64,000 nt of DNA from Macrostomum lignano (lineage: Eukaryota), in NCBI GenBank assembly GCA_002269645.1, contig NIVC01003638.1, positions 1 through 64,000 on the forward strand, read 5' to 3'. The first letter of the stretch is position 1. Every line of letters begins with the position of its first letter. Position numbers and translations under genes: made by a program. The notes under the pieces were generated by a model. The model worked only from the letters and a program-made list of their open reading frames with translations, had not been told where the DNA came from and did no database searches. Shown here piece after piece: positions 1 to 64,000 of the stretch.

Positions 1-197
1 TCTTGACTTTTCCAAGGAACTGTCCATCATGAATCGCTGATGCCTAAAACCGAACTCGTCATCAAACTAATCATCAAACCTTAATTGGCATAACGAAATC
101 GCAATATTACTGAAATTAAACGGGAAATGTGTACTTTACGCTCAGCAACCTCAGTAAAATCATGCTTATTTCCGCACTACACTTTTGCCCATCTCAG

Positions 198-3100
198 TTC
201 ACTCATCTGGCCCAGATCCAGACCCGCGTTGGAAAGGAAAATTTCCCACTGGTTGAGCAGGCATTCTATCCGAAATATCAGGATTTGGTGAGCATTTATT
301 CATCTAATGAGCTTTATCTGTTTGTAATGTTTTCGTTTCATCGCTATTGAGCATTAACAACCCTGAATAGCATTTGGGAATGGTTTTTCCTAAGGATGAA
401 TTGAATAAAATTGAATTGATTGCCACGAAGAAGCTGGCTGGGCGGAATCCGAGTCGGCATAGGGAGCCAAAGTTGCGCTAAACAGCCTTTCGCTGGCTTC
501 CTTCTCCACCCCTCAGTTCTGGTCGGTGCAAGACAGCTCGCAATGGGCCAAGCCGAGACCGGCCCTTCTGGCCTTCAATTGAAAAGGCGGGAAAGATTAT
601 CGGGAAAGCGAGGGTCCAGATAGCCAAAGCCCTCCTCTGTTCCCAGCAGGATTAGCCCAATTCTCCGGCAATCAAGCCCTGCTTCAGGAGGGAGCCGCAT
701 CCAGCTTCCCGTAGGATGGTTGGGAAACAGGCGAGAGATAGGAGTTAGGCTTTCCTCATCCGCGCTTAGATTGCCGCTATCGCGGGCATCGCCCTATTCG
801 TTACCGGGGAGGGGCTACTGGGTCCGGCTGCCTCGTGTACGCCCGCGCCAGGAGAATAGGCTGGCTGGGTAGCAAAGCCCGAGCGGGAAACCGACAGTTC
901 GCACACCGTAAGCGGAAATCTGGAGCCTTACTTGAATACAGATTCGGCTCTCGCCTAAGATTCGAGAGGAGTCCCTGTGCCTCCCTCCTCCCCCCTCACC
1001 CCGAATATGCCTCCTCGATCCGCGCCCCTCGTCAGCTATAGCTACCTTCACAGACAGCCAGAAAGGTTGAAGACGGAGGGAGGAGAGAGCCAGAAGGAAA
1101 GATACACAATGGAAGACCCGCCAGATTTGACCCCCCCTATGGCTGCTGACGCATATGAATCGCTATCTTCAAGCAGTTTCTGTCTCTCTTGTTATGAATA
1201 CTCTATCCCGCTATCCAATCGAGCGAACCAATATAATATAGTAACGGTACCTGGCAACACGCATGAGCCGTGCCCCCCCCGTCAGTACATAGGTCGATAG
1301 ATACAATGGCGCAAGCCTTCCAAGGCGAACGGGGCAGACCTTTAAGAAGGAAAGAAGATGCATGCTATAGGGACGCTGCCAGCAGCGCAGTCTAGTGCAC
1401 GAATACTTGATTTCGTCAGCAGTCTAAACGTGCCAGCGGCTGCCCCACCTGATTGAAAGTACTGCCAGTCATGTGCAGTAAAATTCGCCGCAAATTCAAC
1501 AATGCTTTTAAAAAATCAAACAGCAACACACGGATTTTAATTCTACATTTGCCGAAAACATGAAAAGAAAAACGATTTGTCGCAGTCCCGGCCTTGTAGT
1601 GACTACTTTGTGTATTTTTATCTTTTACTTCTTAAGCGCAGACGGTGAGGAAAAGGATGGCTACAATTTGCAACAGTACGAACGAGAGGTTGCAGAAGCC
1701 ATTGCTTAAAATTGCGAGGTCAAATTGTGCAACTTTTGCTGTTGACAGATGTTTGAATGAAAAAAGTCGAGCACAACAATTAAAAATTGATTCGAACTTG
1801 ATAAGGTCGCTTCGAGAAATGGGATGGCAGTTTCTAGAGACCGTAATGATTTGCTTTATGTAGTAGACAGTAATAAATGAGGTAAATAAGCAGCTGGTGA
1901 AACAGTGAGAAAAGTTAGGCGAAAGAGAAAAAATGTTTCAAATTTAGCAGTACATCTGTAGCGTCGGATGTATTAATGGAATGGGTCAGCGAGTCCGCCG
2001 CAGGTTCAGGTCGAACCCGGGCTGCGTATTTTAGCGATGGACGAAGAAAAGATCTACAGTTGTAAATAGAGAAAAGCTGGCAATTACAGATCTGACAAAA
2101 ACGCACTGAGTCTAGGTCGCTTGCTATGAGCCACATGAGCTTCCGTGATCCGTTTAGATAGCAGAGGTCGCATTATCTAGCAAAGTATCGGGTTGGAGAC
2201 CACAGTATCCTAACATTGCACAGGGTCAGAGAATGCAGTGCTATATCTTACCAAACCTATGTTTTTTAGTTAGTTTTACAGGCAAGGGGGCTGTGTGCAC
2301 CCTGGCGCACTTTAAGCGGCCTTTGTCACACAACTGGCGAGAGGCACACACAGGCACAGGCACACACTCACACAGGAGTGTACCGTGGCACTAACTTTAT
2401 TAATCGTTGTTGGGCATGTACACTTCACTGTGCCTTGGGAGTTGGCCTTCAAGAGCGGTAATTGCACGAGCAGAGCCAAGCCGAGATTCCAATTTAGTCA
2501 CAAATTAATGTGACTGCACTTGGAATCGAGCCTGGGCCGCTGGCACATTAGAGCGCCACTCTTGACTACTATAGGCTACCGCACTCGTGAAGATATACCA
2601 ATATCTTTTTGGAAAAACCTTAAGGCATGGTTTTGACTATCTAAATTACTAGTTACGAACAAAGTTTTCAAGTTTTCACGCTCAGTTAGTTTCACGCGGC
2701 TAACTCAGTGCCACTACACGAAATTTCTTACAAAAGAACACTGTCAAAAAACGGAGGAAAAGTCGGAGCGAAAAAAATGTAAGCAAAAATAGGCAAACAA
2801 GCAGTAGTACGGTACGAGTTTACGAGCAGTGTGGGACTTCTATTTTGATCGCAGCGCTGCTACTGCAAACAGTTTTATAGTCAACCGCTAAAATATTCCC
2901 ACCGACTAACAAAATGAACTGACGATAAAAAGCATTGTTTACAAAGATGTGTATAGCTTTAAAGTACGTACTGCTCAGTATTGAACTAACCCTATTCAAA
3001 AGTCTACGAACTGGTCGATGCGATAAGGCGTGTCCATGTGCTCAGTGCAGCTGTCAGCTTGCGCCCAGTTTCAAACGACAAAAAGACCTATATTTTGCGA

Positions 3101-6100
3101 ACTGTTTGCTATACCAATTATTCGAAAATAAACGATAGCAAATACTACAACGAAGGCGAGCAGTAAAATAAAATGGAACAGGAGATGGCGGTTCAGAGGA
3201 CCATGACCAATATAGCTTGTGAGGTAGCAGATTATTGCTTATGTCTTTAGACATACAGCGCATAGCATGCGGGTAATAAATAAACAGCAGTATAAACAAC
3301 GATTTGAGAGCGGCAAGCAGCCTAGGAACGATGGGTTCATTCCTTGTCGCATCTATGATTAACTATATAGATGATGCAAGGCAAATCTGCTCAGAAAACA
3401 ATGACGCAATCGTAATGCCGATGATTGGTGCATAAAGCAGGTTAACATAGGTTAGCTACAAATTGTCGCCTCTAAACTTCAGGGAGCAGCTGGGGCTAGC
3501 TGATGAGGTGGGAGTGGACGGGAGTCTAGACTGCATCATCATGATTTCCAGCGCCAGATAAATAAATTTACAAGATGCTTGTCTTTTCTATTTCCTGTAA
3601 GTCACTAATCTCGATCATAGGTTTTTGATACTAAAAAATATTAAAAATTCTCAAAACTGTTTATTTAAACCTGATGCATAAAGCTGCGGCTCCCCAACAA
3701 CAGTGGGGATTATATACTTTCTAATCTGGGCGCTAAAAACCAGAACAGTATACAAAAGTTGCTTCGTTCGTTCTTGGCTAGGAAAATTGCAATTCTGTAG
3801 ACCATATGTATTGTATAAAAAATGAGACCTATACTGTATGCTTGCAAAGTCTTTCATATATGACGAAGCTACCGTAAAAATAGGCGCTCGTAATGGGTTT
3901 AGAAAAAGCGATAAGGGAGGGATCAGGCAAGTCAATTTAGTTGATGGGTGACTCTGCAATTCGAGGCATGGCAGAGCCGTTTGCTCGATCGCGAGGTTCG
4001 AAAAACACCTCCGAGATTACGGTTTTGGATAGCTATTGAGTTGTGGCAGTGCTTATCCTCACGGTACCGGAAGAATAAGAACTGTCTTTCTTGACTTGTC
4101 GGGATTAATCAAATAGAATTTTATTCTTATAATTGCTTAACTTCAAATTTTGAGTTGTATAAATAAACTTTACGGAGAATAATTTCGAATCGCCCACGAG
4201 TTTAAGTATAGCATGCTTCACCCCTTGATGCCTTTCCAATTGGCTTCATACATCACATTGTTCTCCTGGCATTTCGTATAGTGACTCAAACTGGTCGTGT
4301 GCCATTCGCAGCGCCTGGCATAGGTGTACGGATTGTAGTGCATGGCGCAGTAGGCGTACCTGGGATAGCAGGCGCTGGGGTCCCTGTCCAGGTTGTACCG
4401 GCAGGTGACCATATCTGTGCTGCCGACCCGGTCTCCAAATGAAGCAATCTGCGTGATTGAAAGTGTGCTGTGCTTTATTTTGCTTTTATCTCATAATATG
4501 AGCTGTTTAGTTTCCTAATAATTTGCTTCCTAATAATCAGTTTCTTAATCATCAGTTTCTTAATCATCAGTTTCTTAATCATCAGTTTCTTAATCATCAG
4601 TTTCTTAATCATCAGTTTCTTAATCATCAGTTTCTTAATCATTAGCTTCTTAATCATCAGTTTCTTAATCATTAGCTTCTTAATCATTAGTTTCTTAATC
4701 ATCAGTTTCTTAATCATTAGCTTCTTAATCATCAGTTTCTTAATCATCAGTTTCTCAATCATCAGTTTCTTAATCATTAGTTTCTTAAGCATTAGTTTCT
4801 TAATCATTAGTTTCTTAATCATTAGCTTCTTAATCATCAGTTTCTTAATCATCAGTTTCTTAATCATCAGTTTCTTAATCATTAGTTTCTTAATAATTAG
4901 CTTCTTAATCATTAGTTTCTTAAGCATTAGTTTCTTAGTCGTGAGTTTCTTAAGCATTAGCTTCTTAATCATTAGCGTCTTAATCATTAGCGTCTTAATC
5001 ATTAGCTGCTTAATCATTAGCTTCTTAAGCATTAGTTTCTTTATCATTAGTTTCCTAATCATTAGTTTCTTAAGCATTAGTTTCTTAGTCGTGAGTTTCT
5101 TAAGCATTAGCTTCTTAATCATTAGCGTCTTAATCATTAGCGTCTTAATCATTAGCTGCTTAATCATTAGCTTCTTAAGCATTAGTTTATTTATCATTAG
5201 TTTCCTAATCATTAGTTTCTTAATCATTAATTTCCCAATCATTGGTTTCTCAGTAATAAATTTCTCAAATCTCAATCATTAGTTTCTTAAGTTTTTGGGG
5301 TGCTCTCAAAAACTAGAACTTTTCTAGTTTCATAAATTACGAAATTTTTTGTTAACTGTATGGCAATGAAGATAATACCAAGCTGAGAAAATTAAAAATA
5401 ATAAGTCAAAGTAGTTGATAGATCGTGTCTGTAAACTTTGTCTGCTAAGTGCTAAACAACAGTCCGTACCATGCACACAGCTATAGCCAAGCCAATAACC
5501 TGAAATTGTTTTCACTCTCAAAGTCGCTCGCTGCAGGACAGACATCCAGTCTCCAAAGCCGGCCATTAGAATGACTTGAAAACTATTGTTATTGTCGCAT
5601 TGATATATGCATCGGATGTATCTATATCGTGCCGCTATCACTGCTCCCTGAATGTCACGCTGAAGTTAAAACGGGGGCAACCGCTGCCGCCAAGTCTAAC
5701 AGTCGAACTCTGCGACCACCGGGTAACGGCGGTACTTCATTCTTATCTGCGGCCCGGCCGGCCTCCCTACTAGTTTAGGTTGCTACCCTCAACCCCCCCC
5801 CACGTACCCAGCTCCTCCTTGAATCTCTTCCTCAGTTTCCGCAGCTTCTGTCTACCTACAGGCAGGGAGTCCGCTATAGCAGATTGGTACTGTTTAGCCT
5901 GTTGCACTGGCTGAGTCATCAATCAGGTTGGGAGGCCTGCTGCCCACAGTAACCCTAAAATTTAGCGTTACAGTCTGGGGAAGGCCTGTTTACACTAGCG
6001 TTAAGCGAAACTGGGGTCGTCTTTCTTTTCTAGAGAAGATATATGCCGCACCGCCGCTCCACTGGGCTGGTTAATCTGACGCTGCAGCCACTGGGCCATT

Positions 6101-9100
6101 GGGACAACTAGGACCCAGTGCCTTCAAGCATTCTGGCTTGCTGCTCTGCTCTTACGGTGCCCCCTGTCTTTATCAGCTCCAATGCTCCATCAAGTTTATA
6201 TTTAGATAGCAGTCCCCATACGCGTACTCCAATATTTACGTCGAAAAAAGTGAAGAATTACTGATTATTACAATAAAAGTACTAAAAGACCTAATAACTG
6301 CATGGCTGCAACTATACTTGTCTGACCGTCTGTGTATATCTGTCTGTCTGGCTTGCAGTGACTGTCTGTCCTTTCACCTGATCCCCCTATACTACTGCCA
6401 ATTAGTATGAATATTTATACTTGTAGCCGAGAACGCTACCGCAAGATATTCATCCGTCTGTAACAGTCTTAAGCCACCAAGGACTGTCCATCAGTCATAA
6501 CCAACTGTCTGCGTGCCAGTGCCACTATACCTGGATACCTGTTCCTCCATTGCCGCTATACCTAGGAGTCACTAGGCCTCTCTGCCCTCTTGTGTCTACT
6601 TTAGAATTTTCTGAAAATAACTTCCTTTCCTTTATCTATCTCTTTTTTACCACCTTCTAATGGAAAGACAGACAGTTAGATTGAGCGAGATCAAGTCGAG
6701 GGCGAGGTGTTTACACTAAAGCAATATGCCGGGTGTCAGTCAATGGGGGGGGAGGGGGGTTGTCCCGCAGTTCCGAAAATGCAGGGCCTATATACAGTAG
6801 ATGGACACGCAGGGCTCTGTTTGCGGTTTTAAGAATCAAGGTTCCGCCCCTAAATAATGCTGGATTAAGCGCGATTCGCTTAATTACTCTTGCCTTTTAG
6901 TGTGCAGGGCACACGCGCATTTCTGCTTTTGGGCCAAATATGTATAAAAATGCCACTGGCTTTGATTCGGCGCCAACCTCCCCCCTCCGTTTTCTTATCG
7001 AACGCACCCAGATAATTTCTCCCTAGATTTCTCCCTCTGCAGCCGGGGGGTGGGGTTACGGTCGAAGCGGAATTATTAGAACAGGATATGGTGGAATGTC
7101 TTAATGAGTGTGAGTGAAGAGAGCGATGGGATTTAGAGGGCTGCGCGAGATATTTTCGCCCGTGTGTGGCCTAAAAAGGCCTTACCTTTTGCAAGGTGTC
7201 AGATGCCAAACTCTTCCCCATTTTTACTTAGCAATATGCAGATTTTCTCTATTCATCCCAATCGCCTAGAACAGCAATTGCCGGTGCAGACAGTGCTTAA
7301 AACAATCACTTTCCCAACTATCCTGCTGCTGGGAAAACATCTTCTTTAACCAACAGCTACAAGCAGTAGTAATCATCTGATTTACATCAAGTCCCTCAGT
7401 GTCATGAAGATACTTTCAAGTCAGAATTTAGCTCAGTGCGATTAGTTTACACATCAAATTGTTATCCTACCTGGCACTTGAGGCAGCTATTTTCATAGAC
7501 ACCGCCTCTCAGATATCTGGATTGAATATTGCTGACAAAGTTGCCTTTAAATGTCTTGGCCGTCACGCGTCTCTGGCGCTTTTTTGGCCAGAATGCGACC
7601 CAGCTGCACTTGGACAGAGCGGGCAGGCCGTAGCTGTTGAAGTTTCCTGGAAATCAGTTGGTTTCGAGCTGCAACACTGCATGACTGATGTGTCTGAGTA
7701 AACTATAAATCGATTGGTGTCGTCCTTGGAGGGTTCTGGGTAATCCCAGTGCAACTTGAGCAATCACCCGACGTTTGTTAATTTCATAGACACAAAAGGA
7801 AAACTCACCAGTGACCAGGTAGCTCTGCTGAATCCTTAGCCGCGTGGTGATCATGGACGCGTTCGGCTGTTTAATGTCGCCCAAGCCGCAGACGTCAGTG
7901 TTGCCATAGAATAGAAATCGAACCAAGCGTCCTTTTTGAAGAGATAGTCGCTAAAATTGAGATTTTGAGAACATTCAGACGAGTACGCTAATGAACACGC
8001 TAGTAGATAAAGGCTTGTACGAATGTTACGCTGCTCTTACCTGTAGCGTGTTGCGAAACACCGACTTGATTAGGACCTGGTAAAGGATTCCACTTTCGCT
8101 GCCGTCGTTTGACTGCCACCAACCGACGCTGCGTCGAATTTTCACCTTGAGCGCTGAAAGAGTTGGGCAATGGAATTTCGGGGCCAACTATAATTGTGTA
8201 GCCACACGCAACATTATGGTTTGGCATCTCGCTGGGCGCGAGAAAGCTTCTGCTCACCGAACTGGCTGGCGCAGAAGGCCTGCTGCGGGTGGTGCGGGTT
8301 GTGCGGCCGGCACAGGCAGCCCGGCCGACCGAAGCTGGAGAACTTGGCCGCCGCTGATAAAGCTGCGGTGGCTGACGAAGCTGACTGCGGCATCGCAGTT
8401 GCAGTGGACAGAGCCGCTGCTGAGAACAGGGCCAGACAGCAGCAGATGCAGCTGAATAGAAGCTGCTGGTGGCCTTGAATTCTACTATTGCTTCGATTGT
8501 TGTCGCTCCTAGAAGCGGAGTTATGCACTGCTACTTGCTTTGATTCAGACAAAAGCAGATGCGGCTGCTGCGGCTGCTCCATCGCTCGTGGCAAGCAACA
8601 TCGTCGCCGGTAACAATTACGGAGTCCGCCGCAAAGGCCGCTGCTGCCGCCGCCGCCGCCGCCGCCGCTGCCGCAGCAGCTGACAAAGTGGCGGCAGCGT
8701 CCGGTCAATGCTGACTGCGCCGCGACGCCTGCCAGGGAGGGCGCTTAATCGAATATTGTTGGGTTGCGGGGCGGGCGTTGGCTCAGGTGAGTCGCGAGAA
8801 TCCCGGCCTTAGGGAAGCCTGTTGAAGGCTCCAAAGTGAAACAATTGAAGAGTATGAGATGCCAGCTGCGCGGAGGCTGGAGCAAGGCGAGCTCGGATGC
8901 AGTGAGAAAGAGATCAGTCCGAATGCGGAGAATGGCGGCGATTTCAACTGAGGGGAATAAAGGAGAAATGGGGAAGAGAGAGAGAAAGGCCTCCCAAAGC
9001 GTGCTGGGGTTCTTGTTTACCAGAACGGGCGGTTGGGGAGGAGAGGGGTGGGAAAGCCCCAACCCCAGTGTCCAGTCCCCAACTCCCAGTTCCCAGTTCC

Positions 9101-12100
9101 CAGTTCCCAGTCAAGCGATTCGCGCAACGGCAACCAAGCCAGCCAACCTCTTGGCCAGCACCTCCCATACCCATATAATCCTCCTGGCCGCCTCCCCCTA
9201 TCCAACTGTCTCTGTTTATGGCGCTCTCTGGCAGCAACTGGCACCATAGATAGAAAAGCTGCACTTTCCTTGATTGGCTCCTAGGCCCTTTACAACCAAT
9301 ATTGTATTCAATTTTGCGTTTGAGGCTGTTTTTTTTATTCAACTGGTCTCAAAATTCAATATTGCTTTGGTTGTACGGACACTGAAACTGGTTGGCAATG
9401 CGCCAGCTGGGTGTGAGTGGGTGCTCAGGCGGAGGGGGCAGAATAAAAATCGATATGAAAAGGGGATAGAATTGAAGAAATACCCCACCCCAACAACCCC
9501 GCGCCCTCTCACTGTGCGGTGACAAAGCTGTTTTTAATGCCGGTCCCCTGTCTGCCCGTTCTTTGACGGGGTCAAGAGCGGCCGCATGCGTGCAGTCATC
9601 CAGGGACCTCTTTTATATTGCACCTAGATTGGAAAGCCCCTATGCTATTGTAAACCTTATGATGCCGTTGACACCACATGTTCTAAAATTAGTTAATGAA
9701 CTGGCTTTTCCTTTACCGGTAAATAATTAATTTGTTTATTCAATGTCCTATTGGCTTACGAAAAAACGAGGACTGAGACTGAATAAGTAGATCGGTGACT
9801 CATTGATTTTATGAATCTATTTTATCCTTCGCTGCTACACACTTTTCAGACACAATCCATAAGCTCCAAAAGAAAGATATGTACTTAAGATAAAAAATAA
9901 ACATAGAATATTAATTTTCTAAACGAAAAGCTTTATGAATATCAATAGAGCTATAAGAAAGGCAAGTCATATCAAACGATCAACACAGGGTCTGTCTCCA
10001 ATAAAAAAAAAACGAATTTTGTGCTGAAAATGAAAACTACGTCTCTTAGAAAATGTTTTTGAGGCTGGTTTTCACTACGGAGATAGGAAGTTTTCTTTTT
10101 CAGCACAAAAATTGTTATTGCTTTCAATAAGAGGCAGAGGCATCATTTTATATATTGTGCCTTTCTTATTGTTCTATCGATATTCATAAAGCTTCTCGTT
10201 CTGAAAGTTAAGATTCTATGTTAATTTTGTATTCTACTTACAGTGGTACATGTCCTGTGCTTAAAAACCATTAAAATTCACGGTTTGGATCTTTGGTTTT
10301 ATGAATCTATAATGACTTTTGTGCTGAATGAATGAAAAGTCTCCCATCTCCTAAGTGTACTATTAGCGAAAACCAGCCTCATAAACATTTTCCAAGAAAT
10401 ATAGTTCCCTCCTCCTACTTGAGTAGTCTTTGATTCATGCACATAAGAACTGCCTTGCTAAGAATTAAATTAACAATAACGCGACTCATAAAAATTGCTT
10501 GATAATTGTTTCCAGAACATGTCTCACGACACCTACCCTCTGGTGATGAAGATCGGCCACGCTCATGGCGGCCTTGGCAAGGTAAGGCGCATCAATCACC
10601 TATACCCGTAGTCCAAATCTCGTAATCACATTTGGTCACAATGCTTTGGTCACAATGCTGACTCTCTCCCGGTGTGTTTTTTCTGAATGATCTACTCAGT
10701 TTTTTGAGACAAATTTCTTCTTGTTCAAGTCGCATTTTGGGTAAAGCGTGCTTCATTTTATACGACTGCTCTATCCTAAACTTAAATACTAAGATTTTTC
10801 TGATAACATTTATATCTAGCTTGCTAGTCTACTGAAAGTAGTCAGAAAAGAATCCGGAAAGTCTATCGTTCCAACTATAAAATTTACTTTTATAGATTCG
10901 CCTCGCCAGACCAGACGAATTGCAGGATCTGTCGGGGGTGGTGGCCGTGGCAAATACTTACGCCACCACCGAGACTTTGGTGGACTCAAAATTCGACATT
11001 CACATACAGAAGATTGGAAATAATTACAAAGCCTTCCTGTGAGTTGCTGAACTGGGAACTGGGGGACTGGGGAACTGGGGAACTGGGAACTGGGGAACTG
11101 AGGGACTGGGAACTGGGGGACTGGGGAACTGGGGAACTGGGAACTGGGGAACTGGGGAACTGGGGAACTGGGGACTGGGGAACTGGGGAACTGGGAACTG
11201 GGGAACTGGGAACTGAGGGACTGGGAACTGGGGGACTGGGAACTGAGGGACTGGGAACTGGGGGACTGGGAACTGAGGGACTGGGAACTGGGGGACTGGG
11301 GAACTGGGGAACTGGTAACTGGGAGACTGGGGGACTGGGGAACTGGGGACTGGGGAACTGGGGAACTGGGAACTGGGGAACTGGGAACTGAGGGACTGGG
11401 AACTGGGGAACTGGGGAACTGGGGAACTGGGGAACTGGGGAACTGGGGAACTGGGGAACTGGGGAACTGGTAACTGGGAGACTGGGGGACTGGGGAACTG
11501 GGGACTGGGGAACTGGGGAACTGGGAACTGGGGAACTGGGAACTGAGGGACTGGGAACTGGGGGACTGGGAACTGAGGGACTGGGAACTGGGGACTGGGG
11601 AACTGGGGAACTGGGGAACTAGGGGACTGGGAACTGGGGGACTGGGGAACTGGGGAACTGGGGGACTGGGAACTGGGGACTGGGAACTGAGGGACTGGGA
11701 ACTGGGGAACTGGGAACTGAGGGACTGGGAACTGGGGACTGGGGAACTGGGGGACTGGGGAACTGGGGAACTGGGGAACTAGGGGACTGGGGAACTGGGG
11801 AACTGGGGGACTGGGAACTGGGGAACTGGGGAACTAGGGGACTGGGAACTGGGGACTGGGGAACTGGGGAACTGGGGGACTGGGAACTGGGGGACTGGGA
11901 ACTGAGGGACTGGGAACTGGGGACTGGGGAACTGGGGAACTGGGGAACTGGGGGACTGGGGAACTGGAGAACTGAGGGACTGGGAACTGGGGGACTGGGG
12001 AACTGGGGAACTGAGGGACTGGGAACTGGGGGACTGGGGAACTGGGGGACTGGGGAACTGGGGAACTGAGGGACTGGGAACTGGGGGACTGGGGAACTGG

Positions 12101-14024
12101 GGAACTGAGGGACTGGGAACTGGGGAACTGAGGGACTGGGAACTGGGGGACTGGGGAACTGGGGAACTGGGAACTGGGAGACTTTGGTGCCAATCTGAAT
12201 GATGGACTGCGATTTCAAAGATAGCAGGATGCACCTACAGCTGAACTGAAGCTTTTACTCACTTTTCATTTTTTCTGTTAACTCAGGCGCAGAAGTATCT
12301 CGGGCGGCTGGAAAGCCAATGTGAGCTCCTCGATGCTTGAGCAGCTTCCAATGACTGACAGGTGAATGATCAAATGATAAAATACGTTTCAAAATGCTAA
12401 AACATGCAGCAGTTTGTTATAATGAAGCTTGAATTTTTCTACCAGATTTCGTTCTTGGATTGACGAGGTTGCTCAACTGTTTGGCGGCATGGACATCTGC
12501 TCTGTGGAGGCCGTGCAAAACAAGGAGGGCGCCGTGTTGATTGTTGAAGTGAGCTTACTGGGATGCCTTCCCAGACTTGAACTTCACGTTTCCCTACTGG
12601 ATTCCAATCTACCCAACTCGATTCCAGCCTACCCAACTCGATTCCAATCTACCCAACTCGATTCCAATCTACCCAACTCGATTCCAGCCTACCCAACTCG
12701 ATTCCAATCTACCCAACTCGATTCCAGCCTACCAAACTCGATTCCAGCCTACCCAACTCGATTCCAGCCTACTCAACTCGATTCCAATCTACCCAACTCG
12801 ATTCCAGCCTACCAAACTCGATTCCAGCCTACCCAACTCGATTCCAGCCTACTCAACTCGATTCCAATCTACCCAACTCGATTTTAATCTACCCAACTCG
12901 ATTCCAATCTACTCAACTCGATTCCAATCTACCCAACTCGATTCCAATCTACCCAAATCGATTCCAATCTACCCAACTCGATTCCAATCTACTCAACTCG
13001 ATTCCAATCTACTTAACTCGATTCCAGCCTACCCAACTCGATTCCAATCTACCCAACTCGATTCCAATCTACTCAACTCGATTCCAATCTACTCAACTCG
13101 ATTCCAGCCTACCCAACTCGATTCCAATCTACTCAACTCGATTCCAGCCTACTCAACTCGATTCCAATCTACTCAACTCGATTCCAATCTACTCAACTCG
13201 ATTCCAATCTACACAACTCGATTCCAATCTACCCAACTCGATTCCAATCTACCCAACTCGATTCCAATCTACCCAACTCGATTTTAATCTACCCAACTCG
13301 ATTCCAATCTACTCAAATCGATTCCAATCTACCCAACTCGATTCCAGCCTACCCAACTCGATTCCAATCTACCCAACCAATTCCAACCGAGAGAATGTCT
13401 TGCTAGTATCTCCAGAAAATTACCTCTTTCACCCGAAACGAACCCGAAAATCACCAGGCCAACGGGTCGGACGCGCCGCTGCTCGGCGACTCGCAGGAGG
13501 AGGACCGGCGGCTCATCTCCGAGCTGGTGCTGGGCCGGATGCATCACGCCTGCTCAGCGGCCGCTGCCCGACTCAGCCGGGCGGGCAGCCTCGGCCAGGG
13601 AATCAACCGCTATTCTGCCACCCCCAACGGACCGACTCAGCCGCAGCCTCCGCCACCGCCGATGCCGCAGCAGCAGCAGCAGCAACAGGCCGCGGCGGCG
13701 GGAGCAGCGGCGGCTTCGATGATAAAGCAGCCGATGCCCCCGCCGCAGTCGGCGCCATCAGTCGGAGCTGCCGCCTCCGCTGGACCTCCGCCGCCATCGT
13801 CTGGACCGCCGCCGCCGCGGTCTGGCGGGCCGCCGCCTCCGCCTCCGCCGCAGCAGCCGCCTGGAGGCGGCCCCCCGGGGGGAGCGGCCAGACCGCCGCC
13901 GCCGCCGCGCCAGACGTCGCTGCCTCGGGGCCCGGGCGGCGGCCCCGGCGGAGGCGGCGAGGAAGGCGAGGACACGATGAAGAACCTGCGCAAAACATTT
14001 GCAGGAATTTTTGGGGACATGTGA
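198..14024 (+). CDS. Syn: Synapsin, 5'-partial. Exons 198-287, 10516-10581, 10896-11038, 12287-12361, 12446-12548, 13458-14024 (stop).
   Basis: AG/GT-bounded exons splice with consistent phases (0,0,2,2,0). They give FTHLAQIQTRVGKENFPLVEQAFYPKYQDL|NMSHDTYPLVMKIGHAHGGLGK|IRLARPDELQDLSGVVAVANTYATTETLVDSKFDIHIQKIGNNYKAFL|RRSISGGWKANVSSSMLEQLPMTDR|FRSWIDEVAQLFGGMDICSVEAV...VE|ANGSDAPLLGDSQEEDRRLISELV. This is recognisably the synapsin C (ATP-grasp-like) domain. It is followed by a Pro/Gln-rich D region and the terminal E domain EDTMKNLRKTFAGIFGDM*. The N-terminal exons lie before the window. Confidence 0.95.
2290..2583 (-). mobile_element. Possible tRNA-derived SINE fragment
   Basis: The minus strand from 2583 to 2515 reads GCGGTAGCCTATAGTAGTCAAGAGTGGCGCTCTAATGTGCCAGCGGCCCAGGCTCGATTCCAAG, with A-box-like (TAGCCTATAGTAG) and B-box-like (GGCTCGATTCC) motifs at tRNA-like spacing. 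I could not build a full cloverleaf, and the 3' limit is a guess. Confidence 0.4.
4218..8582 (-). CDS. Timp: Tissue inhibitor of metalloproteinases (TIMP), nested antisense in a synapsin intron. Exons 8582-8258, 8153-8041, 7950-7809, 7646-7471, 4448-4218; about 328 aa from the first ATG.
   Basis: Five exons with canonical GT/AG sites and matching phases (1,0,1,0). They give CLCRPHNPHHPQQAFCASQF|ALKVKIRR...LYQVLIKSVFRN...|...DVCG...SYLVT|GNF...SKCSWVAFW...QSRYLRGGVYENSCLKCQ|IASF...TCRY...SACYPRYAYC...RRCEW...TKCQE..KG*. TIMP hallmarks present: C-x-C start, HPQxxxC, CG, YLxxG, CxW, YxxxCxxC, and 12 Cys in the mature part. An AATAAA lies about 100 nt past the stop (around 4120). Confidence 0.92.
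4505..5295. repeat. 15-bp tandem array (TTCTTAATCATYAGY)n in TIMP intron 4
   Basis: Direct reading, about 50 units. It explains the KKLMI ORF at 4475-5275. Confidence 0.95.
9063..9111. repeat. Short (CCCAGTT)n tract, the reverse complement of the 11050-12180 array
   Basis: ccccagtgtccagtccccaactcccagttcccagttcccagttcccagt. Confidence 0.8.
9901..10395. repeat. Degenerate interleaved inverted repeats (foldback/MITE-like remnant)
   Basis: 9901-9964 is an imperfect reverse complement of 10158-10221. 10046-10077 is an imperfect reverse complement of 10364-10395. Confidence 0.7.
11050..12180 (+). repeat. G-rich 7-8-bp array (GGGAACT / GGGGAACT / GGGGGACT / GAGGGACT)n in a synapsin intron
   Basis: Direct reading. 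It starts about 12 nt after the donor at 11039. Confidence 0.95.
12599..13377. repeat. 20-bp tandem array (ATTCCAATCTACCCAACTCG)n in the last synapsin intron
   Basis: Direct reading, about 39 units. Confidence 0.95.
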
Positions 14025-15784
14025 GACTGAGCTCGGTCTGGCGACCTGCGGCTGTTTTGGCCGGAATCTGCGGTACTGGATGAACTTTAATTGGCATTAG
14101 AAGTTTTGTCTTGCTGAGCATGCTGATGAAGATGTGCCCAAAAGACAGGTTAGAACGGGCAGGCAGTTTGACTGAAACCGAAAACCGCCCACTCGCATAA
14201 TATTGTTTTTATGTTTTATGTAATATATTTTACTTATATTTTAATGTTTTTATTCAATGGCTATTTTTTGTTAGAATTTTAGTATCAATTTGAGTTGTAA
14301 CCAACTTTTCTTCGCCTAGCCCAGCATAATAATAATTTTAGAATGATTATATTAATTATAGTATACTTGTTTACAGTCTGATTTGTTCGAAAATATTAAT
14401 CACAATTCTATAGCACCAGATTCTTAAATAGGCCTGGCACATGTACTTTTTCTTGCTTAGAGGGAACGGTTCTAAAAGGATTAAGGCGGCACAGTTGACC
14501 CACTGACCCGTGACTGGACCCCTGAGCACACACAGGTACGCACTTAACTAAACAGGGTATGTGTTCAGCTGCACCTGACTTTCTAATCATCGAAAATACT
14601 GGGTGATCCTTGACTGTAATTCATGCACAGCCACTCTTGGCTTAGTAATATCTGACCCATAATAATTAATAAAGTGCATAAATTTGTCAGTAAAACACTG
14701 GCTCACCATATTATATTCCTATTTTCACCAACTGCTGGCAATCCAAGCCAAATGCAATTATTGATTTCTAATTGTAGCTATAGGCTTTTCTATTCAGCTG
14801 CGTTCAACGAATGTCTAAAAAGTGCACGTTGTACCTTTTTAAATCTGTTTACGCTCTGGTTTGAACAGCAATTTTTTTGAATTTATATATAATCGATTGT
14901 TTTTGCTTTGGTGGCATAATACGGCTCTGGTTGTTATGAATCCATGCAAGGACTACATGTATTCTTATACATTGTATGCACATTAAAAAACGTGTATTCA
15001 TATTCATGTATTTATAAAATATTAATAATTTATATTTTATTATTTTATTTTATTATTTTTTATTATTTAATAATGTAATACTTGTAATTTATCAATGTTT
15101 AGTTTATTGTACCAATGGCCGTTAAGTCGTAGAAATTTGCAATATTTTTGTTCTCAATCAATCCAGCATAATTCGATAATCATAATGAAAACTTATGTTT
15201 GAGTCGTCTGGGAAGCGACAAATTTCGATAGCTCATAACTATTTGTAGTTTCTCATCTTGGTTTACAGCAGACATTTATATTTTTCCTTTGAACGTTTTA
15301 ACAAAATATTTCGATGTTGTTAATCAATTGTGTATTTCTAAGAAATGCAATAGCTATTAAAACAAATTTATGCAAAAAGTTTTATTTTGTTTTATCATTT
15401 TTAACGATAGTTTACTTTACCATTGCAAATGCGGTATGTCGCTGCGGCTTGGCGGTCGTGGAAAACTCGTTGGTGCATTTTTCTATTAGCTCCCATAAAC
15501 CAAGCTGGACAAACACTCCGTACACTCCTATATATCTAATTAGCAGGATATCGCTTAGCTTTAGAATCTTACTAGACCATTTTATGTCTGTAGCTAGTCT
15601 CTTAACGATTGCCGATTTAAAAAATACATTTTAATTTGCAATTGCGCTTACTAAATATATATTATGCATTATACACAAATATTTATAGAGCCTTTTTCTT
15701 GCAAATTGTGAACTGCGAAATTGAAGAATGCTTTCAGACTATTGCTTATTTTACAGCGGGGGTAATGCAGGTGCTAATCCGACC

Positions 15785-16232
15785 ATGGTGTGTGCTTGCC
15801 TATGGTTGCCATGGTGTGTGGTTACCTATGGTTGCTATGGTGTGTGCTTGCCGATGGTTGCTATGGTGTGTGCTTGCCTATGGTTGCTATGGTGTGTGGT
15901 TACCTATGGTTGCTATGGTGTGTGTTATAGTGGTTGCTATGGTGTGTGTTATAGTGGTTGCTATGGTGTGTGTTATAGTGGTTGCTATGGTGTGTGTTAT
16001 AGTGGTTGCTATGGTGTGTGTTATAGTGGTTGCTATAGTGTGTGCTTGCTTATGGTTGCTATAGTGTGTGTTATAGTGGTTGCTATGGTGTGTGTTATAG
16101 TGGTTGCTATAGTGTGTGTTATAGTGGTTGCTATGGTGTGTGTTATAGTGGTTGCTATAGTGTGTGCTTGCTTATGGTTGCTATAGTGTGTGTTATAGTG
16201 GTTGCTATAGTGTGTGTTATAGTGGTTGCTAT
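15785..16232. repeat. 24-bp tandem array (GGTTGCTATGGTGTGTGTTATAGT)n
   Basis: Direct reading. It explains the VAMVCVIV and GCYGVCYS ORFs. Confidence 0.9.
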
Positions 16233-16234
16233 AG

Positions 16235-16395
16235 CTTATTTTGGAAATCGGTGTTGTTAGCACTCATTTTGGCGCCGTAGGCACTCATTCGGCGCCAAAG
16301 GCGCTCTACTTCGGCGCCGTGAAGCAAAATGATTGATTTCCATACCAGGTCACAAGATGGGGCGGGGCGACAAAGCATTGGCATGTCTCGCCATC
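16235..16395 (-). mobile_element. Partial inverted copy of the 20013-20287 MITE-like element
   Basis: Its reverse complement aligns by eye with about 20040-20200. Shared motifs include GGCGCCAAAATGA..GCGCT.ACAACACC.GATT..CAAAATAA and GAGACATGCCA.TGCTTTG. Confidence 0.65.
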
Positions 16396-16600
16396 CTTTT
16401 ACAACCAGCTCTTAGCAGAACATCTTCATTCGCTGTGTGACTGGTCCAGCTCACTCTCAAAGACACGCCTTAAAAACCACAAAACTCCATTGACTCGATT
16501 CTTCTCTCCATTGCTGGCGACATTATCCAGCACTCCGGCCAATGTGTGAGAACAGGGAGAACATTATAGCAGTCAAGAATTCCTAAATTCGTCTTCATGT
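16392..16600 (-). mobile_element. Decayed non-LTR retrotransposon (RTE/L2-like) ORF2 C-terminal fragment
   Basis: Frameshifted minus-strand translation ILDCYNVLPVLTHWPECWIMSPAMERRIESME / WFLRRV / RVSWTSHTANEDVLLRAGCKRM. This resembles the post-RT motif (VLLYGxExW..xE.RIxAFEMWxxRRxLRISWxxxxxNEEVLxRAG) of RTE-type LINEs. Confidence 0.65.
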
Positions 16601-17530
16601 TGACTTTACCAAATATGAAGTGACTGCTACTAAAACTTGAAATTAATAAGGCTAAGCTACATGTATCGCCCACAAGACAGTGTGAAGTCGGATCACAGTG
16701 TGTACAGTTTATTGATTTTTTGAAGCGCGGGAAGAAGTCACGCCATCTATAGACGAAAAATCTGAATTTTATTTCAAAGTATAGTAAGTACTCATAAGTG
16801 TTTGTCTGTCCATCCAGACCATGTATATGGGTTGATGGGGGGTTTCTTTCGCTAAATAATGCTAAGTTTTGTTTGAACTATAAATAATCAGTTATTTGGC
16901 CGAAAGAAGCAAAAGCACAACAGCAAGCAACAGAGAAGCAAAAGCAACTACACGTAAATAATGAAAAAGAAAAAATGTACACAAAAAAATTAAAAAGCGA
17001 CAAATTTACAGACAATGAGTTTTGGAATTCTGACAAATTTTAAATTGGAATAGATTGGACAACATGCAACTAAGGCATGGATAGATGCTACAAAACTCTT
17101 AAGGTCTTGCTTGAGTAGAAAATCCGTTGAAATTGTGTACTTTGACCCATGGTTGGGGATTTTTACATCAATCTCACTAACTCTACGAGACGGCTTGAGA
17201 TCGCGGAGTGACCTGCACATCTTCGGTTTATACAATTCTTGGAACAGAAACTCTTTAATAAGGCTAAATACGCTGTCTTCTTCTGAATAATCGAATCTTA
17301 GAGAATGGCTTACGCATCAGGCGCATAATTTGCGTCCAGTTGTTGTAGCACTGGAATATTTCGAATAGCGTCCGTGTGACGAATGCTGAAGCATAGTGGC
17401 ATAAGGATGGTCTGTTCTGTAGTCAAGCTCTTAGCTCCTATGTCCACTGTAACACCCGAGAGTACAGTAGAAGAAAATCAACTGACACTTCTTACAAATT
17501 GAACTGAATTCAACGCTAGTGCAATACAAA

Positions 17531-19038
17531 CTAAAGCTGTGTGATTTCAATATCCTCTGGCATCTCAACAGCCCGAACAGTAACCAGGGAGCGACGTTGA
17601 AGCAGCTCCTCCTGCTGCTCCTGGACGAGAAAATCTGACTCGCTTGACGAATTTGACTTGTCAGCCTCAATCTGAAACACGTAGGCGGGGTTTGGACAAA
17701 TTTTCGGGCTGTGTTCGGTGGAGCCTGCAGTCAGCCGGTGGTTCGCTGAAGGACTCGAATAGAGGCAGCTTTCAACGCGTTCTCCCTCGGCGCGCATCGC
17801 CCGCAACTCCTGATCCATCAGACTGAACACTGACGACAGCAGCTGCGGATTAGCGTGAAACTGCGGCGCTAGGAGGTTATTGCGCTTCAGGCGCTCCTCC
17901 CAGTGCGGCGGCAGGTTGACAAATTGTTCGGCCTCGCGATCGTAGACCAGGCTCAGCAGCTCCCGAGGCTGTCGCGGCGGCGGTGTCGGCGGCGGCGAAC
18001 CGGCATCATCTTCATCGTCCGTATTGCCTTCGCCAGCTCGCTGCTGCAGTGGCGGCTCTGCTGCTTCCGCTGCTGTTGCTTCCGCTGCAGGTACAGTTGC
18101 TGAGGCCGGGACCTTATTTAAAAAAGATGCTGTCGTTTTGCTTACACTACGTAACTATTCGCTCTGGCCCTACTTTTGTAATCCATGTTCTGTTCTGTCA
18201 TAAAATTCCACAATGTCTACAAGACCAAAACGTCAACTCCTGGAAGTAAAAGAGCCATGACACCCTTACGTAAATGCTTGCGGACTCGTGGCATGCTTAC
18301 GAAAAAAACGAGCACGGAGATCCTACAGAGCCTACCTACAGACCCCATACCCTACAGAAAGCAAGGGCAAGCCATGAACTCGTGCCTGTTTGCGTTACGC
18401 GTGGCATGGACTTGCTCGGGAAATGCGGCGTACGAGCGTAATTAGAGAAACTATCTTCCAACTCCAGCGCATTCCAAGAAGTGTGCAGGACTCAGTCTGT
18501 TACAAGAAAACTAGAATAAGTATACTCAATCGCATTTTCAGAATGATGTAAGATTTCTTCTCACCTGTTCTGCTGGTGAGACTGGTAACGGCTCTTCACT
18601 AATTGATTCAGTCGCCATTGCAGCTCGTTCCTCCTCTCCAGGTTCTTCTTCAATGACTGACATGGTGATCAAAGGAGCTGCTTCTGCTGCTGTTGCTTCT
18701 GCTCCTGTTGCTGCCGTTGCAGGTATAGTTGCTGTCGAAGATGATATCGACTGATCAGTGTTGCTACCCGCTGGTTGGGCCTCGAAGTACTGCCGCCAAT
18801 TCTCGGGTATCCCGTCAAAGCCTTGACTACCCGCATTGAAAGTGATGTGCATCACCCGCTTCACGTTCTGCGGCGTTGAAATTCGACGACCACCTTTGCT
18901 GGAGCCGCTGCTGCCGTCGTCGCCGCCTTCACTGCTACCGTCGCCGCTGCTGCTGCCTTTGCCACCACCGCGATTCCTGCGCTTAAATAGCGACGCTATG
19001 GAGTCTCGGACACTGTCCAGCTTCTTTGTGGAAGACAT
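17531..19038 (-). CDS. Kinase-less PAK-regulatory-region-like protein with two PBD/inhibitory-switch modules. Exons 19038-18565 and 18112-17531; about 351 aa.
   Basis: Exon 1 is 474 nt and ends CAG|GTGAGA. It encodes ISTPQNVKRVMHITFNAGSQGFDGIPENWRQYF, which is CRIB/PBD-like. Exon 2 follows TAAG, is 582 nt in phase 0 and open to TAG. It encodes DDEDDAGSPPPTPPPRQP and LVYDREAEQFVNLPPHWEERLKRNNLLAPQFHANPQLLSSVFSLM. An ATTAAA lies at about 17254-17259. An additional upstream exon cannot be excluded. Confidence 0.75.
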
Positions 19039-20012
19039 TCTACCACGTCTGAATGCACGGACCCGCCCCGGTGAGCAATGTTGACAGTGAATGGGGCTTA
19101 TGCGGGGCAATCCAGTAATGGTGTGCCGTCAATATGAGAGCTACTAAGGGCCCCAGCTCTGTGCACAAAGCCTACTGCCGGCGAGTTTTTCATAGGGCAG
19201 TTTATAAAAGAAGGGTTGAAAAGCAAAATGTACATCAGTTCAATGCGCACTACAGACGCCGAAGAGGGACTGAACTGTACATTGGCCTGCAACGCTCCTG
19301 CGCCTGCGTAGTGAACGAGATAGAAAATTTCTCAGTCTTTTTATCTCGCTACTTTCCTGCGGCGCTGCACCCCCCCCTGACTGACGATATTCACAGCTGT
19401 TTTACTGCTTGCCTGGGTGCATTATCCGAGAGTTTACTTCGAACGCTGGAGAAGATTCTAAATTTAGTAACGAAGGTTCAGTTTAACAGCTTAACATTGC
19501 AAGACGAAATGAAGTTCCGCCAATAATCAAGGTAACAAAATCTGTAATGTCGAACAAGCCTAAACTCTGGAATAAGGAAGAGAAGAGATGATCGAACAGT
19601 TCTTTTAGTTGGTTTATACCCTCTGTAGTCGATTAGATTATTAGCATATTTTTGCATCACTCTCCCTACTCAGTATACATCTAGCTCGTACTTCAGTATT
19701 CTGCGTACACTTATGAGCACACACAATGTGTGTGTGTGTGTGTGCAGATTCGGCTGGCTTCACAGACAATGAGCGGTCTGAGCACATTATAATCAACCCC
19801 CCCACACTGTTTATAAGTAAGCTACTTCAGCATTTTTGTGTCTGACTAAATTTAGTTGTGCGTTTTCTCTTGTTGTTTTTTTACAAACGAATGCGTGACG
19901 AGCTTTCATGTACTGTTATGATAGAATTAGAAATGCTTCGATTTGAAAAATTGGATTTTATAGTCGAGTATAAATCTCAGGGTTTTTTGAGATTTCACAT
20001 TGCAACGTGCAG

Positions 20013-20287
20013 CAGGGGCGTGGCCACCGGGGGGGGGAGGACAGGGGAGACATGCCAGTGCTTTGACCTTGTGACGCGGCCGTTGTGGAAATAAAAAACT
20101 TTTCTCCAGGGCGCCAAAATATAGCGCCTTCAGAGCCAAAATGAGTGGCTGCGGCGCCAAAATGATGAGCGCTGACAACACCCGATTCTCAAAATAATGG
20201 ACATGTAGGAATCTAGTCATGTATATGTACATGCCTTATTCTAATTGGCTTTATCCCCCGCCTTAAAATCCATGGCGACGCCCCCTG
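20013..20287. mobile_element. About 275-bp MITE-like element with terminal inverted repeats
   Basis: The left end CAGGGGCGTGGCCACCGG and the right end CCATGGCGACGCCCCCTG are imperfect inverted repeats. A second partial copy lies at 16235-16395. No clean target-site duplication was found. Confidence 0.6.
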
Positions 20288-20483
20288 ACGTTATTTCTGA
20301 TCGCACCTGTCTGCCCAGAAACAATTGACTTCATGTAAAGATCAATAAGCACATTTAAATGTAATTAGTTAATAGCCGAACTACATTAGAAACTCGATCT
20401 CTTTCCGAGATCCTCAAACTGACTCTGCTGAAAAGTTTTTATTATTATTATTTCGACGTAAGCGCGTACAATGGATTGCCGGC

Positions 20484-20786
20484 TCAGATCTTGATGCAGC
20501 TGATCAGCTTGATAGCGTTGCCGCCGCAGTTGGTGGCAAAGCAGTTGGCCATGCGAACTGGGTCGAAGCCGTTGGACAGCGCACAGCCGTATATGCTGTT
20601 GATGATGCAGCTGAGCGAGCTGATGCCGGCCTGACGGATGCACTCCATGTCGACGCTGATGAAGGGCATGACCTCTTGGATGAGATCGTTGATGACTTCG
20701 TCCTGCTGTTGGACAGTGTAGGCGGCTGATGCGGCCGACGCCATGGCTAGGACAGCCAGCAGGTAGCTCAGAAGCTTCGTGTACAT
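20484..20786 (-). CDS. Small intronless secreted six-cysteine protein (100 aa), family unknown
   Basis: ATG at 20786 to TGA at 20484 with GC3-rich codons. The signal-peptide-like N-terminus is MYTKLLSYLLAVLAMASAASA. The Cys pattern is C-x10-C-x7-C-x13-C-x4-C-x9-C. AATAAA lies at 20443-20438, about 40 nt past the stop. Confidence 0.8.
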   Translation of the reverse strand: MYTKLLSYLLAVLAMASAASAAYTVQQQDEVINDLIQEVMPFISVDMECIRQAGISSLSCIINSIYGCALSNGFDPVRMANCFATNCGGNAIKLISCIKI

Positions 20787-23700
20787 TCTTGATTTTGCAA
20801 ATATATATCGGTGCGGAAGTTGCAGAACTGTGGAATTCTGTTTTCGGAACTTACATGTATCGGCCCGCATTGGATTTTATATGTAGAGTGGCAGAGGAGA
20901 ATGGCGCCATGGAGCTGCAGCTGACGAAATTCTCGGCTCCCATGGAAATTTAGCATGCACAATTAACTGGACAGAAAGCAATTATTGCCTCATTTTGTGC
21001 TGTTGCTAAAGGGCAAACTGCATGTTTCTTAATTGTCCATTGTGACTTAATGTATAGATCTTGGGTGGCAGCAGAATACTAAACAGTAAAAAACTTGGGC
21101 TCTGGTCCGCGATGAGAACTTAACACACGTTGCAGGAAAAAATAGCTGGCTGGTCGAGTGATTTCAAAGCAGATTTCGCGGCAGTGTAAAAGAGATAACC
21201 TCAAACTCAAATGAGTCCGCTTCCCACGATCACATCTGGTTAATTGTTGCCGGGTGTAATTGGGAATTGCGTGCCGTTTCGCTTGACTTAACGAAGTAGA
21301 ATTATCCATCGAGAAATGCTATGCGTCTTTATTAAACTGGCTAAAATAACAGAGATCCATGAATAAATGAAATGTGAAATATTGCATGTACATAAATTTA
21401 GTGAAAAGTTGTACACATCAAGAAGAGTTTGCATATGCAGATTTATGTTGTAGTCATATAGGCATATATAACATTGTGACGTAACCACGCTCTGGTCGCG
21501 GGATAGGGCATGGGAACTTTTTCGAAGGTGCCTCCTATCCCGTGCACCTCCCCTGCGCAGAGCTGTCGAGACTCGGTCAGGTCTCCGGCCAGGCCTGGAG
21601 AGACTCCCGCTCTGCTGCACCCTCCTGCTGCCTTGGCTCCGTCTCCCCTGCCGCCACACCTGCCTTTACGCAGCTCCCTATCCCTCTCTGTACCTCCCCC
21701 TCTACCTTATCTCCCCTGCGCTCCACCCTAGTCTTCTTGTACTTTCCCCATCCCCCCTCTTTTTGTCTCTCTCTGCACTATTTTCCTGCGCTGTCCCCTC
21801 TTTCTCTGCGTCTACTTACAGTATGTTGTGCTCACCGACCTCCCATCCCTTCCCAAACTCCCAAACGGTGACGCAAGTCGTGTGACCCCTTCTTCCCCTC
21901 GATGACTCATCGATGACTCATCCCCCTCTCTTGCGCAACCTTTTCTCATGCTATTGTTCTCCTCCCCAAATTTCTCATGCGACACCCACCCCACCTCCGC
22001 TTCTATTGTTCTCGTTTTTGATTCTTTTGTTCTCTTTACCCCCACCAATTATCACATTTTCTCCGATTTTCTCTTTCTATTGTTCTCGTTTTCGCACCTA
22101 ATTATCACCTTTTCTCCAATGTCCTCTCTCTCTCTCTCTGTGCAGCTGCCTGTAAGTTCCTGTTACTGATTTGTGCTCTAATTGCCTTTGCTTATCCGGA
22201 GTTTGCCTATTTTTCCATTGTCTGATTCGAGGGCTGAGCCAGTTGTGATACCGTACCTTTTGCTGTATTTTTACTCAATAGTGAAGCCGCCTAATTGCCT
22301 GATTATTTGCCTAAGGGCCTAATTATTAACTATTAACTAACCTCATCATTATTCACTCTTTCACCATCATTTCACCCATGGCTTGCTAAGCCTTTCTCCC
22401 GGGGTTGCAAAGCATAAGGAAGTTTGGGTAAGCTAATGGCCTCTCCCCGTGCAAAGCTCGCCTGTGAGTGCGTGCTGCGGGGCCGCGTGTGCGTGCAGTA
22501 GAGGGATTAGCGAGTCTTGGCACAGAATGGCAGCAGGAAGGTTGCAACCCCATGCTGACGCGTCCCTTCGCCTTGAGCAATCTAAACTAGAGACAGTACA
22601 TGTTCGCCTCATACTACTCTTAGTAATCAAAGTCGCAAGTCCGCCTCGCTCACAGCCACAAAGGATCCCCTGCTGAGAAATCCTCCAGATTGAGCCCAGA
22701 GTTCCCGATCATGCCCCCAAGCAGAGTCCCTGTACTCGGCTGCATGTGTCTCCCCTGTTAGCCTAAATCTCCTGGTAACCATCCCAGGCGGGGCTCTAGC
22801 CTCGAGAGGTCTGGTAGAAAGATCCAGGTGCGCCAGGTCACATAGAGTGGTGGCAGCCACTCGGTCATACTATGACCGAGTGACCAACTATTGCACCTTG
22901 GCTACAGGTGGGGTCCATGTGGGTCTTTGGCCCTCTGGTCACAAAGCGCTACCAATTAAGCTATCAATCATGTGGGCGGGACAGTCTGGTGCTGGAGGTC
23001 CGTCAGGTCATTGCCCAGTCATAGGCAGCCTACGGTCATTGCCCCCTCTGGTCATGCGTTCGTCTCTCTACGGAGCGGACAGGCGACAAGGGCGGTTACA
23101 TCAATTGATTTATATTGAGTGCAAGGTAAGCTGCGCGCAAATTCCATACAGTAAAATACCAGAGAGAAGTATTTGAATTGCCATGTATGAACATGCTACA
23201 GAATTTCCAAATCAACCGGCCTATATATATAAATACAGGCTCGCTCAAGGATAAAGTGTTATGCGTGATATATGTACATTAGGGATCCGGTCCGAGACTT
23301 GTACATACTGCAGTACATAAATCTATTTACAAGTACTCTCGTACAAGTTACATATTCCGAACTTGCACACGCATGAATTATACCAGTATTTAAGCTGTTG
23401 AAAATTAGTTGAATTCAGAATAGCAAATTTGCCTAAAGAGAGCTGGGGGACCTATATCGCTCGTCTTTTTTCATTTCATAATTAAGTTTTGTGAAATTTA
23501 GGTCTTATCGGCACCTTTTAATCTTCAAACGCAAAATAATTAGTAAACTGCTGTTCCTTTTTAAAGTATCGTCCGACAAGTTGATATTTGTCAGGGCCAT
23601 TGTTATACGTATGTTGTAACGTATTGAACTGCATATTTAACATAAAATATTAAATTTTAGTAAAAATAAGAGATCAAAAAGTTTTTTATTTTGGTTAATG

Positions 23701-24181
23701 TGCTTACAGCCACAAAAATGCCTTCTTTGATTTAACTATTAAATATTTTTCTGAGAACTTTAGGCACAAATTTAACATGATTAAAACGAGCATGGTTTAT
23801 ACCGCCCGATCATCACCAAGTGATATTATTTGATTGATAAGCCTACCCACCCTGCTCTACAACTAGCTAAGACTTTTTGATTGAGTTGAGTTGAGAAGAA
23901 AAAATACTAAAGCTTGTCCGAATTGTTTTTTCTCAAGTATATTTTCTGTAAAAGAGTAAAACATTTACTTTTGATACTTTGTCTCGTCTGTTGTCTGTTA
24001 GTTTGGGTTCGGGCCTAGGCCTATGATTTTGTAAATATATTGTATAGGCTATTGCAAAATTTGACCATTCTAATATTGCTACAGTAAAAAGACGGTGCCC
24101 TTAACAAATCAGTAGATGAAATCAGTAAAAAATAGTCTGTTGTTGGTTTTTTGAGTTTAATTATTTTATTCTCAAAGTAAA

Positions 24182-27100
24182 ATGTCAATGCCAATGGACA
24201 TAGATATATCTTGTCTCCCACTGGATGTCCGTGCAAAACTAGCAGAACTTGAGTTGGAACTATCAGATGGTGAGTGGTGTTATTTTTATCTTAAAAATAT
24301 GAGATATACAATATATAGGCTTAATTCATAAATCTAAAAAATTGCAAAATTCTCTTTCTTTGCATAATTAATCACCTATTTATTTTTTAGTTTTAAATAC
24401 TTAATTAGGCTTATATTGTGCTATTATTTAATACAAGATTTTTAAACTGATCTTTTAGCTAAAAATCTTAATTTATCTAAAATGATTTTAAAGTGAAGCC
24501 CATAGTCTGGTTCATGCTGGGTGCACACCCGAAAAAAAATTAGTACACGCCCATTCTCAAAAATATGCCGGTGTTGCAATAATAAATGACCTTTTTTATG
24601 TTGTGACAATAAAAGACCTTTTTTAATTTGCGTAATACACCCTTATTATTAGATAATTTTATGGCTTTTAAGGCTTTTTTGGCGATACTATTTACAGCCG
24701 AAAGTTTATACATGCAAATATTTGTTTAAATACTCTTTTACAAGCTGGAAAAAAACGGAAAGCTTGAAATTTGCGCCTAAAAATGAACTTTTTTATCTTT
24801 TTTCTACTTTACAATAACTCTTACACATGATTCTATAAAGTGCATGCCAGGTGTGCACGCATACTTTTTTCTCAGGAGTGATGCACACCAACTGTGCACG
24901 CCTAATTTTGGTGTGCAAAGCCAATGCATGCCCAAATTTTTGGGCATATACTATATCACTTAATAACTGACAAATAAGACTATTGAAGCCTTTAATTTTA
25001 GAGATAAAGCAGTAAAAATGAATTAATGACATGTTGTTAGCTTTAAAGGGTTTTTTCAAGACAACATTAAGTCCCTTGGATTAAAAATAAAAAAATAAAG
25101 ATTTCTAATGCTGTATATACATTGTGCAAATAGGATAATAGTGGACTAAAGTTAAGATGAATATTTTTACTTTTAATGTAAATAGCCTAGTGAAGCTTAT
25201 TAGTCCCTTAGATCAAAGACTAAACAATAGATTTTCTATACCATATGCATATGCACCTTGTATAACTGGAGTAGTAGGGGCTAAAGTTAAGATAAATATA
25301 TCCTAGCCATTTTTATGCAATAAATGAGATTCTATTAATGAGTGATAAGTTGAAGTATTTATTATCACTCTGTACTCCAGCACTATATTATAGTAAATGA
25401 TAGATAACTATTGTCATTGGATTTAGCTTCATTAAAATTTATGGGATGTTATAAGAAAATTTATTATATATATGGATAAAGATTGGCTATGGGAGAAATT
25501 AAATATATTTGCCAATATACAAGCTAGATATGGGAAAATTTTGGTTATAGTAGAGCTCTAACATCTACCCTAACTTTACTATATTGATAAACCATTTTTT
25601 TATTTAATTTATAAAATTTTTTTGCCTTCTTAAATACTTGTCTCACTATACTATGTCTCTTTTTTATGCCAACTATGCTAAAATATGCTTCCAAAATTCC
25701 AATGCTCTGCTTAACAATTGGTCTAAGTAAAGTTTATATATCAAAATATACAAACTCTACTTGCAACTATATAACTTTATTTTGCATTAATATTTACCTA
25801 CTTTTTATATAATGTTAATATAGATTAATGGTCTCCAGCAGTCTATTAATGTGTACTTACATACTGCATTGAACTTTCAATACTGTTAGATTTCCACACG
25901 TGTTTTTCTTGTTTTTCAACATTTAAAGGCGACATCACCCAGAAGGGATATAAGAAGAAGCGAGCCAGACTATTGGACCCCTACATTGCCAAGAAGCAGC
26001 AGCAAGGACCAGCCGCTAGCGCCAGTGGAGAAGGTGGCAGTGGCGCCAGCGCCGCGTCTCCAGCTGTGCGTTGCCAAGCAGGCGGCGGCGGCAGACGCGA
26101 CGATATTCGCTATCACTCGGAGATTCGAGCCGAGGCTGTGCAGGCTGCGCTAGCCAGGAATAGGGAGGCTTCAGCTGCCGGCCCGGCTGGCGTGACGACC
26201 GGTGCACCACCCGCTGCGCCGCCTGCGCCCTCTGGTCGGCGTGTACAGCAGTCATCTGGCACTGCGGCAGCTGTTCGATGTGAGTCTGAGCTGCAGTTGT
26301 GCTGCTCTTATTGGTTTTTTCCTGCTGATTGAGTAATGTCTGAGAGCAGATAGATTACAGTCAGTCAAACAGATACCCAAAGACAGGCAGACAGGTGTCC
26401 AAAGACATGCAGACAGATACCCGGACAGTCAGACAGATGCCCAAAGACAGTCAGAAAGATACCCAAAGACAGTCAGACAGATGCCCAAAGACATGCAGAC
26501 AGATACCCAAAGACAGTCAGACAGATGCCCAAAGACATGCAGACAGATGCCCAAAGACATGCAGACAGATGCCCAAAGACAGGCAGACAGGTGCCCAAAG
26601 ACAGTCAGACAGATACCCAAAGACAGGCAGACAGATGCCCAAAGACAGTCAGACAGATTCCCAAAGACAGTCAGACAGATACCCAAAGACAGTCAGACAG
26701 ATACCCAAAGACAGGCAGACAGATGCCCAAAGATAGACAGACAGATTCCCAAAGACAGGCAGACAGATGCCCAAAGACAGTCAGACAGATACCCAAAGAC
26801 ATGCAGACAGATGCCCAAAGACAGGCAGACAGGTGCCCAAAGACAGTCAGACAGATACCCAAAGACAGGCAGACAGATGCCCAAAGAAATGCAGACAGAT
26901 GCCCAAAGACATGCAGACAGATGCCCAAAGACAGGCAGACAGGTGCCCAAAGACAGTCAGACAGATACCCAGACATGCAGACAGATGCCCAAATACATGC
27001 AGACAGATGCCCAAAGACAGGCAGACAGATGCCCAAAGACAGGCAGACAGGTGCCCAAAGACAGTCAGACAGATACCCAGACATGCAGACAGATGCCCAA

Positions 27101-30100
27101 ATACATGCAGACAGATGCCCAAAGACATGCAGACAGATGCCCAAAGACAGGCAGACAGGTGCCCAAAGACAGTCAGACAGATACCCAAAGACAGGCAGAC
27201 AGATGCCCAAAGACATGCAGACAGATGCCCAAAGACAGGCAGACAGGTGCCCAAAGACAGTCAGACAGATACCCAAAGACAGTCAGACAGATACCCAAAG
27301 ACAGGCAGACAGATGCCCAAAGAAATGCAGACAGATACCCAGACATGCAGACAGATGCCCAAATACATGCAGACAGATACCCAGACAGTCAGACAGATGC
27401 CCAAAGATAGTCAGACAGATACCCAAAGACAGGCAGACAGATGTCCAAAGACAGTCAGACAGATACCCAAAGACAGGCAGACAGATGCCCAAAGATAGAC
27501 AGACAGATTCCCAAAGACAGGCAGACAGATGCCCAAAGACATGCAGACAGATGCCCAAAGACAGGCAGACAGGTGCCCAAAGACAGTCAGACAGATACCC
27601 AAAGACAGGCAGACAGATGCCCAAAGAAATGCAGACAGATACCCAGACATGCAGACAGATGCCCAAATACATGCAGACAGATACCCAGACAGTCAGACAG
27701 ATGCCCAAAGATAGTCAGACAGATACCCAAAGACAGGCAGACAGATGTCCAAAGACAGTCAGACAGATACCCAAAGACAGGCAGACAGATGCCCAAAGAT
27801 AGACAGACAGATTCCCAAAGACAGGCAGACAGATGCCCAAAGACAGTCAGACAGATACCCAAAGACATGCAGACAGATGCCCAATGACAGTCAGACAGAT
27901 ACCCAAAGATAGGCAGACAGATTCCCAAAGACATGCAGACAGATACCCAAAGACAGGCAGACAGATGCCCAAAGACAGTCAGACAGATTCCCAAAGACAG
28001 TCAGACAGATACCCAAAGACAGTCAGACAGATACCCAAAGACAGGCAGACAGATGCCCAAAGATAGACAGACAGATTCCCAAAGACAGGCAGACAGATGC
28101 CCAAAGACAGTCAGACAGATACCCAAAGACATGCAGACAGATGCCCAATGACAGTCAGACAGATGCCCAAAGACATGCAGACAGATACCCAAAGACAGTC
28201 AGACAGATGCCCAAAGATAGACAGACAGATTCCCAAAGACAGGCAGACAGATGCCCAAAGACAGTCAGACAGATACCCAAAGATAGGCAGACAGATTCCC
28301 AAAGACATGCAGACAGATACCCAAAGACAGGCAGACAGATGCCCAAAGACAGTCAGACAGATTCCCAAAGACAGTCAGACAGATACCCAAAGACAGTCAG
28401 ACAGATACCCAAAGACAGGCAGACAGATGCCCAAAGATAGACAGACAGATTCCCAAAGACAGGCAGACTGATGCCCAAAGACAGTCAGACAGATACCCAA
28501 AGACATGCAGACAGATGCCCAATGACAGTCAGACAGATGTCCAAAGACATGCAGACAGATACCCAAAGACATGCAGACAGATACCCAAAGACAGTCAGAC
28601 AGATGCCCAAAGACAGTCCGACAGATTCCCAAAGACAGTCAGACAGATACCCAAAGACAGTCAGACAGATACCCAAAGACAGTCAGACAGATGTCCAAAG
28701 ACATGCAGACAGATACCCAAAGACATGCAGACAGATACCCAAAGACATGCAGACAGATACCCAAAGACATGCAGACAGATACCCAAAGACAGTCAGACAG
28801 ATACCCAAAGACATGCAGACAGATACCCAAAGACAGTCAGACAGATGCCCAAAGACAGTCCGACAGATGCCCAAAGACATGCAGACAGATACCCAAAGAC
28901 AGTCCGACAGATGCCCAAAGATAGGCAGACAGATGCCCAAAGACAGTCAGACAGATGCCCAAAGATAGGCAGACAGATGCCCAAAGACAGTCAGACATAT
29001 GTCCAAAGACATGCAGACAGATACCCAAAGACATGCAGACAGATACCCAAAGACATGCAGACAGCCGATACCCAGACTCGATCTAGCCACTACAAGTAAA
29101 TATTGCAATTGGACAGCATTTCGAAGAAAAATCAATGAATTTCATTCAAACCTTTCAGTGGCCAGCGACGGCGACTCAACTGACGATGCACTGGACGACG
29201 ACGACGATGACGACGGAGAGGAAGACGACGACGCTGACATCAGCGAAGAGGCGGAGAACAACGCCGGCAATGGTGGCGCAGCATTCACGCTTGACGCCGG
29301 CAGTTCAAGCGCTGATGGGTCGCTGCCGTCTGCCCAGCAACAGCAGCAGCAGCCGCCGCAGCAATCTTCGCCAGCTCGCACCCAGCAGCAGCAGCAGTCT
29401 AGCACTGGAGCCTACGTGATTCGCGGCAATGCTTATCTAGGCATGCCCACGAACGACAGTCGGCATATCGGCATGGACAGCGGCGGGGGCGGCGGCGGAG
29501 GCAACGCTTCCATGTCTACACTGCGTCGAGTTGACGACGCTGTTGGTCAGCAGCGCTCCAAGAAGCAGCAACAGCAGCAGCAACAGACCTCGACGCCAGG
29601 TCCGCCGCCACAGTCGCGCACCTCGGCAAAGATTCAACAGCTGATGCAGACTCTGGCGCATCCGAAGCGTCGCCCGCTACCTGAAATGTACGCTGACGAC
29701 GAAGACGACGATTTATTGCCGACAAACGCTGCCGGCGCGGATCGGCGCCAGTCGGCAAAGTCGACTGACGCGTCGGCGCCGAAGCCGCAGGGCGAGGAGA
29801 GCCTGCCGGTGGTCGGCGAGCCGGCCGCCCTGCCGCCGCCGTCTCACGCCAGCATCGAGGAAGCCCTGGCCAGGGCAGCATCGTCAAAGTCCACCGCCGT
29901 GTCCACCATGGAGCCGGGCGGCAGGCTGTCATCCGGGCTGACCTACGCCAAGCTCTATAGCCGATCGCGGAAGCTGGCGCATCATCTGCTCAACCGACTG
30001 GGCCATCGGGGCGATCTCAGCTTGAAACCCGGCGACAGAGTGGCTTTGGCCTATCCTGGCCACGATCCCTCCGGATTTGCTGTCGGATTTCTCGCCTGCC

Positions 30101-33100
30101 AGCTGGCTGGTCTGGTGGCTGTGCCCGTTGAACCGCCGCCTCTGTGCGTGTCAGCTACCGGCTTTTTACTCAGCTCGCTTGAGGTGAGACTGCCGGTTAA
30201 TTGCTGCGTTTTGACGTTTGGATTGGCTTAGCGTTGTCTCTTACAACGGCTGAAACAATTGTTCCATCTGGTGGCTTCAGGGAAGCAGTAGTTCAGTCTG
30301 GTGGCTTCAGGGAAGCGGTAGTTCAGTCTGGTACGTAGCTTCCGGGAAGCGGTAGTTCAGTCTGATGGCTTCAGGGAAGCGTTAGTTCAGTCTGGTGGCT
30401 TCAGGGAAGCGGTAGTTCAGTCTGATCTGATGGCTTCAGGGAAGCGGTAGTTCAGTCTGATAGCTTCAGGGAAGCGGTAGTTCAGTCTGATCTGATGGCT
30501 TCAGGGAAGCGGTAGTTCAGTCTGATGGCTTCAGGGAAGCGTTAATTCAGTCTGGTGGCTTCAGGGAAGCGGTAGTTCAGTCTGGTGGCTTCAGGGAAGC
30601 GGTAGTTCAGTCTGATCTGATGGCTTCAGGGAAGCGGTAGTTCAGTCTGATGGCTTCAGGGAAGCGGTAGTTCAGTCTGATGGCTTCAGGGAAGCGGTAG
30701 TTCAGTCTGGTGGCTTCAGGGAAGCGGTAGTTCAGTCTGGTACGTAGCTTCCGGGAAGCGGTAGTTCAGTCTGGTACGTAGCTTCCGGGAAGCGGTAGTT
30801 CAATCTGATGGCTTCAGGGAAGCGGTAGTTCTATCTGATGGCTTCATGGAAGCGGTAGTTCAATCTGATGGCTTCAGGGAACCGGTAGTTCAATCTGATG
30901 GCTTCAGGGAACCGGTAGTTCAATCTGATGGCTTCAGGGAAGCGGTAGTTCTATCTGATGGCTTCAGGGAAGCGGTAGTTCAATCTGATGGCTTCAGGGA
31001 AGCGGTAGTTCAGTCTGGTGGCTTCAGGGAAGCGGTAGTTCAGTCTGGTGGCTTCAGGGAAGCGGTAGTTCAGTCTGGTGGCTTCAGGGAAGCGGTAGTT
31101 CAGTCTGATGGCTTCAGGGAAGCGGTAGTTCAGTCTGGTGGCTTCAGTCTAATTAATAGCAATTTTAAACCCGTAATACATTGACCCCGGCATAATCCAA
31201 GGTTCGAGTCCTGCTCACAAACGACTCATTCTTCCGAGCTGTAACCAAAGGCGGGCACGAGCCGCCGACATATCCGGGCTGGCCGCCCGGCCTGCTCTGG
31301 TCCACTGCGGGCGGCGGCGACTCAAGCAGCAACTTGGCCACGCCGCCAAAGGACTGGCAGGCGCCGGCCCTGGCGCCCGGCGGCATTGATCCAGCCAACT
31401 TGGCCTGCATTGAATACGCCTACGGCCGCGATGGCAGCGTTAGAGGTGTCTGCATTACCCGGGCCGCACTGCTGGCCCACACTGCGGCACTGTGCTCTAC
31501 GCTTGGCTATAGCAACGGCGAGACTATGCTGTGCCTGTTGGACGCCAAGCGCGAGCTGGGCCTGTGGCACGGCCTGCTGGCCGCTATCTGCTCCGGCGTG
31601 CACACAATTCACGTGCCTTACAATGTGATGAAAGCCGAGCCGCTGTCCTGGCTGCGACTGCTGTCTAAGCTCAGGGCATCGCTTGCTCTAGCTAAATCTC
31701 GCGACCTATACTGGTCTCTGCTAGCTGCTGGCAGAGATTCTCAGCATCATCACAAGAGTAGCCATTCGGATATCAATTTGGCTTCGCTGCGCTGTTTAAT
31801 CGTGTCGGACGGCGCTAATCCTTGGTCTCTAACCAGCTGCGATTCTTTTGTAGCCGCGTTTAAATCGCGCGGCCTTCGCTCGGAGGTGATGTGCCCGTGC
31901 GCTTATTCATCGGAATCGCTGACAGTGTCCGTGCGTAGGCCCGCCAGTAACGCCAGCTCAGACAGCGGCGGAGCTACTGGCAGAGGCGTGTTGAGCATGC
32001 TGGGCCTGAGTCACGGCGTTGTACGAGTGGACTCGGAGGCCTCGTATACGTCATTGACACTGCAGGATTGCGGACAGGTGAGGCCGGGGAGCGACGGAGG
32101 AGCTGGGGGAGGAAGGAATGCATCCTACAGGTAGGAGAGGGGAAAAAGGGTGTAAGAGAGGGGGAGGGGTTGTAGGAGAGGGGAAAGGGGTGTAGGAGAG
32201 GGGAAAGGGGTGTTGGAGAGGGGGAGGGGTTGTAGGAGAGGGGAAAGGGGTGTAGGAGAGGGGAAAGGGGTGTTGGAGAGGGGAAAGGGATGTAGGAGAG
32301 GGGAAAGGGGTGTTGGAGAGGGGAAGGGATGTAGGAGAGGGGAAAGGGGTGTAGGAGAGGAGAAAAGAATGTAGGAGAGGGCAAAAAGATGTAGGAGAGG
32401 GATGGGGAATGTAGGAGAGGGAAAGGGGTGTAGGAGAGGGGAAAGGGGTGTTGGAGAGGGGAAAGGGATGTAGGAGAGGGAAAGGGGTGTAGGAGAGGGG
32501 AAAGGGGTGTTGGAGAGGGGAAAGGGATGTAGGAGAGGGGAAAGGGGTGTTGGAGAGGGGAAAGGGATGTAGGAGAGGGGAAAGGGGTGTAGGAGAGGGG
32601 AAAGGACTGTAGGAGAGGAGAAAAGGATGTAGGAGAGGGCAAAGGGATTTAGGAGAGAGGAAAGGGGTGTAGGAGAGGGCAAAGGGATGTAGGAGAGGGG
32701 ATAGGGGTGTAGGAGCGGGGAAAGGGATGTAGGAGAGTCAGGGAATGTAGAAGAGAATATCAAAAATACCCAATACGCAATGATCGTCCCCATCCATGCC
32801 TTTCCAGGTGATGCCCAACTCTGCCGTTGCTGTGGCAAAGCTCGACTCGCCCCGTCTGTGCCGTCAGGACGAAGTCGGCGAAATCTGCGTCTGCGCACGG
32901 TACACTGGGCAGCGTTACTGGGGCTTGGCTGGCCTTAGCAACCAGGTGTTCCGCTGTCAGCTAACCACGGAAGCTGGCGAGGCCGTGTCGGATGAGGATG
33001 CCTTCGTGCGGACCGGCCTGCTGGGCTTTCTGGGACCTCCGGGATCGGTGAGCTGGGATGAGAATGGCATGTATAGTTGTGAGACGGCATGTATAGTTTC

Positions 33101-36100
33101 GGAATGGCATTTATAATTGTGAAATGGCATGTATATAGTTTGGGAATGGCATGTATAGTTGTGAACTGGTATGTATAGTTTGGGAATGGCATGTATAGTT
33201 GTGGAATGGCATGTATAGTTGTGAACTGGTATGTATAGTTTGGGAATGGTATGTATAGTTTGGGAATGGCATGTATAGTTTGGGAATGGTATGTATAGTT
33301 TGGGAATGGCATGTATAGTTTGGGAATGGCATGTATAGTTGTGAGACGGCATGTATAGTTGTGGAATGGCATGTATAGTCGTGCGATGGCATGTATAGTT
33401 GTGGAATGGCATGTGTAGTTTGGGAATGGCATGTATAGTTGTGAGACGGCATGTATAGTTGTGGAATGGCATGCATAGTTGTGAGATTGAATGTATAGTT
33501 GTGGAATGGCATGTATAGTTGTGGAATGGTATGTATAGTCGTGAGATTGAATGTATAGTTGTGGAATGGCATGCATAGTTGTGAGATTGAATGTATAGTT
33601 GTGGAATGGCATGTATAGTTTGGGAATGGCATGTATAGTTGTGGAATGGTATGTATAGTCGTGAGATTGAATGTATAGTTGTGGAATGGCATGTATAGTT
33701 TGGAAATGGCATGTATAGTTGTGGAATGGCATGTATAGTTTGGGAATGGCATGTATAGTTGTGGAATGGCATGTATAGTTGTGGAATGGCATGTATAGTT
33801 GTGGAATGGCATGTATAGTTTGGGAATGGCATGTATAGTTGTGAGATGGCATGTATATAGTTTGGGAATGGCATGTATAGTTGTGGAATGGCATGTATAG
33901 TTGTGAACTGGTATGTATTGTTTGGGAATGGCATGTATAGTTGTGAACTGGTATGTATAGTTTGGGAATTGCATGTATAGCTGTGGAATAGCATGTATAA
34001 TTTGAGAATGGCATGTATAGTTGTGGGATGGCATTTATATTCATGGAATGACATACAAAGTTGAAGTGGCAATGTGGTAGGGAATAGAGGAAATAATTAT
34101 AAAGACACTTTTCTGTTTAATGTAGCAATAGTGTTAGCCACACAAGTGAACAGAGCGTTTCGCATTCTGTTATTTTGTAATATTATTCCACTTGCGCCTT
34201 CGAAGGCTTATTATTACGTACATATGGCATACAGGAGTGCATAAGTAATATAATAGCCGAGGGCACGCCCTACATATCGGACAGGCTGAGCGGGAAGGAG
34301 GGGATGAAAGGAAGGGATTAGAGGACCAGATGGAGGCCGGGTTGCGGAGGGAGAGAAAAATATGCTTGCCAGTTTTTTTTGTTTGTCCTTTCGTTCCATT
34401 GACTTCTTTAGTTTAGGCTAGGCGTGGGAGACGGGCGGGGTTGGCGCCAATGATGCTTGCCGCTATTTTTAGACTGTGCATTGTGAATCAGCCGGTCAGG
34501 CCAAGCTTTTAGATAGTAGAAAGCTGTAAGCTATAACTAATTTTATGTTGCAACTGACGCTTTGGCGTTATGGTTATAACTGGGTCGTTTTTTCTATGCT
34601 TGTTTTAGCCTTGTCTTTCCCACTTAGCTTGGGAAATCTGCCGTTTTAGAGGCTTTATTACAATAGTTATGGCTATTTAGTACAATACTGCTGTTCATAT
34701 TATACACTCTCTACCAGAGAATACCCAGATTGTCTACCCTCCCCGATTGTCTACCCTCCCCGACTGTCTACCCTCCCCGACTGTCTACCCTCCCCGATTG
34801 TCTACCCTCCCTGATTGTCTACCCTCCCAGACTTTCTACCCTTCCCTACTGTCTACCCTCCCCGACTGTCTACCCTCCCCGACTGTCTACCCTCCCCGAT
34901 TGTCTACCCTCCCCGACTGTCTACCCTCCCCGATTGTCTACCCTCCCCGATTGTCTACCCTCCCCGATTGTCTACCCTCCCCGACTGTCTACCCTTCCCG
35001 ATTGTCTACCCTCCCCGACTGTCTACCCTCCCCGATTGTCTACCCTCCCCGACTGTCTACCCTCCCCGACTGTCTACCCTCCCCGACTGTCTACCCTCCC
35101 CGACTGTCTACCCTCCCCGATTCTCTTCCCTCCCCGATTCTCTTCCCTCCCCGACTGTCTACCCTCCCCGATTCTCTTCCCTCCCCGACTGTCTACCCTT
35201 CCCGATTTCCAAGCAGCTGTAGCCAATGTTAGCCGCAACACAAACTCAAAATTGTAGATAAAAGCAGAAATAACACACACACACGCACACACACCCGCGA
35301 AAAACGTTTTAAACTTTATATGAACAAATAACCATGACTACGAGTATATATACGGGACGGCTCTGCATACATGGATGCAGCTATAGATATATCTACAGCT
35401 ATTTCTAATGCGCAATCTGGGTAGGATTGGCTGTGTAGCCATTTTTTATTTTCTCCCCTTGGTTTCGGCCCATTCCATCTCCCTCTTGTCCCCCTCCCGA
35501 TCCCAACACTGCTGCCTGCATGCTAGCAATAAATACTTTGAATGCTAGCCTTAACTTACTAATCCGGGATACGAAAATTCGTCGAATTTAATGTCCCACT
35601 TGCACACTAACGGATTGCCATTCTCTGCAGGCCTGTGCGCTCGATCCGTATTGGGTTTTGGGATCGTTCGTCTTGGGGTTTGGGGATTATTCGTGTTGGA
35701 GTTTGGGGATTATTCGTGTTAGTTTTTTGGGATTATTCGTGTTAGTTTTTTGGGATTATTCGTGTTAGTTTTTTTGGGATTATTCGTGTTGGAGTTTGGG
35801 GATTATTCGTGTTAGTTTTTTGGGATTATTCGTGTTAGTTTTTTGGGATTATTCGTGTTGGAGTTTGGGGATTATTCGGGTAGGAGTTTGGGGATTATTC
35901 GTGTTGGAGTTTGGGGATTATTCGTGTTGGAGTTTGGGGATTATTCGTGTTGGAGTTTGGGGATTATTCGTGTTGGAGTTTGGGGATTATTCGCATAGGG
36001 ATTAAAAATGTAACCATTCATATTGAAATAGGAATTTTTAGAATCCAGATTACTGACTCAGTAGGATTGAGAATCAACTCCCATCCAATTGAATCACACA

Positions 36101-37737
36101 CCAGGGCGGTCTGGTGTTCGTTTGCGGCTCAGCCGAGGGCCTCATCGTGGTCTCGGGCCGGCGCCACAACTCGGACGATCTCATCGCTACGGTGCTGGCC
36201 GTTGAGCCTCTGAAATTTGTACACCGCGGCCGCATCGCCGTATTCAGCCAGGAGCTTCTCCGCGACGAGCGCGTCATTGTGGTTGCCGAGCAGCGGCCAG
36301 ACGCCACCGAGGAGCAGAGCTTCCAGTGGATGTCGCACGTGCTCCAAGCGGTGGACAGCATCCACCAGGTTGGCGTCTATTGCATCGCATTGGCGCCGCC
36401 GAACTCGCTGCCGCGCAGTCCTCAGGGCGGCGTCTGTCCACGGGAGACCCGCCGGCGCTACCTGGCCAACCAGCTGCACCCGTGCAGCGTGCTGCTGTGC
36501 CCGCACTCCACCGTCACCAACCTGCCGAGGCCGCGCGAGCTCCCAAATCCAGCGCACGGCCCAATGTCCGCCCTGCTCGGCTCGCTTGTCCAGGGCGGCC
36601 GGCCCGCCTTCGCCGAGGGCCGCCAGGTGCCGCCCTCCGCCTCGCCAGATGATGCAGCCGCCGCGGCCAGCCTGGCTGAGGCGCTTCGCTGGCGAGTTGC
36701 GGCCTCGGCGTCAGCGGACAACGGCGGCGGGCAGCATCAGCAGCAGCAGAGGCGGCTTCTCTCCTGTCTGAACGGCCGGCTTCAGGAGACCGCCGTGGCG
36801 GCACCAGCGGCGCTGATGAAACGGGCGGAGAAACTCGCCAACGCGCTGCGGTCCCGCGTACACCGGGACGCCGTGGTGGCCATCGCCCTGCCGCCCGGCC
36901 TGGACCTGGCGGCGGCCGTGTTCGCCTGCCAGCTGGCCGCCTGTGTGCCGCTGCCCGTCCGGCCGCCCGCCGCCGCCTCCGGTCTCAACACCTGCCGATT
37001 GATTATCGAATCTGGCCGGGCGACCCTGTTGCTAACCACTCAACCGGTTGCTAAGCTGATGCGATCCAAAGACGCTATGGCTCTTGGCTGCTCCTGGCCG
37101 CCGATTGTCGATGTTGACGACGCCAGACGGCGGCACAGCAGCTCCGCGCCTCCGCCTCCGCCGCCGTCGACAGAATCAGGCGCTGCCGCGAATAACTCGG
37201 TAAACGGCTCAGCAAATGACGTCGCCGAATCGACCGCCTATTTGGATTATTCAGTGAGCACCACGGGCCTGCTGACCGGAGTTCGATTCACCCAGCGAGC
37301 GGCCGTGGCTCTCTGCCGCAGTTTGAAGCTGCAGTGCGAGCTGTACCCGGCTAGGGAGGTGGCGCTGTGCCTGGATCCCTATAGCGGGCTCGGCTTCGTG
37401 CTGTGGTGCCTTAGCGGCGTGTTCGCCGGCCACCAGACTGTGCTGCTGCCGCCTGCCGAGCTGGAGGCCAATCCAGCCGCCTTTCTGCTGCTGCTCAGTC
37501 AGAGACAGATTCGGGACGCTTTCTGCAGCTACACTGTGCTGGAGCACTGCACCAGGGAGCTGGCCGGCTGCGTGGATGCGCTCAAGGTGGGCTTCTGTGT
37601 GTCTGCCTGCCTGCCTGCCTGCCTGTCTGTCTGTCTGTCTGTCTGTGTGTCTGCCTGTCTGTCTGTCTGTCTGCCTGTCTGTCTGTCTGACTGTCTGTCT
37701 GTCTGTGTCTGCGTGTCTGTGTGTCTGTCTGTGTGCC

Positions 37738-37800
<63 letters not shown>

Positions 37801-37833
37801 GTGCCTGTCTGCCTGTCTGTCTGTCTGCCTGCC

Positions 37834-37868
<35 letters not shown>

Positions 37869-37973
37869 GTGCCTGTCTGCCTGTCTGTCTGTGTGTCTGT
37901 CTGTCTGCCTGTCTGTCTGTCTGTCTGCCTGTCTGTCTGCCTGTCTGTCTGTGTGTCTGTCTGTCTGTCTGCC

Positions 37974-38008
<35 letters not shown>

Positions 38009-38303
38009 GTGCCTGCCTGCTTGTCTGTCTGTCTGTCTGTCTGTCTGTGTGTCTGCCTGCCTGCCTGCCTGCCTGCCTGTCTGTCTGTCTGTCTGTGTGT
38101 CTGTCTGCCTGTCTGTCTGCCTGTCTGTCTGTGTGTCTGTCTGTCTGTCTGTCTGCCTGTCTGTGTGTCTGTCTGCCTGTCTGTCTGCCTGTCTGTCTGT
38201 CTGCCTGTCTGTCTGTCTGACTGTCTGTCTGTCTGTCTGTCTGTCTGTGTCTGTGTGTCTATCCTTCTGTCTGTCTGTCTGTCTGTCTGTGTCTGTGTGT
38301 CTA

Positions 38304-38344
<41 letters not shown>

Positions 38345-41300
38345 GTCTGTGTGTCTATCCTTCTGTCTGTCTGTCTGTCTGTCTGTCTGTTTATACAGAA
38401 TTTGGCTCGCTATGCAAGTTGCTTGAGCAAAATTTAGTGAAGATTTTTCAACTGTCTTTTATTTCTTAGACAGTATTTCTAATATCTATGTTTGTGATGT
38501 TGCAGGATCTGTTGTCTGATTAAAAAGCGAATATTTCGCTGAGGCTAATAAAAAGTGCAATTTTTCATCTTCTTTGTACCGATCTGCTCTTCCATCGTAT
38601 GTATGAAGCATGCAAACAGTTTCCGAATCTTCTTTCCATATTAAGATTAATGCAAACATTTTGATCAGCCTCTGTCTGTCTGTCGCTAAATGACTGTCTG
38701 TGACCTCTTATCTAGCTAGGGATTCGATGATCCATCTGCTCCCTCCGCACTGGCAGATCACAAAACACTATGCATGACTAATCAATGATATTCCTCTGGT
38801 CTACTGTGTGTCTTGTACGTATAGTAGTCCACTGTAGTTGGCAAACAGGACAAGCCCGTTCACTTCCAGTGCACCCTAACGATTCAGGATTCAAGTTCAG
38901 GACTTTTGTTTGGTAGTCCTGCACAGCAAGAGCCAGTAGCCACATCTGAGGGGTTACACCGACACATTGGAAACTAGTAACCACAATGGAGGATCCTACA
39001 CTGATATGATAGGAGCTAGTGACCACAGGTGGTCCTGCACAATGGGAGCTAGTGACCACAGGTGGTCCTGCACAATGGGAGCTAGTGACCACAGGTGGTC
39101 CTGCACAATGGGAGCTAGTAACCACAGGTGGTCCTGCACAATGGGAGCTAGTGACCACAGGTGGTCCTGCACAATGGGAGCTAGTGACCACAGGTGGTCC
39201 TGCACAATGGGAGCTAGTAACCACAGGTGGTCCTGCACAATGGGAGCTAGTAACCACAGGTGGTCCTGCACAATGGGAGCTAGTGACCACAGGTGGTCCT
39301 GCACAATGGGAGCTAGTAACCACAGGTGGTCCTGCACAATGGGAGCTAGTGACCACAGGTGGTCCTGCACAATGGGAGCTAGTGACCACAGGTGGTCCTG
39401 CACAATGGGAGCTAGTAACCACAGGTGGTCCTGCACAATGGGAGCTAGTGACCACAGGTGGTCCTGCACAATGGGAGCTAGTGACCACAGGTGGTCCTGC
39501 ACAATGGGAGCTAGTAACCACAGGTGGTCCTGCACAATGGGAGCTAGTGACCACAGGTGGTCCTGCACAATGGGAGCTAGTAACCACAGGTGGTCCTGCA
39601 CAATGGGAGCTAGTGACCACAGGTGGTCCTGCACAATGGGAGCTAGTGACCACAGGTGGTCCTGCACAATGTGAGCTAGTGACCACAGGTGGTCCTGCAC
39701 AATGGGAGCTAGTAACCACAGGTGGTCCTGCACAATGGAAGCTAGTAACCACAGGTGGTCCTGCACAATGGGAGCTAGTGACCACAGGTGGTCCTGCACA
39801 ATGGGAGCTAGTGACCACAGGTGGTTCTGCACAATGGGAGCTAGTGACCACAGGTGGTTCTGCACAATGGGAGCTAGTGACCACAGGTGGTTCTGCACAA
39901 TGGGAGCTAGTGACCACACCTGGTTCTGCACAATGGGAGCTAGTGACCACAGGTGGTCCTGCACAATGGGAGCTAGTGACCACAGGTGGTTCTGCACAAT
40001 GGGAGCTAGTGACCACACCTGGTTCTGCACAATAGGAGCTAGTGACCACACCTGGTTCTGCACAATGGGAGCTAGTGACCACACCTGGTTCTGCACAATG
40101 GGAGCTAGTGAGCACACCTGGTCCTGCACAATGGGAGCTAGTGACCACAGGTGGTCCTGCACAATGGGAGCTAGTGACCACAGGTGGTCCTGCACAATGG
40201 GAGCTAGTGACCACAGGTGGTCCTGCACAATGGGAGCTAGTAACCACAGGTGGTCCTGCACAATGGGAGCTAGTGACCACAGGTGGTCCTGCACAATGGG
40301 AGCTAGTGACCACAGGTGGTCCTGCACAATGGGAGCTAGTAACCACAGGTGGTCCTGCACAATGGGAGCTAGTGACCACAGGTGGTCCTGCACAATGGGA
40401 GCTAGTAACCACAGGTGGTCCTGCACAATGGGAGCTAGTGACCACAGGTGGTCCTGCACAATGGGAGCTAGTGACCACAGGTGGTCCTGCACAATGTGAG
40501 CTAGTGACCACAGGTGGTCCTGCACAATGGGAGCTAGTAACCACAGGTGGTCCTGCACAATGGAAGCTAGTAACCACAGGTGGTCCTGCACAATGGGAGC
40601 TAGTGACCACAGGTGGTCCTGCACAATGGGAGCTAGTGACCACAGGTGGTTCTGCACAATGGGAGCTAGTGACCACAGGTGGTTCTGCACAATGGGAGCT
40701 AGTGACCACAGGTGGTCCTGCACAATGGTAGCTAGTGACCACACCTGGTCCTGCACAATGGTAGCTAGTAACCACACCTGGTCGTGCGCACATCACACCT
40801 TACTCTCCTGCTTCAGCAAAAGCAGCAGATCAACCTGTCGAACCTCCGGTCCCTGGTGGTCGTATCCGAGGAGCGGCCCCGGCTGTCTCTGCTCACCAGC
40901 TTCGGCCGGCTGTTCAGCCCGCTAGGCTTGAAACCGTCTGTTGTCAGCGCCTCATTTGGTTGCCGAGTGAATCCGTGCGTCTGTCTGCAGGGCGCCTCGG
41001 CTCCGGAGCCGGCCACGCTGTACGCGGATTCCCGTGCTCTGCGGGCGGACAGAATCAGCTTGGTTGAACGGGGCAGTCCGCGCTCTCTGCCGCTGATGGA
41101 GTGCGGCGAATTGCTGGCTGGTACTCAGGTAGGCAGCTGGGGTGGCCTTGTGCCTGTCCGAATTGTTCACTGTGGACTCGGGTCACTGGCTCCTGTGTCT
41201 CTTTTCCCTTGTCTCTGCTGCTCCTCTGCCTGTGCCTGTCCACTCTTCCCATCCCCTCCTTTCCTGTCACCATTTCTCTCTCAATCTCCCTCTCTCTCCC

Positions 41301-44237
41301 TCCCCTCTCTCTCCCTCCCCTCTCCCTCTCTCCCTCCCCTCTTCCTCTCTCCCTCCCCTCTCCTTCTCTCCCTCCCCTCTCCCTCTCTCCCTCCCCTCTT
41401 CCTCTCTCCCTCCCCTCTCCTTCTCTCCCTCCCCTCTCCCTCTCTCCCTCCCCTCTTCCTCTCTCCCTCCCCTCTCCCTCTCTCCCTCCCTCTCCCTCTC
41501 TCCCTCCCCTCTCCTTCTCTCCCTCCCTCTCCCTCTCTCCCTCCCTCTCCCTCTCTCCCTCCCCTCTCCCTCTCTCCCTCCCCTCTCCCTCTCTCCCTCC
41601 CCTCTCCTTCTCTCCCTCCCCTCTCCCTCTCTCCCTCCCCTCTCCCTCTCTCCCTCCCCTCTTCCTCTCTCCCTCCCCTCTCCCTCTCTCCCTCCCCTCT
41701 CCCTCTCTCCCTCCCCTCTCCCTCTCTCCCTCCCCTCTTCCTCTCTCCCTCCCCTCTCCCTCTCTCCCTCCCCTCTCCCTCTCTCCCTCCCCTCTCCCTC
41801 TCTCCCTCCCTCTCCTTTTCTCCCTCCCCTCTCCTTCTCTCCCTCCCCTCTCCCTCTCTCCCTCCCCTCTCCCTCTCTCCCTCCCCTCTCCCTCTCTCCC
41901 TCCCCTCTCCTTCTCTCCCTCCCCTCTCCCTCTCTCCCTCCCCTCTCCCTCTCTCCCTCCCCTCTTCCTCTCTCCCTCCCCTCTCCCTCTCTCCCTCCCC
42001 TCTCCCTCTCTCCCTCCCCTCTTCCTCTCTCCCTCCCCTCTCCCTCTCTCCCTCCCCTCTCCACTCTGTCCCTCCCCTTCACTCTATCTCCCTCTCACTC
42101 ACCCGTATTATCTTCCGCTTTACCTCTTCTCTCCTTCGCTCCCGTCTCCCTCTCTCTTCTTCTCCCTATATCTGCCTATTTTACCTGTAGTGATCCGTCC
42201 TTAAAGTTCTTCAAAAATGAATCAAGGAAATTTTTGAACGCAAATAGAAAATTTGCCGCTAAATAAAAAGAAATTTGTTTTATTTTTTTCAGTTATAATA
42301 TTTTTAAAGGAATTGATTGGATGTCTAATGCTTGAAAGGAATTTTTGATGCCGAAAAAATATTTTAATAAAAGTACATTCTCTATCCAATTCATAATACA
42401 AACACAAAATACCGCGGGCTCTTTTCAGCACTTAACAAAAATTTTAATTTATCTAAAATCATTTTCGCATGCATTTATCTATCCACCGTGAATCTATTTT
42501 TAGAAGCATCAAAGTACCCGCAATTTAGCTGGATGGCTGGCTCCGTTTTCCTTTGAAAATTGGCGGGATATCCGCCAAGTGAGCATACGTCCCAGGCCTG
42601 TCCAATTAAAATACAACAGTCTCAAAACCATGGGGGGATAATAGGCGCGAAAATAGACCTTCTGATGCGATAAAGTGAGTCTGATAAGCGCTGAAATCAG
42701 TCTGATAAGCGCTGAAATCAGTCTGATAAGCGCTAAAATCAGTCTGATAAGCGCTGATAAGCGCTGAAATCTGTCTGAAAAGCGCTGAAATCTGTCTGAT
42801 AAGCGCTAAAATCAGTCTGATAAGCGCTGATAAGAGTCTGATAAGCGCTGAAATCAGTCTGATAAGCGCTAAAATAAGTCTGATAAGCGCTGAAATGAGT
42901 CTGATAAGCGCTGAAATGAGTCTGATATGATTAGCGCTAAAATGTGTCTGATAAGCGCTGAAATCAGTCTGATAAGCGCTAAAATGAGTCTGATAAGCGC
43001 TGATATGAGTCTGATAAGCGCTAAAATGAGTCTGATATGATTAGCGCTAAAATGTCTGATAAGCGCTGATATGAGTCTGATATGCGCTAAAATGAGTCAA
43101 AGCGCAAGCTTACCAACGCTATAAATTCACTTAATCCCCACTCGCCAACCAGGTAATCGTGGCTAATCCGGACTCCCGAACCCAATGCGCCGACAGTCAC
43201 CTTGGCGAACTGTGGGTCCGGGCCGCGCACAACGCCGCAGGCTATTGGTCGGTGGTCGGCAGCGGCGGCGCCAGCGGCGGCGATCTGGACGCCTGCTCCG
43301 GCCAGTTCGACACCACTCTTGTCGGCGACGCGGCCGGAAGCGAGACGACCTACGCTCGAACCGGATTTTTGGGCTTCGTTCGGCGAATGGACATCACCGG
43401 GGGCGACGGCGCCAAGCACGACGCCGTATTCATTGTCGGGGCGCTTGATGAGGCGCTGCAGCTGCGCGGATTTCGCTACCATCCTGTTGATATTGAGGCT
43501 ACCGTGGCGCGCTGTCATCACTGCGTTGGCGAATGGTGAGACCTGCTTGCTTGAGTCACGGCTGGCGATTAGGGGTGACGATTGGAGTGACACATTTTGT
43601 ATGGGTGACGATTGGAGTGACACATTTTGTATGGGTGACAATTGGAGTGACACATTTTGTATGGGTGAAAATTGGAGTGACACATTTTGTATGGGTGACA
43701 ATTGGAGTGACACATTTTGTATGGGTGACAATTGTAGTGACACATTTTGTATGGGTGAAAATTGGAGTGACACATTTTGTATGAGAGACAATTGTAGTGC
43801 CACTTTGTATGGGTGACAATTGGAGTGACCCATTTTGTATGGGTGACATATTAGTTACCTTTGAGTCATGTTTTTTTAAAATAATTTTCTTACAGATAAA
43901 GAAATCCAATTCAGACTACTAGCAGTAGAAAGGTGAGAATTATAAAATGTGAAAATAAATTTTAAAACCAAAATTGTTTTTCAGCGCCGTGTTCACCTGG
44001 CGCTCCCTGCTAGTCGTAGTTGCCGAACTACAAGGTCGCGAGTTCGAAGCCTTAGATTTAATCCCCGCCATCACGTCCAGCGTGCTTCGGGAGCACCATC
44101 TCATTGCGGGAGTTGTAGTGGTGTGCGACCCCGGCGCCATACCCATGAACAGCCGGGGCGAGAAGCAGCGAATGCACCTGAGAGACGGCTTCCTTGACGA
44201 CAAGCTGGACCCCATCTATGTTGCCTACAATCTCTGA
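24182..44237 (+). CDS. DIP2: Disco-interacting protein 2 homolog. Exons 24182-24269, 25929-26279, 29159-30183, 31202-32077, 32808-33047, 36105-37586, 40817-41128, 43153-43535, 43985-44237; 5010 nt, 1669 aa.
   Basis: The DMAP1-binding N-terminus [19 protein letters not shown]|[11 protein letters not shown] is followed by two AMP-binding (acyl-CoA synthetase-like) domains. Conserved DIP2 motifs include [47 protein letters not shown] and EERPR, with the C-terminus [29 protein letters not shown]. All eight introns are GT-AG with consistent phases. Confidence 0.96.
26358..29077. repeat. 22-bp tandem array (AGACAGATGCCCAAAGACAGTC and variants) in DIP2 intron 2
   Basis: Direct reading, about 2.7 kb. 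Confidence 0.95.
30267..31149. repeat. 30-bp tandem array (GGCTTCAGGGAAGCGGTAGTTCAGTCTGRT)n in DIP2 intron 3
   Basis: Direct reading. Confidence 0.95.
32130..32752. repeat. About 20-bp purine-rich array (GTAGGAGAGGGGAAAGGGGT)n in DIP2 intron 4
   Basis: Direct reading. Confidence 0.9.
33060..34040. repeat. 20-bp tandem array (GAATGGCATGTATAGTTGTG / ..TTTGG)n in DIP2 intron 5
   Basis: Direct reading. It starts about 12 nt after the donor. Confidence 0.95.
34728..35207. repeat. 17-bp tandem array (TGTCTACCCTCCCCGAY)n in DIP2 intron 5
   Basis: Direct reading. Confidence 0.95.
35655..35995. repeat. 23-bp tandem array (TTTGGGGATTATTCGTGTTGGAG)n in DIP2 intron 5
   Basis: Direct reading. Confidence 0.9.
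37595..38392. repeat. (TCTG/CCTG/TGTG)n microsatellite in DIP2 intron 6
   Basis: Direct reading. It starts just after the AAG|GTGGGC donor at 37587. Confidence 0.95.
39010..40790. repeat. 33-bp tandem array (GAGCTAGTGACCACAGGTGGTCCTGCACAATGG)n in DIP2 intron 6
   Basis: Direct reading, about 54 units. Confidence 0.95.
41280..42075. repeat. 19-bp polypyrimidine array (TCTCCCTCTCTCCCTCCCC)n in DIP2 intron 7
   Basis: Direct reading. Confidence 0.92.
42678..43097. repeat. About 21-bp tandem array (CTGATAAGCGCTGAAATCAGT)n in DIP2 intron 7
   Basis: Direct reading. Confidence 0.9.
43575..43848. repeat. 30-bp tandem array (GGGTGACAATTGGAGTGACACATTTTGTAT)n in DIP2 intron 8
   Basis: Direct reading. 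Confidence 0.92.
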
Positions 44238-44889
44238 GCTACCATGTAATTACCGAGTTGACTTTTTTACAGAAAGAAGCGTTTTAGACTGGCTAATCAG
44301 TAGTATTGTACGCGCATGCTCAGCTGTCTTTTATTTATTAAAATTCTGAATGCAATTTTTTGAACAAAACTTTGCATGCATATAGTATTGTGTTATAATC
44401 AGGCAATTTCTATACATCTCATGTTTGCTTGGCTTTTTATTATGGCTAAATTGCTTCTGTTTATGATTTTTTCAGTCGCTTCCCGCGAACAGCACTGGCT
44501 ATTGAACATTATGAGCTTAGCTTTTTTAATGCAACTTGTCGCAATCCTGCTATAGAATGGGGTACTACTTTTTCAAGTAGTAGTATATATCGATGCATGC
44601 TAGTATTCTATCTGGCTACTTTGCTGTTATTTTCGATCAAATTTGCTTAACTGTCTATTGCTTGTTTTGCTTTGTTATATCACTATATTATCCATTCAAA
44701 TTTTGCACCTGTGCGTACTGTACTACTGTACGTCTTTCAGCCTATCCGTTGTGTACCTGCCTGTCTGCATTGCATGGCCGCTGTTTGTTCGCACATTTTG
44801 CTGCAGTCTCTTTAACAGTGCGTATTGGCGTCTGTCTTCTTTCAGCCTAAAGGTGTGAAAATGTTCCTGATAAGCAGCCAACTTAAACA

Positions 44890-45795
44890 TGCCCACTCCA
44901 ATGTACACCCACCCACTCCAATGTACACCCACCCACTCCAATGTACACCCGCCCACTCCAATGTACACCCGCCCACTCCAATGTACACCCACCCACTCCA
45001 ATGTACACCCACCCACTCCAATGTACACCCACCCACTCCAATGTACACCCGCCCACTCCAATGTACACCCACCCACTCCAATGTACACCCGCCCACTCCA
45101 ATGTACACCCACCCACTCCAATGTACACCCGCCCACTCCAATGTACACCCGCCCACTCCAATGTACACCCACCCACTCCAATGTACACCCGCCCACTCCA
45201 ATGTACACCGCCCACTCCAATGTACACCCACCCACTCCAATGTATACCCACCCACTCCAATGTACACCCGCCCACTCCAATGTACACCCACCCACTCCAA
45301 TGTACACCCACCCACTCCAATGTACACCCACCCACTCCAATGTACACCCACCCACTCCAATGTACACCCGCCCACTCCAATGTACACCCACCCACTCCAA
45401 TGTACACCCGCCCACTCCAATGTACACCCGCCCACTCCAATGTACACCCGCCCACTCCAATGTACACCCACCCACTCCAATGTACACCCGCCCACTCCAA
45501 TGTACACCCGCCCACTCCAATGTACACCCACCCACTCCAATGTACACCCACCCACTCCAATGTACACCCGCCCACTCCAATGTACACCCGCCCACTCCAA
45601 TGTACACCCGCCCACTCCAATGTACACCCACCCACTCCAATGTACACCCACCCACTCCAATGCACACCCACCCACTCCAATGTACACCCGCCCACTCCAA
45701 TGTACACCCACCCACTCCAATGTACACCCACCCACTCCAATGCACACCCACCCACTCCAATGCACACCCACCCACTCCAATGTACACCCACCCCT
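44890..45795. repeat. 20-bp tandem array (CCCACTCCAATGTACACCCR)n downstream of the DIP2 stop
   Basis: Direct reading, about 45 units. Confidence 0.95.
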
Positions 45796-46594
45796 ACTCA
45801 TCCACTACAATGTACAGCCGCCCCCACCCATACATTGACCCATTCCGATTCCAGTTTAGGTAATAAATTTTAGTCGTTTATTATCTACTAACAGGAGTAG
45901 TGTGGTTGGAAAATCAGTAGTATTTCGCGCAGAATGTTAATTAAATTTCCTTGCAGCTCGACAAGATTGGTTGCTTTTTTATCAGCCCGGTAGGAAAATT
46001 TTTGTATGAAATTTTTATTACTTAGTGAGAATAGTATATGGCTTCTGGCTATTCTTTTAAAATATAATTGTCACCCCTATCAGACGTGCATGTACATGTG
46101 CTTGAAGCTTTCGCTAATTATTTCTGTTACTGTTGTATATCATACCTATCGGCTGCTTATAATCCATGTTAAGCATTGTTTTTTACCTCTCCTAAACAAT
46201 AATAACAAATATTATTATTACTAATAATGTGCTGCAAATATTTGTATAAAAAAGTCACTCAATACATAATTATTTACCATATGATCTGTGTACTTTTATT
46301 ATGCACTGATATGTGACTTTACAGTTTTTTGTGTTTTCAAGAATACATTATTATTATAGCTGTACTTTATATTATACTATATAATTGTGCAGCCTCATAA
46401 ATCAGTAAATCCTGGTTGAGTTAAATGAAATGTACTTTCTTATTCAAATATATACTGAATCACCTGTGAGCCATTTTGCAGTACCGGCTTTTTTGTACTA
46501 ACTATATTAATAATTAATGTGCTTTTGAGCGTTTCCAATTAGTTTAACCATTTCATAGTGCCACCTGTTCAATGTGCTTAAAAGACTTAGGATG

Positions 46595-47095
46595 AAAGAT
46601 TGGGATTGTGAAGCTGGAGGGTTGTGAAGATTGGGATTGTGAAGCTGGGGTGTTGTGAAGATTGGGGATTGTGAAGATTAGGGATCGTGAAGTTTGGAGA
46701 TTGTAAAGATTGGGGATTGTGAAGCTTGGGGATTGTGAAGATTGGGATTGTGAAGCTGGAGGGTTGTGAAGATTGGGATTGTGAAGCTGGGGGTTGTGAA
46801 GATTGGGATTTTGAAGCTGGGGGTTGTGAAGATTGGGATTGTGAAGCTGGTGGTTGTGAAGATTGGGATTGTGAAGCTGGTGGTTGTGAAGATTGGGATT
46901 GTGAAGCTGGGGTGTTGTGAAGATTGGGGATTGTGAAGATTAGGGATTGTGAATGTTGGGGATTGTGAGGATTAGGGATTGTAAAGATTGGGGGTTGTGA
47001 AGATTGGGGATTGTGAAGATTAAGGATGTTAAAATTGGGGACTGTAAAGAATGGGGACTGTGAAGCCTGGGATTGTGAAGATTGGGGATTGCGAA
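46595..47095. repeat. Degenerate 15/30-bp array (GATTGGGATTGTGAAGCTGGGGGTTGTGAA)n
   Basis: Direct reading. Confidence 0.85.
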
Positions 47096-47517
47096 GCTCG
47101 AATAGTCGAAGAACCCACTGTGGAAATGCTACCGTTGAACCATCGCTGTCTGTGGCATTTATGATCGAAGCTAGAAAATCGGGCAACACATTTACATCTC
47201 GGTCAAAGCCAGGCAAATGTTGCTGAATAAGTTAAATGCTAAAATGTTAGGAACAATTTCTGCATGGCTGTTAAACCGTGAACATCCTGGTGACATTTAG
47301 CTGACTCCTGGCGCCTGCACGGCAACCCCATTTGTCAAGGTATATAATTTCGAACTTCACTTTAGCTATGAAATGCGTCGCGCTCAGCATTGCATTGTAA
47401 CAAAACTGTTGGCCTGTGCAGGTATACGCAGTCACACTCGTGCCTTTCCTACCTTCATTGCGCAAAACTTTGTGCGGCTTGAGAAAGCGATGGCGTTGTC
47501 AGATCTAGCGGCCTCGC

Positions 47518-50500
47518 ATCTGACACCCAACAGGACGTCTTTGACACCCAACAGGACGTCTCTGACACCCAATGTGATGTCTCTGATACCCAACAGGACG
47601 TCTCTGACACCCAATGTGATGTCTTTGACACCCAACAGGACGTCTCTGACACCCAATGTGATGTCTCTGATACCCAACAGGACGTCTCTGACACCCAATG
47701 TGATGTCTCTGATACCCAACAGGACGTCTCTGACACCCAATGCGATGTCTCTGACACCCAACAGGACGTCTCTGACACCCAATATGACGTCTCTGACACC
47801 CAATATGACGTCTCTGACACCCAATGTGATGTCTCTGACACCCAACAGGACGTCTCTGACACCCAACAGGACGTCTCTGACACCCAATATGACGTCTCTG
47901 ACACCCAATATGACGTCTCTGACACCCAATGTGATGTCTTTGACACCCAACAGGACGTCTCTGACACCCAATGTGATGTCTCTGATACCCAATGTGATGT
48001 CTTTGACACCCAACAGGACGTCTCTGACACCCAATGTGATGTCTCTGATACCCAACAGGACGTCTCTGACACCCAATGTGATGTCTTTGACACCCAACAG
48101 GACGTCTCTGACACCCAATGTGATGTCTCTGATACCCAACAGGACGTCTCTGACACCCAATGTGATGTCTCTGATACCCAACAGGACGTCTCTGACACCC
48201 AATGTGATGTCTCTGACACCCAACAGGACGTCTCTGACACCCAATGTGATGTCTCTGATACCCAACAGGACGTCTCTGACACCCAATATGACGTCTCTGA
48301 TACCCAATGTGACGTCTCTGACACCCAATGTGATGTCTCTGATACCCAATGTGACGTCTCTGACACCCAATGTGATGTCTCTGATACCCAACAGGACGTC
48401 TCTGACACCCAATGCGATGTCTCTGACACCCAACAGGACGTCTCTGACACCCAATATGACGTCTCTGACACCCAATATGACGTCTCTGACACCCAATGTG
48501 ATGTCTCTGATACCCAATGTGACGTCTCTGACACCCAATGTGATGTCTCTGATACCCAACAGGACGTCTCTGACACCCAATGTGATGTCTCTGACACCCA
48601 ATGTGATGTCTCTGACACCCAAAGTGATGTCTCTGATACCCAATATGACGTCTCTGACACCCAATATGACGTCTCTGACACCCAATGTGATGTCTTTGAC
48701 ACCCAACAGGACGTCTCTGACACCCAATGTGATGTCTCTGATACCCAATGTGACGTCTCTGACACCCAATGTGATGTCTCTGATACCCAATGTGACGTCT
48801 CTGACACCCAATGTGATGTCTCTGATACCCAATGTGACGTCTCTGACACCCAATGTGATGTCTCTGATACCCAACAGGACGTCTCTGACACCCAATGTGA
48901 TGTCTCTGACACCCAACAGGACGTCTCTGACACCCAATGTGATGTCTCTGACACCCAATATGACGTCTCTGATACCCAATATGACGTCTCTGACACCCAA
49001 TATGACGTCTCTGACACCCAACAGGACGTCTCTGACACCCAATGTGATGTCTCTGACACCCAATATGATGTCTCTGACACTCAATATGACGTCTCTGACA
49101 CCCAATATGACGTCTCTGACACCCAATATGACGTCTCTGACACCCAACAGGACGTCTCTGACACCCAATGTGATGTCTCTGACACCCAATATGATGTCTC
49201 TGACACCCAATATGACGTCTCTGACACCCAATATGACGTCTCTGACACCCAATGTGATGTCTCTGACACCCAATGTGATGTCTCTGATACCCAATATGAC
49301 GTCTCTGACACCCAAAATGACGTCTCTGACACCCAATGTGATGTCTCTGACACCCAACAGGACGTCTCTGACACCCAATATGACGTCTCTGACACCCAAT
49401 GTGATGTCTCTGACACCCAATGTGATGTCTCTGATACCCAATATGACGTCTCTGACACCCAATATGACGTCTCTGACACCCAATGTGATGTCTCTGACAC
49501 CCAACAGGACGTCTCTGACACCCAACAGGACGTCTCTGACACCCAATGTGATGTCTCTGACACCCAATATGACGTCTCTGACACCCAATGTGATGTCTCT
49601 GACACCCAATATGACGTCTCTGACACCCAATGTGATGTCTCTGACACCCAACAGGACGTCTCTGACACCCAATGTGATGTCTCTGACACCCAAAGTGATG
49701 TCTCTGATACCCAATATGACGTCTCTGACACCCAATATGACGTCTCTGACACCCAATGTGATGTCTCTGACACCCAACAGGACGTCTCTGACACCCAATG
49801 TGATGTCTCTGATACCCAATGTGACGTCTCTGACACCCAATGTGATGTCTCTGACACCCAAAGTGATGTCTCTGATACCCAATATGACGTCTCTGACACC
49901 CAATGTGATGTCTCTGATACCCAACAGGACGTCTCTGACACCCAATGCGATGTCTCTGACACCCAACAGGACGTCTCTGACACCCAATATGACGTCTCTG
50001 ACACCCAATATGACGTCTCTGACACCCAATGTGATGTCTCTGACACCCAACAGGACGTCTCTGACACCCAACAGGACGTCTCTGACACCCAATATGACGT
50101 CTCTGACACCCAACAGGACGTCTCTGACACCCAATGTGATGTCTCTGATACCCAATGTGACGTCTCTGACACCCAATGTGATGTCTCTGATACCCAATGT
50201 GACGTCTCTGACACCCAACAGGACGTCTCTGATACCCAACAGGACGTCTCTGACACCCAACAGGACGTCTCTGACACCCAATATGACGTCTCTGACACCC
50301 AATATGACGTCTCTGACACCCAATGTGATGTCTCTGATACCCAATGTGACGTCTCTGACACCCAATGTGATGTCTCTGATACCCAACAGGACGTCTCTGA
50401 CACCCAATGTGATGTCTCTGATACCCAACAGGACGTCTCTGACACCCAATGCGATGTCTCTGATACCCAACAGGACGTCTCTGACACCCAATATGACGTC

Positions 50501-51960
50501 TCTGACACCCAATATGACGTCTCTGACACCCAATGTGATGTCTCTGACACCCAACAGGACGTCTCTGACACCCAACAGGACGTCTCTGACACCCAATATG
50601 ACGTCTCTGACACCCAATGTGATGTCTCTGATACCCAATGTGACGTCTCTGACACCCAATGTGATGTCTCTGATACCCAACAGGACGTCTCTGACACCCA
50701 ATGTGATGTCTCTGACACCCAATGTGATGTCTCTGACACCCAAAGTGATGTCTCTGATACCCAATATGACGTCTCTGACACCCAATATGACGTCTCTGAC
50801 ACCCAATGTGATGTCTTTGACACCCAACAGGACGTCTCTGACACCCAATGTGATGTCTCTGATACCCAATGTGACGTCTCTGACACCCAATGTGATGTCT
50901 CTGATACCCAACAGGACGTCTCTGACACCCAATGTGATGTCTCTGACACCCAACAGGACGTCTCTGACACCCAATGTGACGTCTCTGATACCCAATATGA
51001 CGTCTCTGACACCCAATATGACGTCTCTGACACCCAACAGGACGTCTCTGACACCCAATGTGATGTCTCTGACACCCAATATGATGTCTCTGACACTCAA
51101 TATGACGTCTCTGACACCCAATATGACGTCTCTGACACCCAATATGACGTCTCTGACACCCAACAGGACGTCTCTGACACCCAATGTGATGTCTCTGACA
51201 CCCAATATGATGTCTCTGACACCCAATATGACGTCTCTGACACCCAATATGACGTCTCTGACACCCAATGTGATGTCTCTGACACCCAATGTGATGTCTC
51301 TGACACCCAACAGGACGTCTCTGACACCCAATGTGATGTCTCTGACACCCAAAGTGATGTCTCTGATACCCAATATGACGTCTCTGACACCCAATATGAC
51401 GTCTCTGACACCCAATGTGATGTCTCTGACACCCAACAGGACGTCTCTGACACCCAATGTGATGTCTCTGATACCCAATGTGACGTCTCTGACACCCAAT
51501 GTGATGTCTCTGACACCCAAAGTGATGTCTCTGATACCCAATATGACGTCTCTGACACCCAATATGACGTCTCTGACACCCAATGTGATGTCTCTGACAC
51601 CCAACAGGACGTCTCTGACACCCAATGTGATGTCTCTGATACCCAATGTGACGTCTCTGACACCCAATGTGATGTCTCTGATACCCAACAGGACGTCTCT
51701 GACACCCAATATGACGTCTCTGACACCCAATGTGATGTCTCTGATACCCAATGTGACGTCTCTGACACCCAATGTGATGTCTCTGATACCCAACAGGACG
51801 TCTCTGACACCCAATGTGATGTCTCTGATACCCAATGTGACGTCTCTGACACCCAATGTGATGTCTCTGATACCCAACAGGACGTCTCTGACACCCAATG
51901 TGATGTCTCTGACACCCAATGTGATGTCTCTGACACCCAACATGGCGCCTCTGACACTCA
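47518..51960. repeat. 21-bp satellite (TCTCTGACACCCAATGTGATG and variants), about 210 units
   Basis: Direct reading. It is 4.4 kb with a constant 21-bp register. Confidence 0.97.
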
Positions 51961-53719
51961 AATGGCGTCTCTGTAACATTTAAAACCACCTGTAGCATTT
52001 GCTACCAATAGGCAGCTGTGCACCCCATGAGTATCCTTGTCCACCGCCCTATATGACCCCATGCTATAGCTCCAATTGGTGTACTGCTCTTGTACATTTG
52101 CTCGCATCTGGAATCGAGACGGCTTACGAAACTTACCCTTCGTCAAGTTCTAACTCTCTGTATTGCTTCTCTCCCCGTTGGATCTTCTACGCAGAATAAA
52201 CAGCCCCCCCCCCCTGGAAATTGAAGGCCATGCACGCGCTCTTCGTGGCCTTTTTCAGTGGTACCCCCTACCGTTGGCGCTTCCAAACAAATGTCAAAGC
52301 CCGCCTCTGTATCCATGTGGAACTTGGGGGGTCGTTCTTTGCCGGTGGAAATGTCAAGGGGGCCCCGACTAGAGATCGAAGTTGGTCCAACCTCTTGTAG
52401 CTTGTAATCCGACTGTAAGCACGGGCTAGGGGGAATGGATCTATTCCTCTGCGGCCACCACCCCACCCACTCTCAAGCATGCGGCGTCAGTTGCTGCTGG
52501 GAAGCCTCATCTCTCTTGCATGCATATGCATTTGGCATTTGGCTGGCTGCATGGATCAACAGGCCTTTCCACCCCACCCCTGCAGATCCCCGGGCCTCTC
52601 TAGTGGCAGCCATTTCGCAAAGTTGACCTGACATTTCGCCCAGTGCGGTCTGCGCGGCGAGCCGCTGAAGTTCGGTTGGTTTATGGGAGATCAGCAGCTT
52701 CCAAGTCTGCATATCGAGTGCAGCTCTTCCTTGTTGAAAACCCTGAACAGGTTTTGAGTTAGCAGAGTGTACACGACTGACGATTAGAAAGTCAGGGCCG
52801 CTGTACACCCTGCGTGAGCTCAGGAGTCAGCGGAATGGGCAGAATTGCCGTTGCGGTGTCCTGGAATTTTTACTTTCATATAGACCGCATGAAGTTGCCA
52901 CTCCTGACTTCAGTTCCTGGATCTCCCTGGTCAGTCAGTCGGACGAAATGACGCACGCAGCTGCTGGGAAGTTAAGAATGCAAAGTGGGACAGGAGTTTT
53001 ATGAAGACATTTTCTTTTCTAAGAGAGCTAGAAAAAGGTAAAATTGCGCAAAAAGAGAAACCCAAATCGTCTTGTCTTGACTTGGGGCTCGCTGTTGTTT
53101 GTTTTCACATCCTTCAAGAGGCCAATGGGTACACTTGTTGCTGCGCAAATTTCTTCTTCTGCAAAAGACACGTCGATTGCTTATTCTGCAAAGGAAAATT
53201 TCTCATGCTCAGATTGAGTTTGATAGGTTTTTTATTCGATTCCAAGGAGATTCTCAGACCAGAAATCAATGTCAATGGTAGATTCGGCAGTGCTTCAAGA
53301 CCCATTATCCAATTTTTGTTCAACGAAATATAAAAATTTACTGAACTTGCAGAAGTTTCCAGAGCGAGAAGCATTTGCCCAACACAGCTGGCATACCTAC
53401 AGAATGTCGGAACATTTCGGAAATGTCACCACCGCCCCCAGATCCTCCCTGGATCCCGCTGTGGCCCTCTATCAGCAAATCGATGCAATATTTGCCGCAG
53501 CAGTCCAAGTGTTTCTGCAGCCCCTTCATTCCTCCCCTCTCCTTTCTCCCCTTCTCTCACCTCTCTCTTGAAATCCCTGTTTTGAAAACTTGGCCACCGA
53601 CCTCAGTTGGGGAAATTCAATTGGCCTTGGCCTTTACCGCCGTGGGCCTCGGTGTCTATCGCACTGATCGATAAACTTTCACAGCCCCCATCAACAGCCC
53701 CGCCTCCTCCCCACGGAAC

Positions 53720-53899
53720 CGTCAATAAAAGCGAGCGGCGTCGGGCGCGCCCAAGGATCTCTTCGCCTGCCAGAGACGGCGCGTGCGGACCCGGAACTGC
53801 TTCGCTCTTCTACACACTTTTAATAGGACTTGCCACTTTTTCTTTCACTAGACTGAGATTTCAATTTCATTTGCTTTTGTTTTAATTCGTCACTATAAG
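53720..53899 (+). promoter_or_regulatory. Probable myosin core promoter and non-coding first exon
   Basis: An AATAAAAG TATA-like element at 53724-53731 sits in a GC-rich context. A strong donor AAG|GTAAGG lies at 53899/53900, and an acceptor TCTTCAACAG| at 54260 lies 35 nt before the myosin ATG. This is inference without transcript data. Confidence 0.45.
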
Positions 53900-53994
53900 G
53901 TAAGGCCGGCTTAGAACTCTTGAAATGTTTCTTATCATTACAATGTCCAGGTGCAGGCATTAGTGCCCGTGTGCAGGTGTAAGATTTTACCTGC

Positions 53995-54202
53995 ACACAA
54001 TGTCCCAGGTGCAGGTGTTATCCCAATGTCCCAGTTGCATGCTTTATCCCAATGTCCCAGGTGCAGGTGTTATCCCAATGTCCCAGTTGCAGGTGTTATC
54101 CCAATGTCCCAGGTGCAGGTGTTATCCCAATGTCCCAGGTGCAGGTGTTATCCCAATGTCCCAGTTGCATGCTTTATCCCAATGTCCCAGGTGCAGGTGT
54201 TA
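53995..54202. repeat. 26-bp tandem array (ATCCCAATGTCCCAGGTGCAGGTGTT)n in the putative myosin 5'-UTR intron
   Basis: Direct reading. Confidence 0.9.
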
Positions 54203-54295
54203 TCGACAATTTCAGTTGTATACGTATCTCGTGAAATCTTATCATTGGCATCTTCAACAGCAGCTCACACCTGTCCCGCAATCCCCAATCCAGAC

Positions 54296-57200
54296 ATGTC
54301 CGGACTAGACCCCAAGGATCCGGACTTCAAGTACCTCGGCGTGGACCGGAAGGCCCTGCTGAAGGAGATCGGCAATGCCACCTTCGACTCCAAGAAGGTC
54401 TGCTGGTGCCCGGACGAGAAGGAGGGCTACGTAAAGGCGGACGTGATCTCCAGGGAGGGCGGAAAAGTCACCGTCAAGACTGAGAAGGGCGAGGCAAGCT
54501 TAACGGATATTCTTTTTTGGTGATCATTAAATTTATAACTAAAGGTAGTTTGCTTAACTTTTGAAGCGTCACCAAATTCTAGGAGAAGACCCTGAAGGAG
54601 GACGACATCCAGCAGATGAACCCGCCCAAGTTCGAGCTCTTCGAGGACATGGCCAACTTGACCTTCCTGAACGACGCTTCGGTGCTGCACAACCTTCGGC
54701 AGCGCTACTACAAACTGCTCATCTACGTGGGTTCACTAAATTTAAATTTAAAATCGAAAGCAAAATGTCAAGAAAAAAGTCAAGAAAAGAGCAGTTTTAC
54801 ATGTACAAAAAAGACAAAATACAAAATTTCAATAAGACTAATAAGTGAATCCACAAAGATGCTTCAGTCTCCAGTTGACTCGCTTTGACTCAACTTTGAT
54901 TGCAGACCTACTCGGGCCTGTTCTGCGTAGTGGTGAACCCCTACAAGCGCCTGCCGATCTACACCAACAGCGTGGTGATGAAGTACAAGGGCAAGCGGAA
55001 GACCGAGATGCCGCCGCACGCCTTCGCCATCTCTGACAACGCCTATTCGAACATGTTGCAGGGTGAGATAAAACAAAATTTCCGGCTTTTACTATTTAAC
55101 GAATCATTGCGGGGTTTGAATTTTAACAAAAAATGTCTCTTATTCCAGAGCGCGAGAACCAGTCTGTGCTGATCACGTAAGAATTTTTTGTTTTAATTTA
55201 ACTTGGACCTAATACGACAAATCTCTTTAATTTTATATTTAACAGAAATTTCAATACGTTTTTATTTGGTTTTCCGCTTGAAACTCGATAGCTATCAGAT
55301 TTAATAATTAGCTTTGCGTTCGCCAAACAATGCTTATATTTACCGTGTATACCATGAGAAGTAGTTCATTGCTACTGCAAAATTAGTAGTGCTTATTAAT
55401 TGCTGTTCAGCATGGCGCATTTGTGGCCTCCTTGTTAGACAAGAGAACACATTATTTTGTGCCATCTATTTGTGACGCCAAAAAACCGCACACACTAAAC
55501 CAGTGGCGAGAGCGGTGCCGGTAAAACCGAGAACACCAAGAAGGTCATCTCGTACTTTGCCCAACTGACGGCTCTCACTCAGTCCAAGGAAGCCACTGAG
55601 AAGGACGCTGACAAGAAGGTTTGAAGCAAAAACTGAGAAGACGAAAATTGGTCCTTGCCCATCGCGTTTCGAGAACCCTGATTTCCATCCCTTGTTTTCA
55701 ATCTATTTGAATTGTATTGTCAAACCAGCGCATGCTAGGAACATTTACCATATACACTATGAAGGCTAGAGGGAGAGAGGGCACTAGAGATGGTAAGGGG
55801 ACAGAGATAATGATATTTGACCGGCAATGTACACTTGGGAGGGTAGGGATAGAGAGAACGATCTTTGACCGGCAATGTACACTTGGGAGGGTAGGTGATA
55901 GAGAGAACGATCTTTGATCGGCAATGTACACTTGGGAGGGTAGGGGATAGAGAGAACGATCTTTGACCGGCAATGTACACTTGGGAGGGTAGGGGATAGA
56001 GAGAACGATCTTTGACCGGCAATGTACACTTGGGAGGGTAGGGGATAGAGAGAACGATCTTTGACCGGCAATGTACACTTGGGAGGGTAGGGATAGAGAG
56101 AACGATCTTTGACCGGCAATGTACACTTGGGAGGGTAGGGGATAGAGAGAACGATCTTTGACCGGCAATGTACACTTGGGAGGGTAGGGGATAGAGAGAA
56201 CGATCTTTGACCGGCAATGTACACTTGGGAGGGTAGGGGATAGAGAGAACTATCTTTGACCGGCAATGTACACTTGGGAGGGTAGGGGATAGAGAGAACG
56301 ATCTTTGACCGGCAATGTACACTTGGGAGGGCAGAGAGAATAGATATTTAATTGAAGCTTGGGCCAACTATAGTAGAGAGCCAGATAGCTAGTGGCTATC
56401 TGAAAGGAAAAAATAAAGTAATTACATGTAGCTCGATGCTCATAGTACGAGAATTTTCGGACCATGAGACGTATTAGACCTATTTAGCACCTTTCTAAAT
56501 AAGTAAATAATATTGATTGAGTAAGCAGCAGCCTTAATCATACCAAACCCTGGTTTTATTTTTATCCTTGACTATTCTGAAGCTACGTGTATTTTTTCTA
56601 AACCCTTAAATCAAACCTTGACTATACTCGTATGTACGAGCGTAACTGGTGCTGCAGGGATGTGTTTTAACTTGTCTCATACTGATTTGTGCAACATTCC
56701 TAAAATCAGAGACCTTTCGGAACTTTTCATGACGAAATTTCGAAATGAAAATCTGACCTTTTTACTAAAGTTTTTTTTACCCGATATTTAAACCAAATTA
56801 TCTGCATGCCAAATTTAACACAGTTTGATGATTAATTGACCAACCATGAGTCAGGTTTTGCATAGCTCTACCATCCTCTTCCGACGAATCTCCAGGGCAG
56901 CCTAGAGGAGCAGATTGTACAGGCCAATCCGGTGCTGGAGGCCTACGGCAATGCCAAGACGGTCAGGAACAACAACTCGTCCCGTTTCGTAAGTTGAGTT
57001 GACAACTGTTAGTCAGTTGGTTGGCTTTGCGATCTTAACTCAAGCTAATGTCCGCCATCTCTGCAGGGAAAATTTATTCGAATCCACTTCGGCCCAACCG
57101 GCAAGATCGCTGGTGCCGACATCGAATTCTGTGAGTAGCTATAAATCATAAATCAATCAGAAATCATAAATACCACAGCGTTTCTCATATTTTTTCCCAA

Positions 57201-60200
57201 CGGGCCAATCTCGCCATGCAGACCTGCTGGAGAAGTCGCGCGTCACCTCGCAGATGTCCGGCGAGCGCAACTACCACATCTTCTACCAGCTGCTGTCCGA
57301 CTACGCCAAGCAGTGGCACGACAAGCTGCTGGTCACTTCCGACCCGGCTCTGTACTCCTTCATCAACCAGGGCGAGCTGTCCATCGACGGAGTCGATGAC
57401 GCCGAGGAGATGAAGCTCACTGACGAGGCCATCAACATCCTGGGCTTCTCGAACGACGAGAAGAACGGCATGTTCAAGGCCACCTGCGCCGTCATGAACA
57501 TGGGCGAGATGAAATTCAAGCAGAGACCGCGCGAGGAGCAGGCCGAATCCGACGGCACCGCCGAGGCTGAGAAGGTGGCCTTCCTGCTGGGCGTGAACGC
57601 CAAGGACTTGCTGCAGGCGATCCTCAAGCCCAAGGTGAAGGTCGGCAACGACTACGTGACCAAGGGCCAGAGCCTGGAGCAGGTGACGTTCTCCGTGAAT
57701 GCCTTGGCCAAGTCGTTGTACAGCCGCATGTTCGCCTGGCTGGTCAACCGCGTCAACCAGACCCTGGACACCAAGGCCAAGCGTCAGTACTTCATCGGTG
57801 TGCTGGACATTGCCGGCTTTGAGATCTTCGACTTCAACGGCTTCGAGCAGATCTGCATCAACTACACCAACGAGCGGCTGCAGCAGTTCTTCAACCACCA
57901 CATGTTCGTGCTGGAGCAGGAGGAGTACAAGAAAGAGGCCATCGACTGGGAATTCATCGACTTCGGCATGGATCTTGCCGCCTGCATCGAGCTGATTGAG
58001 AAACCCATGGGCATCCTGTCCATCCTTGAGGAAGAGTGCATGTTCCCCAAGGCCTCGGACACCACCTTCAAAAACAAGCTGTACGACAACCACCTTGGCA
58101 AGTCGCCGAACTTCGGCAAGCCGAAGCCGCCGAAGCCTGGAAAGGCCGAGGCGCACTTTGAGCTGCACCACTACGCCGGCACGGTCGGCTACAATATCAC
58201 CGGCTGGCTGGAGCGCAACAAGGACCCGCTGAACGAGACTGTCATCGGTGTGCTCAGCGCTAGCAAGGAGCACCTGGTTGCTCTGTTCTTCCCGCCGCCG
58301 GATGGTGTGTAAATCTTATATACTAAATTTATCTGCTAGAATTCGGTGAACGTGTGGTAGTGAAAATAAATTATCTCGTTTTACTTTCAGAGGGTGCGGA
58401 AAAGGCCGGCAAGAAGCGCAAGGGAGGCGGCATGCAGACCATCTCCGCTACTCACCGCGTAAGTTGTTGTTATTGCCGTGTCTCTTCAACTATTTGAAGC
58501 CATGATTTTTCATTTACGCAGCATGTGTAACTCCATGCTTTTCTATTGAATCGCCCACTTGTAGGAGTCTCTGAACAAGCTGATGAAGAACTTGCACAGC
58601 ACCTCGCCCAACTTCATTCGTTGCATCGTGCCGAACGAGTTCAAGCAGACCGGCGTTGTCGACGCTCACCTCGTGCTGCACCAGCTGCACTGCAACGGTG
58701 TGCTCGAGGGCATCCGTATCTGCCGAAAGGGCTTCCCCAACCGCATGATCTACTCCGAGTTCAAGCAGCGGTGAGCAATCGTTAATTACCTATCAATCCC
58801 ATATGATTACCTATCAATGCTTTGGTCATTGGAATGAACATCAAATTCCACCCAGATACTCCATCCTGGCCCCCAACGTCATCCCGGAGGGCTTCGTCGA
58901 TGGCAAGGCCGTCGGTGGCAAGATCCTGGAGGCCGTGCAGCTGGACAAGCAGCAGTACCGCCTTGGCAACACCAAGATTTTCTTCAAGGCCGGTGTGCTG
59001 GCCGAGCTCGAGGACATCCGCGACGAGAAGCTGAGCCGCATCATCGCACTGTTCCAGGCCCAGATCCGCGGCTACGTGATGCGCAAGAAGCACAAGAAGC
59101 TGCAGGACCAGCGCACCGCTCTCAGCATCATCCAGCGCAACGTGCGCAAGCATCTGCAGCTGAAGAACTGGGAGTGGTGGCGCCTGTACCTCAAGGTGAA
59201 GCCGATGCTCAACGTTGCCCGCCAGGAGGAGGAGATGAAGAAGGCCGCCGAGGAGCTCGCCAAGTTCAAGGAGGACTACGAGAAGATGGAGAAGCTGAAG
59301 AAAGAGCTCGAGGAGCAGAACGTGACTCTGCTTCAGCAGAAGAACGACATCTTCCTGCAGCTGCAGGCTGAGCAGGACACCCTGGCCGACGCCGAGGAGA
59401 AGATCGAGAATCTCATCAAGCAGAAGGCCGACTATGAGTCGCAGATCAAGGAGCTAGAAGACCGCCTGCTGGACGAGGAGGACGCCGCCAACGAGCTTGA
59501 GGGCGTCAAGAAGAAGATGGAGGGCGAGACCAACGAGCTAAAGAAGAACATCGAGGACCTGGAGAAGAACCTGCAGAAGGCCGAGCAGGAGAAGCAGAGC
59601 AAAGAGAACCAGATCCGCAGCCTGCAGGATGACATGGCCCGCCAGGACGAGTCCATAGCCAAGCTGCAGAAGGAGAAGAAGGCCCACGAGGAGACCATCA
59701 AGCAGACCCAGGAGGCTCTGGCCGCCGAGGAGGAGAAGGTGAAGAACCTGAACAAGCTGAAGCAGAAGCTGGAGCAGAACCTGGATGAGATGGAGGAGCA
59801 GCTGGAGCGGGAGAAGAAGGTCCGCGCCGACGTTGAGAAGGCGAAGCGCAAGATCGAAGGCGACCTGAAGATGACTCAGGAGACCGTCGAGGACCTGGAG
59901 CGGGTGAAGCGCGACATGGAGGAGCAGATCAAGAGGAAGGACGCCGAGCTGAGCAGCCTGCACAACAAGGTCGAGGATGAGCAGGGCATCATCGCCCAGC
60001 TGCAGCGCAAGATCAAGGAGCTGCAGGCTCGCATCCAGGAGCTGGAGGAGGAGCTGGAGACCGAGCGTCAGGGGCGCTCAAAGGCTGAGAAGCAGCGCCA
60101 GCAGGTCGAGGCTGAGCTCGAGGACGTCGCCGACAAGCTGGAGGAGCAGGGCGGCGCCACTGTCGTTCAGCAGGAGTTGAACAAGAAGCGCGAGGCCGAA

Positions 60201-63200
60201 CTGCTCAAGCTGCGCCGCGAGATGGAGGACAACGTGCTGCAGCACGAGCAGATGGTACAGCAGCTGCGCAAGAAGCAGCAGGATGCCGTCAACGAGCTCT
60301 CTGAGCAGGTTGACCAGCTGCAGAAGACCAAGTCCAAGGTTGAGAAGGAGAAGTCGCAGTTCAAGGCCGAGCTGGAAGATCTGCACTCCCAGCTGGAGCA
60401 CGTCAGCAAGGCCAAGGCTAACGCCGAGAAGAACGCCAAGACCCTGGACGGCCAGTTGAGCGACCTGCAGGCCCGCCTCGACGAGGCCACCCGACAGATC
60501 GGCGACCTGCAGTCGCAGAAGAACCGCGCCGCGCAGGAGGGCGGCGAACTCGGCCGCAAGCTGGAGGAGGCCGAGGCCCAGCTCGGCCAGCTGAGCAAGG
60601 CCAAGCAGCAGCTCACCCAGCAGCTGGAGGAGGCCAGGCGCAACCTGGAAGACGAGAGCCGGCTGAAGTCCAAGCTGAGCTCGGACGTGCGCAACCTGAA
60701 CGCCGACCTGGACCAGATCCGGGAGCAGCTGGAGGAGGAGCAGGAGGCCAAGTCCGACCTGCAGCGTCAGCTGGCCAAAGCCCAGAGCGAGGCTCAGCAG
60801 TGGCGCTCCAAGTACGAGAGCGGCGGCGGCGGCGGCGGCGAGGAGGTCGAGGAGCTGAAACGCCGCCTGCAATCCAAGCTGCTGGAGGCCCAGGTGAGTC
60901 CATTAATTAAGCCAATAAGCAAAATCTTGGTTTCATCATCTCCCAGCCGCACGGCCGGTTTTCTAATCCTCATCTACCCTCGCTCACCTTCGCCAATCCG
61001 CAGGACGAGATGGAGAGTGCCAAGGCCAAGCTGGCGCAGGTGGAGAAGGCCCGCAACCGCCTGCAGGCCGAACTGGAGGACGCCACCGTCGACCTCGAGC
61101 GCTCCACCCTGCTGGCCTCTCAGCTGGAGAAGAAGCAGAAGAACTTCGACAAAACCCTGGCCGAGTGGCAGCAGAAGTACCAGAGCGCCCAGTCTGATCT
61201 GGAATCGACGCAGCGGGAATCCCGCGGCTATTCCGCCGAGATCTTCAAGCTGAAGGCTCAGCTGGAGGAGGCCCGCGACCAGACCGAGGCGGTTAGGCGA
61301 GAAAACAAGAGTCTTGCCGATGAGATCCGCGACCTTACTGAGCAGCTGGGCGAAGGTGGCCGCAACGTGCACGAGGTGGACAAGGCCCGTCGCCGCCTGG
61401 AGATGGAGAAGGAAGAGCTGCAGGCCGCCCTTGAGGAGGCCGAGTCTGCGCTTGAGCAGGTGGGCTTGATTCCAGAGGCATTCTGGCGTTATCTAATTAG
61501 AGCCGAGAATAAGAGATTCTACCTGTGTAATTATGCAGTTATCTATGGCAGGGTTCCACCTGTGTAATTATGCAGTTATCTATGGCAGGGTTCCACCTGT
61601 GTAATTATGCAGTTATCTATGGCAGGGTTCCACCTGTGTAATTATGCAATTATCTATGGCAGGGTTCCACCTGTGTAATTATGCAGTTATCTATGGCCGG
61701 GTTCCACCTGTGTAATTATGCAGTTATCTATGGCCGGGTTCCACCTGTGTAATTATGCAGTTATCTATGGCCGAGTTCCACCTGTGTAATTATGCAGTTA
61801 TCTATGGCCGGGTTCCACCTGTGTAATTATGCAGTTATCTATGGCCGGGTTCCACCTGTGTAATTATGCAGTTATCTATGGCCGGGTTTCACCTGTGTAA
61901 TTATGCAGTTATCTATGGCCGGATTCCACCTGTGTAATTATGCAGTTATCTATGGCCGAGTTCCACCTGTGTAATTATGCAGTTATCTATGGCCGAGTTC
62001 CACCTGTGTAATCATGCAATTATCTATGGCCGGGTTTCACCTGTGTAAATATGGAATTGTCTATGGCCGAGTTCCACCTGTGTAATTATGCAGTTATCCA
62101 TGGCAGGGTTCCACCTGTGTAATTATGCAATTATCTATGGCCGGGTTCCACCTGGAGATTTTTTGGGAGCAGATTCTCTTCGGAAATTTGGCAGTCTCAA
62201 TAGAAATATAAAAGCCAAAAATTTGCCCATAACTACTGACAGTAGCCTCGCACTTTTCACCAACGAAAATTTCAACATTACACCTCGCCCAGGAGGAGGC
62301 CAAGGTAGCCCGCACCCAGCTGGAGCTCGCCCAGGTGCGCCAGGACATCGACCGTCGCATCGCTGAGAAAGAGGAAGAGTTCGAGAGCACCAGGAAGAAC
62401 CACCAGCGCGCCATGGACTCGATGGCCGCCACCGTGGACGCCGAGGCCAAAGGCAAGGCGGAGGTGCAGCGCCAGAAGAAGAAGCTGGAGCAGGACATCA
62501 ACGAGCTGGAGGTGGCTCTGGACAGCGCCAACCGGGCCCGCGCCGATGCCGACAAGACCGTGAAGAAGTACCAGCAGCAGCTGCGCGAGATTCAGGTGAG
62601 AGTTGAGACTTTTTTCTTCATTTCTGGCAAGTCTGGCCCCAGATCTGACAAGTCTGGCCCCAGATCTGACAAGTCTGGCCCCAGATCTGACAAGTCTGGC
62701 CCCAGATCTGACAAGTCTGACCCCAGATCTGACAAGTCTGGCCCCAGATCTGACAAGTCTGACCCCAGATCTGACAAGTCTGGCCCCAGATCTGACAAGT
62801 CTGACCCCAGATCTGACAAGTCTGACCCCAGATCTGACAAGTCTGACCCCAGATCTGACAAGTCTGACCCCAGATCTGACAAGTCTGACCCCAGATCTGA
62901 CAAGTCTGACCCCAGATCTGACAAGTCTGACCCCAGATCTGACAAGTCTGAGCCCAGATCTGACAAGTCTGAGCCCAGATCTGACAAGTCTGAGCCCAGA
63001 TCTGACAAGTCTGAGCCCAGATCTGACAAGTCTGACCCCAGATCTGACAAGTCTGACCCCAGATCTGACAAGTCTGACCCCAGATCTGACAAGTCTGACC
63101 CCAGATCTGACAAGTCTGACCCCAGATCTTACAAGTCTGACCCCAATCTGACTTATTTGATTATTTGAATTTATCAGTTTTTCATTTCATGAGCTACTTC

Positions 63201-63858
63201 ACTTACTGCAAGTAGCAATACGCAAATATGCATCAATAGAAATATGCACGCCCCAATCGCAGTCGCAAGTGGAAGACGAGCAGCGCCAGCGTGACGAGGC
63301 CGCGAGCAGGCCATGTCGGCTGAGCGCAAGCTCAACATGTTCACCACCGAGCTTGACGAGCTGCGCACCCAGCTCGAATCCGCCGAACGGGCGCGCAAGG
63401 CGGCCGAATCCGAGCGCATGGAGGCCTCCGATCGCATCGGCGAGCTCAGCGCCTCCAACGCGTCTCTCAGCGCCACCAAGCGCAAGCTGGAGGCCGACAT
63501 CAACGCTATGCGCGGCGACCTCGACGAGCAGCACAACGAGGCGCGCAACGCCGAGGAGCGCGCCAAGAAGGCCGCCATGGACACGCAGCGCCTCGCCGAC
63601 GAGGTCCGCGTCGAGCAGGAGCACGCGCTGCACGCCGAGAAGGCCCGGCGCCAGATGGAGAACGCGCTGAAGGAGCTGCAGGCCCGTCTGGACGCGGCCG
63701 AGGGCGGCGCTGCCAAGGGCGGCAAGCGCGAGCTGGCCAAGCTGGAGTCGCGGGTGCGCGACCTCGAGGGCGAGCTGGACGCCGAGCAGCGCCGGCACCA
63801 GGAGACGCAGAAGAACGCCAGGAAGTCCGAGCGCCGACTCAAGGAGCTGTCGTTTGCT
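54296..63858 (+). CDS. Mhc: Striated-muscle-type myosin II heavy chain, 3'-partial. Exons 54296-54493, 54583-54726, 54906-55062, 55149-55176, 55504-55618, 56896-56988, 57067-57130, 57222-58304, 58391-58458, 58565-58770, 58856-60893, 61004-61459, 62293-62595, 63263-63858 (this exon has a 1-nt frameshift near 63300).
   Basis: Motor motifs present: [26 protein letters not shown]-loop [15 protein letters not shown]|[24 protein letters not shown] and [19 protein letters not shown]. These are followed by IQ motifs, [14 protein letters not shown] and a heptad coiled-coil rod. Exon phases are consistent, including a 28-nt micro-exon. The last visible donor is GCT|GTGAGC at 63858. Confidence 0.97.
55810..56335. 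repeat. 49-bp tandem array (GATAGAGAGAACGATCTTTGACCGGCAATGTACACTTGGGAGGGTAGGG)n in a myosin intron
   Basis: Direct reading; the period was measured between 55921 and 55970. Confidence 0.93.
61518..62155. repeat. 37-bp tandem array (CACCTGTGTAATTATGCAGTTATCTATGGCMGGGTTC)n in a myosin intron
   Basis: Direct reading; the period was measured between 61561 and 61598. Confidence 0.93.
62625..63150. repeat. 21-bp tandem array (CAAGTCTGACCCCAGATCTGA)n in a myosin intron
   Basis: Direct reading. It explains the RSDKSDP read-through ORF. Confidence 0.95.
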
Positions 63859-63939
63859 GTGAGCAGGGCTGGTCGAGATAAGAATGGGTCATTGGACTTT
63901 GAGAGATATGAGGCATTAAACGATGAGGGTCATAAGTCA

Positions 63940-64000
63940 TTGAACACTGAGGGTCATGAGTCATTGGACACTGAGGGTCATGAGTCATTGGACACTGAGA
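63940..64000. repeat. Start of a 24-bp array (GAGGGTCATGAGTCATTGGACACT)n, truncated by the window end
   Basis: About 2.5 units are visible inside the intron that begins at 63859. Confidence 0.65.

What the first reader, a model, noticed from the sequence alone, without database searches (positions are those of the whole stretch)
17531..19038. Kinase-less protein with two tandem PAK-type PBD/autoinhibitory modules: a candidate stand-alone PAK inhibitor or Cdc42/Rac adaptor
Seen in sequence: a two-exon ORF of about 351 aa. Module 1 (ISTPQNVKRVMHITFNAGSQGFDGIPENWRQYF) follows a basic patch. Module 2 (LVYDREAEQFVNLPPHWEERLKRNNLLAPQFHANPQLLSSVF) follows an acidic run and a PxxP motif (DDEDDAGSPPPTPPPRQP). 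Established knowledge: in group I PAKs the CRIB is followed by an inhibitory switch of the form GFDxxTGEFTGMPEQWxRLLxxSNI...NPQAVLDVL. Further downstream PAK1 has an acidic stretch, the PIX-binding PPPVIAPRP and SVIEPLPVTP, which is echoed here by SISEEPLPVSP. Seen: the ORF stops at 17531 with an ATTAAA downstream, and I find no kinase exons between here and the synapsin 3' end. Module 1 has lost the first CRIB His and the Phe, and module 2 lacks ISxP, while both keep inhibitory-switch residues. Inference: this is a PAK-derived regulatory-only protein that could inhibit PAK kinase domains in trans, possibly independently of GTPase release. I do not know a described family with this architecture.
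Basis: partly seen in the sequence, partly recalled or inferred. Interest (0 to 1): 0.75.

Follow-up and report, generated by a model that had tools for sequence, protein, structure and literature searches.

The report
Kinase-less flatworm protein with duplicated PAK-type PBD
This is a real, transcribed gene of the flatworm Macrostomum lignano. It encodes a small, mostly disordered protein built from two copies of the GTPase-binding and autoinhibitory region of PAK kinases, with no kinase domain. It is most likely a Cdc42/Rac adaptor, and a role as a PAK inhibitor is possible but unproven.

Summary
The two-exon, 351-aa ORF (19038..18565 + 18112..17531, minus strand) is real. It is identical to GenBank PAA50429.1 (Macrostomum lignano BOX15_Mlig032438g3, "CRIB domain-containing protein"), a gene model derived from RNA-seq.

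- **Module 1 (aa 52-88):** a clear Pfam PBD/CRIB match at 37.5 bits.
- **Module 2 (aa 208-268):** a truncated PBD lacking ISxP. It scores below threshold here (14-16 bits) but 24 bits (cut-off 21.3) in paralogue Mlig019290. Its profile's best PDB hit is the PAK1 autoinhibitory fragment 1F3M_A, residues 85-129, gapless, E 0.009.
- **Internal repeat:** the two modules are homologous to each other (hhalign E 3e-6).
- **No kinase:** no kinase exon lies in the 64-kb window or within 10 kb of six paralogous loci. Synapsin converges from downstream.
- **Family:** only three paralogue groups were found, and every named member is from Macrostomum.
- **Selection:** the conserved blocks are under purifying selection.

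The "PAK-derived, kinase-less regulatory protein" reading is supported. Trans-inhibition of PAK is untested, because no KI segment is recognisable and the fold evidence is inconclusive. My best reading is a Rho-GTPase-regulated SH3 adaptor. It is a new variant of the known class of kinase-less CRIB effectors, of moderate interest.

The parts
17531..19038 (-). Whole gene, ATG to stop: Macrostomum lignano BOX15_Mlig032438g3, 351 aa, two coding exons
   Evidence: The translation is identical to PAA50429.1, and window coordinates equal coordinates of contig NIVC01003638.1.
18565..19038 (-). Coding exon 1 (aa 1-158)
   Evidence: The start is conserved with paralogue B (MSSTKKLDS / MSTFNQKLDS). There is no in-frame ATG upstream.
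18976..19029 (-). Conserved N-terminal helix followed by a basic patch (TKKLDSVRDSIASLFKRR)
   Evidence: Conserved in all paralogues. Predicted helix at aa 4-21, pLDDT about 60. A role in membrane or partner binding is inferred only.
18775..18885 (-). Module 1: CRIB + beta-hairpin + first helix (RISTPQNVKRVMHITFNAGSQGFDGIPENWRQYFEAQ), PBD profile positions 1-37
   Evidence: Pfam PF00786 at 37.5 bits, E 3e-9. A family profile hits PAK CRIB chains 1EES_B, 1F3M_A and 1E0A_B at E 2e-5 to 1e-4. I53, S54, P56, H64, G76, P78 and W81 are invariant in the family.
18574..18606 (-).
   Evidence: Present but absent from paralogues B and C and variable between copies (L151F). Probably not a constrained motif.
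18113..18564 (-). Intron (GT..AG, 452 nt)
   Evidence: Stops in frame. Non-3n indels between copies occur here only. Paralogue B is colinear across this point within a single exon.
17531..18112 (-). Coding exon 2 (aa 159-351 + TAG)
17966..18019 (-). Acidic run and proline motif DDEDDAGSPPPTPPPRQP. The PxxPx[R/K] core is conserved in all paralogues.
   Evidence: The motif reads PPTPPPR (A, P0005), PPTPPSR (P0006) and PLTPPK (B). SH3 binding is inferred from the class II consensus (established knowledge) and was not tested.
17783..17965 (-). Module 2: truncated PBD without ISxP, comprising hairpin + helices (RELLSLVYDREAEQFVNLPPHWEERLKRNNLLAPQFHANPQLLSSVFSLMDQELRAMRAEG). F222, W229 and L233 align with PAK1 F96, W103 and L107.
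   Evidence: Pfam PBD positions 17-51 at 13.9-15.6 bits here. The paralogue B equivalent scores 24.0 bits, above the cut-off. The profile's best PDB hit is 1F3M_A chain residues 16-60, gapless, E 0.009, and the five best hits are all PAKs. hhalign against module 1 gives E 3e-6. The AF2 model shows hairpin + helices at pLDDT 65-71.
17633..17683 (-). Conserved Tyr/acidic/Ser-rich block YVFQIEADKSNSSSESD
   Evidence: Conserved between paralogues A and B. Function unknown; the acidic Ser cluster is a possible phosphorylation region (inference).
17567..17596 (-). Conserved C-terminal basophilic motif RRSLVTVRAV (B: RRRPSLVRMRAV; C: RQQRSFVRD)
   Evidence: S333 and V335 are invariant. It resembles a PAK-type substrate or docking motif (Arg upstream, Ser, then L/F-V). 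Compare the PLV core of the PAK4 AID and the Inka1 iBox (PMC4674680). This is inference only.
17254..17259 (-). ATTAAA candidate poly(A) signal, 272 nt after the stop
   Evidence: Usage was not verified.

Best explanation
The gene encodes a small, largely disordered, kinase-less effector/adaptor of Rho-family GTPases. It arose by internal duplication of a PAK-type p21-binding domain.

Shown: two PBD-derived modules sit in one polypeptide, there is no kinase, the gene model is RNA-seq-based, and the conserved blocks are under purifying selection.

Inferred mechanism:
1. The N-terminal helix and basic patch, together with the CRIB-bearing module 1, bind a GTP-loaded Cdc42/Rac-like GTPase at the membrane.
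2. The conserved PxxPx[R/K] motif recruits an SH3 protein of the Nck, Grb2 or PIX type.
3. Module 2 has a hairpin plus inhibitory-switch-like helices but no ISxP. It acts as a regulated protein-protein interaction or fold-back element.
4. Module 2's most likely partners are PAK-pathway components.

The protein therefore tunes Cdc42/Rac-PAK signalling without catalysis of its own.
For: Gene model:
- The translation equals PAA50429.1.
- That annotation was built from RNA-seq (StringTie/TACO/TransDecoder; PMC5730564).

Domains:
- PBD scores 48.4 bits for the whole protein. Module 1 scores 37.5 bits.
- Module 2 is a partial PBD. It scores 24.0 bits in paralogue B. Its best PDB hit is PAK1 1F3M_A at E 0.009, and the five best hits are all PAKs.
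- Module 1 and module 2 align at hhalign E 3e-6.

Architecture independent of the splice:
- Paralogue B carries both modules in one exon, with its intron elsewhere.
- P0005 is an uninterrupted 259-aa ORF with both modules on a 990-nt contig carrying an AATAAA.

No kinase:
- tblastn of the PAK1 kinase domain against the window and seven related loci gives nothing better than E 5.9.
- The downstream neighbour is a convergent synapsin gene.

Selection:
- The three copies of paralogue B show 0 nonsynonymous and 3 synonymous changes in 861 nt, against 1.2-2.2% intron divergence.
- In the window gene's three copies, all 11 nonsynonymous changes fall outside the blocks conserved between paralogues, which cover 43% of residues (binomial P 0.002).
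- The only coding indel is in frame.
- PxxPx[R/K], the N-terminal helix and the C-terminal RxS[L/F]V motif are conserved.
Against: - No binding data exist.
- The CRIB lacks the Phe and the first His of the consensus (F->V, H->R, invariant in the family). Canonical Cdc42/Rac binding may therefore be weak or redirected.
- Structure models are low-confidence (pLDDT 42.9 for the whole protein, 62.8 for module 2) and Foldseek matches are not significant.
- Whole-gene dN/dS among the three copies is 0.4-1.1, so much of the protein is weakly constrained.
- No expression or phenotype data were found.
Confidence: 0.5

Rival explanations
1. Stand-alone PAK inhibitor. Module 2 is a functional inhibitory-switch domain that binds the catalytic domain of a group I PAK in trans and holds it inactive. 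Because the CRIB sits in a separate module, inhibition is uncoupled from, or differently coupled to, GTPase binding.
For: - Module 2 aligns without gaps to PAK1 residues 85-129. It keeps the equivalents of F96, P100, W103, L107, N111 and N120-P121-Q122.
- PAK1 autoinhibition works in trans, and the isolated residue 83-149 fragment is an established trans-inhibitor (established knowledge; the region is cited in PMC11852631).
- There is a precedent for a kinase-less protein with two copies of a PAK autoinhibitory mimic: Inka1 with PAK4 (PMC4674680).
- A conserved C-terminal R-x-S-[L/F]-V motif resembles a PAK substrate or docking site.
Against: - The KI segment (PAK1 residues 136-149, including Lys141) has no recognisable equivalent by inspection.
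- The positions that align with PAK1 E116 and D126 hold Q and S in module 2.
- AF2 predicts one long helix rather than a compact three-helix IS domain, at pLDDT about 63. Foldseek does not retrieve 1F3M.
- The sequence match is marginal in this protein (14-16 bits).
Confidence: 0.22
2. Bivalent GTPase binder or sequestering factor. Both modules contact Rho GTPases: module 1 through the CRIB, and module 2 through the hairpin/helix that in PAK complexes packs on the switch regions. The protein clusters or buffers active GTPases rather than acting on PAK.
For: - Both modules share the hairpin + helix part of the PBD.
- The best, though non-significant, structural matches of both models are PAK4 CRIB peptides bound to RAC3 or CDC42. 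For module 2 the rmsd is 1.0 A over 21 columns.
- Multi-PBD, apparently kinase-less proteins exist. P0007 has four tandem PBDs scoring 154 bits, and Dictyostelium GnrC has two CRIBs (PMC8847673).
Against: - Module 2 lacks ISxP and both His residues, which supply most of the CRIB-GTPase affinity (established knowledge).
- The Foldseek E-values of 1-7 are not evidence.
Confidence: 0.12
3. Non-functional remnant: a partial duplicate of a PAK 5' region, or a mis-annotated PAK fragment whose kinase exons lie elsewhere.
For: - Overall dN/dS among the three near-identical copies is not clearly below 1 (0.39, 0.48 and 1.08).
- More than half of the protein is low-complexity linker.
Against: - ORFs are intact in 3 + 3 genomic copies plus P0005, with an in-frame indel only.
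- Paralogue B shows 0 nonsynonymous changes against diverged introns.
- Nonsynonymous changes avoid the conserved blocks (P 0.002).
- Three paralogue groups at 35-50% identity keep the same block order and a conserved C-terminus with a stop.
- No kinase exon lies within the window or within 10 kb of the paralogues.
- A convergent synapsin gene lies downstream.
- The gene model is RNA-seq-derived.
Confidence: 0.04

Closest known systems
Group I PAK regulatory region (PAK1 residues 70-149: CRIB/PBD overlapping the inhibitory-switch domain; PDB 1F3M chain A)
   Same: Module 1 aligns with PAK1 residues 75-110 (ISxP...H..F.....F.G.P..W). Module 2 aligns without gaps with residues 85-129, covering the hairpin, F96, P100, W103, L107 and NPQ at 120-122. 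A basic patch precedes the CRIB, and an acidic run and a PxxP motif are present, as in PAK N-termini.
   Different: There is no kinase domain. The PBD is duplicated and split, so the CRIB and the IS-like helices lie in separate modules about 120 residues apart. The CRIB has F->V and H->R. No KI segment is recognisable.
Inka1/Inka2 (FAM212A/B), endogenous PAK4 inhibitors
   Same: They are kinase-less, mostly unconserved proteins whose only conserved parts are two copies of a motif resembling a PAK's own autoinhibitory segment (iBox and iBox-C; PMC4674680). This is the closest precedent for the proposed mode of action.
   Different: The iBox is a pseudosubstrate peptide (RSRQPLVL) for group II PAKs and does not affect PAK1. 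Inka proteins have no CRIB or PBD. There is no sequence relationship here: Pfam reports only PBD.
Kinase-less CRIB effectors: BORG/Cdc42EP, SPEC/CDC42SE, plant RICs, yeast Gic1/2
   Same: They are small, largely disordered proteins with an N-terminal CRIB preceded by basic residues, and they act as GTPase-regulated adaptors.
   Different: From my own knowledge, those have a single, canonical CRIB with both His residues and family-specific motifs (BH1-3 in BORGs). None has a second PAK-type IS-like module. No BORG domain was detected by Pfam here.
Other endogenous PAK1 inhibitors (CRIPak, Merlin, Nischarin, PAK1IP1/hPIP1, SKIP)
   Same: They would share the proposed function of negative regulation of group I PAK (PMC11852631).
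   Different: None is derived from the PAK autoinhibitory domain. They have unrelated folds (zinc fingers, FERM, WD40 and others).
Multi-PBD proteins (Dictyostelium GnrC with two N-terminal CRIBs; metagenomic P0007 with four tandem PBDs)
   Same: They carry tandem PAK-type PBD repeats outside a kinase context (PMC8847673).
   Different: Their repeats are complete canonical CRIBs. Here the second repeat has lost the CRIB core and kept the downstream helices.

Membership tests
Pfam PBD / CRIB-domain proteins (PF00786) | Whole-protein score at or above the gathering cut-off of 21.3 bits | tested here: met
   The whole protein scores 48.4 bits, and module 1 alone scores 37.5 bits.
Pfam PBD / CRIB-domain proteins (PF00786) | Full CRIB consensus I-S-x-P-x(2-4)-F-x-H-x-x-H-V-G | tested here: not met
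   Module 1 reads ISTPQNVKRVMHIT. I, S, P and the second His are kept, while F->V, first H->R and VG->IT. These substitutions are invariant in the family. Module 2 lacks ISxP and both His residues.
Pfam PBD / CRIB-domain proteins (PF00786) | GTP-dependent binding to Cdc42/Rac | not testable with these tools
   This needs pull-down or ITC with GTP-loaded GTPases.
p21-activated kinases (PAK/STE20) | Ser/Thr kinase domain C-terminal to the PBD in the same polypeptide | tested here: not met
   The stop codon is at 17531-17533. tblastn with the PAK1 kinase domain gives no hit better than E 5.9 in the 64-kb window or in L001-L007 (query validated at 617 bits to PAK1). The RNA-seq-based CDS ends at the same stop.
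Group I PAK inhibitory-switch (IS/AID) domain | Sequence homology across PAK1 residues about 87-136 | tested here: inconclusive
   The module 2 profile hits 1F3M_A residues 85-129 at E 0.009 and the five best hits are all PAKs. Paralogue B's module 2 scores 24.0 bits, above the cut-off. The window protein's own module 2 scores only 13.9-15.6 bits, and the match stops before helix 3 and the KI segment.
Group I PAK inhibitory-switch (IS/AID) domain | Kinase-inhibitory segment (PAK1 residues 136-149 with Lys141) following the IS helices | tested here: not met
   No alignable segment was found by inspection of the alignments. The downstream conserved motif is E-G/L..L/V-D/E...Y/H-S-S, at a different spacing.
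Group I PAK inhibitory-switch (IS/AID) domain | Compact hairpin + three-helix fold as in 1F3M chain A | tested here: inconclusive
   AF2 of module 2 (pLDDT 62.8) gives a hairpin, two short helices and one long helix. Foldseek against the PDB finds no significant match and does not list 1F3M.
Group I PAK inhibitory-switch (IS/AID) domain | Inhibits the PAK catalytic domain in trans | not testable with these tools
   This needs a kinase assay or a complex prediction. Only monomer prediction was available.
BORG / Cdc42EP | BORG homology domains after the CRIB | tested here: not met
   hmmscan against Pfam-A at E<=10 lists only PBD and a spurious Calpain_III match.
Inka (FAM212) PAK4 inhibitors | Inka box (iBox) with an RSRQPLVL core | tested here: not met
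   There is no Pfam match other than PBD. The C-terminal RRSLV motif has Ser, not Pro, at the P0 position.

The most novel reading that the evidence does not exclude
A Macrostomum-restricted family of natural, stand-alone group-I-type PAK autoinhibitory proteins. The IS-like module 2 clamps PAK catalytic domains in trans. The separate, divergent CRIB (Val/Arg in place of Phe/His) and the PxxP motif decide where and when the clamp is delivered. This would be the first endogenous PAK inhibitor derived from the PAK autoinhibitory domain itself, and a natural counterpart of the laboratory PID (residues 83-149) tool.
Probability: 0.2. Interest if true: 0.7.

Novelty: new variant of a known kind. 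Interest (0 to 1): 0.42.

Why it matters
Kinase-less CRIB adaptors are well known, and PAK autoinhibition by the IS domain is textbook. A naturally occurring protein that carries a PAK-type IS-like module without the kinase, with the CRIB duplicated out into a separate module, has not been described as far as I could find.

If module 2 inhibits PAK in trans, it would show that evolution reached for group I PAKs the solution that Inka1 represents for group II. It would also give a genetically tractable model of GTPase-uncoupled PAK inhibition, since M. lignano has RNAi and transgenesis.

If the protein is only an adaptor, it is a lineage-specific addition to the Cdc42/Rac effector repertoire, of interest mainly to flatworm biologists.

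Tried and rejected
1. **Word-indexed homologue searches.** The full-protein search returned only the protein itself, probably because low-complexity words saturated the candidate list. A trimmed three-sequence alignment and the module 2 + C-terminus fragment returned nothing, not even the protein itself. These two are uninformative, not evidence of absence. The family census rests on the exhaustive phmmer run.
2. **P0008.** This hit is a 429-aa repeat protein with no PBD-like modules, carried on a 3.3-Mb contig. I treated the match to 'TFNSGSQTFD..P.GW' as chance.
3. **Whole-CDS dN/dS among the three copies.** There are too few changes (11 nonsynonymous, 6 synonymous) and the values are 0.39-1.08. 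I replaced it with the intron-versus-CDS contrast in paralogue B and the positional test.
4. **Foldseek.** No significant hits for the whole model or the module 2 model, so the IS fold could be neither confirmed nor excluded.
5. **Expression data.** The gene identifiers occur in no indexed paper or in the supplements searched. The source run of P0005 (SRR28338165) is not mentioned in any paper, so its species is unknown.
6. **The 'SISEEPLPVSP = PAK1 SVIEPLPVTP' echo.** Rejected as a constrained motif.
7. **P0009.** This 1450-aa UniRef model contains the paralogue C segment. It has no Pfam domain and reads as a fused ab initio artefact, and it contains no kinase.
Full report
**What is there**

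The window is the first 64 kb of Macrostomum lignano contig NIVC01003638.1 (assembly GCA_002269645.1), and window coordinates equal contig coordinates. On the minus strand, an ATG at 19038 opens a 474-nt exon ending at 18565 (CAG|GTGAGA). A 452-nt intron with in-frame stops follows. A second exon runs from 18112 (after ...AAATAAG) to the TAG at 17533-17531.

The 351-aa product is identical over its full length to GenBank PAA50429.1, 'hypothetical protein BOX15_Mlig032438g3'. UniRef names it 'CRIB domain-containing protein'. The GenBank annotation of this assembly was made from a genome-guided RNA-seq assembly (StringTie/TACO, TBONE, TransDecoder; PMC5730564). An ATTAAA lies 272 nt past the stop.

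**The two modules**

- **Whole protein.** Pfam PBD (PF00786) scores 48.4 bits (cut-off 21.3) in two stretches.
- **Module 1 (aa 52-88).** It matches profile positions 1-37 at 37.5 bits. It aligns with PAK1, PAK4 and PAK6 CRIB peptides from solved complexes.
- **CRIB core of module 1.** ISxP, the second His, and the G.P..W helix start are kept. The consensus Phe is Val and the first His is Arg. Both substitutions are invariant across the family.
- **Module 2 (aa 208-268).** It has no ISxP/HxxH and matches profile positions 17-51 at only 13.9-15.6 bits.
- **Why module 2 is nevertheless a real PBD remnant.** Three results raise it above chance:
  - The equivalent module of paralogue Mlig019290 scores 24.0 bits on its own, above the cut-off.
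  - A three-sequence profile of module 2, searched against all PDB sequences, has the PAK1 autoregulatory fragment 1F3M_A as its best hit (E 0.009). The match is gapless and corresponds to PAK1 residues 85-129 (chain residues 16-60, with numbering from the deposited 70-149 fragment). The five best hits are all PAKs.
  - Profile-profile comparison of module 1 with module 2 gives E 3e-6 over the hairpin and first helix.
- **Conclusion.** The two modules are an internal duplication of a PAK-type PBD. Copy 1 kept the CRIB N-terminus. Copy 2 kept the helices that in group I PAKs form the first part of the inhibitory switch.
- **Residue equivalences.** F222, P226, W229, L233, N237 and N246-P247-Q248 correspond to PAK1 F96, P100, W103, L107, N111 and N120-P121-Q122.

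**No kinase**

tblastn with the human PAK1 catalytic domain found nothing better than E 5.9 in the whole window on either strand. It also found nothing in the 10-kb flanks of the two other copies of this gene or of the three copies of paralogue B. I wrote the query from memory and then validated it at 617 bits over its full length against PAK1 structures.

Downstream, the last synapsin exons run on the plus strand at about 12.4-14.0 kb (Synapsin_C 66.8 bits; C-terminus ...NLRKTFAGIFGDM*). They converge on this gene. Upstream lie a 118-aa ORF and, divergently, DIP2.

**Family and constraint**

An exhaustive phmmer search of 1.84 billion representative proteins found only these relatives:
- **Paralogue B:** Mlig019290, 286 aa, 50% identity.
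- **P0005:** 259 aa, on a 990-nt Logan contig from SRR28338165, with an uninterrupted ORF and an AATAAA.
- **P0006:** M. lignano, from an older annotation, lacking module 2.
- **P0007:** an unrelated metagenomic protein with four canonical PBDs.
- **P0008:** a chance hit (a 429-aa repeat protein with no PBD-like modules).

All family members share the same order of blocks: N-terminal helix, basic patch, module 1, variable linker, PxxPx[R/K], module 2, a Y/H-S-S motif, and a C-terminal R-x-S-[L/F]-V motif.

In paralogue B both modules lie in one exon and the intron is after aa 229. The two-module architecture therefore does not depend on the splice predicted here.

Evidence for selection:
- The three genomic copies of paralogue B encode identical proteins. 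They differ by 3 synonymous and 0 nonsynonymous changes in 861 nt, while their introns differ by 1.2-2.2% plus indels.
- The three copies of the window gene differ by 11 nonsynonymous changes, 6 synonymous changes and one in-frame codon.
- Whole-gene dN/dS for those copies is uninformative (0.39-1.08).
- None of the 11 replacements falls in the blocks conserved between paralogues, which make up 43% of residues (binomial P 0.002).

The gene is therefore not a decaying fragment. Constraint is concentrated on the modules and short motifs, as expected for a disordered adaptor.

**Structure**

AlphaFold2 with the shallow family alignment gives a low-confidence model (mean pLDDT 42.9). Both modules come out as a beta-hairpin followed by a helix. 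Module 2 continues into further helices, and an N-terminal helix spans aa 4-21. Module 2 alone reaches pLDDT 62.8.

Foldseek against the PDB gives no significant match. The top rows are PAK4 CRIB peptides bound to RAC3 or CDC42, and 1F3M is not retrieved. The IS-fold question stays open.

**How it most likely works**

Shown: a transcribed, selectively maintained, kinase-less protein made of a duplicated PAK-type PBD plus a conserved proline motif.

Inferred, best reading (about 0.5): module 1, with the preceding basic residues, binds an active Rho-family GTPase. The PxxPx[R/K] motif binds an SH3 protein. Module 2 is a regulated interaction or fold-back element. Together this makes a GTPase-controlled adaptor in the Cdc42/Rac-PAK pathway.

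- **For:** the residues that align include the L107 equivalent. PAK1 autoinhibition acts in trans. Inka1 shows that nature has made a kinase-less protein with two copies of a PAK autoinhibitory mimic, for PAK4 (PMC4674680).
- **Against:** the KI segment is missing, the match is marginal in this protein, and the fold prediction is inconclusive.
- **Context:** the known endogenous PAK1 inhibitors (CRIPak, Merlin, Nischarin, PAK1IP1, SKIP) are unrelated to the PAK AID (PMC11852631). If the inhibitor reading were true, this would be a new kind of PAK1-type inhibitor.

The conserved C-terminal RRSLV / RRRPSLV / QRSFV motif looks like a PAK-type substrate or docking site. This is inference from the Arg(-2/-3) and hydrophobic +1/+2 preferences discussed. 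It is a second, weak link to PAK.

The EPLPVSP 'echo' of PAK1 is not conserved and varies between copies. A PIX-type PPxxxPR reading fits paralogues A and P0005 but not B or P0006. Only PxxPx[R/K] is general.

**Verdict**

- The structural and evolutionary interpretation is supported.
- The mechanistic interpretation is untested.
- This is a new variant of the known class of kinase-less CRIB effectors. At the sensitivity reached, it appears restricted to Macrostomum.
- Interest is moderate.

Noticed in passing
window 12426-12551 (+) and about 13460-14030 (+); TIMP at <=8582 (-): The last exons of a synapsin gene lie on the plus strand (Synapsin_C profile positions 135-202, 66.8 bits; C-terminus ...EDTMKNLRKTFAGIFGDM*). 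A TIMP/NTR gene lies on the opposite strand at <=8582. This appears to be the nested TIMP-in-synapsin arrangement known from Drosophila and vertebrates (from memory), here in a flatworm. Upstream synapsin exons were not mapped, so nesting is not proven.
   Followed up: partly
window about 24182 to >40000 (+): A DIP2 (disco-interacting protein 2) gene of about 1669 aa, with DMAP_binding plus two AMP-binding domains, is transcribed divergently from the CRIB gene. The same neighbours flank all three copies of the locus.
   Followed up: partly
window 20484-20840 (-): An annotated 118-aa ORF lies 1.4 kb upstream on the same strand. It has a signal-peptide-like N-terminus (MYTKLLSYLLAVLAMASAASA) and several Cys residues, and no Pfam match. 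It is annotated in two of the three copies. It could share a trans-spliced transcriptional unit with the CRIB gene.
   Followed up: partly
window 44892-45793, 46596-47096, 47519-51973: Three adjacent satellite arrays: 20 bp x 45, 16 bp x 32, and 42 bp x 106 (4.5 kb). The last one produces stop-free 'ORFs' of about 1500 aa in several frames, which are artefacts rather than genes.
   Followed up: yes
window 10819-12254, 12553-14080 and 15788-16232: Further tandem or low-complexity repeats. There are Pro/Ser/Gln-rich repeats on both strands at 10.8-12.3 kb and a 'PTRFQSTQLDSNLPNSIPIY' repeat at about 12.6-13.4 kb, which lies between the two mapped synapsin exons. A 24-bp array (x17) lies at 15.8-16.2 kb between synapsin and the CRIB gene.
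   Followed up: no
window 4478-5275 (both strands): A K/L/M/I-rich repeat gives a 266-aa ORF with a strong but surely compositional Pfam 'HC2' hit (90 bits).
   Followed up: no
L001-L003 and L005-L007 (M. lignano contigs NIVC01003638, 2221, 0158, 0102, 0886): Both paralogues exist as three about 98-99% identical syntenic copies. This fits the duplicated karyotype and assembly redundancy described for the DV1 line (PMC5730564). Two copies of paralogue B lie about 100 kb apart on one contig, in opposite orientation.
   Followed up: partly
P0007 (JGI metagenome contig, 1064 nt): A 296-aa partial protein of unknown eukaryotic origin carries four tandem canonical PAK-type PBDs (154 bits, four stretches) and no kinase in the part seen.
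   Followed up: no
P0006 / P0009 (UniRef A0A1I8GLP4, A0A1I8IU88; older M. lignano annotation): The models of a third paralogue in the older M. lignano annotation lack module 2, which its closest relative P0005 retains. It is unclear whether this is a skipped exon, an isoform or a mis-prediction. P0009 is a 1450-aa fused artefact with no Pfam domain.
   Followed up: partly
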